From assembly GCA_964566085.1 (NCBI GenBank), contig CAZMHO010000001.1, forward strand, positions 3,887 through 67,886: DNA of 64,000 nucleotides, given 5' to 3'. This document shows, one piece after another, positions 1 to 64,000 of the stretch. The stretch comes from an uncultured Thermotogaceae bacterium. Its GTDB lineage: Bacteria > Thermotogota > Thermotogae > MWEM01. Each line of letters begins with the position of its first letter. The first letter of the stretch is position 1. Both the position numbers and the translations under genes were made by a program. The notes under the pieces are model-generated. The model searched no databases. It saw nothing but the letters and a program-made list of their open reading frames with translations, and was not told the DNA's origin.

Positions 1-706
1 AGTTCACGAGGATGCTGCCACCGGATTTCCGTACGTCCTTCACCGTGAGAGAAGGCTATATTTTCCTTCAAAGGCAACTTCCAATCTGGTTCAAAAAATG
101 TATAGCGGGTTACTTCTCGAACAGCACGCGATGAGCCCACACCGATACTTCTCTGATGCTTTTTTTCCGATGGGCGCAGACACCCTTCTGGACATCGGGG
201 CGGCAGAAGGGTTAATCTCCCTGGAATGGGTGGAAAGGGTTCGAGCGGTTATCCTCTTTGAACCCGACCCAATTTGGCGCGAGCCGCTGACGCTCACGTT
301 CGAACCCTGGAAAGACAAGGTAACCCTCATCCCGAAGGCCGCTTCCTCGCTTGATAACGATCTTTGTCAAACGGTAGATTCCGTTTTGCGAGAGCATCAC
401 GGTCCTATCCTGCTAAAAATCGATGTGGAAGGGGCAGAGGCAGTCGTTCTGAAAGGCGCCGAGAAAACGCTCCAAAAGCCGGAAACTCGGGTTGTTTGCT
501 GCGTATATCATCGAAAAGAGGACGCGGGGGATTTCGAACGATTCTTCTCAGAACGCGGGTACCGGACGGAAATCACAGACGGGTTTATACTCCCTTCGGT
601 CAAAGAGATGCAGAGCCCTCCCTATTTCCGCCGTGGAGTGATACGGGCCTGGAAGCCGTATCAAAACGAGGAACGGACTGATCACATAGAGAGAGATGAA
701 AAATAG
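1..706 (+). CDS. FkbM-family SAM-dependent methyltransferase (5' partial; frame open to window start)
   Basis: The ORF at 98..706 contains LLDIGAAEG (SAM-binding loop) and VLKGAEKTL, typical of Methyltransf_21/FkbM. The same frame has no stop back to nt 2, and the conserved motif lies too close to the annotated Met, so the gene probably starts upstream of the window. Confidence 0.55.
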   Translation, partial: VHEDAATGFPYVLHRERRLYFPSKATSNLVQKMYSGLLLEQHAMSPHRYFSDAFFPMGADTLLDIGAAEGLISLEWVERVRAVILFEPDPIWREPLTLTFEPWKDKVTLIPKAASSLDNDLCQTVDSVLREHHGPILLKIDVEGAEAVVLKGAEKTLQKPETRVVCCVYHRKEDAGDFERFFSERGYRTEITDGFILPSVKEMQSPPYFRRGVIRAWKPYQNEERTDHIERDEK

Positions 707-708
707 AG

Positions 709-1788
709 ATGGAATGGAAACCGGCTAAGATCAGCGTCATCCTCCCCATTTACAAAGCGGAACGCACACTCGAACGCTGTCTCGACAGCGTGATCGGGCA
801 AACCTACGCAAATCTCGAGATGATTCTCGTCGATGACGGTTCTCCGGATCGTTGCCCAGAGATTTGCGACAGGTACGCGCAAAAAGACGATCGTATCCGT
901 GTCGTCCATCAAACAAACGCGGGAGTCGGCGCGGCAAGAAACACCGGGATGTTCCGAATGACAGGAGATTACCTGTTTTTTGTCGATGCGGATGATTTTA
1001 TCATTCCGGACGCGATTGCGACGTTATCCGCCCAAGCCGCGAGGACCGAAGCGGATATCACGATCGGCAATGTCTGTGAATCCCGCGGAGGCAATCATTT
1101 CAAGAACGCCCCTTCTTTCTCGCGCGAGAAGATTGCGGCGGATGAGCATACCCTCCCGCAAGTGCGCTATGAACTCTTCTATGATCCTGGTTATGGAGTG
1201 ACCGTCTGGAACAAACTATACCGGACCGATCTTTTGCGGAAATACCGGATTGTCTTTGAGGAACAGTTCACGTTTTGCGAAGACCGCTTATTCAACACGC
1301 GGTGCTTTATCCGTCACCCCCACATCCAATTGGTAAACGCGTACACTTACTACTATTGCACGGAAGCCTCAACGATCACGAGATCAAAGATTCAAACCCC
1401 CATTGAGAAGAGCATAAAGACGGTTCATGATATTCGAGGTTATCTTGTGTCGAATCACGTTTTGGATAAGAACAAAGTTCTATTGGCGTGTTTTGTTTCC
1501 GGGCGAACAAACAAATTCGCTCGAAATTTTTCGATTCATAGCGAGCACGCTTTCCGGGAAATTCGGGAGTTTTTAGTCGCGTACAAAAAAAACGGAATCG
1601 TTACGCGATATCTCGGCGAAATCAGTTCGGGAAAGCATTTGGATGGCGCTAATCGAGAATCGTGGAAACGGTATGCGAGACACATATCGGGGTTATTGAG
1701 CCGAGGCGCTTACACGGCCGCGACGTCCATCTTGTTGCTTCGTTTCAAGACGCAAGAGAGGGGTAAAAACCGAACTGGGCCCAACTAA
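709..1788 (+). CDS. Family 2 glycosyltransferase
   Basis: The N-terminus ISVILPIYKAERTLERCLDSVIGQTY...ILVDDGSPD...FVDADD is the classic GT-A GT2 signature with a DxD motif. An RBS-like GAGAGATG precedes the start. Confidence 0.75.
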   Translation: MEWKPAKISVILPIYKAERTLERCLDSVIGQTYANLEMILVDDGSPDRCPEICDRYAQKDDRIRVVHQTNAGVGAARNTGMFRMTGDYLFFVDADDFIIPDAIATLSAQAARTEADITIGNVCESRGGNHFKNAPSFSREKIAADEHTLPQVRYELFYDPGYGVTVWNKLYRTDLLRKYRIVFEEQFTFCEDRLFNTRCFIRHPHIQLVNAYTYYYCTEASTITRSKIQTPIEKSIKTVHDIRGYLVSNHVLDKNKVLLACFVSGRTNKFARNFSIHSEHAFREIREFLVAYKKNGIVTRYLGEISSGKHLDGANRESWKRYARHISGLLSRGAYTAATSILLLRFKTQERGKNRTGPN

Positions 1789-1876
1789 AGTTGGGCGCTC
1801 CAATACCGGTGCCGAGGCGCTCCATAGAGTCGGTTCGTAAAAACTCTTGCCGCGGGAACCCCTTTTCAGAGTAACA

Positions 1877-1923
1877 AAAAAACATCTATTTCGAAAACAG
1901 GTTTCGTCAATAGATGTTTTTGT
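1877..1923. terminator. Bidirectional intrinsic terminator (for the GT2 gene on + and ssrA on -)
   Basis: A-run, then hairpin AACATCTATT–loop–AATAGATGTT, then T-run; reads as a stem followed by a U-tract in both orientations, immediately 3' of the tmRNA CCA end. Confidence 0.55.
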
Positions 1924-1925
1924 CC

Positions 1926-2277
1926 TGGTGGAGGCGGGGGGAATTGAACCCCCGTCCGAAAACGGTTCATAACAGGTTTCTACGTGTGTATCGCCTGATC
2001 ATTGTCGGGTTCCTTCAGTACAGGCGCAAACTGCAAAAACCCCAATCCCGTAGATGTCCTCGGATTCCCCGGGAGAGAAACCTGAGTGAGCCCGAATTGC
2101 TCACGCCCTTACGAAATGTCTCGAGCTAAACGTTTCGCAGGACGGCAACTTACATTAAGCTGCTAACGCAAATTCTGGTTCGACATTTGTCGATGTTCCG
2201 CCTTTTTAATGAGGCATGCGGAGACCTCAACACGCTTCCCGTTAATCTTCCGTCCCCGTCGAACCCTTTTCGCCCCC
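1926..2277 (-). ncRNA. ssrA: tmRNA (SsrA), about 352 nt
   Basis: Minus-strand 5' end GGGGGCGAAAAGGGTTCGACGGGGA matches the tmRNA acceptor/D-like start. An internal tag ORF ends ...GAA TTT GCG TTA GCA GCT TAA (…EFALAA-stop). The 3' end GGACGGGGGTTCAATTCCCCCCGCCTCCACCA is a T-arm plus acceptor with encoded CCA. Confidence 0.85.
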
Positions 2278-2889
2278 ATATGCGTATATACCGACTCCGC
2301 GCAAGAATTCCGAGAGTGACTCGGGGCTATGAAACTGGTGGCATAGTATACCATACATTTCGGCTATTTCTAAGTTTTCTGGACGATCGTCGATATAGAT
2401 CGTCTCTTTCGGGTTTAATCGGTATCTATCCAAGAGCAGGTCGTAGATCTGTTTCTCTGGTTTGACGGTTTTGACTTCGTAAGAAACGATCTTGCCGTCA
2501 ATCTTACCAAAGAAAGAGTACTCTTTCGAAATCTTTAGAAACCCTCGTTTCCCAAAATTGGATAACAAGTAGATACAATACCCGGACTCTTTGAGCGCGG
2601 AAAGGATATCACTCGTCCCTTCGATGAGAGAAAACACTTCGTGAATCCAATGATCGGAGATATAGGCGATTCCAGCACGAAGCTCGGGATGCTTTTCGGA
2701 TAGATGCCTAAAAACGGTTTCTTCTTCGATCGTCCCCCGGTCTAGCTCTATCCATTGCTCCGCATCGAAAACACGACGAACGAGTTCGCCTTTTTGATCT
2801 GAAAACGGGCTCCGATCAAGAAACCCTACCGGATCATACCGAACTAGGACATTTCCTATGTCAAAGACGATGTTTTTGTACCGTTTCAT
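2242..2889 (-). CDS. HAD-superfamily hydrolase
   Basis: N-terminal IVFDIGNVL (DxG motif I) and later YLLSNFGK / IDDRPEN motifs. The last ~12 codons overlap the tmRNA 5' end. Confidence 0.65.
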   Translation of the reverse strand: MKRYKNIVFDIGNVLVRYDPVGFLDRSPFSDQKGELVRRVFDAEQWIELDRGTIEEETVFRHLSEKHPELRAGIAYISDHWIHEVFSLIEGTSDILSALKESGYCIYLLSNFGKRGFLKISKEYSFFGKIDGKIVSYEVKTVKPEKQIYDLLLDRYRLNPKETIYIDDRPENLEIAEMYGILCHQFHSPESLSEFLRGVGIYAYGGEKGSTGTED

Positions 2890-3356
2890 AGCGCCCGTTT
2901 CTCCTCCGATGAGAATTTTTTCGCGATGACGTCCAAAATGCCGTTTACGAATTTTCCGCTTTTATCTGTTCCGTAGGCTTTGGCGATCTCAACGGCCTCA
3001 TTGAGAGTAACCTCTATCGGAACGAATTCTTCAAAGAGGAGCTCATAGGTTGCCAAACGCAAGATGTTTTTATCTACCGCCAATAATCGTTCCCACGACC
3101 AATTCAGGATGTTGGCTTTAATGATGCCATCGATCTCTTCCAAGTGCGCGTAGATGCGATCGACATAGTGCGTAATTTCCTTCTCCAAACCCGTGAACTG
3201 ACCCGGCTCCTCTTCGGATATGCTCGACAGGATCATCCCGATCTCTTCCGTCTTGCTGCGGTTACCGAAATCGATAGAAAAAAGCACTTTGAACACGGCT
3301 TCTCTCAGCTTTCTTCTACCAGCGCTTCTTTGTTTCTCCTGCCGATCATTCTCCAT
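2886..3356 (-). CDS. nusB: Transcription antitermination factor NusB
   Basis: REAVFKVLFSIDF...ATYELLFEEF...AKAYG are NusB family motifs; ATGA overlap with the downstream gene. Confidence 0.85.
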   Translation of the reverse strand: MENDRQEKQRSAGRRKLREAVFKVLFSIDFGNRSKTEEIGMILSSISEEEPGQFTGLEKEITHYVDRIYAHLEEIDGIIKANILNWSWERLLAVDKNILRLATYELLFEEFVPIEVTLNEAVEIAKAYGTDKSGKFVNGILDVIAKKFSSEEKRAL

Positions 3357-3357
3357 T

Positions 3358-3864
3358 TTATCCCTTAACCTCGAATCCCCTAACTTTAATAGACGGGTGT
3401 ATCCCGGTCATCTCACCGATGTTTTCTTTAATCGACGTTTCGATTTTCGAGCGGATCTCCTTCAATAGTTCCGACAACGAGAAGGGATCGTTGACGTCCA
3501 ACTCAACGATTAAGTCCGTTATACCCGCGAATTTCGACTTTTTGAAGGTTACTTTCTCTAATCTGACGCCGTCAAATCCTTCGAGTATCTTGTTAACAAG
3601 CTTCTTAAACACATCGGCGGAGACAAAGGCATCCAAGTCTTCCGCTTGGAAAACCGACAGAAAACGTTCTCGTTTCGTCCGCCCCCACCAAACCAGAGCG
3701 ATCCCGCCCGCAGTAAGCGCAACACGAAAAAGCGCGCTTGCCCAATGGTTTTCTGCGAACCATTTTGCCCAACCAAAGGGGAAGGAAACGATCCAGAAGC
3801 CGCAACTGATGAAAACAATCGCCATTCCCGCTATCGTCACCCATCTCACGATAACTCTGTTCAT
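3358..3864 (-). CDS. Asp23-associated membrane protein (AmaP-like), two TM helices
   Basis: TM segments IAGMAIVFISCGFWIV and ALTAGGIALVWWG, then a soluble domain. Sits directly downstream of the Asp23 gene. Likely start is the ATG at 3864 (RBS AAGGA); the track ORF extends to 3906. Confidence 0.4.
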   Translation of the reverse strand: MNRVIVRWVTIAGMAIVFISCGFWIVSFPFGWAKWFAENHWASALFRVALTAGGIALVWWGRTKRERFLSVFQAEDLDAFVSADVFKKLVNKILEGFDGVRLEKVTFKKSKFAGITDLIVELDVNDPFSLSELLKEIRSKIETSIKENIGEMTGIHPSIKVRGFEVKG

Positions 3865-3868
3865 CGCG

Positions 3869-4312
3869 TTATCCTTTGTTTTCGGGTTGCTCACCGGGTT
3901 CGTCATCGGAGAAAGTGGGTATCTGAGAATCCTCTTTTAGCATCAACTCCACATCCAAAACGGTGATCATAACCTTTTCGACTTTAATCAAACCGGTCAT
4001 GCCTTCCACTTCTTCCTTGATCGTCCTTTGGATTTTTTCCGCCACCTCTCGAATGCTTTTATTCAGCAGGAGCTTTGTGCTGACTGAGATCGAGACGGTG
4101 TTCTCGTTGCCTTTTCTATCCATCGAGACGGCTTTTTTCTCTTTCTTCTGGTCTTTGACGATTTCTTCTATCTTACCTAGAGCGACATTTATCAAATCCA
4201 GTATAACGGAGTCCGCGATTTCTATGGTTCCGTACTGCGTCTGTTTACCGGGCAACGTTTGTGGCTCTTCTTTCACCGGTGAAGGGGATACTGGCATTTT
4301 TTCTTCTTCCAT
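3869..4312 (-). CDS. Asp23/Gls24-family alkaline-shock/envelope-stress protein
   Basis: GTIEIADSVILDLINVALGKIEEIV and later EVEGMTGL resemble Asp23/YqhY. Its position upstream of nusB mirrors B. subtilis yqhY-nusB. Confidence 0.6.
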   Translation of the reverse strand: MEEEKMPVSPSPVKEEPQTLPGKQTQYGTIEIADSVILDLINVALGKIEEIVKDQKKEKKAVSMDRKGNENTVSISVSTKLLLNKSIREVAEKIQRTIKEEVEGMTGLIKVEKVMITVLDVELMLKEDSQIPTFSDDEPGEQPENKG

Positions 4313-4342
4313 TTTAACACCTCCGTATTTTATTCGCTTGTT

Positions 4343-5431
4343 TCACACGATGATAAAGTCGGTCGGAAAATTGGTTAAGACTTCGGTGGCTTCCTCTCCA
4401 AGAAAAACGTCGTTTTCTATACGAACGCCAAAACGATTGGGCAAGTAGACGCCCGGTTCGATCGTAACGATTGAACCTGCGGGTAACGGATTCTGATTCG
4501 CTTGCGAGACACGCGGCTCCTCGTGCACATCCAGTCCGATGCCATGGCCTAAACCATGCCCGAAGTACTCCCCATACCCCTTATCTGAGATGATCTCGCG
4601 GGCGATCGTATCGATGTCCTTTCCACTCATTCCGGCTTTGGCGGCGCGTTCCGAACGGTTTTGCGCTTCTTTGACGATATGATAGACGGAGATCATCTCT
4701 TCGCTGGGTTTTCCAAAAGCAATCGTCCGGGTGATATCCGAGCAATACCCGTCTAAGTAGCAACCGAAATCGAATACGATGAGTTCTCCTTTTTCGATCT
4801 TCTTTTCCGAAGCGACGCCGTGAGGCAACGCGCCTCTCCATCCGGAGGCGACAATCGTGCCGAAGGCTTTGTCTTCGGCGCCCAGTTTCATCATTCGAAA
4901 CTCCAAAGTCGTCGCCACTTCTTTTTCGGTCATCCCTTCCCGCAATTCTCCGATGACTTCACGGAAGGCGGCGATCGCGATTTTATTTGCTTCGACGACT
5001 TTTTTCTTCTCCGTATCGGACTTAGAGCAACGAATCGATGAGATCAGACCGTCGACGGGTACCCATTCCGTTTCCGGCGGTAAATCGGTTTTTAATGCGT
5101 CGAAAAAGTCTACCGTGACGGCCTTCGATTCAAACCCGACTCTCTGATAGCCCTGAAAGTAGCGCGCCACAAAGGACCTCGCGTTCGATTCCTTAATCTT
5201 TTCGAAGGTAAGCGGCGACTGAGCTTGAGTTTGTTCCCAATAACGAGAATCCGTAAAGATTATCTGTCTGTCGCGGGCGATCAACACATAACCGGCGGAG
5301 CCGGAAAAATTGCTGAAATAGCGCACGTTTTTTGTAGAATGTTCTTCCGTCGCCAACATCACGGCGTCGATCGATTGCTCTTTCATCGACGCCAACAGCT
5401 TGCTTACGCGAATTTCTATCTCTTCTTTCAT
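4343..5431 (-). CDS. Xaa-Pro aminopeptidase / M24B metallopeptidase
   Basis: The pita-bread fold metal ligands HGLGHGIGLDVHE and IEPGVY, plus an N-terminal creatinase-like domain. Confidence 0.8.
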   Translation of the reverse strand: MKEEIEIRVSKLLASMKEQSIDAVMLATEEHSTKNVRYFSNFSGSAGYVLIARDRQIIFTDSRYWEQTQAQSPLTFEKIKESNARSFVARYFQGYQRVGFESKAVTVDFFDALKTDLPPETEWVPVDGLISSIRCSKSDTEKKKVVEANKIAIAAFREVIGELREGMTEKEVATTLEFRMMKLGAEDKAFGTIVASGWRGALPHGVASEKKIEKGELIVFDFGCYLDGYCSDITRTIAFGKPSEEMISVYHIVKEAQNRSERAAKAGMSGKDIDTIAREIISDKGYGEYFGHGLGHGIGLDVHEEPRVSQANQNPLPAGSIVTIEPGVYLPNRFGVRIENDVFLGEEATEVLTNFPTDFIIV

Positions 5432-5461
5432 CTCTATCCTCCGTTCATTGCATTATAAAGA

Positions 5462-6070
5462 TTATAACACATCTTGATCCAGCGTTGAATGCGGTCCATC
5501 CTTTTCAAGCCCGCCTTCCTCGCTCTCTGATTCATCTGGAGGCGCCTCACTCTCTGCTTCGGCAATCTCTTCGTCCGGGGGCAGTTTATACACGTTGAGT
5601 TCTTCATCCGACAGATGGAACAGATCGTAGAACAACTCCGTAATACTGTAAGCGAATGGTCTCCCGGGTCCTTTCGCCCGCTTTCGCCGTACCAACCCCA
5701 TGGCGAGAAGCTCGACGACCTGGTTATCAGATCCCTTCCCGCGAATTTCGTCGACCTGCGATTTTTTAACCGGCCCTTTCTTCGCGATGACCGCGAGGAC
5801 TTCCAATTGACTTGGCGTCAACTTTTCCATCGGACGTATCACCAGTTTGGCGACGGATTCCGCATACTCCGGTTTCGTGTAGAACGAATAGAGTTTTCCG
5901 ACGCGCTCCAGTTTCACCCCGTGCTCTTCATGAGCGAATTTTTCTCGTAGCTCTTCGAGCAGGCTTTGTGTTTCCGACTTTGCGCTTTCGGAAATCTGAG
6001 AGAGCTGATTTAAATCGATCCCTTTCTTTGAGGCAAAAAGAAGGGCCTCGATCATGGCAACTTTGTTCAT
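5462..6070 (-). CDS. scpB: Segregation and condensation protein B
   Basis: MIEALLFASKKGIDLNQL...LEVLAVIA winged-helix repeats and an acidic C-terminal tail. Start overlaps the rnfB stop (ATGA). Confidence 0.8.
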   Translation of the reverse strand: MNKVAMIEALLFASKKGIDLNQLSQISESAKSETQSLLEELREKFAHEEHGVKLERVGKLYSFYTKPEYAESVAKLVIRPMEKLTPSQLEVLAVIAKKGPVKKSQVDEIRGKGSDNQVVELLAMGLVRRKRAKGPGRPFAYSITELFYDLFHLSDEELNVYKLPPDEEIAEAESEAPPDESESEEGGLEKDGPHSTLDQDVL

Positions 6071-6357
6071 TTCGGTCGGCTATCGAGGATGGCCTTTACT
6101 TTCTCCGGAACGCCGGATTTTCGGCCAGGCACGCATCCATCGGCCTTGGCTGTTCCTTTGATGATTTCTTTAGCGAACCCTTCGCACCCCGGAAAACCGC
6201 AAGCGCCGCAATTCGCGCCCGGAAGGGCGGCGGTCACTTCTTTCACTAAAGGATCTTCTTTCACTTCGAATTTTTTCGCCGCGAAGGCTAAAAAAATCCC
6301 GGAAGAAAAACTGATCACTCCGAGGAGGATGATGGTGTATAAGAAGACTGTCATCAC
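6067..6357 (-). CDS. rnfB: Rnf complex subunit B, minimal form (TM anchor plus one Cys cluster, no polyferredoxin domain)
   Basis: N-terminal TM helix, then CGACGFPGCEGF...C, the RnfB N-terminal Fe-S motif. Only 96 aa, ending where scpB starts. Confidence 0.6.
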   Translation of the reverse strand: MMTVFLYTIILLGVISFSSGIFLAFAAKKFEVKEDPLVKEVTAALPGANCGACGFPGCEGFAKEIIKGTAKADGCVPGRKSGVPEKVKAILDSRPK

Positions 6358-6365
6358 GAATCACC

Positions 6366-6941
6366 TCACAACTTGATCATGCCGCTGAACCCCATAAAGG
6401 CCATCGACATGAGTCCCGCCGTAACCAAAGCGCCGGAAAACCCTTTGAAAGGTTCCGGAATTTCCGCCAAGTCCATTTGCTCCCGAATACCTGCGAAAAG
6501 AATCATGGACATTCCATACCCAACACCGGCTCCCAACGAGTTAAAAACCGTTTCAAGCAGCGAATAATGGCTCTGTACGTTAATGAGGGCCAGACCGAGG
6601 ATGGCGCAGTTCGTGGTAATGAGCGGCAGATAGATACCTAAAGCTTGATACAAAGCCGGCGAGCTTTTCTTCAAGAATATTTCCACGAACTGAACCAGGA
6701 CGGCGATGACGAGGATAAAGACGATGGTGGTTAAAAAACCGATTCCCAAAGCCAACAATAACCCGTTCAGCAACCAGGTGATAATGCTGGCCAGCATCAT
6801 GACGAAGATGACTGCCATTGTCATACCTGCCGCCGTGTCTATCTTTTTCGTGACACCTAAGAACGGGCAGATTCCCAGGAATTTTTGGAGCACGAAATTA
6901 TTAACAAGAATGGCCGCGAAGAAGATCATAAAGACTTTCAT
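6366..6941 (-). CDS. rnfA: Rnf electron-transport complex subunit A
   Basis: Polytopic membrane protein; ILVNNFVLQKFLGICPFLGV is the RnfA/NqrE signature. Confidence 0.85.
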   Translation of the reverse strand: MKVFMIFFAAILVNNFVLQKFLGICPFLGVTKKIDTAAGMTMAVIFVMMLASIITWLLNGLLLALGIGFLTTIVFILVIAVLVQFVEIFLKKSSPALYQALGIYLPLITTNCAILGLALINVQSHYSLLETVFNSLGAGVGYGMSMILFAGIREQMDLAEIPEPFKGFSGALVTAGLMSMAFMGFSGMIKL

Positions 6942-7624
6942 GCTTTCTCACCCGCCTGAACCGCTTTTAACGCTTCGGCTCTCTTTTTCTCCGCTTTCCT
7001 TCTTTCGATCCCGATCCAGTTAAAGAGCGCAAGTAAAAGACCCAGCGTTATGAAAGCGCCGGGAGGAAGGATCACAAGGAAAATTCGAAAGGCTTCTCCC
7101 CAAACGGTCACGCCGAAGACCGTTCCATTACCCAACAGTTCTCGGATCGATCCGACGAGTACTAACGCGCCGATGAATCCGATACCGTTTCCGATGCCAT
7201 CCAAAACGGAGTCGGCGACTTTGTTCTTGCTGGCGAACTGCTCCGCGCGCGCCATAATGATGCAGTTGACGACGATCAGCGGAATAAAGATACCGAGCGT
7301 TTTCCAAAGTTCGTAGGTGAAGGCATGCATCAATAGATCGATGATCGTGACAAAGCCGGCGATGATGATGACAAAAACGGGAATCCGGATTTTATCTGGG
7401 ATCCATTTCCTTACCAGGGATAACATAACATTTGACATCACTAAAACGAAGAGCGTGGCGACGCCCATTCCCAACCCGTTTATCGCGCTGGTCGTCGTCG
7501 CCAGCGTCGGACACATGCCGATTACTTGGATAAAGACCGGATTGTTCGCTATAACGCCGTCGGTGAAGACAGAAAAGTCAACGGTTTTTTTTCGCGGCGC
7601 GGAATTCAACGTTTTGTCTGCCAT
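6938..7624 (-). CDS. rnfE: Rnf complex subunit E
   Basis: ANNPVFIQVIGMCPTLATT is the RnfE/NqrD signature. Probable start is MADKT (ATG overlapping the rnfG stop as TAATG). Confidence 0.85.
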   Translation of the reverse strand: MADKTLNSAPRKKTVDFSVFTDGVIANNPVFIQVIGMCPTLATTTSAINGLGMGVATLFVLVMSNVMLSLVRKWIPDKIRIPVFVIIIAGFVTIIDLLMHAFTYELWKTLGIFIPLIVVNCIIMARAEQFASKNKVADSVLDGIGNGIGFIGALVLVGSIRELLGNGTVFGVTVWGEAFRIFLVILPPGAFITLGLLLALFNWIGIERRKAEKKRAEALKAVQAGEKA

Positions 7625-8340
7625 TATTCGACACCCCATTCTGCGTTTAGGTACTCGGTCATTGTATTAATCGCGTTCGCTACGGCGCGGGGCGTGATGG
7701 TTGCGCCGGTCATCAGATCGCTAACATAGACGACCCCGTCTTTTTTTGACCCGATTATCGCCTCTGGAGAAGATAGGGAACCGATTCCCGCGTCTTTATC
7801 CACTTTCAGCCCCTTGATCAGACTATCGGAAGAAAAGTCGAAGAACCGTTCTTTAACTCTTTGTTCGGAGATTTTCGCGCCTAAGCCTGGCGTCTCTTGT
7901 GAATAGTCCATGACCTCTAATCGGAAAAGATCAAATCCATCCCCCTCTTTTATAAAAGACGCCAGGATCTTCACGTTACCCCCGTATCCGGAAGCCGCGC
8001 CGGATACAATCGCGATCTCCTTGCCCTCGTTTGAAAGGATATGGTAGATCGGATTATAGATGAGCCCTTTCCAATCGGAAGAGGAAAACATCGTTTCCTT
8101 ATCGGTCTTTCGCCAAACCAATTTTTGCAACTGGGCTGTCGATGTCGGGATTTCCGGTTCCGGAACGATGTATTGCCCCGTGTCCGGATCGGTTAAAACC
8201 GTTTTCATCGCTCTCAACTGGTTGCTCAGATCGGCTTTTTCTATAGGAGCTTTCGTCAGTACGTAGATACCGGCTAACAGCACGCCAACGACCAGCGTAA
8301 AGGCCATCAACGTGAGACCGGTTTTGACGTAGTTACCCAT
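7624..8340 (-). CDS. rnfG: Rnf complex subunit G (FMN-binding)
   Basis: An N-terminal TM anchor and a SGATITPRAV-type covalent-FMN threonine motif (TGATITPRAV). Confidence 0.8.
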   Translation of the reverse strand: MGNYVKTGLTLMAFTLVVGVLLAGIYVLTKAPIEKADLSNQLRAMKTVLTDPDTGQYIVPEPEIPTSTAQLQKLVWRKTDKETMFSSSDWKGLIYNPIYHILSNEGKEIAIVSGAASGYGGNVKILASFIKEGDGFDLFRLEVMDYSQETPGLGAKISEQRVKERFFDFSSDSLIKGLKVDKDAGIGSLSSPEAIIGSKKDGVVYVSDLMTGATITPRAVANAINTMTEYLNAEWGVE

Positions 8341-9319
8341 TCTTCTTCACCTCCGGAGCGACGTAACCAAAAGGTTTCGGTCTGGAAATCCTGTCAATCA
8401 ACGGTTTGCATGCGTTCATGATGAGTATGGAAAAAGATACGCCTTCGGGCAGAGCGCCAAAAAACCGGATGAGCATCGTTATGATCCCACACCCGATCCC
8501 GTAGATGAAAGCGCCTTTCATCGTAGCGGGGGAAGTGACCATGTCGGTGGCCATAAACAGCGCGCCGAGGATAAGCCCTCCGCCTAACAGGTGGAAAACT
8601 GGAGAACCGAATTGGCTCGGGTTGATCAGGAAGAATAAGAAAGAGAAGAGCAAAACCGTTCCGATGTACGCAATCGGAATGATCGGATTCACGCGTTTTC
8701 TCCACAAAAGAAAGGCGAAACCGATGATTAACGCCAAAGCGCTGACTTCTCCCAGGCAGCCCTGTGTGTTCCCGATGAACATATCCAGCAATGACACCTG
8801 TTTGGCAGCTTCTTCAAAGCCTCTCTGTTTAAGGATACTCAGTGGCGTCGCGGAGGTAATCACCGTGGATACGGCGTTGTTCAGCGGAGCCCAAACCGAC
8901 ATCTGAACGGGAAAAGAGATAACAAGGAAGACGCGCCCGATGAGCGCCGGGTTGAAGGGGTTGTTTCCGATACCGCCATAGGTATGCTTCGCGATTCCGA
9001 TCGCCACGAGAACGCCGATGATCAGCAAGTACCAGGGAAAGGAAGCGCTGACGTTCATCGCCAGTAACAAACCGGTCACCGCGGCGCTGCCGTCCGGGCG
9101 GAAGTCCGTTTTTTTTCTCAAAAACCGCATAATCCCGTACTCTATCAGCTCTGCGCTTAACGCCCCGATCACACAGAGCCACAAAGCGTTCCACCCGAAG
9201 GCGTATACGGCGAAGACGACGGCTGGGATCAGAGCGATTAAAACGTCTCGCATGATTTTCGGAACCGTATCTTTGACGCGAATATGAGGCGCAGGAGAAG
9301 TGCTCAGAAACGTGGCCAT
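8333..9319 (-). CDS. rnfD: Rnf complex subunit D
   Basis: NqrB/RnfD-like polytopic membrane protein with an FMN-binding motif (GGG...ATDMVTSP). Start taken at MATFL (ATGA overlap with the rnfC stop). Confidence 0.85.
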   Translation of the reverse strand: MATFLSTSPAPHIRVKDTVPKIMRDVLIALIPAVVFAVYAFGWNALWLCVIGALSAELIEYGIMRFLRKKTDFRPDGSAAVTGLLLAMNVSASFPWYLLIIGVLVAIGIAKHTYGGIGNNPFNPALIGRVFLVISFPVQMSVWAPLNNAVSTVITSATPLSILKQRGFEEAAKQVSLLDMFIGNTQGCLGEVSALALIIGFAFLLWRKRVNPIIPIAYIGTVLLFSFLFFLINPSQFGSPVFHLLGGGLILGALFMATDMVTSPATMKGAFIYGIGCGIITMLIRFFGALPEGVSFSILIMNACKPLIDRISRPKPFGYVAPEVKKNG

Positions 9320-10647
9320 TATTTCTTCCCTCCCTTTAACGTGGCATGGAGTTTTTTCGCCAGTTTGAAATGCTTCACGTGTTCGATCTTCGACGGGCAG
9401 ACGTATGCGCAGCTTCCGCATTCGCAACAATTGAGCACCCCTTGCTCATAAGCCTCGTCGAACTTCTTGGCTTTGACCAGTTTCACCAGGCGATTCGGCT
9501 CCAGCCTGAGCGAGCAGGCCATAATACACCTTCCGCAATTGATACACGTCATCTCTTTGATCTCTGACACCATCTTCCCGGGTAGGGCCAGGATGCCGGA
9601 AGTCCCTTTCATCACCGGAATTGTTAAGTCCTTAACGGGAATACCCATCATCGGTCCTCCGAGAATCACCTTCCCGCCCCCTTCTTTTAGTCCGCCCGCG
9701 AGATCGATAATGCTTTGGATCGGGGTGCCGATTCGGACCCAATAGTTCCCAGGATGAGAGATTCCTTCCCCTGTGATCGTGAGGCCGCGTTCATAAAGCG
9801 GTTTCCCTTTCACAACCGCTTCATAGATCGCGTAAGCGGTCGCGACGTTATGGACGATTACTCCGATATGAATCGGGAATCCGCCGACTGGAACCTTTCG
9901 TCGAGTGATCGCATAGACCAGTTGTTTTTCTCCGCCTTGGGGGTATTTGGTTTTCAACAGGACCGGTTCGATCCGATCATTTTGGAACTTCTTTAGGGAT
10001 TCATAGGCTTCGATTTTATTGTCTTCGATTCCGATATACCCTTTTTGCGCGCCACAGACTTTCAAAAGGATTTCAAGACCGGCGACGACCTCTGCCGCGC
10101 GCTCGAGCATCAACCGGCCGTCGATTGTGAGGTAAGGCTCGCATTCCGCACCATTGAGGATGACATAATCGACGGCCTTCTTCATGGCTTCGACATATTT
10201 GAAGTGAGAAGGGAAGGTCGCGCCCCCCAATCCGACGATTCCGGCTTCTTTGATGCGTTCATACAAAAGCGTTTGGCTTTTTTCTTTATCGTAAGCCCTC
10301 CAATCGGTCAGAGGTTTGAGAAAATCGATTTGGTCCGTTTCGCTTTCGATAACGAACAATTCTTCAGGTTTCTGAGTGATCGGGTGCATCACCTTTTTGA
10401 TATCCGAGACAATACCCGTTACGGGCGAATGAAGCGGTACAGAGATAGGGTCCTGCGCTTCGGCGATCTTTTGTCCCGTTTTTACCGAATCGCCTTTTTT
10501 CACCAAAGCGGCGGGGGGTTTTCCGGTGTTTTGGTTAACGAACAGGTAAATGGTTTTCGGAACTGAAATTTCTTGAATAGGCTGGTTTTTCGCCAATTCT
10601 TTACGTTCAGGAGGATGTATTCCTCCGCTGAAAGATAGAATTGCCAA
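9319..10647 (-). CDS. rnfC: Rnf complex subunit C (NADH-binding, 2x[4Fe-4S])
   Basis: Two CxxCxxCxxxCP ferredoxin motifs (CINCGRCIMAC, CCECGSCAYVCP) and a SLBB/NADH-binding N-terminal region. Confidence 0.85.
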   Translation of the reverse strand: MAILSFSGGIHPPERKELAKNQPIQEISVPKTIYLFVNQNTGKPPAALVKKGDSVKTGQKIAEAQDPISVPLHSPVTGIVSDIKKVMHPITQKPEELFVIESETDQIDFLKPLTDWRAYDKEKSQTLLYERIKEAGIVGLGGATFPSHFKYVEAMKKAVDYVILNGAECEPYLTIDGRLMLERAAEVVAGLEILLKVCGAQKGYIGIEDNKIEAYESLKKFQNDRIEPVLLKTKYPQGGEKQLVYAITRRKVPVGGFPIHIGVIVHNVATAYAIYEAVVKGKPLYERGLTITGEGISHPGNYWVRIGTPIQSIIDLAGGLKEGGGKVILGGPMMGIPVKDLTIPVMKGTSGILALPGKMVSEIKEMTCINCGRCIMACSLRLEPNRLVKLVKAKKFDEAYEQGVLNCCECGSCAYVCPSKIEHVKHFKLAKKLHATLKGGKK

Positions 10648-10669
10648 GATATCTTCTCCCTTCGTTCTA

Positions 10670-11695
10670 CTATTTCAAGAATTTGCTTGTGAATGAATGG
10701 ACCATTATCTGGTATTTCTCCAAATTGAAAGCGGTAAACTCGGCATTATGGCTTTGGAAATCGATTTTTTTAAGCTCCGACAGTGCTCCCCAAACTTCCA
10801 TGCGATTGAAATCGCTATAAAAGGCCCGGTACGTTTTAAAATCCCGCAAAAACGCCTTCGCCTTGAAACTCGAGCGCGTGACAAAGGGTATCCCGAAATA
10901 CGAAGCCACGATGACTCCGTGCAGTCGTTCCGTGATGATGAGCGAACACGAGGCGATATCATCGATCAACTGGCCCCCTGCCGTTTGCGGAATGCGCACA
11001 GTAAAATACTTGGACAGAGCCGAAGCGTTCTGTTCCGCCAGTCTCAACTCTTCTTTGGGAAAGGAAACAAGCAGGTCGATCGCCTTGAACCCCTCGATCC
11101 TTAACGGTTCGATGAATTCCTCGATCGCTTTGACCGGGTATTTGAGCATCATACCGATCTTTTGAGGGTTTGCTCGGATTTTCTCTCGGCTGGAAAGAAT
11201 ACCGTAAGCCAAATCGGATCCTCTGGAATGACGGCTCGAAAAATGGGCTGCGTACCGAGCGGAAACGGCATCCCGAAAGTAACCGGTGCAGAGGGGGTGC
11301 GCCAATAGCTTCCGAATACGGCGATAATGAGACTGGCTGTGGATACCACCGATCCCATGCCCGAGCAGATAAACGGGTTTTCTATACCGAAATGCCGTCG
11401 AGACTAGAAAATCATAGTAAGAAAAGCTCTTCCCGCTGCTCTCGTCTTGAAATATCCCGCCTCCCCCGCCGATCACGATGTCACACGCCTTTAGGGCATG
11501 TAGGATGCTTAATAGCGAATTTCTTGGGATTTGTTTGATTCTTAATCCGAATACTTTACGAGAGCCTTTTTGAGGGAACAGCATATCGATGCGATCAACG
11601 GGAAGATCTTTTAGAAGCTTTTGCGCGCTTCTCAACAAGAGTTCGTCCCCGAAGTTCTCAAACCCGTAGTAACCGAATAAAAATACCCGAACCAA
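10670..11695 (-). CDS. Polysaccharide pyruvyl transferase (CsaB-like)
   Basis: YYGFENFGDELLL at the N-terminus and GGGGIFQD are PS_pyruv_trans motifs. TTG start with a strong RBS GAGGGGGAG. Confidence 0.6.
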   Translation of the reverse strand: MVRVFLFGYYGFENFGDELLLRSAQKLLKDLPVDRIDMLFPQKGSRKVFGLRIKQIPRNSLLSILHALKACDIVIGGGGGIFQDESSGKSFSYYDFLVSTAFRYRKPVYLLGHGIGGIHSQSHYRRIRKLLAHPLCTGYFRDAVSARYAAHFSSRHSRGSDLAYGILSSREKIRANPQKIGMMLKYPVKAIEEFIEPLRIEGFKAIDLLVSFPKEELRLAEQNASALSKYFTVRIPQTAGGQLIDDIASCSLIITERLHGVIVASYFGIPFVTRSSFKAKAFLRDFKTYRAFYSDFNRMEVWGALSELKKIDFQSHNAEFTAFNLEKYQIMVHSFTSKFLK

Positions 11696-11725
11696 AAAAT
11701 GTCTCCCCCTCTTTTTTCAGCGGAG

Positions 11726-11735
11726 ATTATAACAC
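11726..11735 (-). promoter_or_regulatory. Extended -10 promoter element (TGTTATAAT on minus strand)
   Basis: Plus-strand ATTATAACAC is GTGTTATAAT on the minus strand, about 30 nt upstream of the pyruvyl transferase start. Confidence 0.4.
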
Positions 11736-11928
11736 GTTTATCGGTAAATATCGGCGGTTCGGATGGCAGGACGATAGCCAACCTGGGATCATTCTGCTCC
11801 GTAACGGTCTATTATAAGCGCCGAATGCCGATTATTGTGCGCGTGAAACGGCGTCAACGGATGCGGGCAAGTGTTGAAACCGCTTCGCGAGCGGTTTTTC
11901 TTCGTCAAGCGCCCGTTTTAGGAACCTT

Positions 11929-13491
11929 TTATAGCTTTACCGGCATACGGCCTTTTGGCGTCCAATCGCCGGATAAGACTTGCATCAAACCTTTCAAATG
12001 ATACGGTGAGAGGCCGAAGGTTGCCAAGGCTGTCTTTGAGCGTGTGATCACGCTGATATCGTACGGGTCTCTCCCGCTGACGTGTAGGTTGTCCGGAAAC
12101 CAATCGCAGAGAGTGTTCAACAGATTTTGTATGCTCTGGGCAGGGTTTCGGCCCCTGGTTCGCGTGATGAGGATCATACGCGCCTCTTTTCCCTTGACGC
12201 GGTCTAAAATCTCTTTCGCGGACTCCGCGTAGGGCAAAGCATAATAGTCGAAGCGGTTAAAGCGTTCTCCAAAGGCTGTTTTCATATCGGAAGTCGTCGC
12301 GTTCTCTTCTCCGATTCCGGTGATGAACGGCATGAAGTCGAAAATAGTGATCTCTTCCTCTTTCTTATAGGGGTTTATCTCACCGTGATGCAGGACCATG
12401 CTCTCTCGAACCAGTTTCATGTCCAACTTTTCCGTTTTGCCCTCGAAGAAGTCCACGACTTGGCCAAAGGAGTAAGGTTGCCCCAGGCGCGACCCTTGCC
12501 CGGTGAGGCGGCTTCTGGTCCGTTCGATGCGTTCCAGGCTTTCCTGAACCCGCCGATAAGGGATCTCTCCTGTTTCAACAGCGGCGACGAACGCTTCCAT
12601 CGCTTTTCTTTGCCATTCCGGCGAGTGGCTGATGAGGATCAAATCCATCCCGGCATTGAAGGAACGGACCGTAGCCTGTTCCACTCCAAACCGTTCTTTC
12701 ATCGCGTTCATTTCCATACAGTCCGTGATCGTTAGCCCTTCGAATCCGATCTCGTTCCGGATGATATCGGTAATAAAGGCTTTCGATAATGTCGCAGGTT
12801 CAGCGCTTATCTGTGGATAGAGGATGTGCGCGCTCATGATCATATCCAATAAACCTTCTTGGACCAAAGCGGCGAATGGTCGCAGATGCTCTTCGATCTC
12901 TTCTCGGGGCCGATCGACGACAGGAAGGTCCAAATGGGAGTCCACTGTAGCGGCGCCATGACCCGGAAAATGTTTTCCCGCAGTCAGCAGGCCGGATAGC
13001 CTAAACCCTAACGCGTAAGGCTTTGCATATTCGATCACTTCATCGGCTCGGTCAGAAAAGGCCCTTGAGCCGATGATCGGGTTTCCCGTTTCGCTGTTGA
13101 CGTCCAGCACAGGACTCAAGACGGTATTGATCCCCACCGTGCGGAGTTCGTCTCCGATCGTTTGGGTCATGCGCCGCGCACTCTCGGGATTTCCCGTCGC
13201 CGCCAGACCCATGGCGTTGATCCCTCTCGTAACGCCTACCGTCAAGCGTTTGATGTCTCCGCCCTCTTCGTCTGACATAATGAAGGGTTCAAAGGGGAAG
13301 AGCTCTCGGACCAGTCGGGTGAGGTTCCATACCTGTAGGGGTTCTATGAGGTTCCGACCGAAGAAGATTATCCCCGAAACCCCTTTTCGTGACCATTCCA
13401 GGAGTTCAGGCGGAATCGCGCCCTTTTCAGCGTTCGCGCCAGCACCGAAAACAAAAAAACGACCTACGATTTCTCGAATTCCTTTTCTCAC
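11929..13491 (-). CDS. Glycoside hydrolase family 3 (beta-N-acetylhexosaminidase/beta-glucosidase-like)
   Basis: GH3 N-terminal domain motifs GINTVLSPVLDV...GSRAFSD and KHFPGHG, with the catalytic Asp region. Confidence 0.75.
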   Translation of the reverse strand: MRKGIREIVGRFFVFGAGANAEKGAIPPELLEWSRKGVSGIIFFGRNLIEPLQVWNLTRLVRELFPFEPFIMSDEEGGDIKRLTVGVTRGINAMGLAATGNPESARRMTQTIGDELRTVGINTVLSPVLDVNSETGNPIIGSRAFSDRADEVIEYAKPYALGFRLSGLLTAGKHFPGHGAATVDSHLDLPVVDRPREEIEEHLRPFAALVQEGLLDMIMSAHILYPQISAEPATLSKAFITDIIRNEIGFEGLTITDCMEMNAMKERFGVEQATVRSFNAGMDLILISHSPEWQRKAMEAFVAAVETGEIPYRRVQESLERIERTRSRLTGQGSRLGQPYSFGQVVDFFEGKTEKLDMKLVRESMVLHHGEINPYKKEEEITIFDFMPFITGIGEENATTSDMKTAFGERFNRFDYYALPYAESAKEILDRVKGKEARMILITRTRGRNPAQSIQNLLNTLCDWFPDNLHVSGRDPYDISVITRSKTALATFGLSPYHLKGLMQVLSGDWTPKGRMPVKL

Positions 13492-13557
13492 CGATCTCCC
13501 TCCTAAAGAAAGAGACGCGACAACGCGCGTCTCCGATCGATCGCATTTTTGGCCGCG

Positions 13558-14070
13558 CTATTCGGCTTCGAAGGCGATGAACTTGCTCCCCGGCACGCCG
13601 CAGACCGGACATTTATCGGGGACACCGTCTTCAGTGGTATGTCCGCAGACGGGGCAAATGTACACCTTTGCAGCCGTGTAGTCTTTTCCTTCGATAACGA
13701 GCGCTTTCGCTTTTTCATACATTTTTTGGTGGATCTTTTCCGCTTCTATGGCGTAATAATTGCTACGGATGGCTTCTTTCTCTCCTTGCAGCTTGGCGGC
13801 TTCCAAATAGACCGGGTACATTTCGCTGACCTCAAAGCTTTCCCCTTCGATCCCTGTTTGAAGGTTCTGTTCCATCGCGCCTAAGTATCCCAAGGCCATG
13901 AAGTGATTCTTCGCGTGGATGTATTCGGCTTTCGCGATCGCCCGAAATAGATTCGCCAGCTTCGGAAGGCCTTTCTTGACCGCTTCCTCCGCGAATATCG
14001 CGTACTTCATGTGCGCTTGGGATTCTCCCGCGAAGGCATCCATCAAAAATCTTTTGGTCATTTCTTTCAT
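13558..14070 (-). CDS. Rubrerythrin
   Basis: A di-iron ferritin-like domain (E...EXXH pairs) plus a C-terminal rubredoxin CPVCGH...CPVCG. RBS GGAGGA. Confidence 0.85.
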   Translation of the reverse strand: MKEMTKRFLMDAFAGESQAHMKYAIFAEEAVKKGLPKLANLFRAIAKAEYIHAKNHFMALGYLGAMEQNLQTGIEGESFEVSEMYPVYLEAAKLQGEKEAIRSNYYAIEAEKIHQKMYEKAKALVIEGKDYTAAKVYICPVCGHTTEDGVPDKCPVCGVPGSKFIAFEAE

Positions 14071-14154
14071 ATCTGATCCTCCTCACACTCGATATCGTTC
14101 GGCGCGTTTATTGCTACGCGCACGCCTCCGATTATATCACGACTTTTCATTCAG

Positions 14155-14168
14155 AGGTCATATGACCT
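14155..14168. promoter_or_regulatory. Perfect 14-bp palindrome AGGTCATATGACCT (candidate operator)
   Basis: Seen directly in the sequence. A half-site TGACCTT repeats 7 nt downstream. Lies in the divergent rubrerythrin/marR spacer. Confidence 0.3.
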
Positions 14169-14278
14169 TTATCTGACCTTTATCACTTAAAAACCGCATC
14201 TGTTTTTGATAGGATAGGAATGACGTGTTCAAACTCATTCATTCGCGCGTTTATGTAGTATCCTTATCGATTGTGGGA

Positions 14279-14306
14279 GAAGACCCTTTCGGGTCTTTTT
14301 TTTTTT
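14279..14306 (+). terminator. Orphan intrinsic terminator (GAAGACCC-TTTC-GGGTCTT + T10)
   Basis: A 7–8 bp GC-containing stem, a tetraloop, then 10 T. Oriented for the + strand, but no + strand gene lies upstream. Confidence 0.5.
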
Positions 14307-14315
14307 CGCTTTCTG

Positions 14316-14324
14316 TGCTATAAT
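14316..14324 (+). promoter_or_regulatory. Extended -10 (TGcTATAAT), probable marR promoter
   Basis: TGCTATAAT lies about 100 nt upstream of the marR ATG; the -35 is weak and T-rich. Confidence 0.4.
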
Positions 14325-14347
14325 GTCGCGTCTACAGTGCTGATCAA

Positions 14348-14380
14348 GTGTTGGAAAGGTTTTTAATGGTCTTTCAACAC
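14348..14380. promoter_or_regulatory. Inverted repeat GTGTTGGAAAG-N12-CTTTCAACAC (candidate MarR operator)
   Basis: 10/11-bp arms between the -10 element and the marR RBS. Confidence 0.35.
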
Positions 14381-14427
14381 GAATGTCAGGCCGAAGTGCC
14401 GAGCCGCTTTTTTGAAGGAGGAATGAG

Positions 14428-14892
14428 ATGACGGATCCTTACGAGAGGAACGATGTGCTGGCGACTCCCGTCGTTTTCGAAAGCCTCTTCGATATCGTCA
14501 GTTATTTCGCCGATTATTTTAAGCCGGCCGTTCAAATCAGAAACCTGAGAACTTCCGAACTCTTTCTTCTGCTTTACCTTTTTCTAAAAGGGCCCAAAAA
14601 CATGAATCAGCTCTCCCGTTTTCTCCATACGACGAAAAGTAATATGACCGCCTTGATCGACCATATGGAACGCCAGGATCTATTGAAGCGGGAGCATTCC
14701 AAAGCGGATCGGCGCGTTATCGATGTTTCGCTGAAAACAAAAGGCAAACAGATCTGCGAAGACGCCTCGGACGGTTTCAACATTTTGGTTCAGGAGTTCT
14801 TCAAAAAAGTAAAAAAAGAAGACCTACCTGTCATCTCTCACGGGTTTTTATGTCTTCATCAGTTGGCGACTCAGGGAAACGCGGAGGAATAA
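14428..14892 (+). CDS. MarR-family transcriptional regulator
   Basis: A winged-HTH ...MNQLSRFLHTTKSNMTALIDHMERQDLLKREHSKADRRVIDVSLTKKG; RBS GAAGGAGG. Confidence 0.75.
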   Translation: MTDPYERNDVLATPVVFESLFDIVSYFADYFKPAVQIRNLRTSELFLLLYLFLKGPKNMNQLSRFLHTTKSNMTALIDHMERQDLLKREHSKADRRVIDVSLKTKGKQICEDASDGFNILVQEFFKKVKKEDLPVISHGFLCLHQLATQGNAEE

Positions 14893-15900
14893 ATGAGGGA
14901 ATTGGCTTATATCGATTGCGGAACCTCCCAATTGCGCATCTTCTCATCCACGAAGGGAATCGTATGCGATGTCCCTTCTTACTTGGCGATCGAAAACAAC
15001 CGTATCGTTGCCTACGGAGAAGATGCAAAGGCGCTTTCAGGGAAAACGGGAAACGCCTTTGGGCTTTCTCCGATGTCCTTTATCGCCCAACCCGTTCAGA
15101 AGGGAAGCCTTTTTTACGACGGGCTGTTGGCTTCTTGGCTCGAGATTCTTCTCCAGAAAGAAGGGATTTTAGGTCCTTTCAGAAAACCGGTCGTGGTCTT
15201 TTCCGTCTCGCCGTTCATCAATACCGTAGAAAAGCGGGCGTTTATGAACATCGCCCATTCGATGCGGATACCCGGCATCTTCCTCTTACCCCACGCCTAC
15301 GCGATATATGGGGGCTTTCAAATCGATTTTCGTGAGAATAAAGCCCGCCTGATCATCGACGTCGGAGCCGGAAAGGTGGACGCCGCGGTTCTAAGCTCCG
15401 GCCGGATCATCGCGGGGAAAACAAAGAAAGGGCTCCTGGAAGAGAAACAGTCTTCTTTAGTGAGCGAGTTGAAAAAGAAGTATGAGATCGATATGGGAGA
15501 ACGGTCCCTATCGATGCTCGAACGATTTTTCACCCCGCGGGAAGAGGCCGATACGATCCTCTTGAACGGGAAAAGCAAAATAACCGGGCTTCCGGTCTCG
15601 ATCACAGTGGAAAAAACCGAAGCCGAACAATATCTCAACGAGTATGTCGAAGAAATTATCCAGCTCATTAAATCCGTAATCCAACCACTATCGCCGGAAA
15701 TTATCTCCGAACTCTTCGAAAGCAAAATCCTTCTAAGCGGCGGGGGCGTGTCTCACCGGAAGCTTCAGGAAGCGATACGCTCCGTCTTAAAATTGGATGC
15801 TTTGTCTCAAGAAAGCCCGGAAAACATCCCTTTGCTCGGTTTCTCTTTCCTCGATCAGATCGGTTGGCCGATCGTCAAACCTTTCTCGGAAAAACCATGA
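14893..15900 (+). CDS. Divergent MreB/Mbl-like actin-fold protein
   Basis: IDCGTS (phosphate-1-like), IIDVGAGKVD (phosphate-2) and LLSGGG (adenosine motif). Position directly upstream of flgF/flgG as in B. subtilis mbl-flhO-flhP. Start overlaps the marR stop. Confidence 0.55.
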   Translation: MRELAYIDCGTSQLRIFSSTKGIVCDVPSYLAIENNRIVAYGEDAKALSGKTGNAFGLSPMSFIAQPVQKGSLFYDGLLASWLEILLQKEGILGPFRKPVVVFSVSPFINTVEKRAFMNIAHSMRIPGIFLLPHAYAIYGGFQIDFRENKARLIIDVGAGKVDAAVLSSGRIIAGKTKKGLLEEKQSSLVSELKKKYEIDMGERSLSMLERFFTPREEADTILLNGKSKITGLPVSITVEKTEAEQYLNEYVEEIIQLIKSVIQPLSPEIISELFESKILLSGGGVSHRKLQEAIRSVLKLDALSQESPENIPLLGFSFLDQIGWPIVKPFSEKP

Positions 15901-16015
15901 AATCCCTCGCGTAGGATTTTCGATTCCCCTTAGCGAATAATGCATCAGGGAGCGATTAAAAGGCGTTCCCAATATTCGTTTTATCGCTATTTTCGGAGAT
16001 ACCGGGAGGAAGAAC

Positions 16016-16783
16016 GTGGTCAGAGGAATCTATACAGCCGTTATGGGAATGCTTGTCGATCAGGCAATCGTGGATAACGCCTCCAACAATCTTGCCAACG
16101 TGGATACAACCGGTTTCAAACGGGACACCCAAGCTTTCCGGTCTTATCTTCAGCACGAAATCCTACGGATCGAAGCGGAAGACGGCCGCCAAAAACGGAC
16201 GCCTCTTGGAACGCTCGAACGCGGCGTGACCTTGGACGAAGTCCGTACCGATCAGTCCCAAGGCGCTGTCGACATGACCGAAGTGAATACCGACTTCGCG
16301 ATCGACGGAGAAGGTTTCTTCGCGATTCGAAGGCCGAACGGGGAGGTTTACTATACTCGAAATGGGAACGCTAAAATCAACGTGCAGGGAATCCTTGTAA
16401 ACCATAATAACGATCCATTCCTGAATGATGCCGGAGAAACGATTCCGTTTACCGCGTTCTCCCTTGTCGACAATCAAGGCAATATCCTCCAGGACGGCGT
16501 GATCCAAGGGAGATTAGGCCTCTATTCTTTTGAATCCGCCCGTCACCTTGAGAAAGTAGGATACACCCTATATAAACCCACCCCGCGCTCCGGGGAACCG
16601 CAGGCGGATTTTGAAAGCGCGGTTTATCAAGGATACCAGGAAAAGGCCACCGTCAACGCCATAAGCGAAATGGTCACGTTAATCGCCGCGCAACGGCACT
16701 TCGATATCGCCCAAAAGGTGATCACGACGGAAGATCAACTTCTGGACGCGGCGATTAACAAGGTCGGGACGACCCGTTCTTAG
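16016..16783 (+). CDS. Flagellar basal-body rod protein (FlgF/FlhO-like)
   Basis: N-terminal IYTAVMGM...NNLANVDTTGFK and C-terminal ISEMVTLIAAQRHFDIAQKVITTEDQLLD are flagellar rod family motifs. GTG start with RBS GGGAGGA. Confidence 0.75.
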   Translation: MVRGIYTAVMGMLVDQAIVDNASNNLANVDTTGFKRDTQAFRSYLQHEILRIEAEDGRQKRTPLGTLERGVTLDEVRTDQSQGAVDMTEVNTDFAIDGEGFFAIRRPNGEVYYTRNGNAKINVQGILVNHNNDPFLNDAGETIPFTAFSLVDNQGNILQDGVIQGRLGLYSFESARHLEKVGYTLYKPTPRSGEPQADFESAVYQGYQEKATVNAISEMVTLIAAQRHFDIAQKVITTEDQLLDAAINKVGTTRS

Positions 16784-16838
16784 AGCTGAACGGAACTGAG
16801 TTAGAAATAAGGAATAAATATCTGAAAGAGGTGAGATT

Positions 16839-17633
16839 ATGATAACAGCCTTGTACAGCGGCGCGACCGGAATGACCGGTCAACAGCACAAGCTCGATAC
16901 GATCTCCAACAATCTGGCCAATACGGATACGACCGGTTTCAAGCGGGTGCGGACGGAGTTCGTCGATCTGTTTTATCAGTATTCTCAGAACGCGGGAGTT
17001 CCGGTGCTGGCGCAAACCTCTTCGTTGCCTTCCGGGGTGTACACCGGTTTGGGATCACGAGTAGCGGCGACGACCCGTATCTTTACGGAAGGGAACATCG
17101 AAGAGACGGGCAGCCAACTCGATGTGGCGATTTCGGGTGACGGGTTTATGCAAGTTCAGCTTCAGGACGGAACGACGGCATATACCCGCGACGGCGCGTT
17201 TAAGCTTGACAACGAAGGCGTTCTCGTACTCAATACCGGTTATCCGATCATCAACGAAACGATTATCGTTCCGACGGAAGCTGTAGCGATACAAGTCGCT
17301 TCCGACGGCACCGTTGCGGCAGTCTTCGCTGACGATACACTCGAGGTCTTAGGCCAGATACAACTCGTTAGATTTATCAACCCGACGGGCCTCGATGCGC
17401 TCGGGAATAACTTATACCGCGCGACTCCCGCTTCCGGAGAACCTCAGGAAGGTATCGCCAATCAGGATGGATTCGGGTCGTTCATACAGGGATATTTGGA
17501 AAAGTCGAATGTGAACGCTGTACGGGAAATGGTCAGTATGATCACTTCGCAACGCGCGTACGAGCTCAACTCCCGCTCTATCCAAACCGCGGATGATATG
17601 TTGAGAACGGTGTACGGATTGAAACGGAGCTAA
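16839..17633 (+). CDS. flgG: Flagellar basal-body rod protein FlgG (FlhP-like)
   Basis: ALYSGATGMTGQQ...SNNLANTDTTGFK and C-terminal NVNAVREMVSMITSQRAYELNSRSIQTADDML; RBS GAGGTGAG. Confidence 0.8.
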   Translation: MITALYSGATGMTGQQHKLDTISNNLANTDTTGFKRVRTEFVDLFYQYSQNAGVPVLAQTSSLPSGVYTGLGSRVAATTRIFTEGNIEETGSQLDVAISGDGFMQVQLQDGTTAYTRDGAFKLDNEGVLVLNTGYPIINETIIVPTEAVAIQVASDGTVAAVFADDTLEVLGQIQLVRFINPTGLDALGNNLYRATPASGEPQEGIANQDGFGSFIQGYLEKSNVNAVREMVSMITSQRAYELNSRSIQTADDMLRTVYGLKRS

Positions 17634-17673
17634 AGCGTGAAGTTTAGCTTCTAAAGCCCCTTTTAAGGAGTGG

Positions 17674-19401
17674 ATGAATATGATCGGAGCTTTGTACAGC
17701 GGATTAAGCGGACTGCTCAACTTTCAGAAAGCGATAGACGTAACCAGCAATAATTCCGCCAACGTCGATACGATTGCTTACAAATACTCGCGGGTGACGT
17801 TCAAAACCGCGATCGAGTATATGTTAACAGGTTCTTCCAGCGCGAAAATCGGGACGGGTACCATGCTGAATACGATCGACCGGAACATGGCGCAGGGCCC
17901 GATCGAAAACACGGGACGATACAGCGATTTGGCGATTGCAGGGAGCGGCTTCTTCGCAGCGGCGGATTTTCGGAGGAATACTATCGGCGATCTCGTAAAG
18001 ATGAACAGCTACCTCACACGGGTGGGCAAGTTCGAAGTGCTTTCGAATCTCAACCTCGTCCAGGGAGACGTAGGGTTGCACATCTTGGGTATTCCTTCAA
18101 CAATCGTTAACGGAGATATTACGAAAGGTTCGATTCCCGATCCTGAAACGATGATTGGGATGAGTCCGGAAGAAAAAGCCGCATTCTTCGACAGCCTGGA
18201 GCTCATTGACCTGACCGATTTCAGATCGATGAGCGGAAAAGCGACCAGCGCATTCGAAATCTTCGGAACAATAGCGACGGAAGTAGGCCCCCAACCGCAC
18301 GTGTTTGAACTCTCATCAGCCGCCGATCCGCGTATCACCTATAAAGTGAGGATGACCTTCGATCGTCTGGCGGATGATCTATCCACGGTATTCGGAGATG
18401 AAAAGGCTTTCCATTGGCGCTTGGAAGTGATCGAATGGTCGCAAGGTGGGAACGAGCGGCCGCCAATCACGGGTGACAATGGTACGATCGCCTTCAATAA
18501 AGCCGGCAACATCTCTCTCTTGAACGGCGGAGCCGGAGAGATTCTATCCTTCGACATCAGCGGAGAGACCTTCAAGTTTTCTAAAGCCGAATTACTCAAT
18601 GCGGTTAACTATAAAGACCCGTCCGCACAAGTCGTCGATACCTTCTACAACGGTTCTGGAGAGGTTGTCAAAGACGGAATCATCTTCGAAAAACTTTCGC
18701 GAGGGACCTGGCTCTTTCGTCCGGCGCAAAGCGACGCGAAGATAGCGGCGACTTCCTTCATCGGTGAAAGCGGCGCGGAGTACGCTTTTGAAGATGAAGA
18801 ACTGAACCTGTTGGGGGGCATCCTCAAGTTCGACGAAAACGGCAGATATGAAAGCCTTTCGCTGATGAGATCGGACGGGACTCTGATTCCGGATGTTCCG
18901 AAGCAGATACAGTGGTCGCTTTTGGACGGAACCCAGCAGTCGATGACGATCAACTTCCGCAATATTCTATCTGGCGGCGGCGTCCAAAACGATCTGCAGC
19001 TTCTCCAAGACGGCGGGCGGGCTACCGGGAGTCTCCGGGGCTTGGAGTTCGACAACTCGGGATATCTCATCGGCTCCTACTCGAATCAAAAAACCGCAAC
19101 CTTAGCGGTTCTCCCGCTTATTCAGATGCGCGTGCCGGAAGCCCTATCCGTTTCGAATCTTTACAGCACGGCTTATAATTTCGATCCTGGTATCCAAGCG
19201 AACAACTTCACAGGCGTCTTTGAAGCGGGAAACGGCGGAACCGGTCTTATCGAACCTTACTCTCTGGAGTATTCAAATGTGGAGACCGCGAAAGAGATGA
19301 CCCGCCTGATTATTTATCAAAGGGCGCTACAACTCAATGCCCGTTCGGTTACGACAGCGGATGCGATCTTGCAGCAAGCCTATGAACTCAAACGCTCTTA
19401 A
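17674..19401 (+). CDS. Flagellar hook-family protein (FlgE-like, 575 aa)
   Basis: N-terminal ALYSGLSGLLNFQKAIDVTSNNSANVDT and C-terminal NVETAKEMTRLIIYQRALQLNARSVTTADAILQ flagellar hook/rod termini, with a long central domain. FlgE versus FlgK cannot be settled by eye. Confidence 0.6.
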   Translation: MNMIGALYSGLSGLLNFQKAIDVTSNNSANVDTIAYKYSRVTFKTAIEYMLTGSSSAKIGTGTMLNTIDRNMAQGPIENTGRYSDLAIAGSGFFAAADFRRNTIGDLVKMNSYLTRVGKFEVLSNLNLVQGDVGLHILGIPSTIVNGDITKGSIPDPETMIGMSPEEKAAFFDSLELIDLTDFRSMSGKATSAFEIFGTIATEVGPQPHVFELSSAADPRITYKVRMTFDRLADDLSTVFGDEKAFHWRLEVIEWSQGGNERPPITGDNGTIAFNKAGNISLLNGGAGEILSFDISGETFKFSKAELLNAVNYKDPSAQVVDTFYNGSGEVVKDGIIFEKLSRGTWLFRPAQSDAKIAATSFIGESGAEYAFEDEELNLLGGILKFDENGRYESLSLMRSDGTLIPDVPKQIQWSLLDGTQQSMTINFRNILSGGGVQNDLQLLQDGGRATGSLRGLEFDNSGYLIGSYSNQKTATLAVLPLIQMRVPEALSVSNLYSTAYNFDPGIQANNFTGVFEAGNGGTGLIEPYSLEYSNVETAKEMTRLIIYQRALQLNARSVTTADAILQQAYELKRS

Positions 19402-19423
19402 GGATAATCAAAGCGCATTCCGT

Positions 19424-19455
19424 ATAAAAAAACGCCCGAAAGGGCGTTTTTTTTT
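19424..19455. terminator. Bidirectional intrinsic terminator
   Basis: A7-AACGCCC-GAAA-GGGCGTT-T9 serves the flagellar operon (+) and tRNA-Ser (-). Confidence 0.7.
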
Positions 19456-19543
19456 GGCGGAGAGAGTGGGATTTGAACCCACGTACGGGGTTAGCGTAAC
19501 ACACTCTCCAGGCGTGCGCCTTAGACCGCTCGGCCATCTCTCC
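19455..19543 (-). tRNA. tRNA-Ser (anticodon GGA), CCA encoded
   Basis: Minus-strand GGAGAGATGGCCGAGCGGTCTAAGGCGCACGCCTGGAGAGTGTG…GTGGGTTCAAATCCCACTCTCTCCGCCA. Anticodon loop CT-GGA-GA, long variable arm, T-arm GGTTCAAATCC. Confidence 0.85.
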
Positions 19544-19554
19544 GATGCGCGTGA

Positions 19555-19563
19555 ATTATAACA
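19555..19563 (-). promoter_or_regulatory. Extended -10 promoter (TGTTATAAT) for tRNA-Ser
   Basis: The minus-strand reading of plus-strand ATTATAACA lies just upstream (minus-strand sense) of the tRNA 5' end. Confidence 0.45.
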
Positions 19564-19802
19564 CATCTCCTTCTTCCGGTCAAGCGGAAGACCCTCGCGG
19601 CGGTGTCGGATTTCCTATCGTTATTGTAGGTATCCTCAGTCATTCTGGCGAACTGTATGAAAGTCAGTATCGGCCGATTTACGGCGAACTTTCCTCTCCC
19701 TTTCGCATGTCGTTTTCTTTAAAAACAACCCAAGCCCGTCGCAACAAATGACGCGTTTAGTGGTATGATATTTGTAGATCGACCGTCGCACGAGGAGGGA
19801 AT

Positions 19803-20256
19803 ATGAACAAGAATGAAGCCTTTGAGCCGTAAACCAAATACCGGAAAAAGAAGATAGGATTGGCGATATCGGCTCGCTTATTCACTGGGATATGGAAGTG
19901 AAGAAGCCGGAAAAAGGGATAGCAAATCGCGCGGAATCAAACCCCCCGATCGGTATGGAGTCAAATCGCGAGCAGACGTCTCCAGATACCGCCGAGGCGA
20001 TCGCGGCCTTAATGACTCCTGAGATCTACGTGACCCTATCTTCTCCCGAACAACGAATGATCGATCTTTACTCGCACGAAACGTTCAAAAAAAATTGATA
20101 CCGCTAGATTTGTTTAAGAGTTTCGTACAAATGACGAGTCTGGCTCAAAAATCCTGGGAACGAGCGAAGACCGCCTCCGATTTTTCGATCTTCCAACCGG
20201 ACCTTGAGGAGTTAAAGGACAAATATACGGAGATCAACGCATTGTAGGCCTCGCCG
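19803..20256 (+). pseudogene. Degraded N-terminal remnant of an M32 (Taq-type) carboxypeptidase
   Basis: Three short ORF pieces in different frames (MNKNEAFEP*, …SLIHWDMEVKKPEKGIANRAE…, …SLAQKSWERAKTASDFSIFQPDLEELKDKYTEINAL*). They resemble the start of Thermus carboxypeptidase Taq (…AWDQRTMIPKKGHEHRA… / …ESFWEEARPRDDW…). The remaining ~350 codons of the family are absent. Confidence 0.45.
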
Positions 20257-20344
20257 CCTGATGTGTCGGCGGTGTCTGCGGGTCTACGTCCGTCTTTACC
20301 GGGCGATCGATCGACGAGATCGCCCGTTTCTGTGAGGTGAAACG

Positions 20345-21733
20345 GTGGCGGAATCAATCATTGATTTGACACGAACCTTGGCGATTGTTATGGTCGCGGC
20401 ATATGGCGTTTTTCATACGGGGATATCGGCGGCGATCTTCAATGGGAAGGCTTCGCTCAAGTACCGGGTTATCTATATCCTCATATTCGGCCTTTTCTCG
20501 ATTTACGGAACGATCGGAGGCGTCAGGATCGGAGACGCGTACAGCAACGTACGCGATCTGGGGCCTTTGATCGCTGGGCTTCTGGCGGGTCCCGTCGTCG
20601 GTTTAGGCGCCGGATTGATAGGCGGGATACATCGGTTGTCTCTCGGCGGTTTCACCGCCTTGCCATGTGGGCTTTCGACGGTTGTCGCGGGTCTTTTAGG
20701 CGGGGTGGTCTTTCTGGCGATGAAGAAGCGGTTTTTACCGGTCCTCCCGGCGGTGTTTCTGGCTGCCGCAATGGAACTGATCCATATGGGGATTACGCTT
20801 CTTGTGGCGAAGCCCTTCGAAAAGGCTCTCGAACTGGTTTCGATCGTCATTATCCCGATGGTGCTGACAAACGCGTTAGGGATCGGTATTTTCGGATTCA
20901 TCTTCTTTAACCTGAAAAAAGAACGGGATAATCTGGCGAATCGGGAACGGTTGGCCGGAGAACTGGAGATCGCGCGGCACATCCAGATGAGTATGATTCC
21001 AGAAACCTTGCCCTCGCGACCGGGCGACCATGCGCGGAACATCGACGCGTTCGCCTTAATCCACCCGGCTCTGGAAGTTGGAGGAGACGTCTACGACTGG
21101 CTATACCTCGACGAAGACAGGTTCGCGTTCTTAATCGGGGACGCCGCGGGTAAAGGGATTCCGGCTTCATTATTCATGGCCGTCGCCCGGACATTGATCC
21201 GCAGTCACTGTAAAATCGGAAAAACGACCGGAGAGATACTGGCGGGCGTGAATGACGAGTTATGCCGAGACAACGAGATGGCGATGTTCATCACGCTGTT
21301 CATGGGGGTGTTGCATATCCCGAGCGGAGAGTTGACCTACACAAACGCGGGGCATCCTTCTCCCTACATCGTATCGGCAACCGGGAATGTGCAATCGCTT
21401 CCAACGGCGAAATCGCCCGCGTTAGGGGTCATCCAAAACATCGTGTACGGAACCTCTTCGTTCCGTTTGGAACCCGGCGACGTTTTATTCGCTTACACGG
21501 ACGGGGTAACCGAAGCGACTGACAAACGAGCGGATTTCTATACGCCTGGCCGGTTGGAAGGCGCCTTGCGCGCCATGCCACGCTCGACGGGCTTATCCAC
21601 GAAAGCCCTTTGCCACCACGTATTAGCGGATTTGCGAACGTTTGTCGGCGAAGCCTCTCAAGCGGACGATATCACGATGATCGCCGTCGCGGGGCCGGAT
21701 GCCTCAGAGGCCGAATCGGCTTTCAGCGCGTAA
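20345..21733 (+). CDS. Membrane-bound PP2C-type Ser/Thr phosphatase (5TMR-LYT sensor plus SpoIIE/RsbU-like domain)
   Basis: A Gly-rich N-terminal multi-TM domain, then GDVYDW…FLIGDAAGKGIPASLFMA…YTDGVTEA (PP2C/SpoIIE metal-binding motifs). Confidence 0.7.
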   Translation: MAESIIDLTRTLAIVMVAAYGVFHTGISAAIFNGKASLKYRVIYILIFGLFSIYGTIGGVRIGDAYSNVRDLGPLIAGLLAGPVVGLGAGLIGGIHRLSLGGFTALPCGLSTVVAGLLGGVVFLAMKKRFLPVLPAVFLAAAMELIHMGITLLVAKPFEKALELVSIVIIPMVLTNALGIGIFGFIFFNLKKERDNLANRERLAGELEIARHIQMSMIPETLPSRPGDHARNIDAFALIHPALEVGGDVYDWLYLDEDRFAFLIGDAAGKGIPASLFMAVARTLIRSHCKIGKTTGEILAGVNDELCRDNEMAMFITLFMGVLHIPSGELTYTNAGHPSPYIVSATGNVQSLPTAKSPALGVIQNIVYGTSSFRLEPGDVLFAYTDGVTEATDKRADFYTPGRLEGALRAMPRSTGLSTKALCHHVLADLRTFVGEASQADDITMIAVAGPDASEAESAFSA

Positions 21734-21736
21734 GAA

Positions 21737-23389
21737 CTAAAACAATCCGGTGATTTCCCCGCTGTTGTCTACGTCAATCTTCATCGCCGACGGTTGGGCG
21801 GGCAATCCCGGCATCACCATAATATCCCCCGCATAGACGACGATAAAGCCGGCGCCTGTCGATAAAGAAAGGTCCTTTACCGTAAACTCGTAACCGGAAG
21901 GCGCGTTCAGCTTTTCCGGGTCATCAGAGATCGAGTATTGGGTTTTCGCGATGAGAATCGGCAAAGACTCGAACTCTTTCGAGTAGAGCCGAATCTTTTT
22001 CTCGGCGTCCAGGGTATAGTTGATTTTTCCGGCATGATAGATTTCTTTTGCGACTCGTTCTATCTTTGTTTTGATCGGTTCATTCCAATAGTAGATGCGT
22101 TGAGGATTCGGCGATTTTTCACATTGCGCGATAACGGTTTGGGCCAACATCAAACCGCCCTCCGCTCCCTTCTCATACACCTCGCTCAATGCGATTTCCG
22201 CGCCCGTTTTGGCGCATTCTTCTAAGACCCAGTCGATCTCGCTGGGATAGTCCTTGTAAAAACGGTTCAACGCGATGACTACTGGCACGCGGAACTTTTG
22301 TAGATTTGAGAGGTGGGCTTTTAAGTTCTCGATCCCTTTTTTGACGGCGGGCAAGTCTTCCTGGTCCAACTCCTTTTTCGAAGCGCCGCCGTGAAGCTTC
22401 AACGCTCTCGTCGACGCCACCAGGACGACGGCGTCCGGCCAATAGTCCCCGACCTTCGTTACGAAGTCCAGGAACTTTTCCCCGCCTAAGTCGGCGGCGA
22501 ACCCGGATTCTACGATCGCGTAGTCTCCGAAATTGAGCGAAATGTTGGTCGCCACGATACTGTTGGTTCCGTGCGCGATATTGGCGAACGGCCCCCCGTG
22601 GATGATCGCAGGCGATCCGTCTGTTGTTTGGACGAGATTGGGATTAAGGGCGTGTTTCAATAATGCCGTCATCGCTCCTTGCGCCGACAGGTCTTTCGCT
22701 TGCACGTAACGCTTGGCTTTACTTCTGCCGATGGTGATATTCCCCAGCCGTTCTTTCAGGTCCTGGAGGTTTTTGGACAAGCAGAGAATAGCCATCACTT
22801 CCGAAGCGGCCGTGATCCGGAAGGAATCTTCTCTCGGTATGCCGTTTCCGGAACCGCCAAGTCCTACGATGATCTCCCGAAGAGACCGGTCGTTCATATC
22901 CATGACTCTGGGCCAGTAGATGGAACCCGGAAGCAGTTCCGGTTCTGTATCGAAGTGAATATGCGCATCGATCATCGCTGAAAGCAAATTATGGGCCGTC
23001 GTCACCGCGTGGATATCGCCTGTGAAGTGGAGGTTGATCTCATCCATCGGCAAAACTTGAGAGGCCCCCCCGCCCGTTGCGCCGCCTTTTACGCCAAATA
23101 CCGGGCCTAAGGATGGCTCGCGCAGCGTTACGATCGCGTTTTTTCCGAGCCGGTTCATGGCCTGTCCGAGTCCGATAACCGTTGTCGTCTTACCTTCTCC
23201 TGCAGCGGTCGGGGTGATCGCGGTCACCAGAACAAGCTTTCCTCTTTTAGCTGGGCGTTTTTCAGAAAGGGTATACGGGATTTTCGCGATCGTATCGCCG
23301 TAAAAGTAGCACGGTTCCTGTATGCCGATCCGCTCGATAATTGTCCGGATGGGGTATCGAGGCTTAGGATTTCGATTCTCGATCATCAC
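21737..23389 (-). CDS. fhs: Formate--tetrahydrofolate ligase
   Basis: PTAAGEGKTTTVIGL P-loop and the FTHFS family signature throughout. Convergent with the PP2C gene across a 3-nt gap. Confidence 0.9.
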   Translation of the reverse strand: MMIENRNPKPRYPIRTIIERIGIQEPCYFYGDTIAKIPYTLSEKRPAKRGKLVLVTAITPTAAGEGKTTTVIGLGQAMNRLGKNAIVTLREPSLGPVFGVKGGATGGGASQVLPMDEINLHFTGDIHAVTTAHNLLSAMIDAHIHFDTEPELLPGSIYWPRVMDMNDRSLREIIVGLGGSGNGIPREDSFRITAASEVMAILCLSKNLQDLKERLGNITIGRSKAKRYVQAKDLSAQGAMTALLKHALNPNLVQTTDGSPAIIHGGPFANIAHGTNSIVATNISLNFGDYAIVESGFAADLGGEKFLDFVTKVGDYWPDAVVLVASTRALKLHGGASKKELDQEDLPAVKKGIENLKAHLSNLQKFRVPVVIALNRFYKDYPSEIDWVLEECAKTGAEIALSEVYEKGAEGGLMLAQTVIAQCEKSPNPQRIYYWNEPIKTKIERVAKEIYHAGKINYTLDAEKKIRLYSKEFESLPILIAKTQYSISDDPEKLNAPSGYEFTVKDLSLSTGAGFIVVYAGDIMVMPGLPAQPSAMKIDVDNSGEITGLF

Positions 23390-23451
23390 TTTTCCCTCCT
23401 AAAACAAAAAGAAATTGCTCGAGTATAGCACAAAAATCACGCTTATCTTCT

Positions 23452-24150
23452 TTATGCCTTTCTCAAAGCGGTCTTTCCAGCCTCTTCCGAATAGATGCCC
23501 TTTTCTAGCTTGATGATCTCCAACGCGGCTAAAAAGGTTACGATGAGGTCGATACGGTCTTCGGCTTCCGTAAAAAGATCCTCTAGCCAAAGCGTCTGTC
23601 CTTCTGAAAGCCAGATAAGAAATTGCTCAACGCGTTTGGAAAGGGAGTATTTTTCTCCTTTCACGCGATAGACTTTTTCTCGTAGTTTGAGTTCTTGGTA
23701 TGCTTGTTTGAAGACATCGTACAATCGATTGGGGATATCCCGGTTCAGCAAGCGCTGCGCGTTCTCTTTTTTTGCCCTCGTGGGGAAGGTTTTCGCCGCT
23801 TCTTCCTCTTTCCTCTCCAGAAAGGCCGTGAAATCCTTCAGGCGTTCGTACTCCTCGATCTGATGGACCAATTGCTTGCGCGCGGTTTCCGCTTCCTCCG
23901 CCCTTCCTTCGTCTTGGGCCAATAATGTTTTCGATTTCAATTCCATCAGCGAGGAAGCCATCACAAGAAAATCCGACGTGACCGAAAAATCCATTCTTTT
24001 AAGCGAATCCAGGTAGGTGATGAAATCGTCCGCGATGACGGCGATCTGGATATCGCGGATATTCATCTCCCGCTTTTTGACGAGAAACAGAAGGAGATCC
24101 AAAGAGCCTTCAAACTTCGGGAGTTTAAACGTGAATTCTTCCGGGCACAT
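23452..24150 (-). CDS. scpA: Segregation and condensation protein A
   Basis: FEGSLDLLLFLVKKREMNIRDIQIAVIADDFITYL and a C-terminal winged helix. Confidence 0.8.
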   Translation of the reverse strand: MCPEEFTFKLPKFEGSLDLLLFLVKKREMNIRDIQIAVIADDFITYLDSLKRMDFSVTSDFLVMASSLMELKSKTLLAQDEGRAEEAETARKQLVHQIEEYERLKDFTAFLERKEEEAAKTFPTRAKKENAQRLLNRDIPNRLYDVFKQAYQELKLREKVYRVKGEKYSLSKRVEQFLIWLSEGQTLWLEDLFTEAEDRIDLIVTFLAALEIIKLEKGIYSEEAGKTALRKA

Positions 24151-24167
24151 CGGAGGTTCAGGCTATT

Positions 24168-25160
24168 CTAAAAAAGAAGATTGACGGCCGATCGAACCTT
24201 TTCCATAGTCGACTGGGCAATCCGGCGCGCCTTGTCGTTTCCGTCGAAGATGATTTGTTCGACGTAGCCGGGGCTTTGGTCGATCAGACGGATTTTCTCC
24301 CATACCGGTGCGAAAATCGTAACCATATTCTTGATCAAGAGGCGTTTGCATTCGACACACCCGATCTTGGCATGCGTGCATCCGTCGGTAATCATCGCTT
24401 TTTGTTCTTCCGACGCTCCGAAAGCTTCATGATAATCCCATACTGGGCACACTTCAGGATTGCCCGGGTCCGTTTTGCGTTTTCGGGCGGGATCGGTGAT
24501 CATCGGCAAGATCTGTTCGGAAAGTTGCTTCTCGTTGTTGTCGATGAGGATGATATTGCCATAACTTTTGGACATCTTGCGCCCGTCGCTTCCAAGCAAC
24601 TTCGGAAACTTCGAAAGCAACGATTGCGGTTCCGGAAAAAGCTCACAGCTGTAGATATAGTTGAATCGGCGCGCGATTTCTCTGGTCAGTTCGACGTGAC
24701 TCAACTGATCCTCCCCCACCGGCACACCGCCGGCCAGATACATCAAGATATCCGCGGCTTGCAGGACCGGATATAAGAGAAACCCGGAAGTATTGATGTC
24801 CGTCGCTCCTTGAAGTTGCTCCCGCATCTCTTTATGGGTGGGGATTCTCTCCAAGCGCGGAACGGAAGTGATCATCGATAAAATGAGACAGAGTTCCGCG
24901 TGTTCTTTGACCGCGGATTGAACGAAGAGGATAGATTTTTCCGGATCCAACCCTACGGCTACGAAGATTTTTATGAGCTCTTTCGACAGTTGCGCCAGTT
25001 CGCCCGTTTTGTCGTAAGCGGTTGTGAGGACGTGCCAGTCCGCGACAAAAAAGCACGTCTCATGTCCTTCGTTCTGTAGTTTTACCCAGTTTTGCAGCGC
25101 TCCGACGTAGTTTCCGATATGCAGATGACCCGTCGGCCTACTGCCGCTTAGTATTCTCAT
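24168..25160 (-). CDS. trpS: Tryptophan--tRNA ligase
   Basis: The class I HIGH motif (TGHLHIGN) and KMSKS, with TrpS-specific GALQNW. Confidence 0.9.
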   Translation of the reverse strand: MRILSGSRPTGHLHIGNYVGALQNWVKLQNEGHETCFFVADWHVLTTAYDKTGELAQLSKELIKIFVAVGLDPEKSILFVQSAVKEHAELCLILSMITSVPRLERIPTHKEMREQLQGATDINTSGFLLYPVLQAADILMYLAGGVPVGEDQLSHVELTREIARRFNYIYSCELFPEPQSLLSKFPKLLGSDGRKMSKSYGNIILIDNNEKQLSEQILPMITDPARKRKTDPGNPEVCPVWDYHEAFGASEEQKAMITDGCTHAKIGCVECKRLLIKNMVTIFAPVWEKIRLIDQSPGYVEQIIFDGNDKARRIAQSTMEKVRSAVNLLF

Positions 25161-25340
25161 ACTTTCCCCCTTCTTCCATGTTTATCTGCCCTGATTCTAC
25201 CATACCAAAGGCTATTGAAGATACCTTGACGCCAAGTTTCTTCTCGGTATCGCGGGTTTATCTGTTGAAGGCGGCTTCTGCGTCAAAAGGAATATTGCCC
25301 GCTTATCACGATTCAACCGACTACCCTTCACTTTCCCGGG

Positions 25341-25368
25341 TTGCAATTCGCTCGATTTATGTTATAAT
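25341..25368 (+). promoter_or_regulatory. Sigma-A-type promoter of the rpsF-ssb-rpsR operon (TTGCAA-16-TGTTATAAT)
   Basis: -35 TTGCAA, a 16-nt spacer, then the extended -10 TGTTATAAT. Confidence 0.55.
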
Positions 25369-25372
25369 CCGC

Positions 25373-25436
25373 GAATGGAAGGAATTTCCTTCCAATACAT
25401 CCTGTCTCGTTCGAGAAACGAGACCATTTTTTATGC
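25373..25436 (+). promoter_or_regulatory. Structured rpsF 5' leader (two hairpins, the second followed by a U-tract); candidate S6:S18 autoregulatory element
   Basis: Palindrome GGAAGGAATTTCCTTCC, then GTCTCGTT-CGAGAA-ACGAGAC + CATTTTTTAT immediately before the RBS AGGAGG. Confidence 0.4.
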
Positions 25437-25451
25437 CCGTAGGAGGTTAAC

Positions 25452-25889
25452 GTGAGAATTTACGAAATTATGTTCATCGCCGATCCCCGAGTCGATGAAG
25501 AAGGCCGCGAAGCGTTAGTGGAGAAGGTCAAGAAGGTCATTACCGAAAAAGCGGCCGGTACGATCGAAAAAGTGGATCGATGGGGAATCCGAAAACTGGC
25601 TTACAAGTTACCCAGAACGAAACTCACAGAAGGAGATTACACCGTCGTTTTATTCCGCTCAATCGGAGAGCAGCTGAAGGACATCGATGTGCTGTTCCAA
25701 GTCACCCCCGAATTGATCCGAAAGCAAATCGTGCGTCGGGAAGATTTAGAAAAGAAAGAACGGAAAGAATGGCTCAAAACGAGGGACAACCCGGTTGAAG
25801 AGATGAGTGTCACCGATGATCCCTCTTCCGGTATGAAGGAAGAGACCGTCGAACCCGTGTTCGAAGTGCAGGGCGAAGCGCAGTCATGA
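25452..25889 (+). CDS. rpsF: 30S ribosomal protein S6 (acidic C-terminal extension)
   Basis: MRIYEIMFIADPRV...WGIRKLAY; GTG start. Confidence 0.9.
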   Translation: MRIYEIMFIADPRVDEEGREALVEKVKKVITEKAAGTIEKVDRWGIRKLAYKLPRTKLTEGDYTVVLFRSIGEQLKDIDVLFQVTPELIRKQIVRREDLEKKERKEWLKTRDNPVEEMSVTDDPSSGMKEETVEPVFEVQGEAQS

Positions 25890-26371
25890 GTATCAGCTAC
25901 AACCGGGTAGTGCTCGTCGGAAGATTGACGCGTGATCCGGAAAGCAAGTACACCACATCGGGCTCTCACATCGCGAAGTTTTCGATCGCGGTTGATCGTA
26001 TACCGACTGCATCCCAAGCGGAACCGGGAACGGACTTTATCCCCATAACGGCATTTGGAAAAACGGCTGATTTCGCGGCGAATTACTTGTCCAAAGGACG
26101 CTTGATCCTCGTTGAAGGCCGTCTACACATCAACAAATACCAAGGCCAGGATGGCACAAACAAGACGTTTACCGATGTGATCGCGGATACGATCCGTTTT
26201 ATGGAAACGAAAGGGACTTCTCAGAAGGACTCTTATCGGCAATCCCGACCGGAAGAGCCAGCGGAGGGCGATATCCCTCCCAATCCGATGAACAACGAGT
26301 TTAGCGAAACGACGCTCACGCCTTCCGAAAGCGAAGACGCTGTGAGCAACGACGATGAAATACCATTCTAA
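25886..26371 (+). CDS. ssb: Single-stranded DNA-binding protein
   Basis: [16 protein letters not shown]-fold and the acidic C-terminal tip DDEIPF. Confidence 0.9.
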
Positions 26372-26385
26372 AGGAGGAATACGTA

Positions 26386-26658
26386 ATGGGTAAGGTAACC
26401 AGAGGCGGTTCTAGAAATAGTTCCGACATGAAAAATAAGAAATTCAGAAGAAGGAAAGTGAAGAAGTGTCAACTGTGTGTCAAAAAAATCGATTTTGTCG
26501 ATTATAAGGATGTCAATTTTTTAAAAGAATATATGAACGATAAAGGAAAGATTCTTCCGAAGAGAATCAACGGGAATTGCGCCAAACATCAGCGTTTTGT
26601 TAAAGATGCCATCAAACGCGCCCGTCAAATGGCTTTAGTTCCGTTCACGAAAGACTGA
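26386..26658 (+). CDS. rpsR: 30S ribosomal protein S18
   Basis: [36 protein letters not shown]…ALVPF. Confidence 0.9.
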
Positions 26659-26743
26659 AATGATTTTCCGAACTTTCGCACGCTGACACCGCGCGCGGTA
26701 TAGAGAATAACTGAATATTAGGGTAGAGAGAGAGAGCGCCCGA

Positions 26744-26795
26744 GGAACATTCCACGAATCTGATTCGGGGATGTCCGGGGCGCTTTTTAATTGGA
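26744..26795 (+). terminator. Intrinsic terminator of the rpsR operon
   Basis: AGCGCCCG…CGGGGCGCT followed by TTTTT. Confidence 0.45.
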
Positions 26796-26798
26796 GGA

Positions 26799-28262
26799 AT
26801 GATGGATAGATTACTGAAGGTTGCTGTGATTGGGGCGGGCGTCGTGGGGTCTTTAATTGCGCGTCAGTTAACGCGATACCGGTGTGACGTGCACGTGTTT
26901 GAAAAAGAGGAGGATGTGGGTTGGGGAGTAACAAAAGCCAACTCGGCGGTGATACACGGGGGGTACGACGATCTTCCCGGGACTGTTCGCTCGCGCTTCT
27001 GCGCCAAAGGGAATGCTATGTATTCCTCGCTTTCAGAAGAGCTCGGTTTCGAGTTGAAACGCATCGGTTCTTTCGTTTTGGCGCAGAATCAAGAAGACTT
27101 CGCTTATCTCGAAACGTTGCGAAAGCATGCCATAGAAAACGGGTTGACCGGTTGCGCCATCCTTCCGGCTCAAAAGCTGAGAGAGATGGAACCGCAACTC
27201 TCCGATACGGTCATCGCTGGTTTTTGGTGCCCGACAGCGGGGATCACCGAACCGTGGATGGTTGCGATCGGGGCGGTCGAAAACGCCGTCAAAAACGGCG
27301 CGCGCTTGCACTTGGCAGAAGAGGTGACAGGGTTTACGATCGATGAAAGACAAGGAGCGCGGCGTATCGTAGCGATCAAAACGGACCGTCGCGATTACCC
27401 GATCGATATCGTCGTGAACGCGGCCGGTCTGTGGGCGGACGAACTCTCCGAGCGCGCCGGAACCTCTTGCCCGCCCTTGCATCCCCGAAAAGGAGAGTAC
27501 TTACTGCTCGATAAATTCGAACCGCCAATCGTTCGATCCGTTCTATTCCCGATTCCTTCTTCCATTTCGAAGGGTATTTTGGTTTTACCGACCGTCGATG
27601 GCGGGTTGTTGCTGGGTCCGACGGCAACCGATCTTCCTAAGGAAGAGAAGCGGGAAACGAGTACAACGAAAGAAGGGTTATCGGAAGTCCTCCTGTCTGC
27701 GCGGACGCTTGTTCCATCCCTCGATCCCCAGTGGACTGTGAAGTCTTTCGCAGGATTGAGGCCCGAGAGTCCGCAAAAGGATTTCGTCGTCGGAAAAACA
27801 GAAGTCGAAGGGTTTTTCCAGGCGGCGGCGATGCGGTCTCCCGGGCTTACCGCCGCGCCAGCGATCGCGGAATACCTTGTTGAGGATGTGATTCGGCGCG
27901 GATGTGAATACCCTTTGGAACTGAATCCCACCTTCTCACCCGTAAACCCGCCCTATCAAAACGTCAGTCATCTGTCGTTAGCCGAATGGGAAAAGAAGAT
28001 AGAAGCAGACCCGCTCTATGGAAAGATGGCCTGCGTGTGCAACAAAGTGACGGAAGGGGACATCCGGGACGCCGTCCGAAGGGGCGCGACGACCGTGGAT
28101 GGCGTCAAGTTCCGGACACGGGCGTCATTCGGGCGCTGTCAGGGTGGGTTTTGCTTGGCGAAAATAGCGGAGGTATTGTCGCGGGAATCGGGACGATCGC
28201 TTGGTGAGATTAAGATGCGCTCGGGAAAAACGGAGATCCTCAGAGGAATGGTGAGAGAATGA
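26799..28262 (+). CDS. FAD-dependent oxidoreductase, GlpA-like, with a C-terminal BFD-like [2Fe-2S] domain (putative glycerol-3-phosphate dehydrogenase catalytic subunit)
   Basis: VAVIGAGVVGSLIA dinucleotide fold, a DAO family body, and C-terminal CVCNKVTEGDIRDAV…GRCQGGFC. Confidence 0.7.
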   Translation: MMDRLLKVAVIGAGVVGSLIARQLTRYRCDVHVFEKEEDVGWGVTKANSAVIHGGYDDLPGTVRSRFCAKGNAMYSSLSEELGFELKRIGSFVLAQNQEDFAYLETLRKHAIENGLTGCAILPAQKLREMEPQLSDTVIAGFWCPTAGITEPWMVAIGAVENAVKNGARLHLAEEVTGFTIDERQGARRIVAIKTDRRDYPIDIVVNAAGLWADELSERAGTSCPPLHPRKGEYLLLDKFEPPIVRSVLFPIPSSISKGILVLPTVDGGLLLGPTATDLPKEEKRETSTTKEGLSEVLLSARTLVPSLDPQWTVKSFAGLRPESPQKDFVVGKTEVEGFFQAAAMRSPGLTAAPAIAEYLVEDVIRRGCEYPLELNPTFSPVNPPYQNVSHLSLAEWEKKIEADPLYGKMACVCNKVTEGDIRDAVRRGATTVDGVKFRTRASFGRCQGGFCLAKIAEVLSRESGRSLGEIKMRSGKTEILRGMVRE

Positions 28263-29515
28263 AAGAGATCATAACGGACGCGCTTGTCATCGGCGGCGGA
28301 GCGGCAGGAATGGCCGCCGCGGTGGAATGCGTCGAAAGGGGTTGCCGAACGGTTCTTGTCGAAAGAGAAGGGAGCATCGGCGGTGTCTTGAATCAGTGCA
28401 TTCACAACGGATTTGGCCTTCACGTCTTCAAAGAGGAACTGACCGGCCCCGAATACGCGCAGCTTTTTAAGGCTCAAATCCGTCAAAAAGGTGTCGAAAC
28501 GCATTCGGACCTTTTTGTTGTCAACGTTGATCCAAAACGCCGCGAAGTGGTGACGATGGGGAAATGCGGGTGCATTGTCTATCGGCCACAAGCGTTGATC
28601 ATGACGACGGGGGCGAGCGAACGGTCTTTCAACAGTCTGCGGATTCCGGGGACGAGGCCGGCGGGAATCTTTACGGCCGGGGTCGCTCAGCGATTTGTCA
28701 ATCTTTACAATCGATTGCCCGGAGAGCGGGCTTTTGTCTTAGGGTCCGGAGATATCGGTTTGATTATGGCGCGCCGTTTGACACTGGAAGGTATGATGGT
28801 GCTCGGTGTTGCCGAATTAATGCCCCACCCCGGGGGGTTAGCCCGGAACATATCTCAGTGCCTTCACGATTTTAATATTCCCTTGCGCTTGTCGACCAGC
28901 GTCGTGGAAGTACACGGACGCGAGCGTCTGGAAGGGATTACTCTCGCGAAGTTCGACCCCGTGACCTTCCAAAGGATATCGGGCACGGAAGAGAGGATTG
29001 CCTGCGATACACTGATCTTGTCGGTGGGACTCCTTCCTCAGAACGAGCTGATCGAATCCTTTGTCGAGACCGATCCGGTCAACCGCGGCATCAAGGTCGA
29101 CTCTTTTATGAGGACGACACATCCTTGGATCTTTGCGGCCGGAAACAACGTGGGCATCTATGACCTGGTCGATTTCGTCACGCTGGATGGAAAGATCGCC
29201 GGTCAAAGCGCCGCGAAGATGATCCGAGATGGGTTTCTTCCTGAAAAGCGTATCCCCTTGACGCGCGGAGAGCAAATCAGCACGCTGATTCCGTCACTCT
29301 GTTGCTTAGAGGGGAACCCGTTCACGATTTACTGCCGATCGAAAAAGATGATGAAGAAATCGCGTATTTCGATCGGGCCGGGTCTCTTCGAAACGGTCCG
29401 GATGGGGATAAAACCAAGCGAGATGGTCGATATCCCGTTCACGGTGAAGCATTTAGAGAAGCTCAGGCAATTAGGGTTAACAAAGATCGAAGTCTCCATC
29501 AAGGAGGTCTTGTAA
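28259..29515 (+). CDS. NAD(P)/FAD-dependent pyridine-nucleotide-disulfide oxidoreductase (NOX-like subunit)
   Basis: ALVIGGGAAGMAAA and a second Rossmann motif VLGSGDIGL; ATGA-coupled to the upstream gene. Confidence 0.7.
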   Translation: MKEIITDALVIGGGAAGMAAAVECVERGCRTVLVEREGSIGGVLNQCIHNGFGLHVFKEELTGPEYAQLFKAQIRQKGVETHSDLFVVNVDPKRREVVTMGKCGCIVYRPQALIMTTGASERSFNSLRIPGTRPAGIFTAGVAQRFVNLYNRLPGERAFVLGSGDIGLIMARRLTLEGMMVLGVAELMPHPGGLARNISQCLHDFNIPLRLSTSVVEVHGRERLEGITLAKFDPVTFQRISGTEERIACDTLILSVGLLPQNELIESFVETDPVNRGIKVDSFMRTTHPWIFAAGNNVGIYDLVDFVTLDGKIAGQSAAKMIRDGFLPEKRIPLTRGEQISTLIPSLCCLEGNPFTIYCRSKKMMKKSRISIGPGLFETVRMGIKPSEMVDIPFTVKHLEKLRQLGLTKIEVSIKEVL

Positions 29516-29889
29516 TGACAAAGAGAACGCTCACGTGTATTTCCTGTCCTTTGGGATGCGATCTGGAAGCGGAAGTCTCAGGGGATACGGTAGCGGTGAC
29601 CGGCAACCGGTGCGAGAAAGGCATCGCTTACGCCAAAGCCGAGATCCTGAACCCGCAAAGAGTGGTTACGTCGAATGTCCTCGTTGACGGAGGTCTTTGC
29701 CCGTTAGTATCCGTCAAAACGAGCGCGCCGATTCCGAAAGGCTTGATCGCGAAGATGATACAAGAGCTGAAAAATATAAAAATCGAAGCGCCGATTCGAA
29801 TAGGTCAGGTTCTTATCCGCAATTTACTGGACACCGGGATCGACGTTATCGCGACACGAGAGGTTGGACTCTGTCCCGCGGAGGAGTGA
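29515..29889 (+). CDS. DUF1667-family Cys-rich small subunit
   Basis: MTKRTLTCISCPLGCDLEAEV…GNRCEKG. Starts at TAATG with RBS AAGGAGG; the track ORF 29302..29889 is an in-frame read-through artefact. Confidence 0.6.
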   Translation: MTKRTLTCISCPLGCDLEAEVSGDTVAVTGNRCEKGIAYAKAEILNPQRVVTSNVLVDGGLCPLVSVKTSAPIPKGLIAKMIQELKNIKIEAPIRIGQVLIRNLLDTGIDVIATREVGLCPAEE

Positions 29890-29907
29890 TCGAAGGCTTC
29901 GACATCC

Positions 29908-29940
29908 CGGATCGACTTAGATCCGGTTTTTTTTATATAA
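29908..29940 (+). terminator. Intrinsic terminator
   Basis: CCGGATCGACTTAGATCCGG followed by TTTTTTTTAT. Confidence 0.5.
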
Positions 29941-29957
29941 GCCGGATTATAGTATAA

Positions 29958-31385
29958 TTGGCCAGCATCATTTCTAAAAATGATAACGGAAAGGGGGTCG
30001 CTATGCAAGCGATTGATTTGACGAAGTACCGCGATCTGTTTCGGAGTCATACCGAGCTGCGGGTACAGGAAAGCGCGGAATCGGTTTATACGATTACGAA
30101 CGGCAAGGTCGAACAAAACACTGAAAATTCGAACAGCGGCATCAGCGCAAGGGTCTATAACAAGGGGGTATGGGGGTTTGCGTCGACGCCCGTTATCAGT
30201 AACGGCTCTGTCGGCGAAGTCGTCTGCGCCGCGACCGCGAACGCCGAGATCTTTCAAAGGATGTCGATGGCTGATAAACCTTCTCTCGAAGCGATCATCT
30301 CGCATTCTTCCTTCTCAAAAAACCGCGTTAAAAGCCCCTGTTCCAAAAAAGAGAAGCTCGATCGGCTTCTGGCCATAGATGATTATGTCGCGAAGAAATT
30401 CCCTGATTTAAAATCGAGAACGCTTTTCTCACGGAGTCAACAGATAGAAAAACGTTGGGTCACTTCTTTCGGTTCTGAGGCTTATTCCTTATATCCCCGG
30501 GCCCATCTGTACGTCAGCTTGACTTATGAGAAAGAAGGCGAATCACTCGAAAACATAGAGATCTTCGGTGGATTCGGCTACTTCGAAGAGCTATTCGACG
30601 ACCTGCCCGGCATACACGCGAAGATCGACGCCTTGTACGATCACCTCAGGAAGAAGGTAGAGGGAGACTACCCGAAACCGGGGTTTCAAGAGGTGATCAT
30701 TTGCCCGTCTCTCGGCGGGATATTGGCGCACGAAGCGGTCGGCCACACGGTCGAAGCCGATTTCGTAAAGAACGGCTCTATCGCCAAAGATGTCCTGAAT
30801 GAGAAAGTGGCGGCCGATATCGTGACGATGGTCGACTTTGCCCATCATTATCAGGGCGAGTTGTTGCCCGTTCCGGTGTTCACCGATGACGAAGGGACCG
30901 AAGCGGTCGACGCGCTCTTGATCGATCGCGGCGTCTTGAAAGGGTATATGCACAACTTGGAGTCGGCCCAAGAGCTGGGAAGCGCGCCCACAGGAAACGC
31001 AAGGGGATTCGCTTTTTCCGACGAACCGTTGATACGTATGCGAAACACCGCGATTTTGCCGGGAGACAGTACGATCTCTGACATGATCGCGTCGATAGAT
31101 GACGGGTATTACCTGATGAAAACGATGAACGGTCAGGCGGACGCGACCAGTGAATTTATGTTCGGCATCACGCAGGCCTATGAGATTAAGAACGGAAAAC
31201 TTGGGCAAGCGCTGAAAGACTTTACAGTATCCGGCGTCGCTTTCGATATGCTCAAGACGATCACCATGCTCTCTTCCGACATGGAGTGGGAAAACTCGGG
31301 GTACTGCGGAAAAAAACAGCCGATGATCGTATCCTGCGGGTCGCCTGCCATTAAGTGCAAAATGCTGATAGGAGGGAGAGAATAA
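29958..31385 (+). CDS. tldD: TldD-family metalloprotease
   Basis: The HEAVGH zinc motif and GxC glycine-rich C-terminal region of the TldD/PmbA (PF01523) fold. Confidence 0.8.
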   Translation: MASIISKNDNGKGVAMQAIDLTKYRDLFRSHTELRVQESAESVYTITNGKVEQNTENSNSGISARVYNKGVWGFASTPVISNGSVGEVVCAATANAEIFQRMSMADKPSLEAIISHSSFSKNRVKSPCSKKEKLDRLLAIDDYVAKKFPDLKSRTLFSRSQQIEKRWVTSFGSEAYSLYPRAHLYVSLTYEKEGESLENIEIFGGFGYFEELFDDLPGIHAKIDALYDHLRKKVEGDYPKPGFQEVIICPSLGGILAHEAVGHTVEADFVKNGSIAKDVLNEKVAADIVTMVDFAHHYQGELLPVPVFTDDEGTEAVDALLIDRGVLKGYMHNLESAQELGSAPTGNARGFAFSDEPLIRMRNTAILPGDSTISDMIASIDDGYYLMKTMNGQADATSEFMFGITQAYEIKNGKLGQALKDFTVSGVAFDMLKTITMLSSDMEWENSGYCGKKQPMIVSCGSPAIKCKMLIGGRE

Positions 31386-32686
31386 TGGGTCGCGCCGAAT
31401 CGAAAGGGATCGTCGAAAAGACGTTGCGCCTGTTAAAAAACGCGGGAGCCACCCAGGCGGAAGTGAAACTGGCCCTGTCAAGCAAGCAAGAGCTGAATCT
31501 GGCGGACAATAGAATGAGCCTTTATCGCACCACACGCGATATCTCTTTAGAACTGGTCGCTTTCAGCGGATATAGAAAGGGCACGAAACGGATTAACCAG
31601 ATAGGGGACTGCCAGATTGAAAGCGCTGTATGCGCGGTTATGGAAGCGGCGAAGGACTCCCAAGAGGACGAAGCGAACGCGATTGCGGGCTATCAACCCG
31701 CGAACAGGTTTCAATCAGGTCCCGATTCCTGCGATTTCGAAAACGTCTACCGGAAACTGGATAGCTTCATTAAGCATGCGAAACAAGAGGCGCCTTCCGT
31801 AAATCTCATGGAAGGGGGGGCGGAGTTCAATACGAAGGAGTTCTACCACGTAAATTCCAACGGATTGGACAATTATTCCAGAACGGCCTATTATGAGTTC
31901 GGGATCGTTTTTATGGCGGTGAAAGAGAAGAAACGTTCTTCTTTCAATTATTCCGGCATTCTTCAGGAGGAACCGAATCAAGAGTTCTACGAAGCGGGAT
32001 CGATCATGGAGCTGATGAAGCAGTGCGAACAGCAGATGGACCCGAAAAGCGTACCGGGGAATTTCGTCGGCGATGTCATTTTCACGCCCGACTGTCTCGG
32101 CGATGTCCTGGAAGTCATCACCGAAAACTTGAAAGACCGGAGTATCCACACCGGGACATCCATCTTTACGAATAAACTCCATCGGTCGGTCGCCCATCCC
32201 AGTTTTACCCTCTTCGCGAACCCGGTCGGCGATGAGATGCCGAACAAATCTTATTTCACAGAAAACGGATACTTGGCGAAGAACAAAGCGATCATCGAAA
32301 ACGGCGTATTAAATACCTACCTCCTCAGCCTGTACGGCGCGAGGAAGACTGGTTTAGCCCGGTCGGAGACGATCGGGAAGAACTTTTCGGTCGCTCCCGG
32401 CACGATTCTAAAAGAGGATATGATCAAAGGGATCCAGAAAGGCATCCTTTTAGGAAGGTTTTCGGGTGGAGAACCGGCGCCGAACGGAGATTTTTCGGGC
32501 GTCGCTAAAAACAGTTTCTATATAGAAGACGGGGAAATCAAACATGCCGTCAAGGAGACCATGATTTCGGGCAACATGCGGAAACTTTTGTTCGACATTA
32601 AAGGGGTCTCCGCTGACCGCTGCCGTTTCGGTTTTGCTACACTTCCGTGGTTGCACGTTGACGGAATCAATGTCGTTACCGCCTGA
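31385..32686 (+). CDS. pmbA: PmbA/TldE-family protein (TldD partner)
   Basis: The same fold but without the HExxxH motif. TAATG-coupled to tldD, start MGRAESKG. Confidence 0.7.
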   Translation: MGRAESKGIVEKTLRLLKNAGATQAEVKLALSSKQELNLADNRMSLYRTTRDISLELVAFSGYRKGTKRINQIGDCQIESAVCAVMEAAKDSQEDEANAIAGYQPANRFQSGPDSCDFENVYRKLDSFIKHAKQEAPSVNLMEGGAEFNTKEFYHVNSNGLDNYSRTAYYEFGIVFMAVKEKKRSSFNYSGILQEEPNQEFYEAGSIMELMKQCEQQMDPKSVPGNFVGDVIFTPDCLGDVLEVITENLKDRSIHTGTSIFTNKLHRSVAHPSFTLFANPVGDEMPNKSYFTENGYLAKNKAIIENGVLNTYLLSLYGARKTGLARSETIGKNFSVAPGTILKEDMIKGIQKGILLGRFSGGEPAPNGDFSGVAKNSFYIEDGEIKHAVKETMISGNMRKLLFDIKGVSADRCRFGFATLPWLHVDGINVVTA

Positions 32687-32807
32687 CATGCCGGGTAACC
32701 GCGTAACCCGCGCGGTATAGACAGAGAGGTCTTTCCTGAGCGATATCGGGGTTTGAAGGACGTCGATAGGAGAAAGAACAATCACCCTGTTTTTCAGAGG
32801 ATAAGAG

Positions 32808-33764
32808 ATGAAAAAAAACCCAATAACGAAGGGTATTTTGATAATCAATATCTTTATGTTCGTTTTGAGCGCCATTTCAAGCGGCGGCGCTTTTTTGACT
32901 TCGCTTTGGAGCGGGGGAAACGTGCAAACGCTTCTCAAATCAGGCGCGTCCTTGGGTATCTACGTGCAACAAGGGCAAATTTACCGCTTGGTTTCTTCGC
33001 TCTTTCTGCACGCCGGGTTAATACACCTGATCTTCAATTCCTATGCGCTCTACATGTTTGGAACCATCGTAGAATCCATCTTCGGTTCCAGGCGCTTTAC
33101 CGTCATCTACTTAGCGGCGGGTTTGGTTGGCGCCCTGTTGACACAATTTTTTTACCCCGGTGTCGTATCTGTCGGCGCAAGCGGCGCGATCTTCGGCCTC
33201 ATCGGGTTGTTGTTTGCCTTAGGATTGAGAAAGGATACGCCGAGACGGTTGACGCCTGTGACCGGAACGGCATTGTTGCCTATGATCATTATCAACCTCC
33301 TGCTCGGGTTCACGGTGCCAGGCATCAACAATTTGGCGCATATCGGGGGCTTGGCAACCGGTTTTCTTTTCGGGTTGGTTCTCACCCCTTTCAAAATCGT
33401 AATGAAGCAATGGTCGTTTCTTTGGACCGTTCTCGCCATCGTTTGTGTTGTCGTTTCGCTGGTTTGTATCAGTTACATCTTCCTCTTTCCAGAACCCGAT
33501 ATCGAACAGATCATCAGTTTTGCCAATCAATACGCCGAAGTGTTGTCTCTGCTTTCAGGGGCTCGAAATTTTCAGCGGTACAGCTACTACTATGAGCTGT
33601 TACGTCCATTTGACGCGGCTACGCAGGTCTTGAAAGAAGACATCCAAAGGTATATTGACTCAAGTGGGAGCAGTGAAAGGCTCAACGATCTTCAACTCCG
33701 GTACAAAAACTGGCAGGACGACATACTCAAACGGTATGGATCTTGGATAAAGATAGCGCCATGA
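32808..33764 (+). CDS. Rhomboid-family intramembrane serine protease with a C-terminal soluble extension
   Basis: GASGAIFGLIG (catalytic Ser) and AHIGGLATGFLFG (catalytic His), six TM helices. Confidence 0.8.
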   Translation: MKKNPITKGILIINIFMFVLSAISSGGAFLTSLWSGGNVQTLLKSGASLGIYVQQGQIYRLVSSLFLHAGLIHLIFNSYALYMFGTIVESIFGSRRFTVIYLAAGLVGALLTQFFYPGVVSVGASGAIFGLIGLLFALGLRKDTPRRLTPVTGTALLPMIIINLLLGFTVPGINNLAHIGGLATGFLFGLVLTPFKIVMKQWSFLWTVLAIVCVVVSLVCISYIFLFPEPDIEQIISFANQYAEVLSLLSGARNFQRYSYYYELLRPFDAATQVLKEDIQRYIDSSGSSERLNDLQLRYKNWQDDILKRYGSWIKIAP

Positions 33765-34843
33765 GAGTTCGGTTGATCGATATCCTTTTCCTCTTTGCTT
33801 TCTTCGGATCGGTTTTCTCCGGCGAAGCATCCGTACTGAACCTTCTATCGGAAGTGGCATTAGAGGGGAAATGCGTTCAGCTTTTTATTGATGAAGCGTA
33901 TCAGCGCGCGTTCGTGATCGATTATCTGAACCACGTCGTGCATGCTGTCGACTTGAAAACGAATCGCATCAGCCATCGTATCTCACAATCGGCTTATCCT
34001 GTCTATATCCTTTTTCACGCCGATCGCCTCTATATCTCGGATTTTTGGGGGCATAAGGTGGATGTTTACGATCGCGAAAGTCTCCTGCGCGTTGCTTCGA
34101 TACCGTGTAAACGCGGACCGGGATATATGATCGAGAGAGGCGGCCTGCTCTATGTCGCGAGTCAATTGGAGCCGGTTTTGCAGGTTTTCTATCTTCCGAC
34201 CGGCGAAGAGTTGTATGCCTTTCCGCTGGAAGGCCGCGTACCGAAATTCTTTCTGCTGGACGATTTAGTCATTCTTCCGTACTATGACAACTACCATACT
34301 TGGTCTCGCGACTTCGAGATGGTCGATTCGGTGGCCTTCCTGAACCCGACTACCTTTTCGAGGTGGGACATCGAAGGGAAGATAAAGAAGCCTCTCCATA
34401 TCCTCCGTATCGAGTCTGGCAAGTATTTGGTCGTCGGGTATCTAGATAATGCCATCTGGAGAGTGGATTGGGGCCAAAAAGAAGTCACGGAGTTTGTTTC
34501 TTGGAAAGGACACAGCCACATCATGGATGTCGCCATGTTCGCCGGGTATATCGCGATCTCTTCGATGAGCGAAGACGACCTCTTTTATTTAAGCCTTCCC
34601 TCCAAAGACCTACACCGGATCACGCTTGGGGGAGGCCTTATCGATCTTGAGCCTTATCAAGATCGATACTTGTTTGCAGCCGGTAACTTTGACAACACCT
34701 TATATGTTCTCGACGCTCAATATAGGCTGGTCGAAACCTGGCCGTTGAAAGATTATCCCATCGCGATGAAAGCCTATCATAACCGATTGGCCATACTCAA
34801 CATGGATAACCCTGTGCTAGCGATCTACGAAATAGGAAGGTAA
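33743..34843 (+). CDS. Secreted beta-propeller-like hypothetical protein
   Basis: A signal peptide (MRVRLIDILFLFAFFGSVFSG), then repeated about 40-aa aromatic/Gly units (YVxx, LYxA) suggestive of NHL/YVTN blades. Confidence 0.35.
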   Translation: MDKDSAMRVRLIDILFLFAFFGSVFSGEASVLNLLSEVALEGKCVQLFIDEAYQRAFVIDYLNHVVHAVDLKTNRISHRISQSAYPVYILFHADRLYISDFWGHKVDVYDRESLLRVASIPCKRGPGYMIERGGLLYVASQLEPVLQVFYLPTGEELYAFPLEGRVPKFFLLDDLVILPYYDNYHTWSRDFEMVDSVAFLNPTTFSRWDIEGKIKKPLHILRIESGKYLVVGYLDNAIWRVDWGQKEVTEFVSWKGHSHIMDVAMFAGYIAISSMSEDDLFYLSLPSKDLHRITLGGGLIDLEPYQDRYLFAAGNFDNTLYVLDAQYRLVETWPLKDYPIAMKAYHNRLAILNMDNPVLAIYEIGR

Positions 34844-34848
34844 AACAC

Positions 34849-35409
34849 ATGGAAGAAAACACGGACCGATCGAAGTCGAGATCGGCGACCACGAGTCCGG
34901 TACACGCCGTTTATCTGTCGCTCGGAAGCAACGTCGGCGATCGCAGAAACCATATCCGATGCGCTTTGCAGACTCTTGAGAAGAAGGGGGTGCGTTCTAT
35001 CCTAAAATCGAATCTGTATCTTTCAAAAGCATACGGGTATGAGGATCAGGATGATTTTTACAATATGGCTGTCGGGGTTTTAACCTCTTTACCGCCGTTC
35101 TCCTTGCTGAAAATGCTAAAAGAATCGGAGCGGGAGTGCGGTAGAAGCCCTACCTTCCAGTGGGGGCCGAGAGAAATCGATATCGATATTATTCTTTACG
35201 GGAATCTGGTTCTATCCGATGTCGACTTAGCCATCCCGCATCCGGATTTTCGCAATCGCGACTTCGTTTTGCGCCCGTTGTTGGATATTGGTCGCATGAT
35301 CATCGACCCGATTACGGGAAGAACTGTAGAGGGTCTCTATGGACTCTTGAGCAAAGATACCTGCATCTGCATCGGTCCGCTGGATGAGGTGGAAGAGGTG
35401 TCCGAATGA
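34849..35409 (+). CDS. folK: 2-amino-4-hydroxy-6-hydroxymethyldihydropteridine diphosphokinase
   Basis: VYLSLGSNVGDR…REIDIDIILYG are HPPK motifs. Confidence 0.85.
   Translation: MEENTDRSKSRSATTSPVHAVYLSLGSNVGDRRNHIRCALQTLEKKGVRSILKSNLYLSKAYGYEDQDDFYNMAVGVLTSLPPFSLLKMLKESERECGRSPTFQWGPREIDIDIILYGNLVLSDVDLAIPHPDFRNRDFVLRPLLDIGRMIIDPITGRTVEGLYGLLSKDTCICIGPLDEVEEVSE
34866..34886. repeat. 21-nt hairpin-capable repeat copy 1 (CCGATCGAAGTCGAGATCGGC)
   Basis: Exact 21-mer with inverted 6-nt ends CCGATC/GATCGG, at folK codons 6-12. Confidence 0.7.
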
Positions 35410-36827
35410 TACGCTTACGATTTGCCCCGAGCCCAACCGGATTTCTCCACGTCGGTGGCGTTCGCACCGCTCTGTTCAACTGGCTTTTCGCTCGGAAATC
35501 TGGCGGCAAGTTTATCTTGCGCATAGAGGATACGGATCAAGAACGTTCGACGAAAGCTTCGGAACAAGAAATATTCGAATCTCTTCATTGGTGCGGCCTT
35601 ATATGGGATGAAGGCCCGGATGTCGGAGGGGAATATGGTCCCTATCGTCAAATGGAACGACATGAGAAAGGTTTCTATCGCGACGCGGTCCGTATGCTGT
35701 TGGAGACAAAGCGCGCCTACTATTCGGTTGCGAAAATCACCGACCCCAAGACCGAAGTGCTCCGTTCGGATCATTATCCGGAGGGGTATTCGGAACAGGA
35801 GTACTTAATTGCCGTAAAGTTCGCGGTACCTCACGGTACGACGCATTTTTACGATCTCCTGAAAGGGGAGCTCCAGTTTGAGAATCAAACGATAGACGAC
35901 TTCGTCATCCTGAAATCAAGCGGAGTCCCGGTCTATAACTTCGCTGTCGTGGTCGACGATGCGATGATGCGGATTACGCACGTGATAAGGGGGGAGGATC
36001 ATATCTCGAATACACCAAGGCAGATCATGCTCTATCAAGCGTTGGGGTTGGATCTACCGGTCTTCATGCATCTTCCGTTAATTTTAGGCTCGGATAAGAC
36101 CCCTCTGAGCAAGCGCCACGGGGGAACTTCGGTAGAATTCTTCCGAAAGGAAGGGTATCTGTCGGAAGGGTTGATGAACTACCTGGCTTTGCTCGGTTGG
36201 AACGTAAAGCAAGAGGTCTTTCATCCTTTACGAGAGTTAGAAGGTTTTTCCTTGGAGAATATTTCAAACAAATCCGTTGTTTTCGATTATAAGAAGTTGG
36301 AATGGATCAACGGGAAACACGTCCATGCTTTGCCATTCTCGTCATACTTCGAGTTGTTTAAAGAGTGGAGCTCGCGTTATCGCGATGGCTATCCGGAGTT
36401 TTCCGAGCTCCTATCCCGTTATCCCCAAGGACGCATCGAACGGCTTTTGAAGGTGAGTCAAGAAAAAGCGAATACCTTCGTTCAATTGTTGCCGCTCTTG
36501 CGGCCTCTTCTCTTCGGCGCGGACGAACTGCTCTTCGACGAGAAATGGATCGATAAATACTTGAAGAAACCCGAAGCGCTTGGGTTCCTCGAAAAATCCG
36601 AAGAAGCGTTCGCCAAAAAACCGTTGGATACCTATGACGAGATAAAGTCCATTTTTGATGTGCTTATTGAAAACAGCGGATTATCTACGAACCAAGTCTA
36701 CCAAACCCTGCGCGGCGCGCTCACGGGCTCGCTGGTTTCACTGGGACTCATCGAAACCGTCGATTTTTTAGGGCGCGATGAAGTGGTCAAGAGGATTCAG
36801 AAAGCCACAGCGCGTCTTCTTCCTTAG
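35406..36827 (+). CDS. gltX: Glutamate--tRNA ligase
   Basis: RFAPSPTGFLHVGGVRTALFN (HIGH-class) and a KMSK-like LSKRHG. Confidence 0.9.
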   Translation: MIRLRFAPSPTGFLHVGGVRTALFNWLFARKSGGKFILRIEDTDQERSTKASEQEIFESLHWCGLIWDEGPDVGGEYGPYRQMERHEKGFYRDAVRMLLETKRAYYSVAKITDPKTEVLRSDHYPEGYSEQEYLIAVKFAVPHGTTHFYDLLKGELQFENQTIDDFVILKSSGVPVYNFAVVVDDAMMRITHVIRGEDHISNTPRQIMLYQALGLDLPVFMHLPLILGSDKTPLSKRHGGTSVEFFRKEGYLSEGLMNYLALLGWNVKQEVFHPLRELEGFSLENISNKSVVFDYKKLEWINGKHVHALPFSSYFELFKEWSSRYRDGYPEFSELLSRYPQGRIERLLKVSQEKANTFVQLLPLLRPLLFGADELLFDEKWIDKYLKKPEALGFLEKSEEAFAKKPLDTYDEIKSIFDVLIENSGLSTNQVYQTLRGALTGSLVSLGLIETVDFLGRDEVVKRIQKATARLLP

Positions 36828-36857
36828 AGGCGTATCGGTACCGGAGAGGGCGAAGGG

Positions 36858-37874
36858 ATGGAGGAAAGAAAGATCGAGACAACCAATCGAATCGGGTTTG
36901 CGGAGTATCGTTATCTCATTCGGCCATCGGAATCGGAACGCTTTCCGATCGACTGGGCATCGGAGTTTCGCAACGACAATCCAATCGAAGTCGAGATCGG
37001 CTTCGGGTACGGAGAATTTCTGAGAGAAATCGCTCAAGACCGGCTTCACAATAATTTTGTCGGCATCGAGACGTCGATCTTCTCCGCGGCGAAAGCGCAA
37101 AGAAAGTTCGCGGCTTCCGGTCTCGAAAACATCCGTTTGATCATCCTGGATGCCCGTTTTGCGTTGAGAAATCTATTCGGATCCGCTTCGGTAGCGAAAG
37201 TCTATTTGAACTTTCCGGTTCCTTGGTCGAAGAACCGGCATGCGGAACGTCGCGTGATCGTTCCGGAGTTCTTTACGACCTTGACCGATATCTTGTACGA
37301 CAAGGGGATTTTCGAATTGTCTACGGATGTGGCCACTTACGCGCAAGAGGCGGTTTTACTGGGGCAATCGGCCGGTTTCGGCGTATTGACCCAGGAGATA
37401 AACCCGGACCGCGAATCCATGACCCGTTTCGAGCGCAAATGGAAACGCTTTGATCGAGACATACACTTCGTCCGGCTGCAAAAACAGAAAACCGGGAGAG
37501 TTGAAAGGGCTTTAGAGGGGATGGTACCGATACCGCATCAATTTATCAAACACGACGAAATAGATATCTCAGGATTACGGGAGATCTTGGATAAGACCTT
37601 CAAGTCCGACGACGGGAAACAGATTTGCGTCTATAAATCCATATTTAAAGACCTCGCGTGGGATCAATACCTGGTTAAAACGGTTGCGAGCGACGAAGGG
37701 TTCATCCAACAGTGTATCCTCGTGTTAGTCCGAAGAGAACAGAATTGGTTGGTAAAACTGGACGGCGCCACGAATCCCTATCGCACACCCGCCGTAAAGT
37801 TTGCAGTAAAGCAACTCGCGCAAGCCCTGACGCGAAAGAGCGACCCGATCGAAGTCGAGATCGGCTCCCCATAG
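36858..37874 (+). CDS. trmB: tRNA (guanine46-N7)-methyltransferase with a ~110-aa C-terminal extension
   Basis: IEVEIGFGYGEF (SAM loop) and LNFPVPWSK are TrmB motifs. Confidence 0.8.
   Translation: MEERKIETTNRIGFAEYRYLIRPSESERFPIDWASEFRNDNPIEVEIGFGYGEFLREIAQDRLHNNFVGIETSIFSAAKAQRKFAASGLENIRLIILDARFALRNLFGSASVAKVYLNFPVPWSKNRHAERRVIVPEFFTTLTDILYDKGIFELSTDVATYAQEAVLLGQSAGFGVLTQEINPDRESMTRFERKWKRFDRDIHFVRLQKQKTGRVERALEGMVPIPHQFIKHDEIDISGLREILDKTFKSDDGKQICVYKSIFKDLAWDQYLVKTVASDEGFIQQCILVLVRREQNWLVKLDGATNPYRTPAVKFAVKQLAQALTRKSDPIEVEIGSP
36981..37001. repeat. Repeat copy 2 (CCAATCGAAGTCGAGATCGGC)
   Basis: 20/21 identical to copy 1; encodes PIEVEIG of the TrmB SAM loop. Confidence 0.7.
37845..37865. 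repeat. Repeat copy 3 (CCGATCGAAGTCGAGATCGGC)
   Basis: 21/21 identical to copy 1; encodes the last residues (PIEVEIG-SP*) of trmB. Confidence 0.7.
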
Positions 37875-37897
37875 CCATTGCCGGGAGAGAGGATCGT

Positions 37898-38626
37898 TTA
37901 TCGTTTCTTCCGCTTGAGTGGCGTCGCGTGCGGGATGTTCTGAGGGGTGGGAAGCTTCCTCTTCTTCTTCGTGGGGGTGGGGCTGTGCGGACTGACGGTT
38001 CTCTTCTTTATCAGAACGGGGTTTGTTGTGGTAAAGGTTTGCTTTTGATTTTTGAAGAGTATTTCCGCATTCAAGTACCGTGTGAATAACTTCTTTTCCT
38101 TCCGATATCCGGGCTTCGCAAAGAAGAACCCTAAGATGCCCTGCCATTCCAACACCCAACCCCAAATCGAAATCCCTTCGATAGCGGCGCGATAAAAGAT
38201 ATTCTCAAACTCGAATCCCATGAGGTAGTAGGCGGTAAACAAAAAGAAGAAGGCGAAGACCATTTCCGCGATGGCCAATGTGTTTGACTTGCCGATCTCT
38301 TTGTTGAGTTGGAAGATATCCATGCGGATATTGTTGCGAAAGCCTTGTTCAACCATCTTTTCGGCCGTCGCGTTTCGTTTATCCTCCGGGACTTCGATCG
38401 AGATGCGAATCGGATACTTAAGGGGTATCTCTTTCGAGCAATAGTCCAAATAGTCTGTCAAATCCGGGTGTAGATCGCGCCGGCGAAAGGGAGAAGGATC
38501 CCATTCGTTGAAGATTTCGTCGTAGTGGTCGATGGTGATTTCTATGGTAAAGGTTCCGCTTTCCGGGTCATAGGGGAAGATGGAACGCAGGTAGTTTAAG
38601 TCTTTGGAAACACGAATAAAAGCCAA
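37898..38626 (-). CDS. Hypothetical membrane protein (soluble N-terminal domain, 2 TM, poly-basic C-terminal tail)
   Basis: TM helices LAIAEMVFAFFFLFTAYYLMGF and ISIWGWVLEWQGILGFFF, and a tail KKKRKLPTPQNIPHATPLKRKKR. No recognised family. Confidence 0.35.
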   Translation of the reverse strand: MAFIRVSKDLNYLRSIFPYDPESGTFTIEITIDHYDEIFNEWDPSPFRRRDLHPDLTDYLDYCSKEIPLKYPIRISIEVPEDKRNATAEKMVEQGFRNNIRMDIFQLNKEIGKSNTLAIAEMVFAFFFLFTAYYLMGFEFENIFYRAAIEGISIWGWVLEWQGILGFFFAKPGYRKEKKLFTRYLNAEILFKNQKQTFTTTNPVLIKKRTVSPHSPTPTKKKRKLPTPQNIPHATPLKRKKR

Positions 38627-38631
38627 CTCCT

Positions 38632-39102
38632 TCAGTGAATCAGATGATGCCGATACACCCTAACATCTCTTACCGACATGGTGTCTTCCGGGATAAAAAA
38701 CGTAAATAGCCAATCGACCTTTCGGAATAACGGAAGAACGTTTTCCGGCCATTCGATGAAAACGATCGCCTCTTCCGTGGAAAGGTCAAAAAACCCGATA
38801 TTTTCCAAGGCCACAGAGTCGATTCGGTAACAATCGAGGTGGAAAAGGACATTCCGGCTTTTCCCCCCCGCTTCTTTCGTCTCGTATCGGTTGATCAGTG
38901 TAAAGGTTGGGCTGCGCACCGTTCTTTGATCGAGACCGTAAGCGCCGGCCACCGCTTTCATGAAGGTGGTTTTTCCGCTGCCGAGATCCCCAGACAAGAA
39001 TACGACATCGCCTGTTTTTACCCTGGCCGCAACCGATTGCGCGAGTCCCTGAAGTTCTTTTTCGCTGATATGGTAATAGAGAGACTCTAATCGCAAACCC
39101 AA
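38632..39102 (-). CDS. tsaE: tRNA threonylcarbamoyladenosine biosynthesis ATPase TsaE
   Basis: The LSGDLGSGKTTF P-loop and YjeE family size; overlaps the glpK stop. Confidence 0.8.
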   Translation of the reverse strand: MGLRLESLYYHISEKELQGLAQSVAARVKTGDVVFLSGDLGSGKTTFMKAVAGAYGLDQRTVRSPTFTLINRYETKEAGGKSRNVLFHLDCYRIDSVALENIGFFDLSTEEAIVFIEWPENVLPLFRKVDWLFTFFIPEDTMSVRDVRVYRHHLIH

Positions 39103-40559
39103 TCGAGCGATCGCGTCACTGCCTTTTTCCAGTTCACGTATTGTCGTTCTACCTCCGCTTCTTTTTGACGATGAACTTGCCTATCTATCTCCCATAATTC
39201 TCGGAGCTCAGCCCGATCCTTCCAAAAGCCGACCGCCAATCCGGCTAAGCAGGCCGCTCCGGTTGCCGTTGTTTCGGTATTTTTCGGACGGAGAACCGGA
39301 AGTCCCAAAACGGTCGATTGATAGTTGTGCAAAAATGTATTCCTGCTGACGCCCCCATCGATTTTGAGTTCCTTGAGGGGAATTCCGCAATCGGTTGCGA
39401 TCGTGTCAGAAAGGTCGCGCACGCTATAGGCGATGCCTTCTAAGACAGAGCGAACGAGATGGTTTTTGTTCGTGGCTTGGGTCATACCGATCCATAAACC
39501 GCGCGCTTGCGGATCCCAATAGGGCGCGCCCAGACCAGACAAAGCCGGGACGAAGTATACGCCCCCGTTGTCCCGCACATTGTACGACATCTGTTCGGTG
39601 CTGGCCGGAGTCGGGGCCAACCGCAACTCATTGACGAGCCAATCGATAGAAGCGCCGCAGATGAAAACGCTCCCTTCCATCGCATAAACGAGTTCCTCGC
39701 CCATCTGCCAGGCGATCGTCGTGAGCAAATGATTTGCGGAAAACTTCGGGGCGGTTCCCAAATTCATAAGCAAGAAGGCTCCTGTCCCGTAAGTGCACTT
39801 CGCCTGTCCGGGTTCGAAACACATCTGTCCGAACAAAGCGCCTTGCTGGTCTCCAATCATCGCCGCTATCGGAATCCCGTTCGTCGAGTATCCCACGACT
39901 TCGGATGAAGTTGTCACCTTCGGCAGCGTCTCCTGACGGATACCGAACAGCGAAAGACAGTCCTCGTCCCAAGAGGTTTGACGAATGTTCAACAGCATGG
40001 TTCGCGAGGCATTGGAAACGTCCGTGACGTAGGCTTTTCCGCCGGTTAAGTGATATACGAGCCAGGAGTCTATCGTTCCGAAGGATAAGGCGCCGTTTTC
40101 CGCAGCGATTTTTACTTTTGGTACCCGCTTCATCAGCCATTCCATCTTGGTGGCGGAGAAGTACGGGTCGAGAACGAGGCCGGTTATGTCGTGAAGGATT
40201 TTTTGCTCTTGAACAAGCGCTTCGCACCGATCGGCGGTTCTTCTATCCTGCCAAACGATTGCGGGGTATAAAGACTCTCCCGTCATTCGATTCCAAGCGA
40301 TTGTCGTTTCCCGTTGATTGGTTATCCCGATCGCCGCGATATCCCTTTCTCGCAGACCAGCTTTTTCCATCGCCTGAGCCATCGTATTGTCCGCTGTGGA
40401 CAGTATCTCGGATGGGTTTTGCTCTACCCAACCGTCTTTTGGATAGCTCTGCTTCGTCGCTTGCTGAGAAAGCGATACGATCCGCAAATGATGATCGAAG
40501 ATGATTGCGCGGGTGCTCGTTGTCCCTTGGTCTAATGCAAGAATATAGCGCTCCGACAT
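39087..40559 (-). CDS. glpK: Glycerol kinase
   Basis: ILALDQGTTSTRAIIFD and FGTIDSWLVYHLTGG are FGGY/GlpK signatures. Confidence 0.9.
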   Translation of the reverse strand: MSERYILALDQGTTSTRAIIFDHHLRIVSLSQQATKQSYPKDGWVEQNPSEILSTADNTMAQAMEKAGLRERDIAAIGITNQRETTIAWNRMTGESLYPAIVWQDRRTADRCEALVQEQKILHDITGLVLDPYFSATKMEWLMKRVPKVKIAAENGALSFGTIDSWLVYHLTGGKAYVTDVSNASRTMLLNIRQTSWDEDCLSLFGIRQETLPKVTTSSEVVGYSTNGIPIAAMIGDQQGALFGQMCFEPGQAKCTYGTGAFLLMNLGTAPKFSANHLLTTIAWQMGEELVYAMEGSVFICGASIDWLVNELRLAPTPASTEQMSYNVRDNGGVYFVPALSGLGAPYWDPQARGLWIGMTQATNKNHLVRSVLEGIAYSVRDLSDTIATDCGIPLKELKIDGGVSRNTFLHNYQSTVLGLPVLRPKNTETTATGAACLAGLAVGFWKDRAELRELWEIDRQVHRQKEAEVERQYVNWKKAVTRSLDWVCD

Positions 40560-40580
40560 AAAGTCCCTCCGTTTCTGAGT

Positions 40581-40590
40581 ATTATAACAC
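40581..40590 (-). promoter_or_regulatory. Extended -10 promoter (TGTTATAAT) for glpK
   Basis: Minus-strand GTGTTATAAT lies about 20 nt upstream of the RBS GGAGGG. Confidence 0.4.
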
Positions 40591-40691
40591 GCAAAAGGGG
40601 GAATCCTCTCCGAACAAGAGGACTTTCGGAACTTGGGGGTTCATCGCGGGGTTTTTCCGTCTACGGGCACTTTCCTTAAGACTCTCCACAC

Positions 40692-40745
40692 TGGCACCCA
40701 AAAAGCGTTTCCACCCCGATGGAAACGGAAGGGGCAGGAACGCTT
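40692..40745 (-). terminator. Intrinsic terminator downstream of the AraC-family gene
   Basis: Minus-strand CGTTTCCATCGGGGTGGAAACG followed by CTTTTTGGG. Confidence 0.4.
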
Positions 40746-40765
40746 TTCCGTCTGTCTTTGATTCT

Positions 40766-41689
40766 TTACGAACGGGTTCTCTTTCTTACCGGGCGCGCTT
40801 CCATATACCCCCGAGCTCCGATGGGAGCCGATTGCACCCTCGGCCCGTCTTCATTCGCCCATTGATATCCGAAAACCTCGGGATGAAACCGTTCGATCGC
40901 CTCTTCGATTTCTCCGATCGCTTCTCTGAACTCTTCATCTGGGAAAGGGGGCCCCTGAAACATCATCATTTTACAACCGGGAAGGACGATGGTTTCATAC
41001 CCCTCGGGGAGAGTTCCCGCGTACGGCATCGGCACTTCCACCCCTTGCATATACTCGGAGGTTCCGGCGCTCCGGAACTGATCGGGCAACCACAGTCCCA
41101 AGGGTTCTTCGATCGCGTCTTCAATTCCGAGCAGCGCCTCCCACACGTCGCAACCCACTTCTTCGCAGTATTCGAAGTATTCGGCCGCTTTTTTGCCCTT
41201 TTTCACGGTAAACTTCCTTTCCGCTTTTTCGACGACGTGGACAAAGACAGTATTCGTTTTTCTTTCCTCTCTCATGGGTGTTCCGCCACCTTTCTGATCG
41301 ATTTTTGGTTTTCCCGGGTTAAGCCCCGGAATGAATAATCTGATCGGCATATCTTCTTTCTGGAAGCGGCTCGGGGTTGTTCCAAACGCTTTCGAAAAGG
41401 CTCTTGTGAAACCTTCATGACTGTCGAAAGACGAATCGAAGGCGGCTTCTACGATTTTCACACGCTCTTCCCGAATTTTGACCGCGGCGATCGTCAGTCT
41501 GAGACTGCGAATATACTCTGATGGCGTCTTTCCCGTAATTTCTTTGAACAAGATCGTCGCATATCTGTGAGAATAGCCGGAGACTCCCGACAGTTCGCTG
41601 AGAGTGATTGGCTGATCGATATGTGTTTCTATGTACCGACACATGTTTTCGACTGCTTCCGTGCGTTCCTTTCCCTCCGTTTCGATCAC
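40766..41689 (-). CDS. AraC-family transcriptional regulator with a GyrI-like effector domain
   Basis: N-terminal dual HTH (…LSELSGVSGYSHRYATILFKEITGKTPSEYIR…) and a C-terminal SRPBCC/GyrI-like region. Confidence 0.7.
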   Translation of the reverse strand: MIETEGKERTEAVENMCRYIETHIDQPITLSELSGVSGYSHRYATILFKEITGKTPSEYIRSLRLTIAAVKIREERVKIVEAAFDSSFDSHEGFTRAFSKAFGTTPSRFQKEDMPIRLFIPGLNPGKPKIDQKGGGTPMREERKTNTVFVHVVEKAERKFTVKKGKKAAEYFEYCEEVGCDVWEALLGIEDAIEEPLGLWLPDQFRSAGTSEYMQGVEVPMPYAGTLPEGYETIVLPGCKMMMFQGPPFPDEEFREAIGEIEEAIERFHPEVFGYQWANEDGPRVQSAPIGARGYMEARPVRKRTRS

Positions 41690-41783
41690 CTCCGACCAAA
41701 GGATAACACAAGCCGGTTGACATTTCTTGACTAAAAACGACGAAAAACCGGCTTTCGCCGGTTTCTATACGTGTCTTCTATGA

Positions 41784-42341
41784 TTAGCCTTCGAATTCTA
41801 TAAGTCCGATACGACCATTCTTCCGTTTATAGACGAGGTTGATTTCATCGGTGGCGTCATTCTTGAAAACGAAGAAGTCGTGGTCTAACATATCCATCTG
41901 CATAATCGCTTCTTCCACGCCCATCGGTTTTAAGAAGAAACGTTTCGTTCGGACGACCTCGAAGTCTTTTTCCTTCTCTTCATCTTTTTCGATGAGCGGA
42001 GGGGTCATCTTCGCGTATTCTTCACCGATACCAATGACTCCCGCCTTATGCCGCAGCTGCTTTTTTTCTTTGTACTTTTTCAATTTGGTTTCCATTGCAT
42101 CGACCGCTTTGTCGATCGAAGCATAAACATCCGCGGTTTTTTCCTGGACCCGTAGGGTGCCTCCCCGAATCAAGACGGTGATCTCCGCCGTAAAATTTTC
42201 TCTTTCTTTTTGTAGGCGCATATCCACTTTCACATGGTCGCCTTCCGGTAGGGTTTTGTCCAATTTTGAGATTTTTTTGTCCGCATACTCTTGAATCGAG
42301 TCACTGGGACTAAAACCTCTCGTGATTAGCCGATTATCCAT
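41784..42341 (-). CDS. hpf: Ribosome hibernation promoting factor (long form)
   Basis: The S30AE domain (ITRGFSPSDSIQEYADKKISKL…FTAEITV) plus a C-terminal dimerisation domain; a terminator hairpin lies downstream. Confidence 0.85.
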   Translation of the reverse strand: MDNRLITRGFSPSDSIQEYADKKISKLDKTLPEGDHVKVDMRLQKERENFTAEITVLIRGGTLRVQEKTADVYASIDKAVDAMETKLKKYKEKKQLRHKAGVIGIGEEYAKMTPPLIEKDEEKEKDFEVVRTKRFFLKPMGVEEAIMQMDMLDHDFFVFKNDATDEINLVYKRKNGRIGLIEFEG

Positions 42342-42357
42342 ACTACCACTCCTTTCT

Positions 42358-43389
42358 TCATTTTTTTTCAGCTTCTGTGACCTCGAATAGATCGAAAACC
42401 GGATTTGATGGTAAACGCCTTTTTAACTCTTGCCTCATTCGATCATTCTTAAAACTTCTTTTCGCGCCGAAACTATTGACGTAAATCCCGATTACCGGTA
42501 TCGGGTATAAAACGGCCAGACGTAGCCCGCCTGCCTGCATTTTCCGGAAGAGGCCGATATCCACCTGAAGGCACGTGCCATCGCGTACGATCATCTCGGT
42601 TTCGATCCTTTCCTGAATGAGTTTCTCCGCGATCCCCTGGGTGAGCGCCCCTTCCAAGTACACGGCTTTTGCACGGTCCAACTGCTTTATGATCTGAGGG
42701 TTTTGCAGTAACGTCCCTGCATAGGAGATCGTTTTTCCCTCTTCGTAGAACAAGATCACAGGTGAAAATGCATCCCTACGCTCTTCAATCCTCTTCGCAC
42801 ATTCCGGTTCGCACGAGAGTCTCTCCAACCGCTCGACCAAATAAACGGTTCGCTCTATGATCTCTTCAAAGGTTCCTTGAGATTCGGCGCCTGTCACCAC
42901 TAAGACGTAATCGGCAACCGTTTTCTGAGCATGGCTTAAACGGTTGAACGCGCCATCCACCAACACCCGGTCGCACAACCCGTGACCCAAGAAACGATCG
43001 GCTATCTCAGTCAAGTGATCCAAACCGCCTGGGTTGATGAGCTCGACGGTCGTGTCCTCGAGCGCTTTCACGATGATCGGTCTGCCGGCGGCGGTTTCAA
43101 AAGGGAAAACCTCGGCTGCTTCCAAAAGGGCTGACGCTTTGAGCGCCCGTTCTCCTGTCAGCGCATAGTTACCCTTATGGAGTATGATCTTCGGTTTGGC
43201 GCGGGCGTCTAGTACGTCCACCTCTTCCCCGTCTCTTCCGATGCTTAAAAGGAAGGTCGATTGAGAACTTTGCGACCAGATACGTGACAGCCAGTTTAGT
43301 ACGGTCGTTTTTCCGATATTTTTTTCGAGTCCTAAGATCGCATACCGCTTATGAAGCGGAAAGCTTATTGCGAATGCTTCTTTTTCCAC
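42358..43389 (-). CDS. Hypothetical ATP-binding protein (DTBS/CobQ-like P-loop near the N-terminus)
   Basis: ILGLEKNIGKTTVLNWL is a Walker-A-like motif, with VLVDGAFNRL…LVVTGAESQG downstream. The start overlaps the kamA stop by 25 nt. The family is not identified. Confidence 0.35.
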   Translation of the reverse strand: MEKEAFAISFPLHKRYAILGLEKNIGKTTVLNWLSRIWSQSSQSTFLLSIGRDGEEVDVLDARAKPKIILHKGNYALTGERALKASALLEAAEVFPFETAAGRPIIVKALEDTTVELINPGGLDHLTEIADRFLGHGLCDRVLVDGAFNRLSHAQKTVADYVLVVTGAESQGTFEEIIERTVYLVERLERLSCEPECAKRIEERRDAFSPVILFYEEGKTISYAGTLLQNPQIIKQLDRAKAVYLEGALTQGIAEKLIQERIETEMIVRDGTCLQVDIGLFRKMQAGGLRLAVLYPIPVIGIYVNSFGAKRSFKNDRMRQELKRRLPSNPVFDLFEVTEAEKK

Positions 43390-44717
43390 TCTTCGACACG
43401 GTGCAGACGGGTTGTTTCCGACGAAACTAAGCTCTTTTTGTCGCCGCTGAGCATCAGGGCCAGTCCATTCGTGCTTTTACGGTTCTGTTCCAATAGGTCA
43501 TTCGGTTTTGCGGAGGAATGATAGTCCCGGGGCTCGTCGTAGACGAACAACCCCCCTTCATAGTTCCGTAAGAGGACTTTGTTCTCCCCGATCGAAAGAA
43601 GGTATTGGGGCATCACGGGAATTTTTCCGCCACCGTAAGGCGCGTCGATCACGTAGGTGGGGACGGCTAACCCCGACGTGTGGCCCCGCAAATACTCCAT
43701 GATCTCCAAGCCCTTCGCAACGGTGGTCCGGAAGTGATAAAGTCCCTTTGAGAGGTCGCATTGGTAAATATAATAAGGGCGAACGCGATTCTTTACCAAA
43801 AGATGCACCAGTTTCTTCATAATCTCCGGGTGGTCATTGACGCCTCGTAAAAGCACCGATTGATTTCCCAGGGGAATCCCGCCGTCCGCGAGAAGGGCTA
43901 ACGCTTTTTCAGAAGCGGCGGTCATCTCATTTGGGTGGTTAAAATGCGTGTTCACCCATATGGGATGGTATTTTTTCAACATCGAAACGAGCGCTTCATC
44001 GATCCTCTGAGGCAGGACAACCGGAATGCGCGAACCAATTCGGATCATTTCGACGGAAGGCACCGCTTTGATCCTTTGGATGATTTTTTCCAAATACGCA
44101 GTGGTCAGCGTAAAGGGGTCTCCTCCGGAAAGAAGCACGTCTCGCACTTCGGAATGCTCTTTCAGATACTCAACGGCTGCATCCACGTGAGCTAAGGGTA
44201 ACGCACTATCCGTTTCCCCGGCCCTACGACGTCTGGTACAGTGCCGACAATACATGGAACACATATCGGTCAGCAGGAGCAGTACGCGGTCCGGATATCG
44301 GTGGGTGAGTCCCGGGACGGGGGAATCGATATCTTCGTGCAGCGGATCGAGCATATCTTCTTTTTGCACTTCTAGTTCGTTCAAGGTCGGTACCGCCTGG
44401 ATGCGAATCGGGTCCAACGGGTCCCGGGGATCGATTAAGGATGCGTAATAGGGGGTTATCGCCATTCTCAAGCTGTCAAGGCTGCGGGCAATGGCCATTT
44501 TCTCTGATTCCGAGAGCGGCAGCACTTTTTCCAAGGTAGCCACGTCCATTATCCGGTTCTGTATCTGCCAAGTCCAGCTGTTCCACTGTTCAGGGGTTAC
44601 GTTGTTCCAAAGTTCGATCGATTTATAATCTCTCAAAACTGAAAACCTCCTGTTTAATATTCTGTTTGATTCTCTATCTTTCGAAGGATCTCCCGCTTGA
44701 CAGACTCCGGAACCCAC
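43365..44717 (-). CDS. kamA: KamA-family radical-SAM aminomutase (lysine 2,3-aminomutase-like)
   Basis: CSMYCRHCTRRR (CxxxCxxC), a PLP-binding region, and N-terminal WNxVTPEQWNSWTWQIQNRI. The annotated 5' end overlaps coaD by 64 nt, so the true start is probably an internal TTG/GTG near 44650. Confidence 0.75.
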   Translation of the reverse strand: MGSGVCQAGDPSKDRESNRILNRRFSVLRDYKSIELWNNVTPEQWNSWTWQIQNRIMDVATLEKVLPLSESEKMAIARSLDSLRMAITPYYASLIDPRDPLDPIRIQAVPTLNELEVQKEDMLDPLHEDIDSPVPGLTHRYPDRVLLLLTDMCSMYCRHCTRRRRAGETDSALPLAHVDAAVEYLKEHSEVRDVLLSGGDPFTLTTAYLEKIIQRIKAVPSVEMIRIGSRIPVVLPQRIDEALVSMLKKYHPIWVNTHFNHPNEMTAASEKALALLADGGIPLGNQSVLLRGVNDHPEIMKKLVHLLVKNRVRPYYIYQCDLSKGLYHFRTTVAKGLEIMEYLRGHTSGLAVPTYVIDAPYGGGKIPVMPQYLLSIGENKVLLRNYEGGLFVYDEPRDYHSSAKPNDLLEQNRKSTNGLALMLSGDKKSLVSSETTRLHRVEEWKKKHSQ

Positions 44718-45148
44718 GGTTCTATCTTTCCGCCATTGAGCGCGATTTCTTTTACCAAACTCGAAGAGATAAAGGAGTATTTTGTGTCGGTCATTAAAAA
44801 AAACGTATCGAAGGGATCGAACATGCGACGATTAGCGGCGGCCATTTGCATCTCATACTCAAAGTCCGACACGGCCCTTAACCCCCGAATAATGACGTTA
44901 TGTCCCGTTGAACGGGCATAATCGACCAAAAGTCCGTGATAGCTACTGACGCGAATACTGGGTATATTTGTAAACACGTTCCGGATCATGCTGACGCGTT
45001 CTTCAACGCTAAACATCGTATGGGCTTTGGCGCGATTGTTCATCACCAGCACAATCAACTCCGAAAACACTTTCGCGGCCCTTTCGGCAACATCGATATG
45101 GCCGTATGTGATTGGATCGAAAGTCCCCGGGTACACTGCGATCGACAC
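44654..45148 (-). CDS. coaD: Phosphopantetheine adenylyltransferase
   Basis: AVYPGTFDPITYGHIDV (H/T-x-G-H nucleotidyltransferase motif). Confidence 0.9.
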   Translation of the reverse strand: MSIAVYPGTFDPITYGHIDVAERAAKVFSELIVLVMNNRAKAHTMFSVEERVSMIRNVFTNIPSIRVSSYHGLLVDYARSTGHNVIIRGLRAVSDFEYEMQMAAANRRMFDPFDTFFLMTDTKYSFISSSLVKEIALNGGKIEPWVPESVKREILRKIENQTEY

Positions 45149-45166
45149 GTCTTCTCCTTTCGAAGA

Positions 45167-47422
45167 TCACTGGACGATATGAATCTTCCAGTTCTCCGCT
45201 TCAGTTTGGTTTTCCGTTGTGCAGTTCTTCTCCGTTTGGGTTATCGTAAAGTAAGTCCGAAAGGACGTCGTCGCCCCGAATGAGGTTGCGGGGATGAGGC
45301 CGGTGCGGAATAAAACCTTTCCGTCGTACCGATAAACCTCCTCCAACGGATAGGATGTGGCGCCGGTCTGACCTTCTACGGTCACTTCGCCGATTAATAC
45401 CACACCCGGACGCCATTCTTCCACTTCCGATTCGATAATCACGTAATGAGTCGGGGAGATGTAAAGCTCATTGCCGGGGGGTACTTGAAGGAGGCCGTTT
45501 CCGCGGTGATCTGTAATGATCAGGTTTCTCCCTCTCATAATCGGTAAGAGAAACCCGTAGTTGAAATCGACCGGTTCTTCCTTTCCAAGAAGCAATACCC
45601 GAGCGCCTATCTGTTTAGAGGCGTCCGAAACCCGCACAGGAAGATAGCAGCGGATGGAACTTTCGTCTTCGAAACAGAGGCCGCCTTTTTCCGCTATCGT
45701 CTGCTCGGTCAAGTATTCTTCGCCGAGGACCATCCAAAAACGGTCGATCGCTTCCCGGTCGAGAAATCCAAAATTGATCGTTGCGCCAGAAGAATCCAAA
45801 GGTCTATCCGGCTGGTATGAGCCGTTTACGACGTTTCCGCCTCGATCCAACTTGAGCAACTGTTTGGCGGGGAGTTGATCGACGCTCATCAATCGGTTCA
45901 GAAATGCGGTCCAACCCGTTTCTTGCGCAAAAGCCAAGCGATCGTATTTATCTTTTCCGTAAACATTCCACAACCCGCCTTTTACCGAGAGCGGATACCA
46001 GAAGCTTAATCCTTTCATCTGAGCGGTATTCTTTTTTCCCATTTTCTTTCCATTTTCAAGGATATCTTCACAGAAACCGTAATGATCATTCCGAAGTACG
46101 GCTTCCCGTAATCGCTCCTCCGCTTCGCTGATGAACCCCAATAGCTGCTGAAGCATCGGCTCTTGAAGATCGTAGACGTACCCTTCTTCTCTGCTTTTGA
46201 CTTTATAGTTGTCGGTGAAGAGCGAACCGTTCAAACAGTTTTTCAAGACGGTCAACCAGGAATGTGCATCCTTGTAGTCACAGTAATCGAAGGCCAGCGT
46301 ATTCCAGTCCAGCGTAAAACCCAGGTCTTTTTTTACCGCTTCTTTCAAGAAAGCTTCGGTCAGGAGCAATGTAAGCTGATCGAAGACCTTCTTTAACGAT
46401 AGACTGAGAGACTCAAGCCGATACATTTCGATCACGGAACACCCCATCCCTTTTTGCTCCTGGATTAGGTCTTCCTCCATTCCCGCCATGGCGGCGCAGA
46501 AAAAGTCATAAGACTCTTCGGCAAAGGTCATGACATCCGGAGTGGGAAGGTTCTTCAGACACGAGAATAGCAGACCCAGTTCTGGGTAGCCGGTAGGGCT
46601 CAAGCCCTCGAATACGACAGCGGTGTCGAAATGGTCTTTCACTTGGAAGAGGTTTTCAAGCAACCCGCCGTAGGAGCCCGCAGACAGAAGCAAATCCATC
46701 TTTCTGCCTTCCAGCATCCCGTCGAATTCTAAAATAGAGGTCGTTTGGTCATAGAAAACATCTTCCGGATAAGTACCCCGGGCATCCAAGCGCCATCCGT
46801 GCGCGTCATCGATGAGGTATAAAACCATATTTTCGGACGGAAAGGCTTTCGAAGTAACTTCTAAAGCTTTTTTTACGCCTTCCGAAAAGTCAGGAGCGAA
46901 GGGACGATAGAAGGGGCGAACCGTATCTTCGGCAAGGTAATAACTCTCGAAATTTCCGGAGTCATTTTTTTGCATAAAGACCATCTCGATCGAATGGATC
47001 GGCGCGAAGTAAACGGCTAACTCCGCTTCCGTCATCGGATCGGAAAAAGAAAGCACGGTCAGATTCCAAGGCCGATCATCGAAGGGAACAACTTCCAGCG
47101 GAAGCTCCTTAAAGAAGCCGGCGTTGGCCGTAAACGTTCCTTCGTATGAGAAAGCGAGGTAATGAGGCTCAGCGTACTCGGCTTTTATTCCCCAGTCGCC
47201 GACCGACAACCCTTCCAGGCGAAAAAAACCCTCGCTATCCGTCAGCGACTCTTTGCGCACTTCCGGACTCGCGAGATTCCAAGCCGTTACGATGATATTC
47301 GGAACCGACTCTCCCAAGAGGCTAACTTTACCTTCTAAGGTGTAAAGAGAGATTACCGTACAATTTGTTAATGAAAACACGAACATCAGGACAAGGAAAA
47401 CTCCACCGATCAGTCTTTTCAT
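45167..47422 (-). CDS. Large lipoprotein (751 aa) with an N-terminal CarbopepD_reg-like domain and a possible clostripain (C11)-like peptidase core
   Basis: A lipobox (…FSLTNC), a GKVSLLG…SEGFFRLEGL beta-sandwich, and LYLIDDAHGW (His) and YDFFCAAMAG (Cys) resembling the C11 catalytic dyad contexts. The family assignment is tentative. Confidence 0.3.
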   Translation of the reverse strand: MKRLIGGVFLVLMFVFSLTNCTVISLYTLEGKVSLLGESVPNIIVTAWNLASPEVRKESLTDSEGFFRLEGLSVGDWGIKAEYAEPHYLAFSYEGTFTANAGFFKELPLEVVPFDDRPWNLTVLSFSDPMTEAELAVYFAPIHSIEMVFMQKNDSGNFESYYLAEDTVRPFYRPFAPDFSEGVKKALEVTSKAFPSENMVLYLIDDAHGWRLDARGTYPEDVFYDQTTSILEFDGMLEGRKMDLLLSAGSYGGLLENLFQVKDHFDTAVVFEGLSPTGYPELGLLFSCLKNLPTPDVMTFAEESYDFFCAAMAGMEEDLIQEQKGMGCSVIEMYRLESLSLSLKKVFDQLTLLLTEAFLKEAVKKDLGFTLDWNTLAFDYCDYKDAHSWLTVLKNCLNGSLFTDNYKVKSREEGYVYDLQEPMLQQLLGFISEAEERLREAVLRNDHYGFCEDILENGKKMGKKNTAQMKGLSFWYPLSVKGGLWNVYGKDKYDRLAFAQETGWTAFLNRLMSVDQLPAKQLLKLDRGGNVVNGSYQPDRPLDSSGATINFGFLDREAIDRFWMVLGEEYLTEQTIAEKGGLCFEDESSIRCYLPVRVSDASKQIGARVLLLGKEEPVDFNYGFLLPIMRGRNLIITDHRGNGLLQVPPGNELYISPTHYVIIESEVEEWRPGVVLIGEVTVEGQTGATSYPLEEVYRYDGKVLFRTGLIPATSFGATTSFRTYFTITQTEKNCTTENQTEAENWKIHIVQ

Positions 47423-47463
47423 TTTTTACCCCCCCACTTCATATACACAATCACATAGAAGAA

Positions 47464-48552
47464 TCAAAAAAATATAATTTTGTTGTGATCTCCGGCAATA
47501 ATCTGCATACCGCCGGCATCAGGATAAGTCGCGCTCCATTCAAAATCGCTACCGATAATACTCTCTTTCATTCTGACCGACAGATTGCTCAGACGCACTC
47601 TGTCCATGAGTATGCTGTTTTCTAGCTCGATATGTTCCAGCGCGCAGTCATTACCGATAGCGCAATAAGGTCCGACATAGACGTTTTGAAGTCGCGCGTT
47701 GTTTCCGATCACCGTCGGCCCTTCTATTCGGCAATTTGAAAAGGCGCAGTTCTCGCCCACGGAGACGTCTTCCCCTAAAAAGCTATGCTCAAGTTCTATC
47801 TGACCTGCTTTTTCTATGGGTTTGGAGGAGAGAATCCGGCGATTTGCGTCCAAAAGATCCGGCACTTTCCCGGTATCCTTCCACCAACCCTTTAGGAAAT
47901 GATAGTTCACGACATGCCCTTCCGTTATCAGCATGGATATGGCGTCGGTAATCTCGTATTCACCGCGCCAAGAGGGTTTTAACCGGCGGATGACATCAAA
48001 GACGTGCGAATCAAAAAAATACAAACCCAGCACGGCGTTGCGGCTTTCCGGTTCTTTCGGTTTCTCCACGAGGCGAACGATCCGCTCGTTTTGAAGCGTC
48101 GCGACTCCGAAAGCCCGCGGGTCTTCAACTTCCTTCAACAAGAGGGTAGCTTGCGCCTGCGTGCTTAAAAAAAGCGATTTCATCGTTTCGAGATTTTCCT
48201 CCAGCAGATTGTCGCCCAAGTATAGTAGAAACTTTTCACCTGCTGCCCAACCCTCGCAAAGGCTCAGGGCGTGGGCTATCCCTTTTGCGTTTTCCTGTAA
48301 AACATAGGTGATGCGCACTCCAAAGGCGCTCCCGTCTTTCAGCGTCTGTTCAAAAATATTCCGATTATAATGGTTGACGACCAAGCAAACCTCTTTGATG
48401 CCACCGCTTTTAACCGCGTCGATGACATAGGCGATGAGGATTCGGTTCGCCAGCGGGAGGAGCTGCTTCGGGCGACTAAAGGTGAACGGTTTCAACCGGG
48501 TGCCTTCCCCGCCACACAGAATGATCGCTTTCGTAAAACCCACTCCTTTCAC
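47464..48552 (-). CDS. Sugar-phosphate nucleotidyltransferase with a C-terminal left-handed beta-helix (bifunctional GlmU/RmlA-like)
   Basis: AIILCGGEGTRLKPFT…KQLLP (nucleotidyltransferase G-loop) and hexapeptide repeats at the C-terminus. Confidence 0.7.
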   Translation of the reverse strand: MKGVGFTKAIILCGGEGTRLKPFTFSRPKQLLPLANRILIAYVIDAVKSGGIKEVCLVVNHYNRNIFEQTLKDGSAFGVRITYVLQENAKGIAHALSLCEGWAAGEKFLLYLGDNLLEENLETMKSLFLSTQAQATLLLKEVEDPRAFGVATLQNERIVRLVEKPKEPESRNAVLGLYFFDSHVFDVIRRLKPSWRGEYEITDAISMLITEGHVVNYHFLKGWWKDTGKVPDLLDANRRILSSKPIEKAGQIELEHSFLGEDVSVGENCAFSNCRIEGPTVIGNNARLQNVYVGPYCAIGNDCALEHIELENSILMDRVRLSNLSVRMKESIIGSDFEWSATYPDAGGMQIIAGDHNKIIFF

Positions 48553-48567
48553 GAACGGCTGAATCGA

Positions 48568-49599
48568 TTATACCAATTCCGCGATTTTTTCGGCCAATCG
48601 ATAGGAAGGAAGGACATAATCGGAGTATCCTTCTTGGACCACGGACTTTGGCATACCGTACACGACACAGGTTTCTTCCGATTCGGCCACGACGACGCCT
48701 TTATAATGCTTAATTTTAAAGGACCCTTTTGTACCGTCTCTTCCCATACCGGTCATAACCACGCCGATCGTTTTCTCTTTGTAGAGCTCCGCCGCGTGCT
48801 CGAAGGTAAAGTCGGCCGCGGGTCTGACGCCGTTTATTTTCGGGCTTTGATCCAAAAAAACTCGGATTTCGCCAGATTCTGCGCGAAGCCCGAGGTGGTA
48901 GTCTCCCGGGGCAACGTAAACGGTTCCCTCTTTGATAACTTCTCCCGCTTTCGCCTCTTTAACCGTAATCTCGGAGATGCGATCCAATCGTTGGGCCAAT
49001 GACGCGGTGAATCCCGCCGGCATATGCTGCACGAGCAGCACCGGAGCCGGTAGGTTTTTTGGCAAGGCGGGAATCACTTGGTCCAACGACTTCGGCCCTC
49101 CGGTGGAAGAGGCGACGACGACTATCTTCCCTCTGGCCGTGAAGGATCGGGTTGATTTCTTAGCGACAGAAAGCGGGCGATACTGTATTCTTGACGGGTC
49201 TATCAACGCTGCCTCCCGAATTTTTGAAAGCAGGGCGTTGCCCATAATCCTAAAGTTTGTCGAGATCGAACCGGACGGTTTCGGGACAAAATCGACGGCG
49301 CCGTTCTGCAAGGCCTCGATGGTTATATTCGCGCCTTCTTGAGTCAGGCTGCTGACCATGATCACTCTCGTCTGTATTTTTTTCGTAATCAGTTTTAACG
49401 CTTCCAACCCGTTAAGTTTGGGCATCTCCACATCCATCGTGATCACGTCCGGTTTCAGTTGGACCGCTTTTTCGATGGCTTCCATTCCGTCACGGGCTTG
49501 GCTGATGATCTCAATGTCTCCTTGGCCTTCAAGGATATCCTTGATAACCATACGCATGAAAGCCGAATCATCACAGACGAGAACGCGAATTTTTCCCAT
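48568..49599 (-). CDS. cheB: Chemotaxis response regulator protein-glutamate methylesterase
   Basis: A REC domain (VLVCDDSAFMR…DVEMPKLNG) plus the CheB methylesterase catalytic region (…ASTGGP…HMPAGFT). Confidence 0.85.
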   Translation of the reverse strand: MGKIRVLVCDDSAFMRMVIKDILEGQGDIEIISQARDGMEAIEKAVQLKPDVITMDVEMPKLNGLEALKLITKKIQTRVIMVSSLTQEGANITIEALQNGAVDFVPKPSGSISTNFRIMGNALLSKIREAALIDPSRIQYRPLSVAKKSTRSFTARGKIVVVASSTGGPKSLDQVIPALPKNLPAPVLLVQHMPAGFTASLAQRLDRISEITVKEAKAGEVIKEGTVYVAPGDYHLGLRAESGEIRVFLDQSPKINGVRPAADFTFEHAAELYKEKTIGVVMTGMGRDGTKGSFKIKHYKGVVVAESEETCVVYGMPKSVVQEGYSDYVLPSYRLAEKIAELV

Positions 49600-50038
49600 G
49601 AGTCATCCCCTTTCCAATTAGGAGTAGTAGCGTAACCAGAAATAAGAAAAAGGCGAATAAGCCGATTAGGTCGGGAAGTTGAAACAAGTGCTTACCGAAG
49701 ATAACCAACCCGACGGAAACGGCGAATACGGCGGTCACTAGAACGATTCCCGCTGATAAATCCTTCGCTTTCTTTACTTCATCATGAAAAAACGGGTAAA
49801 ATAAATCCAATAAACTCTCGATCAAAGAGTTCAACATTTCGAAAACAATCACGAGAAAAACCGAGAACAACACCCACAGGGTCTCAAAGGTGCTGAGCGG
49901 TAGAATAAACGTCAAAAATAAAACCAAACCTCCCACAAAAAAATCGATCCGGAGGTTTTGCTGCTTCCTTAAGGCTTGAATAATACCGCTTAAGGCGTAA
50001 TAAAAACTCGAACCCAGTTTTATAAACGCGTTTTTCAT
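49571..50038 (-). CDS. dgkA: Diacylglycerol/undecaprenol kinase DgkA family
   Basis: Three TM helices, and E…N motifs VFEMLNSLIESLLD. Confidence 0.7.
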   Translation of the reverse strand: MKNAFIKLGSSFYYALSGIIQALRKQQNLRIDFFVGGLVLFLTFILPLSTFETLWVLFSVFLVIVFEMLNSLIESLLDLFYPFFHDEVKKAKDLSAGIVLVTAVFAVSVGLVIFGKHLFQLPDLIGLFAFFLFLVTLLLLIGKGMTHGKNSRSRL

Positions 50039-50101
50039 GGTTGTCTTACGGGTTTCTACGTGAAAAAGCTGTCGGGGACACCCGCCTGTATGCTACTCCG
50101 A

Positions 50102-50710
50102 TCATTCAAAGGACACTTTTGTGAATAGCTTTTCGTCCTTCAAAGAATACTCTTTGTCGCTTAGGGTTATACCGAACTCAATGGCTTGCATATTCATCTC
50201 GTAGTACTTTTTTGATACTTCCTCAGAGACGGTCTTTTGGAGGTTTTCTTTCGAAATGATCCCGGTGATCTTATAGATTAACCCTAAACCCGCGACGTTG
50301 GACACGACCGGCGTCCCGAACTTCTCGACGCACATCTGGGTGATCGGCAACGCAATCACCTTTCTGGTTAACCTTTTGATGAAATTCGGTATCTTTTTTA
50401 TCGTTGTCGTGTCACAGATTAATACGCCGTTTGGTTTGAGCAGATTTATGAAACTGTCGAGCGGTTTCTGATCCATCATATAAATCATGTTGAACGTATA
50501 GGCTTTTGGAAAATCAATCGGATCCTGCGCGAATAAAACGTCGCTGTAGGCGACTCCTCCGCGTACCTGCGCCCCGTAATGCTGTGATTGCACGACCCAT
50601 TTGCGGTCGTATGTCAGCGTCTTCGCCAACATCAACCCCATCTTGATATTGCCTTGCCCGCCGATTCCGCCGATACGGACCGATAAAGGTTTCGATTCAA
50701 TAGTATCCAT
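50102..50710 (-). CDS. 2-oxoacid:ferredoxin oxidoreductase gamma subunit
   Basis: IRIGGIGGQGNIKMGLMLAKT is the POR/KOR gamma (PF01558) signature. Confidence 0.8.
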   Translation of the reverse strand: MDTIESKPLSVRIGGIGGQGNIKMGLMLAKTLTYDRKWVVQSQHYGAQVRGGVAYSDVLFAQDPIDFPKAYTFNMIYMMDQKPLDSFINLLKPNGVLICDTTTIKKIPNFIKRLTRKVIALPITQMCVEKFGTPVVSNVAGLGLIYKITGIISKENLQKTVSEEVSKKYYEMNMQAIEFGITLSDKEYSLKDEKLFTKVSFE

Positions 50711-50729
50711 ATCTATTCACCGCCATCTC

Positions 50730-51617
50730 TTATGATTCTTGTGTGGACATCGCTTTTTGGACGATCTTTTGATATTCCGAGATATAGCCCGGTTTCTTTT
50801 GGTTGATGAACTCTCCGATGATGATCCGTCCCGGATTATTGCGTTGGGCTTCCTGTAACCGGACGATCGGGTCATTGAGGATGTTCTCTTCTTCGTTTTT
50901 TCCATTTTCGGAAACTTTCGGTTTCGGCAGATTGAAAGCCTTCTCTTTAAAGTATAGCATCATTTGAGGAGCGGTCCCGATACCGGCGTAACGGCCAAGA
51001 TAAGTCGGACACTGGGTTACCACTTCGATGAAAGAAAACCCCTCGTTTTCCAGGCCGTGTTTGATATAGGTTTGGGTCGGTAAAAAATGATAGGCTGTCG
51101 AGCGCGCGACATAAGAGGCGCCTGCGGCGATCGCCAGACGGGAAAGATCGAAAGAGTTTTCCATATTGCCGTAGGGTGAGGTCGTCGCATAGGATTGCTG
51201 GGGAGTGGTGGGCGAATATTGCCCCCCCGTCATCCCGTAGATGTTGTTATTGAAGCAAACCACTGTCAGATCAATATTCCGACGGGCCGCGTGAATGAAA
51301 TGATTGCCCCCGATAGCGGCAAGATCGCCATCTCCGGTGATGACGATCACTTTGATCTCCGGACGGGCCAGCTTAACACCCGATGCGAAAGCGACCGCTC
51401 TTCCGTGGAGCGTATGCAACGTGTTGAAGTTTAAATACCCTGTCGCTCGCGAAGAACAACCTATTCCGGATACCACGGCTACTTTATTCGGATCCAATTG
51501 AAGCTCGTCAATTGCGCCCACAATCGCTTTTAAAGCGATGCCGTTCCCACAACCGGGGCACCAAACATGAGGCAAGCGATCCGTACGCAAGTACTTGAGG
51601 TATTTTTCTAAGGACAT
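50730..51617 (-). CDS. 2-oxoacid:ferredoxin oxidoreductase beta subunit (TPP-binding)
   Basis: WCPGCGNG (Cys cluster) and GDGD…IGGNH (TPP-Mg motif); RBS GGAGGAAAAAT. Confidence 0.85.
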   Translation of the reverse strand: MSLEKYLKYLRTDRLPHVWCPGCGNGIALKAIVGAIDELQLDPNKVAVVSGIGCSSRATGYLNFNTLHTLHGRAVAFASGVKLARPEIKVIVITGDGDLAAIGGNHFIHAARRNIDLTVVCFNNNIYGMTGGQYSPTTPQQSYATTSPYGNMENSFDLSRLAIAAGASYVARSTAYHFLPTQTYIKHGLENEGFSFIEVVTQCPTYLGRYAGIGTAPQMMLYFKEKAFNLPKPKVSENGKNEEENILNDPIVRLQEAQRNNPGRIIIGEFINQKKPGYISEYQKIVQKAMSTQES

Positions 51618-51755
51618 ATTTTTCCTCCGGCTACTTTGATATTTATTAAAAAATTATACCACGAACGATGAAGAAAACAATCAATCACAATTTCGCGTTT
51701 TTTATGATATTATAGCCTGGGCGCTTGATTATACGTAAAATGGGGGAGTACGCGA

Positions 51756-53147
51756 ATGACATACGATCTAATCGTAATCGGTTCGGGACCGGCAGGGTAT
51801 GTGGGGGCGATTCGCGCCAAACAGCTGGGTCTGCAAACCGCTATCGTTGAAATGGATAAGCCGGGCGGCGTCTGCCTTAACGTCGGGTGCATTCCGACGA
51901 AAGCCCTTATTCATAAAGCCAAAGAGTTCCGGGCGGTCGAAAGCCTAAAAAAGCTTGGGATCCAGGTGGATATGGCTCAATTCGATTTTTCGGGAGTAAC
52001 CCAGTACGCGAAAACGGTATCGTCCAAACTTTCCAAAAGCGTCGGGTTCTTATTGAAAAAGGCCGGCGTGGACGTGATCTTGGGGACTGCCAAATTCTTG
52101 TCCCCGACAACCCTTGAAGTGGTCAGCGGGGAGGAAAAAGAAATCCTCGCGGGCAAGCATTTCCTTATCGCGACGGGTTCGAGGCCAAAAAACCTTCCCG
52201 ATCTTTCGATCGATGAAGAGAGTATTCTCTCTTCAACCGGCGCCTTATTTTTGAAGCGTCTACCGAAGGCGATCGCCATCATCGGAGCCGGCGCGATCGG
52301 GGTGGAGTTTGCCTATATCTACCGTTCCTTCGGTTCCGAGGTCTATGTGATCGAAGTGATGCCAAGAATCCTGCCTCTGGAAGACAGCGAAGCGGTTGAA
52401 ATCCTCACGAAACAGTATATTAAACAGGGCATTCGGGTGCTCACCTCGACGAAAGTTTTGTCGGCGGAGAAGGGGGCCGAAGGTGTCCGACTTCGTATCC
52501 AGAAATCGGATGGCGATCCAGAATCACTGATGGTCGACAAAGTCTTGTTGTCTGTCGGAAGAACGATCAATACGGACCATCTGGGTTTGGAGTCCATCCC
52601 GTTAACAACCGAGAGAGGCTTTCTGAGCGTCAACGCGCGCTATCAAACCGCCATGCCGCACATTTATGCGGCGGGAGACGTCATCCCGACGCCTTTGTTG
52701 GCACACGTCGCCTCAGAAGAGGCGATAATAGCCGTCGAGTCGATTGCGAACCCCCTGAAGGAACCGGAAGACTTCTCCGGTCTCATACCCTCTTGTATCT
52801 ATTCGGAACCGGAATTGGCGAGCTTCGGAGAGCAGGAAGCGCATTTGGTGAACACGAACCGGCTATTCAAAAAATCGGTCTTTCCTTACCGCGGGATCGG
52901 AAAATCAGTCGCGACAGACCAACCGGAAGGTTTCATCAAGTTGCTGAGCGATCCGGAAACCGAACGGGTTTTAGGCGTTACCATTGTTGGCGCGCAAGCT
53001 ACCGAACTGATCCACGAATGCATGTTGCTAAAAAAAACGGGGCAATCGATTCGGACGCTCGCGCACATGATTCACGCCCACCCCACGTTTTCCGAAGGGT
53101 TGATGGAGGTGGCAAAATTAGCGCTTGGAGAGTCGATCAATCTATAG
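51756..53147 (+). CDS. lpdA: Dihydrolipoyl dehydrogenase
   Basis: GSGPAGY…GGVCLNVGCIPTK (redox-active disulfide) and the C-terminal HAHPTFSE dimer-interface His. Confidence 0.9.
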   Translation: MTYDLIVIGSGPAGYVGAIRAKQLGLQTAIVEMDKPGGVCLNVGCIPTKALIHKAKEFRAVESLKKLGIQVDMAQFDFSGVTQYAKTVSSKLSKSVGFLLKKAGVDVILGTAKFLSPTTLEVVSGEEKEILAGKHFLIATGSRPKNLPDLSIDEESILSSTGALFLKRLPKAIAIIGAGAIGVEFAYIYRSFGSEVYVIEVMPRILPLEDSEAVEILTKQYIKQGIRVLTSTKVLSAEKGAEGVRLRIQKSDGDPESLMVDKVLLSVGRTINTDHLGLESIPLTTERGFLSVNARYQTAMPHIYAAGDVIPTPLLAHVASEEAIIAVESIANPLKEPEDFSGLIPSCIYSEPELASFGEQEAHLVNTNRLFKKSVFPYRGIGKSVATDQPEGFIKLLSDPETERVLGVTIVGAQATELIHECMLLKKTGQSIRTLAHMIHAHPTFSEGLMEVAKLALGESINL

Positions 53148-53164
53148 CGGTGCGGAAATGCCGG

Positions 53165-53548
53165 ATGCGTTTCTGGAGCCTTTTGCTTGTATTCTTTCTC
53201 TTGGCCGTTTTTGCCGGGGCATGGACAACGGACCTTAAAGAGATAAAAACGCGATACACTCAAGAACAGATTGTCGAGTCGTTTGAAAAGGCCCGGCGGC
53301 ACGAATGGCTTGAAGAGTATCAGGAGAAAGACAACGCAATCTACCTTCTTACGAGCAAATTCAAGTACCGGACCCGGCTTCTTGACGACCAAACCCTTGT
53401 CTTCGACCAAGTTCAAAGCCGTTACGACTATGATATGCAATTCCCTTTTTGGACGATCATACTCTTGTTCATCATATCGGGGGCGGTTTTGATACTCATT
53501 TTCTTCCTGCCTTCTGATTTCAAGTTTAGAAAGAGAAAATCGCGATGA
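53165..53548 (+). CDS. Small bitopic membrane protein (127 aa)
   Basis: An N-terminal signal/anchor (MRFWSLLLVFFLLAVFAGA), a C-terminal TM, and a basic tail (FRKRKSR). Lies directly upstream of the export-protein gene. Confidence 0.35.
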   Translation: MRFWSLLLVFFLLAVFAGAWTTDLKEIKTRYTQEQIVESFEKARRHEWLEEYQEKDNAIYLLTSKFKYRTRLLDDQTLVFDQVQSRYDYDMQFPFWTIILLFIISGAVLILIFFLPSDFKFRKRKSR

Positions 53549-53606
53549 ATCAGCAGTAAAACCGTAAGACAATCGAAAGCGATTCGTGATAAAAGAGGAG
53601 AACCTT

Positions 53607-56429
53607 ATGAATAAGAGGCTTTTGGTTAGCATGTGTTTCTTCGCCATCTTTCTTTCGATTTCTGTAGGTCAGTATGCGCTCAAGCCTGGAGACCAGATCG
53701 AGGTGTACAATTATACCTACCCGGAACTCAATCAACCGGCTTTGGTGGGAAAGGATGGCTTTATCCAGCTAAAGCTGATCGGCTCTGTGAAAGCGGAGGG
53801 TATGAGCTTGGAAGAGCTGGCTGCGTTCACGAAGAGCAAACTGACGCCGTTCGCGCCGGAATCCCGGGTGACGATCCTATTGACGCAAATCTACCCGGTC
53901 AAGGCCTATATTATCGGCGAAGTGAACCAAGCGACGATTATCGATTTGACATATGAAGAGAACCCGACCCTTCTGCAGGCATTGAGTTTTTGCGGCGGAG
54001 TGAAGACGTCGGCCGATTTGAAAAATATCCTCCTTCGGCACGAGGATGGCTCCTTCGATACCGTCGATATTTCCGGAACGCTCGAATTCGGTCTTTGCGA
54101 GGACATAATCGCGATTCGCCCCGGGGATGTCATCGTGGTTCCCAGAAAATACGAACGTCGGGTTTATGTGTTCGGAAGTCTGGAGCAATCGGGAGTCATC
54201 TATTTTGAAGAAAAGGAACCGATGGTTTTGGAGGTTCTGTTATCCAAGGTTAAGTACGATCTGCGCACTTCGGAACCCACGATCTCTTTGATTCGCGACG
54301 GATACGAAACGCCCTTAACGCTTGAGGGTACCCGTTCCGTCGTAAAAAAAACCGAACTCCGAAGCAACGATATTTTGCTGATCCGTAAACTGCAGCCGAA
54401 GTATTTGTACGTGACCGGTCTATCGACCGCGAGCCGTATTGATTTCGAAAGAGAGGAAGAGATGACGCTGCAAACGTTGTTCGGAAAATTGGGGTTTGCG
54501 CCGCTCTCCGCTCTGGAGATTCGCATCACTCCGGCAAATGGGCAAGCAAGGACGTTATCTATCAACCGTTCGATACCGGTTTATCGATTCGGATCGGGAG
54601 ATATCGTCGAGTTTCCCCCTCAGAACTACGTTTACGTGAGTGGAAACGTAAGCAAAACAGGAAAGATAGATTTCTCCTACTCAGAACCGTTTACCTTGGA
54701 AACGCTTCTGGCTCTAGTGGGAGTGGGCGAAGAAGAAAGCGTCCAACTGACGGTGATCAATCCTGACGGCCGTCGTTTTCTATACCAATATCCCGAACGG
54801 AGAGAGACGCTCACACCCCTCGAACGAGGCGCTTTCGTTCAGTTCCCGTACAAACGGTACGTCTTTCTGGCCGGTTCGATTTCCGAAGGCAACGAGCGGC
54901 AACTGTATTTTCCGAACGAAGAAGAGATGACATTAAAACGCGCCTTAGCCAAAGCAAGCATCGATCTGTCCCAAAACAACTACGGCGTCACGGTGATCCG
55001 CAGTCAGGACCAATACCCGTTCGATCTGAAAAGCGCCCTTCTCTCCGAGGGGAATTTTTTGTTGGAAACGGGCGATATCCTGTTTTTTGAGAAAGAGACC
55101 GATCGGTACGTTCATCTCGTCGTTTCCGAAGGCGATAGCCGAAAGTTGCATTTCGCGCCCGAAGACCCTTTAGACCTATTCACCGTTCTCGTCAAATATG
55201 AGAAAACGGGGGAACTGACCGGTGATCAGATCAAGATCATCGATCCGTCTGGCCGCATTTTTTTGAGTTCGGTCAAAGCGGTTTTGAATCAGGAGGAAAA
55301 CTACTCCCTGTCTCCCAAAAGCCTTGTCGTAATCAACGCTAACGAACGGCGCGTTTTTGTCTTAGGAAACGTGGAGCATAGCGGAGAGATACTCTTCGGT
55401 CAAGACGAACCCTTTACCTTGACCACGCTCGTCGCCAAATGCAACCCCATCCTGAACGAAAAAACCGAGAACATCCTGGTTAAGCGTCGCGCCGGCGTAA
55501 CTGTTTTGGATCTTCAGGATGTCTTGGACGTTTCAACGGTATTCGCGTTGGAAAAAGACGCGGTCGTGTACTTTAAACCGTACGAACCAAAAGTCGTGAC
55601 GATCTTCGGACAGGTAAAAATCCCCGGACTTTTATCCTTCGGCAAACTTGAACCGCTGAATCTGATGACCGTTTTGTCTAAGGCCGGAGGGTTGCTTTCC
55701 GATGCCAGCCAACGCATCAAAGTGGTCGGGGCTGACGGCAAAAGCACTATCTATAACCTGATTTCTGAACCGAATCCGGAAAGGCTCTCGATCGCTCCCG
55801 GCAGTTATGTTGTGGTAGAGAACAATCAGGGGCAGTATATCGCCATTTTGGGAGACGTGAAGAACCCGGGGCTTCATTACCTAAAAAAAGACGAACTCTC
55901 GCTATTGGAATTGCTGAGCGCGCAAGGGGGGGTCAGCGATTGGACCCTAAACACGACATTGGAACTTACCCGCTCGTCGGGAGAGAAAGAGCTCATAAAT
56001 ATCGATCTGGACCCCTCGTCGCTAAACAAGACGAAGGTACGGCCGGGAGATACGGTTTTCGTATACCCGAGCAGCCGCTTGAAAGTCTACGTGTTCGGAG
56101 CCGTGGTGAATCCGGGCATCGTCCCCTATCGATCGAAGATGACGCTATTAGAGTCTTTGCTCTATTGTAGAGGGCCTTCTTCTTCCGCATACATGAAGAA
56201 AATTATGGTCTTCCCCGGGGGTGTCGACGCGAATCCGATCCTGTTGGACTATTCCGGATTCAGGAACGAGCGAGGCGTCGCAGACTACTTCCTGGAGCCG
56301 GGAGACGTCGTTTACGTGCCCCAAAACGCATTAGTGGAGATTAAAGATGTCGCCGGATTTCTGGGTACCATGCTGACGCTCGTGAATTCTGGGTTCACGT
56401 TAATGGATAAGCTGCAAAATTTACCGTAA
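53607..56429 (+). CDS. Wza/KpsD-like polysaccharide export protein with about 10 tandem SLBB (beta-grasp) repeats
   Basis: An N-terminal signal peptide plus a Poly_export (PES) motif LKPGDQIEV…DGFIQLKLIGSVKAEG. Repeated about 85-aa units of the form [RK]xYVxGxVxxxGxxxFxxxEPxTLxxLLxxxGG recur about 10 times. The ATG at 53607 has a strong RBS AGAGGAG; the track ORF begins at a GTG inside that RBS. Confidence 0.7.
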   Translation: MNKRLLVSMCFFAIFLSISVGQYALKPGDQIEVYNYTYPELNQPALVGKDGFIQLKLIGSVKAEGMSLEELAAFTKSKLTPFAPESRVTILLTQIYPVKAYIIGEVNQATIIDLTYEENPTLLQALSFCGGVKTSADLKNILLRHEDGSFDTVDISGTLEFGLCEDIIAIRPGDVIVVPRKYERRVYVFGSLEQSGVIYFEEKEPMVLEVLLSKVKYDLRTSEPTISLIRDGYETPLTLEGTRSVVKKTELRSNDILLIRKLQPKYLYVTGLSTASRIDFEREEEMTLQTLFGKLGFAPLSALEIRITPANGQARTLSINRSIPVYRFGSGDIVEFPPQNYVYVSGNVSKTGKIDFSYSEPFTLETLLALVGVGEEESVQLTVINPDGRRFLYQYPERRETLTPLERGAFVQFPYKRYVFLAGSISEGNERQLYFPNEEEMTLKRALAKASIDLSQNNYGVTVIRSQDQYPFDLKSALLSEGNFLLETGDILFFEKETDRYVHLVVSEGDSRKLHFAPEDPLDLFTVLVKYEKTGELTGDQIKIIDPSGRIFLSSVKAVLNQEENYSLSPKSLVVINANERRVFVLGNVEHSGEILFGQDEPFTLTTLVAKCNPILNEKTENILVKRRAGVTVLDLQDVLDVSTVFALEKDAVVYFKPYEPKVVTIFGQVKIPGLLSFGKLEPLNLMTVLSKAGGLLSDASQRIKVVGADGKSTIYNLISEPNPERLSIAPGSYVVVENNQGQYIAILGDVKNPGLHYLKKDELSLLELLSAQGGVSDWTLNTTLELTRSSGEKELINIDLDPSSLNKTKVRPGDTVFVYPSSRLKVYVFGAVVNPGIVPYRSKMTLLESLLYCRGPSSSAYMKKIMVFPGGVDANPILLDYSGFRNERGVADYFLEPGDVVYVPQNALVEIKDVAGFLGTMLTLVNSGFTLMDKLQNLP

Positions 56430-56453
56430 AAGCCGAAAAAATGGGGGGATTTC

Positions 56454-58622
56454 GTGCCTTCGTCCGAGCGCGATGAGATCTACGAAAAAGAACCGAACGA
56501 GTTAACGATAAACGATCTGTTCCGCATGTTCAAAAGGCGGATTGTGTGGTTTTTACTCGTCGTGGTCCTTACCGTTATCGCCACGATCCTCTATGCCTTC
56601 ATCTCTCCGCGGGTCTACGAGTCGAGCGTGACGATAAAACTGTCGGCCGCCTCTTCTTCCGGCATCTCTGGTTTCTTGCAGGATCTTCCTTTTGGAATCG
56701 GCGGATCTTCGAGCGGTGGCAGCATTTTAACGGAGATAGAGATGATCACGAGCAAAGGCAACATCGAAAAGGTGATCCGAAATATCGGTTTGTTGGATAT
56801 TCTGATACCGGCGGAGAAAAGAAAACCTGGAGAAGCGGAGCAGGCAATGTTCTCGCGCGCCGTAAGCGCCTTGGCGGAACAGATCAGCGTGAACCCGGTT
56901 AAGAACACCAATATCGTCAAGATTACCGTTGCCTTATCAGAAGGGGATCTCGCAGCGCGTATCGCCAATGAGTTGGCTTCGGTATACAACGAAAGTTTGT
57001 ACGATATCAACAAAACGCAAGCGAATGAAAAGCTGTCGTTCATTGAGAAGCAGCTGCCTGTGAGTAAAGCCGCTCTTGACTTCTCTATACGGAAGGTGAG
57101 AGAGTATAAGGAAGCGAAACAGATCTTTCTGATATCCGAAGAAGCGAAGGCTTTGTTAGAGGTAATCGCGGACTTCGACAAGCAGTTGAATGCAAAAAAA
57201 ATGGAATTGCGAACGACTCAGGCAGGGATTGCGGCGATCCGGGAAAAACTCTCCGCAACAAACGAAAAATTGATCTCCTCGGAAACGATCACGATCAATC
57301 CGCTTGTCAGCGAATTGCGGAGCAAGTTAACGAATCTGAATATCGAATTGGCCGCTTTGGAGAAACTCTATCCGGCCACCGATCCTCGAGTTCTACAAAA
57401 AAGGAAGTCGATCGAAGAGACTCAGAAAGAGCTATCGAAACAAGTCGTCAATATTGTCACGTCTCAGCAAAAAACAGACAACCCGATTTACGCGACGCTT
57501 ATGGGAGAGTTGGTCATGAAAGAGATCGACTATCAACTCTACGCCGCGACGATTGAAGCTATTGAAAATACCCGCAAGGAATACGACCAAAAAATGAGAC
57601 AGCTCCCCGCTCTCGAGCAGGAACTCACCGAGCTGCTCCGAGAGGAGAGCATCAACGAGCAGGTCTATGTCGCCCTCTACAAGAGTTATATCGACGCCCA
57701 GATTTCCGAAGCCGGGATCGTCAACCAAACCTATATCGTGGACGCAGCGGAACCCCCTTTGAATGCCGCGAAACCTCAAAAAAAACTCATCGTGGCGATA
57801 GGCGGGGTTTTGGGAGTATTCCTGGGCATCCTGTTCGTATTCGTTCTCGAATACCTTGAAAAACGGATTATGGATACCGAGGAGCTCGCGAAGATGACGG
57901 GGGACGCGGTCCCGATCTTCGGCTTTTTCCCGAAAACCAAAACCGGCCTTCTTCCGATTAATCCCCAGAATCCCGATCGCCTCCTCTCCGAAGCGGCTGA
58001 GACAGCCTATACGCGATTCCATTTAAGAAAACATGAACGCCCTTCGAAAGTTATCGCGATTACGAGTTCCGAGAGCAACACCGGGAGTTCTACACTTGCC
58101 TTCTACCTTGCGCAAACAATTGCTCGAAGCAGGGAACGCGTTCTCCTGATCGACGGGGCGCTACGATATACCAACCTCACGAAACGCATCGGATTGCCGA
58201 ATCACCAGACCGGCTTTTCTCAAGCCATTTCGGAGGGCTTCTCCGAACGGGTTCCTGTGGTTTCGCTACAACCTTATCTGGACTTTCTGCCGGCCGGAAA
58301 GCACGACGCGCATCCGTTGGCCCTGTTCCGAGGAAAACGGTTTGAAGAGTGGATAACCGCCATGGCGAAAGAATACGATCGAATTCTCATCGATACGCCG
58401 GCGATGAACCGGGATGTGGATACGTCCATGCTTATCGCGAGAACGGAAGGCGTTTTTTTGGTGGTCACGATTGGAAAAACCGGGAAACGCGCTTTTAGAA
58501 AGGCGCTGAACGATATTGGTTACGCGCAAATCCCTTTGTTGGGCCTTTTGGTCAATAAATGCCAAATCGGTAAAGATTTCTCCCTTCGAAAAAATGAAAA
58601 TCGATCCGAGATTCAAGCCTAA
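56454..58622 (+). CDS. Wzc/GumC-like polysaccharide co-polymerase with a degenerate BY-kinase-like ATPase domain
   Basis: A Wzz N-terminal TM, a long coiled-coil periplasmic region, a second TM (LIVAIGGVLGVFLGILFVFVL), then a CapB-like domain. The Walker A position reads ITSSESNTGSST (no Lys) and there is no C-terminal Tyr cluster. Confidence 0.65.
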   Translation: MPSSERDEIYEKEPNELTINDLFRMFKRRIVWFLLVVVLTVIATILYAFISPRVYESSVTIKLSAASSSGISGFLQDLPFGIGGSSSGGSILTEIEMITSKGNIEKVIRNIGLLDILIPAEKRKPGEAEQAMFSRAVSALAEQISVNPVKNTNIVKITVALSEGDLAARIANELASVYNESLYDINKTQANEKLSFIEKQLPVSKAALDFSIRKVREYKEAKQIFLISEEAKALLEVIADFDKQLNAKKMELRTTQAGIAAIREKLSATNEKLISSETITINPLVSELRSKLTNLNIELAALEKLYPATDPRVLQKRKSIEETQKELSKQVVNIVTSQQKTDNPIYATLMGELVMKEIDYQLYAATIEAIENTRKEYDQKMRQLPALEQELTELLREESINEQVYVALYKSYIDAQISEAGIVNQTYIVDAAEPPLNAAKPQKKLIVAIGGVLGVFLGILFVFVLEYLEKRIMDTEELAKMTGDAVPIFGFFPKTKTGLLPINPQNPDRLLSEAAETAYTRFHLRKHERPSKVIAITSSESNTGSSTLAFYLAQTIARSRERVLLIDGALRYTNLTKRIGLPNHQTGFSQAISEGFSERVPVVSLQPYLDFLPAGKHDAHPLALFRGKRFEEWITAMAKEYDRILIDTPAMNRDVDTSMLIARTEGVFLVVTIGKTGKRAFRKALNDIGYAQIPLLGLLVNKCQIGKDFSLRKNENRSEIQA

Positions 58623-58631
58623 AGGTTTCCG

Positions 58632-60146
58632 ATGAAAGCGATCATCCTTGACGGTTATGTGGACGAACCGGCGCTGTTTGGAGTCCCTCCGTTCGTTTCC
58701 ACGTACGTTCGATACGCCTGGGGCGCGTATCGTCATTTCGGAGTAGATCCAGAGTATTGGACAATCGACCAGATCAGGAAAGAGAACTCATGGGACGACC
58801 TCAATCAGGCCGATCATTTGGTGATCATCGGAGGCGTCAGCGTTCCAGGGAAGTACGCGGGAGGCGCGCCGCTTTCTTTCAACGAGCTCTCTAAGATCGC
58901 CGAAGGCTGCCCCGCTCCGCTGAAGATTCTATTCGGTGCTTTCACCTACCGTACTGAATCCGAAAAACGCAAAAACGAAAGGAAATCCGGAAAGTCCCGG
59001 ACAACTCAGAATAACCCTCTGAGAGCTATCGAATGCATCGTATCAGGAAACCTCGAGACCTATCTGTACTATCTTCTATCGGGTAAGAACCCGCCCGAGG
59101 ATATCGGAAAAGAGACGGATAAAACCGAACTGTGCGCCTTGGCCGGCGCGGGGTTAGTCAACCGGCATCCGAACTATCCGAATCTCATCTGCGAGCTCGA
59201 AGTGTCTTCCGGTTGCGAACGACGGTCTCATTGCAGTTTTTGTAGCGAACCCCTCTTTCATAAGCGCTTCTCGTCGCGAGACCCGGAAGCGTTGTTATCG
59301 GAAGCGGCTGCTTTGGGAGAACATGGGGTGAAACACTTTCGTTTGGGTCGTACAGCCAATATAAGCGCCTATGGCGAACGCGGCGACGGTCCCGATCCCG
59401 TGGCCCTGCGCAGAGTTTATCAAGGGTTTCGAGAACGGGTGCCCGGTCTGCGCACCTTGCATACTGACAACGCCAATCCCCAATACATCGCCGAGCACCC
59501 GACCGAGTCCGCCAAGATCCTCGAGACGATTGCGGAGTATAACACGTCCGGCGACATCCTGTCTTTCGGTGTCGAGTCTTTCGACGAAACCGTCATCCGT
59601 TCCAATAACCTTGGTACGCGGGTGGAAACGATCTATCAAGCCATCAAATTGGTCAACGAGATCGGGGGGCTCCGAAAAGAAGGGGTTCCAGCGCTCCTTC
59701 CGGGAATTAACCTCATCGCCGGATTGATCGGCGAGACGAAAAGTACTTTTTCGAAGAACCTCGAAGCGTTGAAGACGATCGTGGGAAACGGATGGCTCTT
59801 ACGCCGCATCAACCTCCGGCAGGTGATGGTTTTTCCAGAGACCCCTTTATGGATTTACCGTCAGTCCCATTACCTCCCTTTTCATCACTTGGAGTTCCAG
59901 CATTTCAAAGAGAAGGTCCGGAAGGAAATCGACCGCCCGATGCTTCAACAGGTCTTCCCGGCCGGAACGGTCATTCGGGACGTCGTGATGGAGTACCACG
60001 AAGGCAATAACACTTTCGGAAGGCCCTTGTGGACCTACGGGATCTTGATCGGTATCCGGGAAAGGCTTCCTATCGGCGAAAAGGTATCCGTTATCGTTAC
60101 AGAACACGGCTATCGATCGCTCACAGGCCAAAAGATTCCCGCTTAA
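58632..60146 (+). CDS. Radical-SAM-like Fe-S enzyme with an N-terminal Rossmann/B12-binding-like domain and a non-canonical Cys motif
   Basis: SSGCERRSHCSFCSE (C-x5-C-x2-C, not CxxxCxxC), with a TIM-barrel-length body. The N-terminal ~110 aa (KAIILDGYVDEP…LVIIGGVS) resemble flavodoxin/B12-binding folds. Confidence 0.55.
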   Translation: MKAIILDGYVDEPALFGVPPFVSTYVRYAWGAYRHFGVDPEYWTIDQIRKENSWDDLNQADHLVIIGGVSVPGKYAGGAPLSFNELSKIAEGCPAPLKILFGAFTYRTESEKRKNERKSGKSRTTQNNPLRAIECIVSGNLETYLYYLLSGKNPPEDIGKETDKTELCALAGAGLVNRHPNYPNLICELEVSSGCERRSHCSFCSEPLFHKRFSSRDPEALLSEAAALGEHGVKHFRLGRTANISAYGERGDGPDPVALRRVYQGFRERVPGLRTLHTDNANPQYIAEHPTESAKILETIAEYNTSGDILSFGVESFDETVIRSNNLGTRVETIYQAIKLVNEIGGLRKEGVPALLPGINLIAGLIGETKSTFSKNLEALKTIVGNGWLLRRINLRQVMVFPETPLWIYRQSHYLPFHHLEFQHFKEKVRKEIDRPMLQQVFPAGTVIRDVVMEYHEGNNTFGRPLWTYGILIGIRERLPIGEKVSVIVTEHGYRSLTGQKIPA

Positions 60147-60178
60147 GGCGCTTAAGCGAAGACGCTGAGCATTTTTGC

Positions 60179-60982
60179 TTAAGCTTCATTGCCTTGAGCT
60201 CCATCATCCTTCGATTTGTAAGTTCCAACCCCGATATGCGCGGCATCTAAGGCTTCCCGCAACGCTTTTGCGAAGGCTCCTGCGCGGGGGGTGTCCGAGT
60301 GAAGGCATAAGGTGTCGCATTCGCAAGGGATTAGAATCCCTTCAGCGCTCACGACTTCGCGCTTCCGGATCATACGGATGGTGCGAGGAACGAGTTCCTT
60401 TTCGGGAACGAAAGCGCCGGGTTCTCTCCGGGAAACCAGACTGCCGTCGGTGTGGAGTTGGCGGTCGATGAAAGCTTCCCTGGCGAAACGAATGCCTTGT
60501 TCCTCCGCGACCCGATGGACCGCCGATCGAGCAAGACCGACGAGCACTAAAGAAGGGTCATAGGCTTTAACGGCTTCGACGAGCGGGATTGCGACGGCTT
60601 CATCACGCGCCGCAATCGTGTAAAGCGCCCCGTGGGGTTTCACGTGAGCTAAGTGAAGTCCTCGGACTCTTAGAAAGGCATCCAAGGCTCCCAGTTGGTA
60701 GAGGATATCGGTTCGAATTTCGTTCGCGGGAAGGTTCAACTCGCGCCGCCCGAAACCCCGAAGATCATAGAACCCTGGATGGGCGCCTATTTGCAGGCCG
60801 AGATTCGCTGCCATCCTTACGGTTTTCTCTATGGTAATTGGATCCCCTGCATGGAAACCGCACGCGATATTTACGGAGGACACATACCGAAAAATCCGTT
60901 CGTCGTCTCCCATCGGATAGACTCCGAAACTTTCGCCGGCATCGCAATTGATATCAATGGTATCGGCGGCATTTCGCCACAA
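60179..60982 (-). CDS. pxpA: 5-oxoprolinase subunit A (LamB/YcsF family)
   Basis: IDINCDAGESFG…NIACGFHAGDP are LamB/YcsF motifs. Confidence 0.8.
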   Translation of the reverse strand: MWRNAADTIDINCDAGESFGVYPMGDDERIFRYVSSVNIACGFHAGDPITIEKTVRMAANLGLQIGAHPGFYDLRGFGRRELNLPANEIRTDILYQLGALDAFLRVRGLHLAHVKPHGALYTIAARDEAVAIPLVEAVKAYDPSLVLVGLARSAVHRVAEEQGIRFAREAFIDRQLHTDGSLVSRREPGAFVPEKELVPRTIRMIRKREVVSAEGILIPCECDTLCLHSDTPRAGAFAKALREALDAAHIGVGTYKSKDDGAQGNEA

Positions 60983-61100
60983 AGTATCACCTCATTTTCG
61001 AAAAAATATCGTATAATCATATCATACGTTCAATTCTCTAGTTCGGTTAAGAAAACACATCATTGCAACCGCTGAAGACAGGCGTTAAGGAAGGTGCACT

Positions 61101-61814
61101 ATGGGAGAAGAGATTCTATTCTTCGAAATCGAGAGGAAATATCTGTTTTTGTCGCTGGATAAAGCGAAGCGGTTTATCAACGCACCGCGTTTCCGATGGC
61201 AAAAGATCGGTATCCTCCAATGGTATCTGGACGAGAAAGATGAACCGGGGGTATCGGTTCGTATACGATTGATGATAGAGGAGACGGCAGAAGGGTTTTC
61301 GGAACGATGGGTGATCGGAAGCAAAAAACCCGTTGATGGCAATCCCGAAAAAAGGGTGGAGGTGGAGACCCCCTTCTCGCCCGCGAGCGTGTGGCCCGAT
61401 CTACCTTACCTAACGGAGGCTTTTCGAAATCGAATCGCGTCGCGTAACTTCGATCGGTATCCCGTTGTTGCCAAGATACGGCACTTATTAGTCGATCCCG
61501 CGGACATTGCTCAAGAGGCAAATGTCGTCTTAGATTACTTTTTATACCCAAAGAAGAAGAAAGGGGAACGGGTTTACCTCGAGATCGAACTGAAAAACAG
61601 CGATTCGCCGTATCGCGATGAGGAGCGGTTCGAAAAGCTCTTTCAAAGTCTCGAACTATCTTCTTTCGTTCGCGATATCACCGACAAGAAGAATATGACG
61701 AACCGAAGTTTAGCCGAAAATGCTTTTAAGAAGACGGAAAAGAAGTACGGGATGGAAAAGGGAGTTTCGGAGATACGACACGCGCTCCCGCAATCGGAGT
61801 GCTTTAGCCATTGA
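61101..61814 (+). CDS. CYTH-domain protein (triphosphate tunnel metalloenzyme)
   Basis: The EIERKYL start motif and later ExE/K-rich beta-barrel segments (LEIELK). Precise substrate is unknown. Confidence 0.55.
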   Translation: MGEEILFFEIERKYLFLSLDKAKRFINAPRFRWQKIGILQWYLDEKDEPGVSVRIRLMIEETAEGFSERWVIGSKKPVDGNPEKRVEVETPFSPASVWPDLPYLTEAFRNRIASRNFDRYPVVAKIRHLLVDPADIAQEANVVLDYFLYPKKKKGERVYLEIELKNSDSPYRDEERFEKLFQSLELSSFVRDITDKKNMTNRSLAENAFKKTEKKYGMEKGVSEIRHALPQSECFSH

Positions 61815-62418
61815 GGTCGGAGGGCCCGTCGATATCTTTAATCGAGTCGGAATCGTCTGTTTCAATCCAACGCTGGTACTCCGACAACGGTTTTATAATC
61901 GATTTAAGCCCCTGATCGCCGGTAATCGTCAATCCAAGCTCAAAAAAGGGCGAAGGGAAGTAGAGGGGGAAGCCGGGGATTCCTTGGTAACGCGGACGAA
62001 TAATCCTCTCCGGTTCTTGATCCGCTTTTGAAAAAACGGACCGGATCGTTTCTTCAGAGATAAACGGCATATCTCCCAGAAACAAAAAAATCCCCTCCGC
62101 TTCTCGGCGAAGGGCTTCCTTTATCCCCAATTTTACAGACTGCGAGATTCCTTCGCAATAGCGCGCGTTGAAAAAAATCTCGACGCCTTCGGTCAGGTGG
62201 ATCAATCGCGCGTTAACAGGATTCGCTATGACCAGGACGGGCCAAGGGTCTTTTAAACCTCCGCGCTCGCCCGCGTGTCGGGCTTTTTCGATCACTTGCG
62301 CGATAACCGTTCGGCCACTACCCGGTAAAAGCGCGGCGAGCTTGTTTCCGCCAAAGCGTTTTCCTTCGCCCGCCGCGAGAACAATCGAGAGAAACCGATT
62401 AGTCTTTGAACCGATAAT
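61804..62418 (-). CDS. MobA-like NTP transferase (molybdenum-cofactor nucleotidyltransferase family) without a canonical start codon
   Basis: The frame translates …FLSIVLAAGEGKRFGGNKLAALLPG… (G-rich NTP loop) upstream of the track's GTG start at 62295. A TGA at 62419-62421 closes the frame, and no ATG/GTG/TTG lies between that stop and the conserved loop. Confidence 0.45.
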   Translation of the reverse strand: MIGSKTNRFLSIVLAAGEGKRFGGNKLAALLPGSGRTVIAQVIEKARHAGERGGLKDPWPVLVIANPVNARLIHLTEGVEIFFNARYCEGISQSVKLGIKEALRREAEGIFLFLGDMPFISEETIRSVFSKADQEPERIIRPRYQGIPGFPLYFPSPFFELGLTITGDQGLKSIIKPLSEYQRWIETDDSDSIKDIDGPSDLNG

Positions 62419-64000
62419 TCACACCATCCCACTGTATCTTAATATTCGAACCTAAACTAAGAAAGTTCTTCAATTCCGGCACGCGAACGATGAGGTCGAA
62501 ATAGTCGTCGCTAAAGGCAATGACTTCGACAACTGCCTCCTCTACAAAGTCCGTATCCACCCAGGTATTCTCTTTTTCGTCCAAGAGGAACATTTTTCCG
62601 TTGAGGTTCCGGTAGCCTTTGGCGCTTTCGTCCGTGTCATAGGCCTTTTCCAATTCCTCCATCGTCATCGATTGAACCATCATATTTTGCATCTTCGAGG
62701 CCTCGAAGGCGCCTTGCCCGGTTTGGCTCAGCGACGGAGCCGGAGCGGCAGAAGTGCGTGTCTGCATATCAAGTTTTAACGTTGCGAACGTATCGACGAC
62801 GGCCCCTGGATCTTTATCTTGCCTGGCGATTCCATCCAGAATCAGATACGAGGTATAGGGTGTGGGGATTCCGTATTTTTTACTGAGCCGGATGATTTCC
62901 TCTCGGACTTCCCTCGTTTCTCCGATCAGCTTTATTTGATTCAGAAGCTCGCTGATTCGCCTGGATGCCCAAAGTTTAGAGATGTACGGGTTATCCTGTT
63001 CGCCAAGCATCACCGAATACACATGTTCGTAGAGGATCGGGCCGCTACCGTCCGGAGCGGCGATTTTTCCGCTTATTTTTATCTGCACCTCGCCGTTACC
63101 GGAGTAATGCCCGAAAAGTTTCAAAGGAAAGTCTTTGTAGATCGTCAAATTCTTCGAAGGCAGCACGTCCGAAATGTGCGCGTTTTCACCCACGATTTCC
63201 ACGCGGATGTCTGTCATCAAGGGGTTCGAGACGTTCGCGAACAGTTGGCTGACCTTTGTTTCGACGTTTTCATTTTCATCGACGTAAAAAGCCATCCCGC
63301 CCGATTCCTGAGCCAGTAAATCCAGCATGCCCGTGTTCACATCGTAACCGACCCCGAAGATAAACATTTTCGTTCCGGTGCCCCTCGCCCAGGCGATCGC
63401 ATCGGAAACGATTTTCGAGATGTTTGTGATACCGGACGTCGGCTGGCCGTCAGTTAGGAAGATGACGTAATTATTTTCGTTCTCGTGGTTCGCGAGCGCC
63501 GAAATCATCGCGCGCTGCAAGGCTCCGTAGATATTGGTTCCGCCATCGGCTGCCGAGCCATCGAGCCATCTTGACGCGCCTTCGGCTTCACTTTGATCGT
63601 ACAGTAATCTCAGAAGGTTTTTACGAAATTCCGAAACCATGTCGTTAAATAACACGAGACCAAATCGATCATCCTTGTTGAGCCTCGCCAAAACAAACTG
63701 GGCGGCAGCGACCGCTTGTCGATATTTTTGGCCGTACATGCTTCCCGATTTATCCAAGACGACGATCACGTTTTTCTGCATCGTTCCAACGTCCGGATAG
63801 TAAGGAAGGATATCCAGCATAAAGGTCCCTTTTCCCGGTTCTTCTTCGTCGTTTACGAAATAGGCTTCGTACTGCCGTTCTCCGTAACCGATAAAGAGGA
63901 CGAAATCTTGAGAGGGGAACAGATTCTCTTCCGCATAAACGAAAGAGACTGCTTCTTGAGGATGCGGAGTGAAGGCGATCGTATGCGTCGGCGAGTTGAC
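62399..64000 (-). CDS. VIT-plus-VWA-domain protein (5' partial; continues past the window end)
   Basis: The VWA MIDAS motif VVLDKSGSM…, with a frame open for 60 more codons upstream to nt 64000 (…FTPHPQEAVSFVYAEE… VIT-like). Confidence 0.65.
   Translation of the reverse strand, partial: VNSPTHTIAFTPHPQEAVSFVYAEENLFPSQDFVLFIGYGERQYEAYFVNDEEEPGKGTFMLDILPYYPDVGTMQKNVIVVLDKSGSMYGQKYRQAVAAAQFVLARLNKDDRFGLVLFNDMVSEFRKNLLRLLYDQSEAEGASRWLDGSAADGGTNIYGALQRAMISALANHENENNYVIFLTDGQPTSGITNISKIVSDAIAWARGTGTKMFIFGVGYDVNTGMLDLLAQESGGMAFYVDENENVETKVSQLFANVSNPLMTDIRVEIVGENAHISDVLPSKNLTIYKDFPLKLFGHYSGNGEVQIKISGKIAAPDGSGPILYEHVYSVMLGEQDNPYISKLWASRRISELLNQIKLIGETREVREEIIRLSKKYGIPTPYTSYLILDGIARQDKDPGAVVDTFATLKLDMQTRTSAAPAPSLSQTGQGAFEASKMQNMMVQSMTMEELEKAYDTDESAKGYRNLNGKMFLLDEKENTWVDTDFVEEAVVEVIAFSDDYFDLIVRVPELKNFLSLGSNIKIQWDGVNYRFKD

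Follow-up and report, generated by a model that had tools for sequence, protein, structure and literature searches.

A trmB segment of 21 nt probably copied twice within the folK–gltX–trmB genes of an uncultured Thermotogota-like lineage

The folK–gltX–trmB genes studied here carry the same 21-nt sequence three times within 3 kb, which raises the question of how the copies arose and whether they represent a mobile element, a regulatory device, a recombination module or a simple accident of copying. In the window, the whole 64-kb stretch of DNA that was analysed, a pattern search found CCGATCGAAGTCGAGATCGGC at positions 34866–34886 (copy 1) and 37845–37865 (copy 3), both as 21/21 matches, and CCAATCGAAGTCGAGATCGGC at 36981–37001 (copy 2), a 20/21 match with CCA in place of CCG. 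These are the only three matches to the 21-mer in the window and all are on the + strand, copies 1 and 3 being exact 21-bp direct repeats located 2,979 bp apart.

Occurrence and extent of the repeat

Chance occurrence of the three copies had been called essentially impossible in an earlier note on this DNA, and our data agree, as no match was found in any of 100 dinucleotide-preserving shuffles of the sequence with 3 mismatches permitted. Assembly artefacts, which the same note had allowed for, do not account for the repeats either: all three copies are present in a JGI scaffold which differs from the window by approximately 0.1%, copy 1 is found in ENA contig L043 (its sequence being identical there and in the JGI scaffold) and copies 2 and 3 in contig L022 from another ENA assembly. 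Because the repeats are present in assemblies of at least three samples, the copies are not an artefact. Moreover, the flanks of the 21-mer are unique and 21 nt is far below the k-mer length of the assembly, to judge from the contig names, which contain k141. With no point counted in its favour, an origin by chance or by an error of assembly or sequencing has a negligible probability.

The upstream and downstream flanks of the copies are not significantly alike (6 of 11 positions in the best case, P ~0.04 per comparison), and therefore the repeat unit is the 21-mer itself. We considered a longer unit, based on a 32-nt family returned by a repeat search, and a motif shared by the target sites, and rejected both, given that the flanks agree at 5–6 of 11 positions, which is not significant.

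Copies 1 and 3 contain a perfect 6-bp stem closing an 8-nt loop (CCGATC-N8-GATCGG), which spans bases 1–20 of the unit. The predicted folding energy of this hairpin is −8.8 kcal/mol as RNA and −4.5 kcal/mol as DNA, and an RNA folding as good was obtained in just 2–3 of 200 shuffles. The proposal of the earlier note that every copy can form a stem-loop thus holds for copies 1 and 3 but not for copy 2, in which the CCA codon places an A-C mismatch in the stem and which hardly folds (−2.8 kcal/mol as RNA, −0.8 kcal/mol as DNA). Mimicry of a tRNA T-arm, as a signal for TrmB or GluRS, was discarded by inspection, since the loop GAAGUCGA does not fit a T-loop. An enrichment of HIP1-like palindromes was also discarded: GATC and CGATCG are above the simple base-composition expectation, yet their frequency is fully explained by a Markov model. 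The Rfam matches in the window consist of one tmRNA and one tRNA only.

Source and ectopic copies

The gene trmB (36858–37874, + strand) encodes a long-form tRNA m7G46 methyltransferase of 338 aa, with a Pfam PF02390 match at residues 41–203, and hosts both copy 2 and copy 3. Copy 2 corresponds to codons 42–48, where the Pfam Methyltransf_4 domain starts; the encoded P I E V E I G comprises strand β1 and the first part of SAM-binding motif I. Homologues of this protein are of the Thermotogota type, with 300–330 aa and a conserved C-terminal domain, and residues E46, I47, G48, F49, G50 and G52 are invariant among them. In an AlphaFold model of TrmB (mean pLDDT 91.7) strand E43–47 is predicted with a pLDDT of ~97. 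All relatives have copy 2 in the orthologous place, where its variants are of the synonymous type only (CCGATTGAAGTCGAGATCGGC in L023, CCGATAGAAGTCGAGATAGGC in L027 and CCTATCGAAGTGGAAATCGGT in L026), and it is therefore the genuine motif I of TrmB, as the earlier note had read it.

Two codons indicate the direction of copying. The Ile codon is ATC in copies 1 and 3 and in the trmB of the window, ATT in L023 and ATA in L027, while the first codon is CCG in copies 1 and 3, in L023 and in L027, and CCA in copy 2 of the window. As ATC matches the trmB of the window and CCG matches L023 and L027, the source was the trmB of this lineage before a G to A change. Judging from the sequence comparisons, copy 2 is ancestral and copies 1 and 3 are recent ectopic copies.

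Copy 1 lies in folK (34849–35409, + strand), which encodes an HPPK of 186 aa with a Pfam PF01288 match at residues 22–147. It begins with base 3 of codon 6 and ends with base 2 of codon 13, is read as D-RSKSRS-A in the folK frame and adds 7 residues to the N-terminal tail of FolK, outside the HPPK domain, which starts at residue 22. Alignment with the closest relative, L023, whose FolK has 179 aa, revealed a single clean in-frame gap of 21 nt exactly at copy 1, with conserved flanks, Shine-Dalgarno sequence and ATG. The net gain relative to L023 is exactly 21 nt and no target bases are duplicated in this alignment, that is, copy 1 has no target-site duplication.

Copy 3 occupies codons 330–336 at the 3' end of trmB, in the same frame as the source, and encodes a second PIEVEIG that is followed by TCC CCA TAG (Ser, Pro and stop); the frames previously described for the copies are thus correct. 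The TrmB proteins of relatives end in ...RKEA*, ...RNESDD* or ...RKNPPIS*, all without copy 3, and among 60 long-form TrmBs the motif-I heptapeptide is repeated only in this one, a PIEVEIG tail being found in none of the 59 others. Residues 326–338 are predicted as coil beyond the last helix, with residues 331–338 averaging a pLDDT of 55 in the AlphaFold model, and on these grounds we rejected a structural role for the extra PIEVEIG. Because the copy 3 site is in a diverged region, its pre-insertion state is less certain than that of copy 1.

Between copies 1 and 2 lies gltX (35406–36827, + strand), which encodes a glutamyl-tRNA synthetase of 473 aa with the Pfam domains tRNA-synt_1c and Anticodon_2. 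L023 has 79.6% nucleotide identity to the window and the same gene order, the order in relatives being rhomboid–hyp–folK–gltX–trmB followed by convergent hyp–tsaE–glpK. The synteny of folK–gltX–trmB is kept in L023, L026 and L028, all of which do not have the ectopic repeats. The comparison with orthologous folK and trmB termini that the earlier note had advised gave a clear result, as copies 1 and 3 are missing at the orthologous sites of L023, L024, L026, L027 and L028, where copy 2 alone is present, and two of the only three coding indels relative to L023 in 9.7 kb are the 21-mer itself. These alignments show copies 1 and 3 to be lineage-specific insertions in an uncultured Thermotogota-like lineage.

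The past copying event suggested by the earlier note is therefore supported. Gene conversion in the strict sense, another of its suggestions, is not, since nothing resembling the 21-mer is present at the orthologous recipient sites of L023. Copies 1 and 3 do flank folK–gltX–trmB in the literal sense, but nothing was inserted or bracketed as a unit, because relatives that lack the repeats have the same ancestral segment in synteny. As separate observations, a cluster of strain differences at 1474–1530 is a substitution patch and not a small inversion, and GC skew tracks gene orientation, giving no usable signal for the replication strand.

Local templated insertion and its alternatives

The best explanation for these data is probably that the motif-I segment of trmB was inserted twice by local, hairpin-delimited templated copying, and that both insertions are near-neutral passengers. 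In this scenario the ancestral 21 nt of trmB, then reading CCG ATC GAA GTC GAG ATC GGC, would have been copied once to a site 2,115 nt upstream of the source (copy 1) and once to a site 864 nt downstream (copy 3), on the same strand, keeping the orientation of the source and with identical boundaries in both cases. The inserted bases agree with trmB codons 42–48 at 20 of 21 positions, and at 21 of 21 if the inferred ancestral CCG is considered. The mechanism may have been a replication-associated templated insertion, in which the nascent strand briefly switches to the nearby single-stranded trmB segment and the hairpin fixes both the start of copying and the point at which the nascent strand peels off; two events would then share the same ends because the hairpin determined them. 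As 21 nt correspond to 7 codons and both targets encode disordered tails, such insertions would be tolerated and could be fixed as near-neutral changes. A later synonymous change of CCG to CCA would have broken the stem of the source, so that the two copies would preserve its older state. The by-products would be a new stretch of 7 residues in each protein, two stable mRNA stem-loops and the 21-bp direct repeats, which could in principle mediate duplication or deletion.

Two observations argue against templated insertion. Template switching classically leaves microhomology at the junctions and none is visible here, since across source and targets the left-hand neighbours of the unit are A, T and C and the right-hand ones G, T and T, with 1 nt shared at most, at the right end of copy 3. 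Moreover, identical ends in two events are unusual for a stochastic replication error. Known template-switch mutations, namely quasi-palindrome correction and FoSTeS/MMBIR, resemble the present case in that a short copy is made of a nearby template at fork-scale distance, a hairpin-forming sequence is involved and no enzyme-specific signatures are left. Quasi-palindrome events affect tens of bases in inverted orientation, and FoSTeS/MMBIR junctions usually have 2–5 nt of microhomology and variable ends. In contrast, the copies described here are direct, 0.9 and 2.1 kb away from the source, without microhomology and with the same ends in both.

The likeliest of the alternatives, though itself unlikely, is a mobile hairpin element, SDR- or REP-like and either nascent or very small, which was seeded by the trmB coding sequence, has further copies in the genome and is mobilised in trans by a hairpin-recognising enzyme of the HUH/RAYT type or through an RNA intermediate. 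The identical, self-defined ends of both insertions coincide with the terminal 6-bp inverted repeat, the lack of a target-site duplication and the use of one strand throughout are as in single-strand HUH transposition, presence or absence varies between relatives at orthologous sites, and a size of 21 nt is within the SDR range. Against it, when the view of the same genome was widened to ~79 kb using the JGI scaffold, no further copy was found with up to 5 mismatches, a result still compatible with up to ~100 copies per genome. Both ectopic copies are within 2.2 kb of the source and none occurs in the remaining ~76 kb, nor were transposase, integrase or reverse-transcriptase families, or a RAYT/Y1 HUH transposase, present among the genes with Pfam calls in the ~79 kb.

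Public sequence collections do not favour a mobile element either. The 21-mer has 20 matches among 185,579 species genomes and another 13 among JGI/ENA metagenome contigs, with none in viral contigs. All are single matches in unrelated, mostly high-GC genomes; three are the trmB motif I of other organisms and the remainder are chance matches in other frames or genes. In the three other organisms with an identical or near-identical trmB 21-mer, no second copy was found at the fetched loci. These collections cannot provide a genome-wide copy number, because the genome of the window is not in them. The small dispersed element proposed in the earlier note consequently found no support, and, as far as testable, the pattern is a purely local duplication of trmB codons, the outcome that the note itself had set against its proposal.

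Among the known systems that come close to the present case are the small dispersed repeats (SDRs). SDR1–8 of Nostoc and other Nostocaceae are reportedly units of 21–27 nt with a predicted hairpin-type structure, and are said to be dispersed in high copy number, in contexts which include the HIP1 octamer, heptamer repeats and copies of themselves; to our knowledge they have been reported from Nostocaceae only. The 21-mer is similar to SDRs in unit size, hairpin, presence or absence at orthologous sites and lack of an encoded protein, but differs in that its three copies lie within 3 kb of a Thermotogota-like genome and that one of them, a conserved coding motif, is clearly the source.

Rickettsia palindromic elements, which are ~100–150 bp long, occur scattered over many genes and are not known to stem from coding sequence of a neighbouring gene, are also comparable, as palindromic DNA placed in frame within housekeeping genes and tolerated in permissive parts of the proteins. 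Unlike them, the 21-mer is a much shorter unit which derives from the coding sequence of the neighbouring trmB.

REPs and REPINs, which are mobilised by RAYT transposases of the HUH Y1 type, share with the 21-mer a short palindromic hairpin, the lack of a target-site duplication and possible effects on mRNA stability. REPs are extragenic sequences with a conserved 5' tetranucleotide, present in tens to hundreds of copies per genome, arranged as inverted doublets (REPINs) and co-occurring with a RAYT gene (Bertels and Rainey 2011, PMC3116915). Here, all three copies are inside open reading frames, and thus both ectopic copies are intragenic, unlike REPs; the copies are single and direct and their flanks are unconserved, with neither a GTAG-like 5' tetranucleotide nor inverted doublets. 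The unit is also too small to contain the guide and tetranucleotide signals of IS200/IS605 elements or REPs, a single hairpin filling 20 of the 21 nt without distinct left and right subterminal hairpins, and the bases 5' of the ectopic copies, CGGA and CGAC, share no motif such as the conserved 4–5-nt target that IS200/IS605-type transposition uses 5' of its insertions. MITEs of DDE transposases would leave a target-site duplication, which is absent here, the terminal inverted repeats of 6 bp being present.

A related possibility, which we regard as distinctly improbable, is that the 21-mer is a self-delimited hairpin unit that is copied and pasted by the cellular machinery.

Less probable still is that the ectopic hairpins were kept for a function in cis, either as RNA stem-loops, which would alter initiation of folK translation (the stem starts at +18) and, after trmB, the stability or processing of the 3' end, or as a palindromic operator (CCGATC-N8-GATCGG) at which a protein coordinating folK–gltX–trmB would bind the DNA. 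The stem is perfect in both ectopic copies and lost in the source, the copies are near the start and the end of the three-gene block, and an ancestral terminator-like hairpin, found after trmB in L023, looks degraded in the window when the alignment is inspected by eye. Both copies are also fixed in two strains ~0.1% apart, but strains so similar do not provide a test of conservation. Neither + strand hairpin is followed by a U-tract, consensus scans for terminators and promoters gave sites no more frequent than in shuffles, and Rfam had no match in 34500–38200 even at E = 5. Furthermore, no other CCGATC-N(3–14)-GATCGG site exists in the ~79 kb of the genome, the transcript of folK probably starts with an earlier gene, as the end of the upstream gene lies 5 nt from the folK ATG, and relatives do without the hairpins.

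Finally, it is very improbable that the 21-bp direct repeats constitute a purposeful recombination module for the excision or tandem amplification of folK–gltX–trmB. Copies 1 and 3 are exact direct repeats and ~21 bp is roughly the minimum length for homologous recombination. However, gltX would be lost by deletion between copy 1 and either of the other two copies, deletion between copies 2 and 3 would leave a TrmB stub of 50 aa, and a duplicated second folK would have neither Shine-Dalgarno sequence nor ATG, both of which are upstream of copy 1; in all assemblies the arrangement is single-copy. The att sites (attL/attR) of genomic islands similarly consist of exact direct repeats of ~20 bp around a gene block, but here relatives without the repeats share the ancestral gene block in the same order, no integrase was seen and only 21 nt were gained at copy 1, the one site that is cleanly resolved.

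Implications

If the 21-mer were such a self-delimited mobile unit, few known units of mobile DNA would be as small, and none of its kind would have been described before from outside cyanobacteria. It would then represent a repeat family caught at birth, with a copy number of three, from a housekeeping coding sequence, and would show how REP- or SDR-like repeats originate; further copies in the genome, should they exist, would be a record of how coding DNA gives rise de novo to a family of miniature repeats.

The repeat is real and unusual, but most likely it is neither a mobile element nor a regulatory device and reflects an accident of local copying that did no harm. The locus provides a clean natural case of an exact short sequence copied ectopically twice in a bacterial housekeeping operon, in which one can identify the source, both targets and, for one of these, the state before the insertion. 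It illustrates one route by which a single step can yield new peptide tails, stem-loops in mRNA and direct repeats that are recombinogenic. It also advises caution, in that neither a duplicated SAM-motif peptide at the end of a protein nor repeats which bracket genes need be a sign of a domain, an island or a cassette.

Three copies of a 21-nt sequence and their folding

The pattern CCRATCGAAGTCGAGATCGGC was found three times in the 64-kb window, always on the forward strand. Copy 1 (34866-34886) begins with CCG; its first base is position 3 of folK codon 6, and in that gene it is read as D-RSKSRS-A. Copy 2 (36981-37001), which begins with CCA, corresponds to trmB codons 42-48 and encodes the motif I heptapeptide PIEVEIG, and copy 3 (37845-37865), again beginning with CCG, covers trmB codons 330-336 in the same frame as copy 2 and is followed by Ser-Pro-stop. 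Pattern matching, the sequence and the ORF map confirmed these occurrences and reading frames, as claimed in an earlier note. The 21-mer was the sole exact multi-copy family of its kind in a repeat search of the window, and none of 100 dinucleotide-preserving shuffles contained a match even when three mismatches were allowed. The best match between the 11-nt flanks of the copies was 5-6/11, not significant relative to random window pairs, and therefore the repeat unit is the 21-mer itself. The earlier note had also considered an assembly artefact; all three copies recur unchanged in JGI scaffold 3300020048, Ga0207193_1000274, which differs from the window by scattered SNPs (~0.1%), and two ENA assemblies supply contigs that match the window at 100% identity, that of ERZ27262922 including copy 1 and that of ERZ27262927 copies 2 and 3. 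The three-copy repeat is real and statistically secure.

Copies 1 and 3 form a 6-bp stem (CCGATC/GATCGG) with an 8-nt loop, with folding energies of -8.8 kcal/mol as RNA, matched by 2-3 of 200 shuffles, and -4.5 kcal/mol as DNA. In copy 2 the CCA places an A-C mismatch in the stem, so that it hardly folds (-2.8 RNA, -0.8 DNA); with its natural flanks it pairs preferentially with the downstream GGCTTCGGG to give another hairpin. The proposal that each copy can form a stem-loop is thus correct for copies 1 and 3 but not for copy 2. Motif I sequences of relatives fold at -2.2 to -6.3 kcal/mol, indicating that the hairpin is no conserved property of trmB. The ends of the 21-mer frame the hairpin, whose stem spans bases 1-20 of 21; by our own rough estimate, 6-nt terminal inverted repeats are expected in ~1 in 1,000 arbitrary 21-mers.

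Ancestral and inserted copies

The gene order rhomboid-hypothetical-folK-gltX-trmB is kept in four relatives (loci L023/L024, L026, L027 and L028), and therefore the folK-gltX-trmB block is ancestral rather than an inserted unit. L023/L024, the closest of these, shows 79.6% nucleotide identity to the window over 9.7 kb, and both it and L026 also share the downstream convergent hypothetical-tsaE-glpK genes. In the relatives a 21-mer-like sequence is present only at the motif I site, in the third-position variants CCGATTGAAGTCGAGATCGGC, CCGATAGAAGTCGAGATAGGC and CCTATCGAAGTGGAAATCGGT. At the 5' end of folK (34849-35409, +), the stop, Shine-Dalgarno sequence, ATG and first five codons are conserved in L023, and the alignment contains a single clean 21-nt gap exactly at copy 1, FolK having 186 aa in the window and 179 aa in L023. 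TrmB of the relatives ends in ...RKEA, ...RNESDD or ...RKNPPIS, that of the window in ...RKSD-PIEVEIG-SP, and only one of 60 long-form TrmBs, the window's, repeats its own motif I heptapeptide. The 9.7-kb alignment with L023 holds three coding indels, two of which are the 21-mer and the third 18 nt in tsaE. Comparison of these loci shows that copy 2 is ancestral and that copies 1 and 3 are insertions. The in-frame insertion in tsaE (38632-39102, -) lies at 38852, reads TTCCGGCTTTTCCCCCCC on the forward strand and is unrelated in sequence to the 21-mer.

The Ile codon is ATC in copies 1 and 3 and in the window's trmB, ATT in L023 and ATA in L027, and the Pro codon CCG of copies 1 and 3 is common to L023 and L027. 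The simplest history that these codons suggest has three steps: the lineage's own trmB would formerly have read CCG ATC GAA GTC GAG ATC GGC; two copies of this segment would have been made once the L023 lineage had diverged but before the two sampled strains separated; and the source would later have taken a synonymous G to A change, breaking its own stem.

Both insertions lie outside the main domains of their host proteins. FolK is an HPPK whose Pfam domain begins at residue 22, with copy 1 N-terminal to it; gltX (35406-36827, +), between copies 1 and 2, has Pfam domains tRNA-synt_1c and Anticodon_2. In TrmB (36858-37874, +), Methyltransf_4 at residues 41-203 is followed by a conserved long C-terminal region. 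The structural model of TrmB has a mean pLDDT of 91.7 and places copy 3 beyond the last helix, residues 326-338 being coil and the last pLDDT block (331-338) averaging 55. Seven codons added to a disordered terminus are a change of the sort that selection tolerates. The long-form C-terminal region (~135 residues, roughly 204-325) is predicted to comprise a beta-rich part and a final helix; such regions have been described for thermophilic TrmBs and linked to thermostability and G46 fidelity. Full-length homologues come from named taxa in Thermotogota, Bipolaricaulota/Acetothermia and Omnitrophota, and the best named matches, Thermotogota MAGs and Fervidobacterium, place the window, by sequence similarity, in an uncultured Thermotogota-like lineage. 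Around the 3' end of trmB the annotations differ: that of JGI has an overlapping 140-aa gene (37725-38165, -), that of ENA a convergent 242-aa ORF (37898-38626, -) ending 23 nt beyond trmB, with a Lys/Arg-rich C-terminal tail, a syntenic counterpart in relatives and no Pfam match.

Other hairpins and strain differences

Only four stems in the window are perfect over 9 bp or more. One of them, at 34639-34668 (+), pairs two 12-nt arms without mismatch around a 6-nt loop (TATCGATCTTGA GCCTTA TCAAGATCGATA) and is located in the coding sequence of a Pfam-less gene (33743-34843), 198 nt upstream of copy 1, with a DNA folding energy of -10 kcal/mol (z = -6.9). The orthologous site is 8/12 complementary in L023 and less so in L026 and L028. 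Its ancestry is ambiguous, as the window may have perfected the palindrome via CAA to CGA or L023 may have degraded it, and it could be another hairpin-related mutational footprint at the same locus. An intergenic hairpin with a 9-bp stem upstream of a SpoIIE-domain gene (20300-20326; CGGGCGATC GATCGACGA GATCGCCCG) resembles the 21-mer in that its stem includes CGATC/GATCG and its loop TCGA, a likeness that may merely reflect genome richness in GATC/TCGA words, accounted for by a Markov model. Downstream of the tRNA-Ser(GGA) gene (19455-19543, -) lies an A/T-flanked hairpin of 12 perfectly paired bp (19426-19453), which we interpret as a bidirectional terminator, and a tmRNA gene at 1926-2277 (-) encodes the tag peptide VEPEFALAA. 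Direct-repeat family D1 is a conserved 44-nt N-terminal coding segment common to three adjacent flagellar rod/hook-type genes (16016-19401; Flg_bb_rod, Flg_bbr_C), which are ordinary paralogues.

Within a glycosyltransferase gene (709-1788), positions 1474-1530 show ~10 substitutions and two one-base indels in 57 nt relative to both the JGI scaffold and an ENA contig, in surroundings ~99.9% identical. An inversion was rejected, as this is a patch of substitutions, probably a short recombination tract or hypervariable patch. Further clusters of differences from the JGI scaffold (53189-53275, 53736-53845 and 56403-56490) lie in or around polysaccharide-export (Poly_export/SLBB) and Wzz/GNVR tyrosine-kinase-like genes, which suggests recombination or diversifying change at a surface-polysaccharide locus.

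Origin of the insertions and relation to known repeats

The folK site gained exactly 21 nt net and no target bases were duplicated, and the bases adjoining the unit differ between source and targets, except for one T common at the right end of copy 3; accordingly, there is neither target-site duplication nor junction microhomology. Since nothing homologous to the 21-mer stands at the recipient sites of the relatives, the gene conversion that the earlier note proposed is excluded in its strict sense. Both insertions have the same ends, all copies point in the same direction, and none is more than 2.2 kb from the source. When the window was extended with JGI sequence to ~79 kb of this genome, allowing as many as 5 mismatches gave no additional match, and CCGATC-N-GATCGG did not recur elsewhere; of the genes examined there, none was recorded as, or found to be, a transposase, integrase or reverse transcriptase. 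In three unrelated organisms trmB includes the same or nearly the same 21-mer and the retrieved loci hold a single copy, and therefore the sequence is not intrinsically self-spreading.

With moderate confidence, we favour templated insertion linked to replication: a 21-nt trmB segment delimited by its hairpin would have been inserted locally twice, and the insertions fixed as near-neutral passengers. Events whose source, boundaries, locality and tolerance the comparisons establish would then have arisen when a template switch during replication copied the nearby trmB segment to its targets, with the hairpin setting the copy boundaries. Among the origins that the earlier note listed, past template switching has the best support, the switch itself being a step that we infer at junctions devoid of microhomology; a purely stochastic replication error is made less likely by this lack and by the ends being identical in both events.

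A nascent SDR/REP-like mobile hairpin is an unlikely alternative, which would account for the self-defined ends of the unit, the lack of target-site duplication and the single-strand bias; however, local copy number is low, the sites are intragenic, and neither REP or IS200/IS605 signals nor, among the genes in view, a mobilising gene were seen. The dispersed element of the earlier note, with no further copy in ~79 kb, is not supported. Selection for a cis-acting hairpin or operator, which we find more doubtful still, would fit the perfect stems kept in the ectopic copies and lost in the source, as well as an ancestral terminator-like hairpin after trmB that, by eye, looks degraded in the window, but no U-tract, Rfam match, terminator excess over shuffles or additional site was found in support of a function. 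A purposeful recombination module, excising or amplifying the block as a cassette, is very improbable, since deletions between repeats would lose gltX or truncate trmB, a second folK after duplication would be without start signals, and all assemblies have the single-copy arrangement. Chance or artefact can be dismissed almost entirely.

Of the elements described so far, the 21-mer comes nearest to the small dispersed repeats of Nostocaceae, 21-27 nt long and termed very small mobile elements, which are not known to have been reported outside that group. The likeness lies in size, hairpin and insertion polymorphism, but their defining high, dispersed copy number is not seen for the 21-mer in ~79 kb. 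Rickettsia palindromic elements also insert in frame into housekeeping genes, but are themselves dispersed and five to seven times longer. The 21-mer differs from REP/REPIN-RAYT systems in location, tetranucleotide and doublet organisation, with no RAYT gene so far among the genes looked at, from MITEs in lacking target-site duplication, and from att-flanked islands in that the block is syntenic in relatives. For template-switch mutagenesis, the nearby template fits but its usual microhomology and scale do not. Given these mismatches, the 21-mer belongs to no named family and is best grouped with short templated or ectopic micro-duplications and miniature hairpin repeats. The repeat is a tidy, rather unusual evolutionary footprint with no sign of function, and would become far more valuable should further copies exist in the remainder of the genome.

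Follow-up and report, generated by a model that had tools for sequence, protein, structure and literature searches.

The closest described counterparts of the locus analysed here are the lysine-fermentation clusters, within which KamB is encoded in 78 distant genomes, most commonly in the order kce-kdd-kamA-kamB-kamC-kamD-kamE. Of the distant loci, 45 have flanks of 5 kb or more on each side; KamD, KamE and Kdd each occur in 39 of these, KamA in 37, Kce in 34 and KamC in 30. Of 81 loci, 49 have KamA directly upstream of kamB; directly downstream lies KamC in 49 and KamD in 20 of the same 81. An adjacent KamC is missing in Asgard, Sporomusaceae and Desulfobacterales, where kamB still belongs to the kamDE cluster, and in the Asgard loci it directly adjoins kamD. 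The gene is also located beside kamDE with no kamA nearby, both in loci with full flanks (L057 and L066) and in loci with shorter ones (L027 and L030), which ties the family to KamDE.

NCBIfam labels KamB (NF052386) and KamC (NF052383, featuring a MutS_V domain) as lysine 5,6-aminomutase reactivase, and the two correspond to the genes drawn as 'HP' and 'mutS' between kamA and kamDE in cluster maps (PMC3149608). Since recombinant KamDE undergoes substrate-induced suicide inactivation (PMC3958899), a reactivating system is expected. A functional analogy only is offered by DdrAB and GdrAB, acting on diol and glycerol dehydratase, and EutA, acting on ethanolamine ammonia-lyase, which use ATP to exchange the cofactor damaged in suicide inactivation (cited in PMC3958899). 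KamB is a named yet essentially uncharacterised family: its matches at E ≤ 1e-3 number about 1,465 representatives of 50%-identity clusters, it has neither a Pfam entry nor a solved structure, and the literature searched for KamB, KamC and 5,6-aminomutase reactivase yielded no experimental demonstration of KamB function and no trace of the origin of the NCBIfam name.

Lysine 2,3-aminomutase is also found outside the fermentation cluster, in the AblA/AblB system for the osmolyte Nε-acetyl-β-lysine and in the kamA (yodO) operon of B. subtilis. The present locus shares this feature, but its partner gene encodes a P-loop NTPase instead of a GNAT acetyltransferase.

Gene Organisation of the Locus

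The window, that is, the whole 64-kb stretch of DNA analysed, from an uncultured Thermotogaceae bacterium, carries coaD, kamA and a 343-aa ORF as three co-directional minus-strand genes, as originally predicted, followed by hpf and a terminator-like hairpin (Table 1). The spacers within the string are 17, −25 and +16 nt, the last running from the stop of the kamB-like gene to the start of hpf. The assignment of coaD rests on a TIGR01510 score of 184.6 bits (cutoff 103.3) together with a PF01467 match. Between coaD and hpf there is no hairpin comparable to the one after hpf, Rfam revealed neither a lysine nor a B12 riboswitch near the operon, and promoter-like matches around it were at chance level only. 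The unit coaD-kamA-kamB-hpf-terminator is a housekeeping operon that hosts a kamA-kamB module.

The longest kamA ORF begins with GTG at 44717 and gives rise to the 64-nt overlap with coaD that had been claimed, which turned out to be a longest-ORF artefact. GTG 44717 was rejected as the start because an in-frame TTG lies 9 nt past GGAGG, five related loci have a TTG or GTG in the same arrangement, and a public protein identical to the window KamA (P0091) is 423 aa long; coaD and kamA are therefore separated rather than overlapping. The predicted 25-nt overlap of kamA with the 343-aa ORF, by which the kamA TAA lies inside the next gene, was confirmed and is conserved in relatives, and it probably leads to translational coupling.

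Table 1. Coordinates of the operon and of protein motifs discussed in the text (positions in the window)
Feature	Position	Strand	Description
coaD (pantetheine-phosphate adenylyltransferase)	44654..45148	-	164 aa; heads tight string; stop TAA 44656-44654
coaD-kamA spacer	44637..44653	-	17 nt; contains Shine-Dalgarno GGAGG 44650-44646
kamA, lysine 2,3-aminomutase (radical SAM/PLP)	43365..44636	-	423 aa; start TTG 44636, stop TAA 43367-43365
CSMYCRHC, KamA radical-SAM [4Fe-4S] motif	44238..44261	-	aligns with Cys125/129/132 of 2A5H
kamA/kamB-like overlap	43365..43389	-	25 nt; kamA 3' end over kamB-like 5' end
kamB-like gene	42358..43389	-	343 aa; start GTG 43389; NTPase domain and α/β domain
P-loop GLEKNIGKT, residues 20-28	43306..43332	-	family motif GxxKNxGKT
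GRDGE, residues 51-55	43225..43239	-	after strand β2; switch-I-like acidic motif
DGAFNR, residues 145-150	42940..42957	-	β-strand end; Walker-B-like Asp145
hpf (long ribosome hibernation-promoting factor)	41784..42341	-	PF02482, PF16321, TIGR00741; last in string
Intrinsic terminator-like hairpin	41743..41766	-	10-bp stem, GAAA loop, T-run; 18 nt past hpf stop

Identity of KamA

KamA scores 577.7 bits against the lysine 2,3-aminomutase model TIGR03820 (cutoff 525.4) and falls below the cutoffs of the rival glutamate (470.6 vs 650) and arginine (391 vs 600) 2,3-aminomutase models. It aligns gap-free to 2A5H (E 3.7e-161), with identical equivalents of the CxxxCxxC motif, Asp293, Asp330 and the PLP lysine Lys337. 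In the 2A5H numbering Lys337 reportedly binds PLP, Asp293 and Asp330 being said to bind the ε-amino group, and conservation of both Asp equivalents answers the check suggested at the outset for distinguishing lysine from glutamate aminomutase. By family score and active-site residues, KamA is a genuine lysine 2,3-aminomutase, converting L-lysine to β-lysine.

The original prediction was also right to set the locus apart from the EpmAB pair for EF-P β-lysylation, as KamA reaches only 225.5 bits with the EpmB model TIGR03821 (cutoff 369.3) and a class II aaRS-like ORF of the EpmA type is absent from the window, in which the aaRS genes seen are class I only (W/Y-type and GltX).

The inter-subunit Zn site, for which the C. 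subterminale enzyme with Cys268 and Cys375, Cys377 and Cys380 served as the reference, is absent from the window KamA, where His occupies position 268 and CxCxxC is replaced (PRDYHSSAKPNDLLEQ). The CxCxxC motif is missing from all 12 KamAs of the Thermotogota pairs and kept in 50 of 62 cluster KamAs, and the Cys268 equivalent has been lost in the window clade of the Thermotogota pair KamAs. The Zn-site cysteines are no requirement for membership in the lysine 2,3-aminomutases.

The KamB-like Protein

The 343-aa protein had been described as having no recognisable family, which holds for Pfam, where only sub-threshold DUF6909 and AAA_26 matches appeared, and fails for NCBIfam. It matches NF052386, "lysine 5,6-aminomutase reactivase subunit KamB", end to end (residues 17-334 on model positions 2-326 of 326) with 217.9 bits and an E value of 1.6e-64, only 8 bits above the equivalog cutoff of 210. 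The protein is very probably a divergent member of the KamB family.

All KamB-invariant motifs, GxxKNxGKT, GRDGE..D, KP, DGAxxR and GALT, are present. The Walker-A-like motif noticed about 20 residues from the N-terminus was verified as GLEKNIGKTT at residues 20-29, in which G20, K23, N24, G26, K27 and T28 are invariant among 23 sequences and K23, G26, K27 and T28 among 73. GRDGE is invariant in both the 23- and the 73-sequence alignments. Mesoaciditoga, Pseudothermotoga and Brachyspira have M, L or W in place of R52. D145 and G146 of DGAFNR are invariant, A147 and R150 almost so, and in the structure model a strand at residues 141-145 leads into this motif.

The protein comprises a SIMIBI P-loop NTPase domain (residues ~1-187) and a C-terminal α/β domain (~188-343), the latter with no confident structural relative. 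A Foldseek search of the model against the PDB gave weak SIMIBI matches only, with TM up to 0.33. Judged by the profile match, the conserved motifs and the structure model, the protein is a SIMIBI-class P-loop NTPase with a DTBS-like loop. The suggested DTBS/CobQ-type ATPase character was not upheld: with AAA_26 the protein reaches 13.3 bits (cutoff 27), the match being confined to residues 15-47 (the P-loop), and no membership in ATP-grasp, adenylation, CobQ or DTBS families was found. DUF1611/DgcN-type and DTBS/CobQ (AAA_26) proteins differ in domain order and second domain, the Pfam scores of the window protein being sub-threshold.

The KamB-like protein has no sequence-family relationship with the SIMIBI (G3E-type) proteins MeaB/MMAA, UreG and HypB, its C-terminal domain is different, and the NKxD guanine-specificity motif is absent from the KamB-like alignment. 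DdrAB, GdrAB and EutA are actin/Hsp70-fold ATPases rather than P-loop proteins, and reactivases of this kind were not among the KamB-like fold matches.

Recurrence of the Pair in Thermotogota

The co-occurrence check proposed for the pair was borne out, as an overlapping kamA-kamB-like pair recurs in four Thermotogota lineages, namely the digester lineage of the window, Pseudothermotoga, Mesoaciditoga and Athalassotoga. The 25-nt overlap is identical in six loci (L001, L007, L008, L087, L090 and L094), in all of which hpf also lies downstream; in Pseudothermotoga, Athalassotoga and Mesoaciditoga the two genes share 16-52 nt. All 11 Thermotogota pair loci overlap (−16 to −52 nt), compared with a median spacing of +40 nt for canonical adjacent kamA-kamB pairs (n = 48). 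The flanks vary: in place of the coaD and hpf genes of the window, the pair is accompanied by dnaN together with a PEGA-domain gene (Mesoaciditoga, Athalassotoga) or an Mrr-like gene (Pseudothermotoga). When the 343-aa protein alone was scanned against metagenomes, no relatives appeared, and a scan with the clade alignment found five loci, every one a kamA-kamB-like pair.

The Thermotogota KamB-like proteins form a separate clade in the NJ tree and score 133-218 bits with NF052386, compared with 296-409 for cluster-embedded KamBs; sisters with the same arrangement reach 210.7 (L094), 178.4 (L001), 156.4 (Mesoaciditoga) and 133.1 (Pseudothermotoga). Between the window and L094 the KamB-like proteins are 32% and the KamAs 73% identical, and KamB-like thus evolves much faster than KamA, being the fastest-evolving gene in the string. 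Four species of the window clade and three more Thermotogota genera carry an intact ORF, and its dN/dS of ~0.13 signifies purifying selection. On the grounds of this ratio and of the conservation of the pair in the four lineages, the kamB-like gene is judged functional.

Compared with the KamB/KamC lysine-fermentation system, the locus has in common full-length KamB homology, all invariant motifs and a kamA directly upstream, but differs in that KamC, KamDE, Kdd and Kce are absent nearby, the ORF overlaps kamA, the Thermotogota clade is divergent, with scores at or under the cutoff, and the pair is here part of a housekeeping operon. Within the 64-kb window only homologues of kamA and kamB were found among the cluster genes, with no kamC, kamD, kamE, kdd, kce, kal or atoDA; three KamC sequences used as tblastn queries (E ≤ 1e-3) likewise had no match in it. 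The same genes were absent within 8-10 kb of the pair at every Thermotogota locus. The clostridial-type cluster, in which kamA, kamDE, kdd, kce, kal or kat and atoDA occur together, is accordingly not present here. The statement that this is not the clostridial kam cluster is correct as regards the absence of kamDE and kdd from the window, but overlooks that the pair is homologous to the first two genes of that cluster, since the 343-aa protein belongs to KamB.

Proposed Role and Alternative Explanations

Most likely, the KamB-like protein acts as an accessory factor, powered by NTP, for a radical PLP aminomutase, with KamDE as its probable and KamA as a less probable client. By analogy with MeaB/MMAA, UreG, HypB and NifH-like proteins, NTP binding and hydrolysis would keep the radical PLP-dependent aminomutase catalytically competent, a damaged cofactor being released or exchanged with no new covalent product, and coupled translation with kamA would secure co-production of the factor. 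The client would be KamDE, the B12-dependent β-lysine 5,6-aminomutase, its genes lying at another place in the genome and belonging to a dispersed pathway for lysine degradation. That the locus is such a detached kamA-kamB module, its KamB-like protein chaperoning an aminomutase that is most probably a KamDE encoded elsewhere, has in our estimate about an even chance.

The identity of the client in the window organism is the weak step of this explanation. A 5,6-LAM-class enzyme is present in four of six Thermotogae genomes (PMC2667541 supplement), and Thermotoga (now Pseudothermotoga) lettingae has one such enzyme, of a class that may include ornithine 4,5-aminomutase (PMC2667541 supplement). 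Vital et al. list the lysine pathway in several Thermotogae (PMC3994512), and a dispersed pathway in the host is plausible. The best 120 matches of a KamD search bear no Thermotogota names, being Firmicutes-type or without a name, and Thermotogota papers on Pseudothermotoga elfii and Mesotoga do not mention lysine or aminomutase.

The KamB-like protein could instead be a dedicated NTP-dependent maintenance partner of KamA, with β-lysine itself as the end product, which we regard as somewhat unlikely. Its task would be to clear 5'-deoxyadenosine and methionine from the enzyme when SAM has been cleaved abortively, or to help in repairing or reloading the [4Fe-4S]/SAM/PLP site. In the Thermotogota KamB-like clade, kamA alone is always linked to the kamB-like gene, across overlapping pairs with varying flanks, and no kamC or kamDE lies nearby, whereas kamB of other lineages almost always touches kamC or kamD. 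The divergence of the clade from the KamB equivalog, the distinct KamA subtype lacking CxCxxC in the Thermotogota pairs, and the metal or cofactor chaperones among the SIMIBI fold matches point the same way. Other phyla, however, retain KamB with kamDE in the absence of a nearby kamA, as in the four loci named above, and a 5,6-LAM-class enzyme has been reported from at least one relative in Pseudothermotoga. We know of no reactivase for any radical SAM enzyme, and that the KamB-like protein would be the first 'reactivase' for a recyclable-SAM enzyme, an NTP-driven maintenance factor of lysine 2,3-aminomutase mirroring the B12 reactivases, is considered unlikely. Rather less probable still is that β-lysine serves a non-fermentative purpose, as a compatible solute or an envelope or stress metabolite, the KamB-like protein having drifted to an unrelated NTPase role such as kinase or regulator. 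The housekeeping and stress-related setting (coaD and hpf), the fast divergence of KamB-like and the passing of KamA in the AblA-type model TIGR03820 would suit this proposal; an AblB-type/GNAT acetyltransferase, on the other hand, is lacking among the major non-overlapping window ORFs of at least 150 aa run against Pfam, and every residue that binds nucleotide or is invariant in the family is retained, which speaks for conservation of the biochemical activity and against drift.

An ATP-dependent, DTBS/CobQ-like ligase producing a β-lysine amide or peptide, as originally envisaged, is highly improbable. Beyond the AAA_26 match confined to the P-loop, the fold likeness of the protein to DTBS is no higher than to non-ligase SIMIBI proteins, no ligase family was matched, and no acceptor-providing, substrate-handling or export genes for a β-lysine ligase were found in the 64 kb. 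The homologues sit in a catabolic pathway in which every chemical step is already assigned elsewhere (PMC3149608; PMC3994512), and all contexts of the family point to an accessory role with radical aminomutases. As the 343-aa protein belongs to the KamB family and is kept only as a tightly coupled kamA-kamB pair, the locus represents a known system in variant form rather than a novel β-amino-acid ligase. Hardly credible is a functionless, decaying remnant of a lost kam cluster: fast evolution of the ORF and the local lack of the other cluster genes would fit, but the low dN/dS, the intact ORF with its invariant motifs and the conserved kamA overlap speak against decay, and this reading was rejected on dN/dS and motif conservation.

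Implications for the KamB Family

The Thermotogota arrangement constitutes a natural experiment, in which KamB is found apart from KamC and KamDE and coupled translationally to KamA. If KamB needs KamDE, the locus would be the front end of a dispersed lysine degradation in digester Thermotogota, which would be unsurprising but useful for metabolic reconstruction of the route from lysine to butyrate and acetate. If KamB-type NTPases work without a B12 enzyme, the "5,6-aminomutase reactivase subunit" label would be an over-call for the Thermotogota clade, and there would be an accessory factor for a radical SAM enzyme, the 2,3-aminomutase. Should the protein indeed be the partner of KamA, the question would arise of whether canonical KamB serves KamA besides, or instead of, KamDE.

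The coaD-kamA-kamB-like-hpf gene string

The features of the window are collected in the table below. The terminator-like hairpin follows hpf and no comparable hairpin was found in the interval scanned from coaD to hpf, so coaD, kamA, the kamB-like gene and hpf most likely form the end of one transcription unit. The 751-aa ORF that opens the string has no Pfam or NCBIfam family, with a sub-threshold CarboxypepD_reg match at its hydrophobic, signal-peptide-like N-terminus. At the related locus L001 its position is taken by an ORF of the same length; at L094, a 110-kb JGI metagenome contig, it has no equivalent and CheB abuts coaD.

Features of the window
Feature	Position	Strand	Remarks
tmRNA gene	1926-2277	-	Rfam, 163.9 bits
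182-aa ORF	3358-3906	-	no Pfam family
tRNA	19458-19543	-	Rfam
366-aa ORF	33743-34843	+	no Pfam family
242-aa ORF	37898-38626	-	no Pfam family
terminator-like hairpin	41766-41743		strong; 10-bp stem and T-run; immediately 3' of hpf
hpf	41784-42341	-	PF02482, PF16321, TIGR00741; identity unambiguous
343-aa ORF (kamB-like)	42358-43389	-	between kamA and hpf
kamA	43365-44636	-	TIGR03820, 577.7 bits (cutoff 525.4); identity unambiguous
coaD	44654-45148	-	TIGR01510, 184.6 bits; identity unambiguous
751-aa ORF	45167-47422	-	family-less; directly upstream of coaD; opens the tightly packed string
capsule-export and radical SAM genes	53586-60146	+	947-aa Wza-like exporter (multiple SLBB) and 722-aa Wzz/BY-kinase fusion, then 504-aa radical SAM protein of unassigned subfamily

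The 64-nt overlap of coaD and kamA in the original prediction is a property of the longest ORF (GTG 44717) only. The coaD stop (TAA 44656-44654) is followed by GGAGG at 44650-44646, and the in-frame TTG 44636 sits nine nucleotides past it; five related loci have TTG or GTG at the corresponding codon, the public protein P0091, identical to the window KamA, comprises 423 aa, and the C. subterminale enzyme, as crystallised, has an N-terminus that agrees with this start. The two genes are thus separated by a gap of 17 nt. The predicted 25-nt overlap of kamA with the 343-aa ORF is real, extending from the ORF start GTG 43389 to the kamA stop at 43365; the N-terminal peptide of the 343-aa ORF, MEKE(A/T)(F/Y)A, is kept in relatives, and the same overlap recurs in every relative of the window clade.

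The remaining genes of the 64-kb window encode Rnf, flagellar rod, FTHFS, aaRS, TsaE, GlpK, POR, capsule-export and similar proteins, and Rfam annotation over the 64 kb found only the tmRNA and one tRNA, with no lysine or cobalamin riboswitch.

The 343-aa protein

The product of the third gene had been described as lacking a recognisable family, which holds for Pfam. The NCBIfam model NF052386, termed "lysine 5,6-aminomutase reactivase subunit KamB", is matched end to end (E 1.6e-64, 217.9 bits, cutoff 210), identifying the protein as a KamB-family P-loop protein. The features GxxKNxGKT, GRDGE..D, KP, DGAxxR and GALT are invariant in the alignments and all present in the window protein, and the DTBS-like description of the P-loop was a fair one. 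Searching 5.8 billion proteins resulted in 90 matches, with names nearly all absent or "hypothetical", and when 1.84 billion cluster representatives were scanned in full with HMMER, 1,465 matched at E<=1e-3 and no more than 14 at E<=1e-30. AlphaFold modelled the protein with confidence (pLDDT 92.9, pTM 0.90), and none of the solved structures compared with it matches the whole protein. Documentation of the KamB family is poor: it has no Pfam entry and no structure, and no experimental paper on it was found in the literature searched.

The aminomutase

The window KamA aligned without gaps through the catalytic core with the C. subterminale lysine 2,3-aminomutase structure 2A5H (E 3.7e-161), keeping the CSMYCRHC cluster motif, the PLP lysine (Lys337 equivalent) and the equivalents of both Asp293 and Asp330. 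According to the work of Frey and Ringe, these two residues reportedly bind the lysine ε-ammonium group, and glutamate 2,3-aminomutase has other residues in their place. Since the active-site residues are conserved and the protein falls below the cutoff of each of the Glu-, Arg- and EpmB-type aminomutase models, KamA is a lysine 2,3-aminomutase.

The window KamA lacks the four inter-subunit zinc ligands of the clostridial enzyme (Cys268, Cys375, Cys377 and Cys380), with His at position 268 and the CxCxxC missing. None of the 12 Thermotogota KamAs encoded ahead of a KamB-like gene has the CxCxxC (window KamA; loci L001, L007, L008, L087-L094 and L096), and His or Asn replaces Cys268 in the KamAs of the window clade. 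All four residues are present in 50 of the 62 cluster-embedded KamAs.

Genomic context of the KamB family

In total, 581 relatives were uncovered by scanning one genome per GTDB species, and the best 80 loci among them were retrieved and annotated in tblastn searches whose queries were reference Kam, Kdd, Kce, Kal and Ato proteins. Distant relatives (26-33% identity) from Clostridia, Anaerolineae, Fusobacteria, Asgard archaea and others account for 78 of them, and in nearly all of these kamB lies within a lysine-fermentation cluster, typically ordered kal-kce-kdd-kamA-kamB-kamC-kamD-kamE(-atoDA). Among the 45 loci flanked by 5 kb or more on each side, KamD, KamE and Kdd were each present in 39, KamA in 37, Kce in 34 and KamC in 30, and each locus without KamD was missing KamA as well. 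KamC is a MutS_V-domain protein named reactivase ATPase by NCBIfam (NF052383), and in cluster maps already published (PMC3149608) kamB and kamC are drawn as "HP" and "mutS".

KamC beside kamB is not universal. In many lysine-fermentation clusters of Asgard/Promethearchaeota, kamD directly follows kamB and kamC is missing; at L012 (6238-8061) and L016 (4948-6717) the gene for a ~600-aa TPR-like protein lies between kamA and kamB, giving the order kamA-(TPR gene)-kamB-kamD. In Sporomusaceae L028 (2573-4046, split there by an ambiguous base), and also in L029 and L054, a PAS/σ54-activator gene stands between kamB and kamD in place of kamC. Three loci (L055, L065 and L076) carry kamB-kamC alone, and KamC of L006 (5254-6728) is encoded by two ORFs of 252 and 234 aa that match the N- and C-halves of NF052383, so that there is a frameshift or the gene is truly split. 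The orphan KamB-family gene of an uncultured Brachyspira (L061, 9962-10987; 238 bits) has no kamA, kamC, kamD or kamE within 10 kb. Among the matches listed, several close relatives of the Desulfosporosinus KamD (P0226-P0235) are KamD–KamE fusions of 795-811 aa (PF09043+PF16554+PF02310), and a longer one, P0246, has 886 aa.

The kamA-kamB pair in Thermotogota

Close relatives are few (50-76% identity; L001, L007, L008, L087-L091), and their assemblies, which carry the label Thermotogae or Thermotogaceae, derive from anaerobic digesters and activated sludge. All share the order coaD-kamA-kamB-like-hpf, and tblastn found no other kam, kdd or kce genes at these loci. The nearest named KamAs are those of Mesoaciditoga (67%), Pseudothermotoga (65-66%), Athalassotoga (65%) and Thermotoga caldifontis (65%), and in each genome inspected a Pfam-less ORF of 301-343 aa follows and overlaps kamA. 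This ORF precedes dnaN in Pseudothermotoga (303 aa, 16-nt overlap), Mesoaciditoga (323 aa, 52 nt) and Athalassotoga (301 aa, 34 nt), and hpf in L094 (343 aa, 25 nt). NF052386 scores (Pseudothermotoga 133.1, Mesoaciditoga 156.4 and L094 210.7 bits) and, for Athalassotoga, a match to a family HMM (E 3e-44) identify all four as KamB-family members, and none of KamC, KamD, KamE, Kdd and Kce is encoded within 8-10 kb at these loci.

A rough NJ tree placed the Thermotogota KamB-like proteins and the Brachyspira orphan in one clade apart from cluster-embedded KamBs. Across 48 canonical pairs with the two genes adjacent, the median start of the kamB ORF is 40 nt past the kamA stop, and overlap is possible in only 4. 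Within the window clade, dN/dS values, approximate with dS near saturation, were ~0.13 for kamB-like, ~0.03 for kamA, 0.04-0.09 for coaD and 0.04-0.06 for hpf, indicating that kamB-like is functional, yet the fastest-evolving gene of the string; between the window and L094, KamA is 73% identical and KamB-like only 32%. The adjacency of kamA and kamB is ancestral to the kam cluster, and in Thermotogota only these two genes stay together, probably translationally coupled and in housekeeping surroundings.

The pair corresponds to the two genes with which the kamABCDE block opens in clostridial-type lysine fermentation clusters, so the kind of system is already known. The new features are that kamA and kamB form a two-gene module standing apart from kamC, kamDE, kdd and kce, that their ORFs overlap, and that a divergent KamB clade and a Zn-site-less KamA are conserved across Thermotogota.

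Candidate clients of the KamB-like protein

An ATP-dependent ligase forming beta-amino-acid amide or peptide products, as originally proposed, finds no specific support in the predicted fold and is very improbable. We infer that the KamB-like protein serves a radical PLP aminomutase as an NTP-driven accessory factor. There is an even chance that its client is KamDE, the B12-dependent β-lysine 5,6-aminomutase, encoded elsewhere in the genome as part of a dispersed lysine pathway: KamB-family genes remain beside kamDE at loci that lack an adjacent kamA (L057, L066, L027 and L030), and the curated NCBI name refers to KamDE. Suicide inactivation of recombinant KamDE (PMC3958899) is consistent with such a client, as are the listing of T. 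lettingae with a 5,6-LAM-class B12 enzyme, found in four of six Thermotogae genomes (PMC2667541 Additional files), and the lysine pathway reported for several Thermotogae (PMC3994512).

The linkage to kamA, exclusive and overlapping across Thermotogota orders though the neighbours change, would point to KamA itself, as would the lack of KamC at the Thermotogota pair loci, the divergence of the KamB-like clade, at or below the equivalog cutoff, and the altered KamA subtype without the Zn site; we regard KamA as a rather unlikely client.

The result is mostly a correction, from an unknown ATPase and possible ligase to a KamB-like accessory NTPase; it would be ordinary with KamDE as the client, and with KamA it would point to a radical SAM aminomutase that has an accessory factor.

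Follow-up and report, generated by a model that had tools for sequence, protein, structure and literature searches.

A Probable Two-Gene Polysaccharide Export Core with a Ten-SLBB Exporter and a Kinase-Dead Co-Polymerase in a Thermotogota Metagenome Contig

Closest Described Systems

The exporter Wza of Escherichia coli contains 2 SLBB-type domains. The Wza-Wzc pair of group 1 capsule and colanic acid (PDB 2J58, 7NHR, 9R60-69) combines an OPX protein built of Poly_export, SLBB and a C-terminal helix with a PCP-2a protein that has two TM segments, a Wzz/GNVR domain and a fused P-loop domain; their genes are adjacent and co-directional. The pair analysed here is alike in these respects, its C-terminal helix being a predicted one.

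Saidi et al. catalogued the class-1 OPX proteins, defined as Poly_export-SLBB(1-14)-Wza_C (Saidi et al. 2022, PMC9603273). Most of them are lipoproteins of ~380 aa, and Thermotogota go unmentioned in that paper. Co-polymerases with a defective kinase domain are also on record. GumC of Xanthomonas, a xanthan protein, has been described as a 'pseudo-BY-kinase' (PMC9800525): it carries a fused cytoplasmic BY-kinase-like domain devoid of the Y-cluster, and a phosphorylation-independent mode was proposed for it. In EcpK/EpsV of Myxococcus xanthus and HfsB/HfsA of Caulobacter, the pseudokinase is a separate polypeptide that keeps the BY-kinase fold without catalytic residues and phosphorylatable tyrosines, and a scaffold role in PCP oligomerisation was proposed (PMC12004946). 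A BY pseudokinase is a BY-kinase fold lacking catalytic residues and/or phosphorylatable tyrosines (PMC12004946, PMC9800525). For the last gene of the locus, the closest described proteins are MiaB, MtaB and RimO (PDB 7MJX, 9A6D, 4JC0), which have the same full-length three-domain fold.

The window, i.e., the whole stretch of 64,000 nucleotides that was analysed, belongs to a Thermotogota metagenome contig and holds four co-directional + strand ORFs of interest. We consider it quite probable that they represent a two-gene OPX/PCP polysaccharide export core with neighbours that are merely adjacent. The locus would then be a Thermotogota example for two catalogued classes, the multi-SLBB class-1 OPX exporters and the kinase-dead GumC/EcpK-like co-polymerases.

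The Locus and Its Limits

A sequence-only reading had presented the four genes as an envelope-export module lying between a standalone lpdA and pxpA. The ORF coordinates were re-found, and the domain calls were upheld by Pfam and NCBIfam. Of the domains which that reading had named for searching, Poly_export, SLBB, Wzz, AAA_31/CbiA and Radical_SAM were matched in Pfam, AAA_31/CbiA weakly. The features of the locus are as follows.

51684..51713, + strand: sigma-70-like promoter match (consensus match only), ahead of lpdA
51756..53147, + strand: lpdA, dihydrolipoyl dehydrogenase (TIGR01350, 497 bits)
53165..53548, + strand: small envelope protein of 127 aa with an N-terminal signal/anchor and a C-terminal TM segment
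53607..56429, + strand: predicted class-1 OPX (Wza-like) exporter of 940 aa (Pfam, NCBIfam and PDB Wza matches)
56454..58622, + strand: PCP-2a (Wzc/GumC-like) co-polymerase of 722 aa (Wzz, GNVR, TM1 and TM2)
58632..60146, + strand: cytoplasmic radical-SAM enzyme of 504 aa (Radical_SAM; MiaB/RimO-like three-domain fold)
60138..60160, no strand: ten-pair palindrome (pattern match only)

All four genes turned out to be under purifying selection, with dN/dS of 0.07-0.11 against a relative of 82% identity. They are therefore real genes. The spacing had been given as 37, 24 and 9 nt. The last two values stand by the coordinates, and the 37 nt belongs to a 947-aa version of the exporter with a GTG start at 53586. 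The ATG start of the 940-aa protein at 53607 is preceded by AAGAGGAG and leaves a gap of 58 nt to the small gene.

lpdA stops 17 nt short of the small gene, and the gene calls of relatives make the two overlap by 4 nt; where the block begins on the left is therefore an arbitrary choice. lpdA is probably co-transcribed, and it has no functional assignment to the exporter. Upstream of the block, the + strand has a single sigma-70-like promoter match. As this lies ahead of lpdA, a transcription unit may start there and run through the small, OPX, PCP and radical-SAM (rSAM) genes. At the other end, the palindrome covers the last part of the rSAM ORF plus the short stretch that separates it from the convergent pxpA, and it is a possible bidirectional terminator. 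Neither promoter-like sites (9 found vs. 7.9 expected) nor terminator-like sites (12 vs. 14.4) stand out above the shuffled expectation, so they give only weak hints on the operon limits. Between wzc and the rSAM gene there is no terminator-like site in the 9-nt gap, which makes co-transcription of these two likely. Co-transcription can reflect function.

The Pfam scan covered 46 of the 62 window ORFs of at least 80 aa, the remainder being mostly shorter ORFs. It agrees with the sequence-only reading that no glycosyltransferase, flippase or polymerase is present within the block; the nearest glycosyltransferase found among the scanned window ORFs is a GT2 at 709-1788. A 751-aa ORF with no Pfam match was considered as a hidden Wzy and rejected, since its translation reads like a soluble protein, secreted or lipoprotein-like, and shows no multi-TM pattern. 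The view that this is not a textbook Wza/Wzb/Wzc arrangement is borne out. Unlike E. coli Wza-Wzc, the pair has no linked Wzx, Wzy or glycosyltransferase genes, and its host is a member of the Thermotogota with a toga envelope. GumB/GumC differ as well: their genes are part of a complete gum operon for biosynthesis, and the window pair is detached from biosynthesis genes. If the pair is an export core, its cargo polymer, with the glycosyltransferase, Wzx and Wzy genes for it, would be specified outside the window.

The Exporter

The 940-aa protein had been called Wza-like, and the profile and structure matches confirm this. Pfam finds Poly_export together with SLBB_2 (129 bits) and SLBB (84 bits), and the PDB Wza structures are matched with E = 6e-15 over aa 18-224. 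Three segments follow the signal region.

53670..53879, + strand: Poly_export (PES) domain, aa 22-91 (PF02563, 55.9 bits, cut-off 28)
53907..56312, + strand: ten tandem SLBB (beta-grasp) repeats, aa 101-902, with a period of ~80 aa
56340..56417, + strand: C-terminal helix, aa 912-937, after PGDVVYVP (AF2 model)

A self-trained profile detects the SLBB repeats as 10 matches with E from 1e-10 to 1e-17. The AF2 model of the protein consists of a signal helix, 10 repeated beta-grasp strand/helix units and a C-terminal helix. All long OPX homologues end alike, with PGDxIYVP plus a hydrophobic helix of about 30 aa, and by analogy helix 912-937 is a candidate outer-membrane-spanning, Wza_C-like segment. 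At the N-terminus, the hydrophobic segment of aa 3-25 qualifies as a secretion signal. Direct reading of the N-terminus reveals no canonical lipobox, which gives it an SPI-type look.

With Poly_export near the N-terminus, SLBB repeats behind it and a secretion signal, the protein can be assigned to the class-1 OPX exporters as far as sequence goes. It appears to have the Poly_export-SLBB(n)-C-terminal helix order with n = 10, and multi-SLBB proteins of this kind are not new, the published catalogue of class-1 OPX proteins extending from 1 to 14 SLBB domains (PMC9603273). In contrast to most members of the class, it reaches 940 aa and has an SPI-type signal peptide. It also differs from Wza in the number of SLBB repeats and in a signal peptide without a clear lipobox. 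We assume that Poly_export and the ten repeats would form a long periplasmic tube, and that the C-terminal helices of the oligomer would build a helical barrel across the outer 'toga' membrane, like that of Wza.

The Co-Polymerase and Its Kinase-Dead Domain

The 722-aa protein is Wzc-like, as had been proposed. Pfam matches Wzz (45 bits) and GNVR (56 bits), E. coli Wzc is found with E = 1e-31, and two TM segments (aa 25-55 and 442-470) flank the periplasmic Wzz/GNVR domain. The P-loop part is matched weakly by AAA_31/CbiA/BcsQ (AAA_31 27.8 bits, cut-off 27) and scores 90 bits with TIGR01007, under the cut-off of 108. The PDB kinase domains of Wzc, CapB, VpsO and BceF match it with E = 1e-12 to 1e-16. 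Two TM segments, a periplasmic Wzz/GNVR domain and a fused cytoplasmic P-loop domain make this a PCP-2a protein. Thermotogota homologues bear the NCBI name 'GumC family protein'. The cytoplasmic domain shows the following.

57954..58622, + strand: BY-pseudokinase domain, aa 501-722, without a C-terminal tyrosine cluster
58062..58094, + strand: degenerate Walker A, TSSESNTGSST, in which Ser545 replaces the catalytic Lys
58443..58466, + strand: degenerate Walker B, TEGVFLVV, in which Glu665 replaces the conserved Asp

The absence of the Walker A lysine had been noticed from the letters alone, and the alignment places S545 at the position of K540 of E. coli Wzc. Walker A' reads ILIDTPA, with the Asp retained and PP changed to PA. 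The last 40 residues contain one tyrosine vs. 6-10 in Thermotogota outgroups, and no phosphotyrosine phosphatase (Wzb or CpsB) is encoded among the scanned ORFs of the window. Walker A Lys, Walker B Asp, tyrosine cluster and cognate phosphatase, the marks of an active BY-kinase, are all missing, which sets the protein apart from E. coli Wzc. Its motifs suggest a fused BY-pseudokinase of a kind already described for GumC, EcpK/EpsV and HfsB/HfsA. Kinase-dead BY-kinase-like domains have been published for GumC, EcpK and HfsB (PMC9800525, PMC12004946) and are not new. In contrast to EcpK/EpsV and HfsB/HfsA, the domain is fused here, in the PCP-2a format. A further difference is that the loss can be followed inside a single phylum, starting from kinase-intact, CpsB-linked relatives.

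The outgroup loci L089 and L090 and the homologues P0161-P0168 have GEGKT/S and DG intact, and, P0163 apart, all of them carry 6-10 consecutive tyrosines at the C-terminus. GEGKT is present in L093 as well, whose sequence is cut off before the C-terminus. A CpsB (CpsB_CapC) gene adjoins the kinase-intact homologues in L089, L090/91, L093 and L095, and it is absent next to the PCP gene in the window clade. In the window, L081 and L084, Walker A and B are G-S-S-T and T-E-G, and the Tyr tail is missing. Sister lineages with intact Walker A, tyrosine cluster and adjacent CpsB thus stand, in one phylum, beside a clade that lost all three. This offers a clean natural comparison of how PCP-2 proteins work without phosphorylation cycling, of modest, evolutionary value.

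One could suppose that the OPX/PCP pair is a decaying remnant which lost its kinase motifs and phosphatase through disuse. The loss of Walker A Lys, Walker B Asp, tyrosine cluster and CpsB would fit this, as would the lack of Wzx, Wzy and glycosyltransferase genes nearby. However, every complete locus of the clade (window, L081/L082, L084) has the two genes intact and at full length, and dN/dS is 0.07 for the OPX gene and 0.085 for the PCP gene. The kinase-dead domain has a dN/dS of 0.13 and is therefore retained under selection. The G-S-S-T substitutions are kept down to 64% identity and hence represent a stable, selected state. Decay is an extremely improbable explanation, and as a pseudogene idea it is rejected by the dN/dS values.

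Another alternative is that the degenerate P-loop still binds or hydrolyses nucleotide, or that the protein is trans-phosphorylated by another BY-kinase encoded elsewhere in the genome, so that regulation would still be phosphorylation- or nucleotide-dependent. The domain does keep its glycine-rich loop, Ser/Thr546-547 and the Walker A' Asp (ILIDTPA), and Thermotogota genomes can carry several PCP/BY-kinase loci. Yet both residues essential to every characterised BY-kinase, the Lys and the Asp, have been substituted, the single tyrosine near the C-terminus is no cluster that could serve as acceptor, and the phosphatase gene is absent from the locus. In the case of EcpK, dependence on active BY-kinases has been argued against (PMC12004946). 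On balance, we regard this alternative as unlikely.

In the export core that we favour, the periplasmic Wzz/GNVR domain would dock onto the OPX protein. Because Walker A Lys, Walker B Asp, Tyr tail and CpsB have all been lost and the BY-kinase fold has been kept, we infer that the dead domain most likely acts as a phosphorylation-independent scaffold holding the PCP oligomer together, in analogy to the described pseudokinases.

The Radical-SAM Enzyme

The fourth gene was rightly recognised as encoding a radical-SAM enzyme: PF04055 is matched with 44 bits (cut-off 29.5), and both the cluster motif and the fold agree.

59214..59243, + strand: radical-SAM cluster motif CERRSHCSFC (CX5CX2C) with C195, C201 and C204

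These three are the only invariant cysteines among 63 family members, and no conserved cysteine precedes residue 195 in the 63 sequences, i.e., an N-terminal auxiliary-cluster triad is lacking. The predicted structure (pLDDT 90.9) comprises a Rossmann-like N-domain, a radical-SAM barrel and a TRAM-like beta-barrel, with no TM segment. MiaB, MtaB and RimO are its best full-length PDB matches (TM 0.6-0.73) and also the best PDB matches by sequence. In most relatives a helix-hairpin-helix (HhH) tail is added, which MiaB, MtaB and RimO do not have. The enzyme differs from these three also in having CX5CX2C and not CX3CX2C and in missing their conserved N-terminal Cys triad.

Identity as a methylthiotransferase was rejected on account of the missing triad and of scores far below every NCBIfam methylthiotransferase cut-off (37 bits with TIGR00089, cut-off 251). 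A B12-binding domain had also been named for searching. There is no PF02310 match, and TIGR04013 gives 44 bits against a cut-off of 251, so a B12-binding radical-SAM identity was rejected, too.

Proteins of this family occur across Thermotogota and, at ~40% identity, in Halobacteria, Methanosarcinales and Methanomicrobia, archaea which have no outer membrane. The family appears to be an uncharacterised, MiaB-like one common to Thermotogota and Euryarchaeota. The probable substrate of the enzyme is RNA, or else some other nucleic acid or a protein. The literature on COG1031 and on radical SAM with helix-hairpin-helix in Thermotoga yielded nothing on function. As a by-product of this analysis, a conserved MiaB-like family with no auxiliary-cluster cysteines and no known substrate may be the more useful result.

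Genomic Neighbourhoods

Among 175 fetched related loci, the rSAM gene lies beside wzc only in the window's own clade (L081-85, L096). There, the rSAM proteins are at least 65% identical and the whole 20-kb region is collinear, from an upstream CheB gene to genes beyond pxpA. The four-gene arrangement appears in just one of 80 metagenome loci, L096, which belongs to the same clade (77% identity), and it is absent from the other 160-plus rSAM loci. A tblastn search of 80 genome loci, ~67 of them archaeal, returned zero homologues of the small, OPX, PCP, lpd or pxpA genes within 10 kb. The genes around rSAM relatives of 53-55% and 48% identity are altogether different ones, and on one 1.71-Mb contig the rSAM gene and the closest Wzc homologue are ~355 kb apart.

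In 13 Thermotogales loci, an operon of ECF sigma factor, small TM protein, secreted protein and rSAM is conserved. Six of the 13 have a DAGK-PORgamma-PORbeta block 4-6 kb upstream, and so does the window. The window has no ECF-sigma genes, and its small protein does not match the anti-sigma-like or secreted proteins of that operon. We propose that the rSAM gene would have stayed at its ancestral chromosomal position, and that the lpdA-small-OPX-PCP genes would have replaced the ECF-sigma genes which precede it in other Thermotogota.

The sequence-only reading had seen the four genes as one undescribed export and modification system, in which the rSAM enzyme would modify the polysaccharide, a glycoconjugate or a lipid carrier and the small protein would be an accessory. 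The tight wzc-rSAM spacing of 9 nt, the absence of internal terminator-like sites and the gene order kept in L081-85 and L096 are consistent with this. So is Thermosipho ferrireducens (L089), where ~4 kb separate the rSAM operon from an OPX gene, which makes a second case of proximity, independent of the first. Among the archaeal loci, 20 have next to the rSAM gene one for an LPG_synthase_TM membrane protein, which is fused to GT2 in Haloarcula and followed by a sugar nucleotidyltransferase gene in Methanosarcinales. These neighbours hint at a possible envelope or glycoconjugate link for the rSAM family. None of the archaeal neighbours, an order-specific mix of TRAM protein, Hsp20, LPG_synthase_TM, GT2 fusion and nucleotidyltransferase, names a pathway.

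Against a single system, the order is kept only where the entire region is collinear, which speaks for genome collinearity and not for selected linkage, and it is missing from all other Thermotogota and from all archaeal loci. The rSAM protein is soluble, cytoplasmic and MiaB/RimO/TRAM-like, i.e., of an RNA-modification-type fold, with a nucleic-acid-binding HhH tail in most relatives, and its family is highly conserved in monoderm archaea that have no OPX/PCP machinery. The reading had itself named non-synteny in related genomes as evidence against it, and for the rSAM and small genes this is largely what was found, since they are not syntenic with the pair beyond close relatives. A single four-gene system is therefore very improbable. 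We judge that the rSAM gene is not part of the export machinery; it looks like an unrelated housekeeping-type neighbour of the two-gene core.

A narrower proposal would be that the enzyme was recruited into an lpdA-small-OPX-PCP-rSAM unit and acts on the exported glycoconjugate or on a lipid carrier, making up an undescribed phosphorylation-independent toga-envelope system. This is a long shot. If it were true, the T. ferrireducens proximity, the ECF-sigma linkage in Thermotogales and the archaeal GT2-LPG_synthase_TM genes would be first traces of a broader envelope role of the rSAM family.

The small protein fits no better as a member of a four-gene module. A relative of 35% identity (L094) is not beside an OPX/PCP pair, which also counts against a single system. 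The gene has a dN/dS of 0.09. Pfam gives only LapA_dom, at the cut-off, over the C-terminal TM segment. The protein is envelope-anchored and may be an accessory, and its link to the exporter is not demonstrable. It has hydrophobic segments at aa 1-25 and 90-121, a soluble part of ~70 aa between them and a basic tail. The family is narrow, and its 8 representative clusters share this topology.

The locus and its surroundings

The real feature of this locus is the pair formed by a Wza-like exporter (OPX) and a Wzc-like co-polymerase (PCP) with a pseudokinase domain. Four co-directional genes do lie between lpdA and pxpA, where the sequence-only reading had suggested a four-gene export-and-modification module, and its domain calls for the four proteins were borne out by Pfam and NCBIfam:

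51756-53147, plus strand: lpdA, left neighbour of the four genes
53165-53548, plus strand: small protein, 127 aa
53607-56429, plus strand: OPX, 940 aa
56454-58622, plus strand: PCP (wzc gene), 722 aa
58632-60146, plus strand: radical-SAM gene (rSAM), 504 aa
60179-60982, minus strand: pxpA, right neighbour of the four genes

The 37-nt gap reported between the small and OPX genes holds only for a 947-aa product with a GTG start; the ATG start of the 940-aa protein at 53607, preceded by AAGAGGAG, leaves 58 nt. Where the four-gene block starts on the left is arbitrary: only 17 nt separate lpdA from the small gene, and in relatives the two gene calls share 4 nt. Purifying selection acts on the four genes and on lpdA (dN/dS 0.07-0.11 against an 82%-identity relative). 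By its protein homologues the window belongs to an uncultured lineage of Thermotogota, with 'Thermotogota bacterium' GCA_035388265.1 as the nearest named relative.

Of the 62 ORFs in the window with 80 aa or more, the Pfam scan covered 46, the remainder being mostly shorter ORFs. It revealed ordinary chromosomal housekeeping genes, including Rnf, flagellar rod proteins, MreB, several tRNA synthetases, PmbA/TldD, FTHFS, CheB, DAGK and subunits of 2-oxoacid:ferredoxin oxidoreductase. The scan detected neither Wzx nor Wzy nor an initiating transferase, and only three of the scanned genes are sugar-related:

709-1788, plus strand: GT2 glycosyltransferase
10670-11695, minus strand: CsaB-like polysaccharide pyruvyl transferase (PF04230)
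47464-48552, minus strand: NTP_transferase with LbH domain

The first two, the only glycan-building genes in the scanned set, are >40 kb from the OPX/PCP pair. Directly downstream of the third is a 751-aa ORF (45167-47422, minus strand) whose N-terminus resembles a signal or lipoprotein sequence and which has no Pfam match at E <= 1e-5.

The exporter

The OPX is indeed Wza-like: it contains Poly_export and SLBB/SLBB_2 domains (Pfam/NCBIfam), and its first 200 residues match solved Wza structures with E = 6e-15. With a repeat profile built from this protein and its homologues, 10 SLBB units were delineated (aa 101-902); in the AlphaFold model (pLDDT 74), ten beta-grasp units lie between a signal helix and a terminal helix (aa 912-937). 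All long OPX homologues close with "PGDxIYVP" and, after it, ~30 aa of hydrophobic helix. The architecture is that of the class-1 OPX, defined by Saidi et al. 2022 (PMC9603273) as Poly_export-SLBB(1-14)-Wza_C, the terminal helix being the candidate Wza_C segment. It is large yet not unusual, since long OPX, of 830-1590 aa, are the norm among the Thermotogota homologues recovered.

Small exporter islands apart from glycosyltransferase genes seem common across Thermotogota. Loci L090/L091 of a related lineage carry, at 17836-20959, an OPX of 1589 aa that includes a GfcC domain, the phosphatase gene cpsB and wzc, followed by a gene for a 924-aa Wzy_C-domain protein; this cluster is flanked by housekeeping genes.

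The co-polymerase

The Wzc-like identity of the PCP was confirmed as well. Pfam/NCBIfam matches comprise Wzz, GNVR and, weakly, an AAA_31/CbiA/BcsQ P-loop, and the E-value against E. coli Wzc is 1e-31. The layout is that of PCP-2a: two TM segments (aa 25-55 and 442-470) flank Wzz/GNVR, and the P-loop domain comes after them. The Walker A lysine had been called absent, and S545 does stand at the position of Wzc K540; the degeneration extends beyond that residue.

Table. BY-kinase features of the window clade and of outgroup Thermotogota (L089, L090, L093 and P0161-P0168 for the motifs).
Feature; window clade; outgroups
Walker A; TSSESNTG-S545-ST; GEGKT/S
Walker B; TEG, Glu665 for Asp; DG
C-terminal tail; 1 tyrosine in last 40 residues; runs of 6-10 tyrosines (exceptions: P0163, without a run, and L093, sequence cut off)
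Phosphatase; none in locus; PHP-type CpsB adjacent in L089, L090/91, L093 and L095

A CpsB gene was found neither among the scanned ORFs of the window nor among the called genes of the clade relatives' loci. This degenerate state is fixed in the clade's three other members, with identities as low as 64%, and the dead kinase domain is still constrained (dN/dS 0.13). The coherent reading is that the domain is a fused BY-pseudokinase, phospho-cycling and phosphatase having been lost together. Proteins of this kind have been described before: the Ghose review (PMC9800525) applies the term "pseudo-BY-kinase" to GumC. Both parts of the pair are of known kinds, and the pair offers a tidy within-phylum contrast to its kinase-intact, CpsB-linked relatives.

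Degenerate P-loops also occur in other Thermotogota PCPs, namely P0160 (732 aa, 42% identity to the window PCP), where TGTST has threonine for the Walker A lysine, and P0170 of Thermosipho (670 aa; GTFEEKD). BY-kinase catalysis may have been lost more than once in the phylum.

The small protein

The 127-aa protein opens with a signal or anchor segment, followed by ~70 soluble residues and a TM anchor at the C-terminus; its only Pfam/NCBIfam match, LapA_dom, is at cut-off and covers the C-terminal TM segment. With 8 representative clusters in a set of 1.8 billion representative proteins, the family is tiny. The gene was not found at L093, the locus of the 38% OPX relative, and a 35% relative is encoded away from any exporter, with an unknown gene on one side and a C1 peptidase gene on the other. 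An accessory role is conceivable, with nothing in its favour.

The radical-SAM gene

The fourth protein matches Radical_SAM, and no B12-binding domain was found in it (Pfam/NCBIfam). It is a member of an uncharacterised family found throughout Thermotogota, with relatives of ~40% identity in Halobacteria, Methanosarcinales and Methanomicrobia. The protein is soluble, and its model (pLDDT 90.9) shows a radical-SAM barrel between a Rossmann-like N-domain and a TRAM-like C-terminal beta-barrel, with MiaB, MtaB and RimO as best full-length structural matches (TM scores 0.6-0.73). It shares this three-domain fold with MiaB/RimO but lacks their auxiliary-cluster cysteines. A methylthiotransferase was ruled out: only C195, C201 and C204 (CX5CX2C) are invariant in the family, and the family HMM scores fall far under the cut-offs. 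Most members have a C-terminal HhH tail, which is absent from the window clade. Our best guess is that the enzyme modifies RNA or another macromolecule.

That all four genes form one system with a radical-SAM modification step now appears very improbable. No homologue of small, OPX, PCP, lpdA or pxpA lies within 10 kb of rSAM in any of 80 genome loci, and only one of 80 metagenome loci, L096 (77% identity, same clade), has the window arrangement. The genes around rSAM are unrelated to those of the window in relatives at 53-55% and 48% identity, and on one 1.71-Mb contig ~355 kb separate rSAM from the closest Wzc homologue. In the loci that keep the order (L081-85, L096), collinearity extends over the whole stretch that starts with the CheB gene upstream of DAGK and reaches past pxpA, so the conserved order reflects genome collinearity and not selected linkage.

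Some observations favour the four-gene system. Co-transcription of wzc and rSAM is likely, judging by the 9-nt gap and the lack of a terminator-like site in it. The only plus-strand promoter-like site lies ahead of lpdA, in a consensus scan whose counts, 9 promoter-like vs. 7.9 and 12 terminator-like vs. 14.4, are no higher than expected from shuffling; a palindrome occupies 60138-60160. In Thermosipho ferrireducens some 4 kb, occupied by GGDEF, HD and other genes, separate the rSAM operon from an OPX gene. Furthermore, LPG_synthase_TM membrane proteins neighbour rSAM in 20 archaeal loci: convergent and followed by a sugar nucleotidyltransferase in Methanosarcinales (10-11 loci; L025, L038, L040 and others), and fused to GT2 directly downstream in Haloarcula and relatives (9 loci; L015, L016, L022 and others). 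However, 14 haloarchaeal loci (L017-L021 and others) have instead a stand-alone TRAM-domain protein downstream, which hints at an RNA link; in 18 loci of Halobacteria, a divergent Hsp20 gene lies upstream. All of these are weak and conflicting hints.

A conserved set, counted in 13 Thermotogales loci and noted at L003-L008, L089, L092, L100-L103, L106 and L107, consists of an ECF sigma factor, an anti-sigma-like single-TM protein of ~100-116 aa, a secreted protein of ~240-284 aa without Pfam match and, last, rSAM; the genes ahead of rSAM lie ~2 kb upstream of the rSAM match. This suggests an envelope-stress-type control of rSAM in Thermotogales. In 6 of the 13, a DAGK-PORgamma-PORbeta block lies 4-6 kb upstream of rSAM, as in the window (49571-51617, minus strand, rSAM being on the plus strand). 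This macro-synteny, with rSAM 4-7 kb past the block, is common to the window clade and Pseudothermotoga/Thermotoga-type loci (L006, L092, L100, L103, L106, L107), whereas the genes between block and rSAM are entirely different. Given the shared position, and as no ECF genes of the set were found in the window, rSAM is the ancestral resident, and lpdA, small, OPX and PCP have taken the place of the genes formerly ahead of it.

A second radical-SAM gene of the window (43365-44717, minus strand) is of the lysine-2,3-aminomutase type (Radical_SAM and LAM_C) and unrelated to the gene at 58632-60146.
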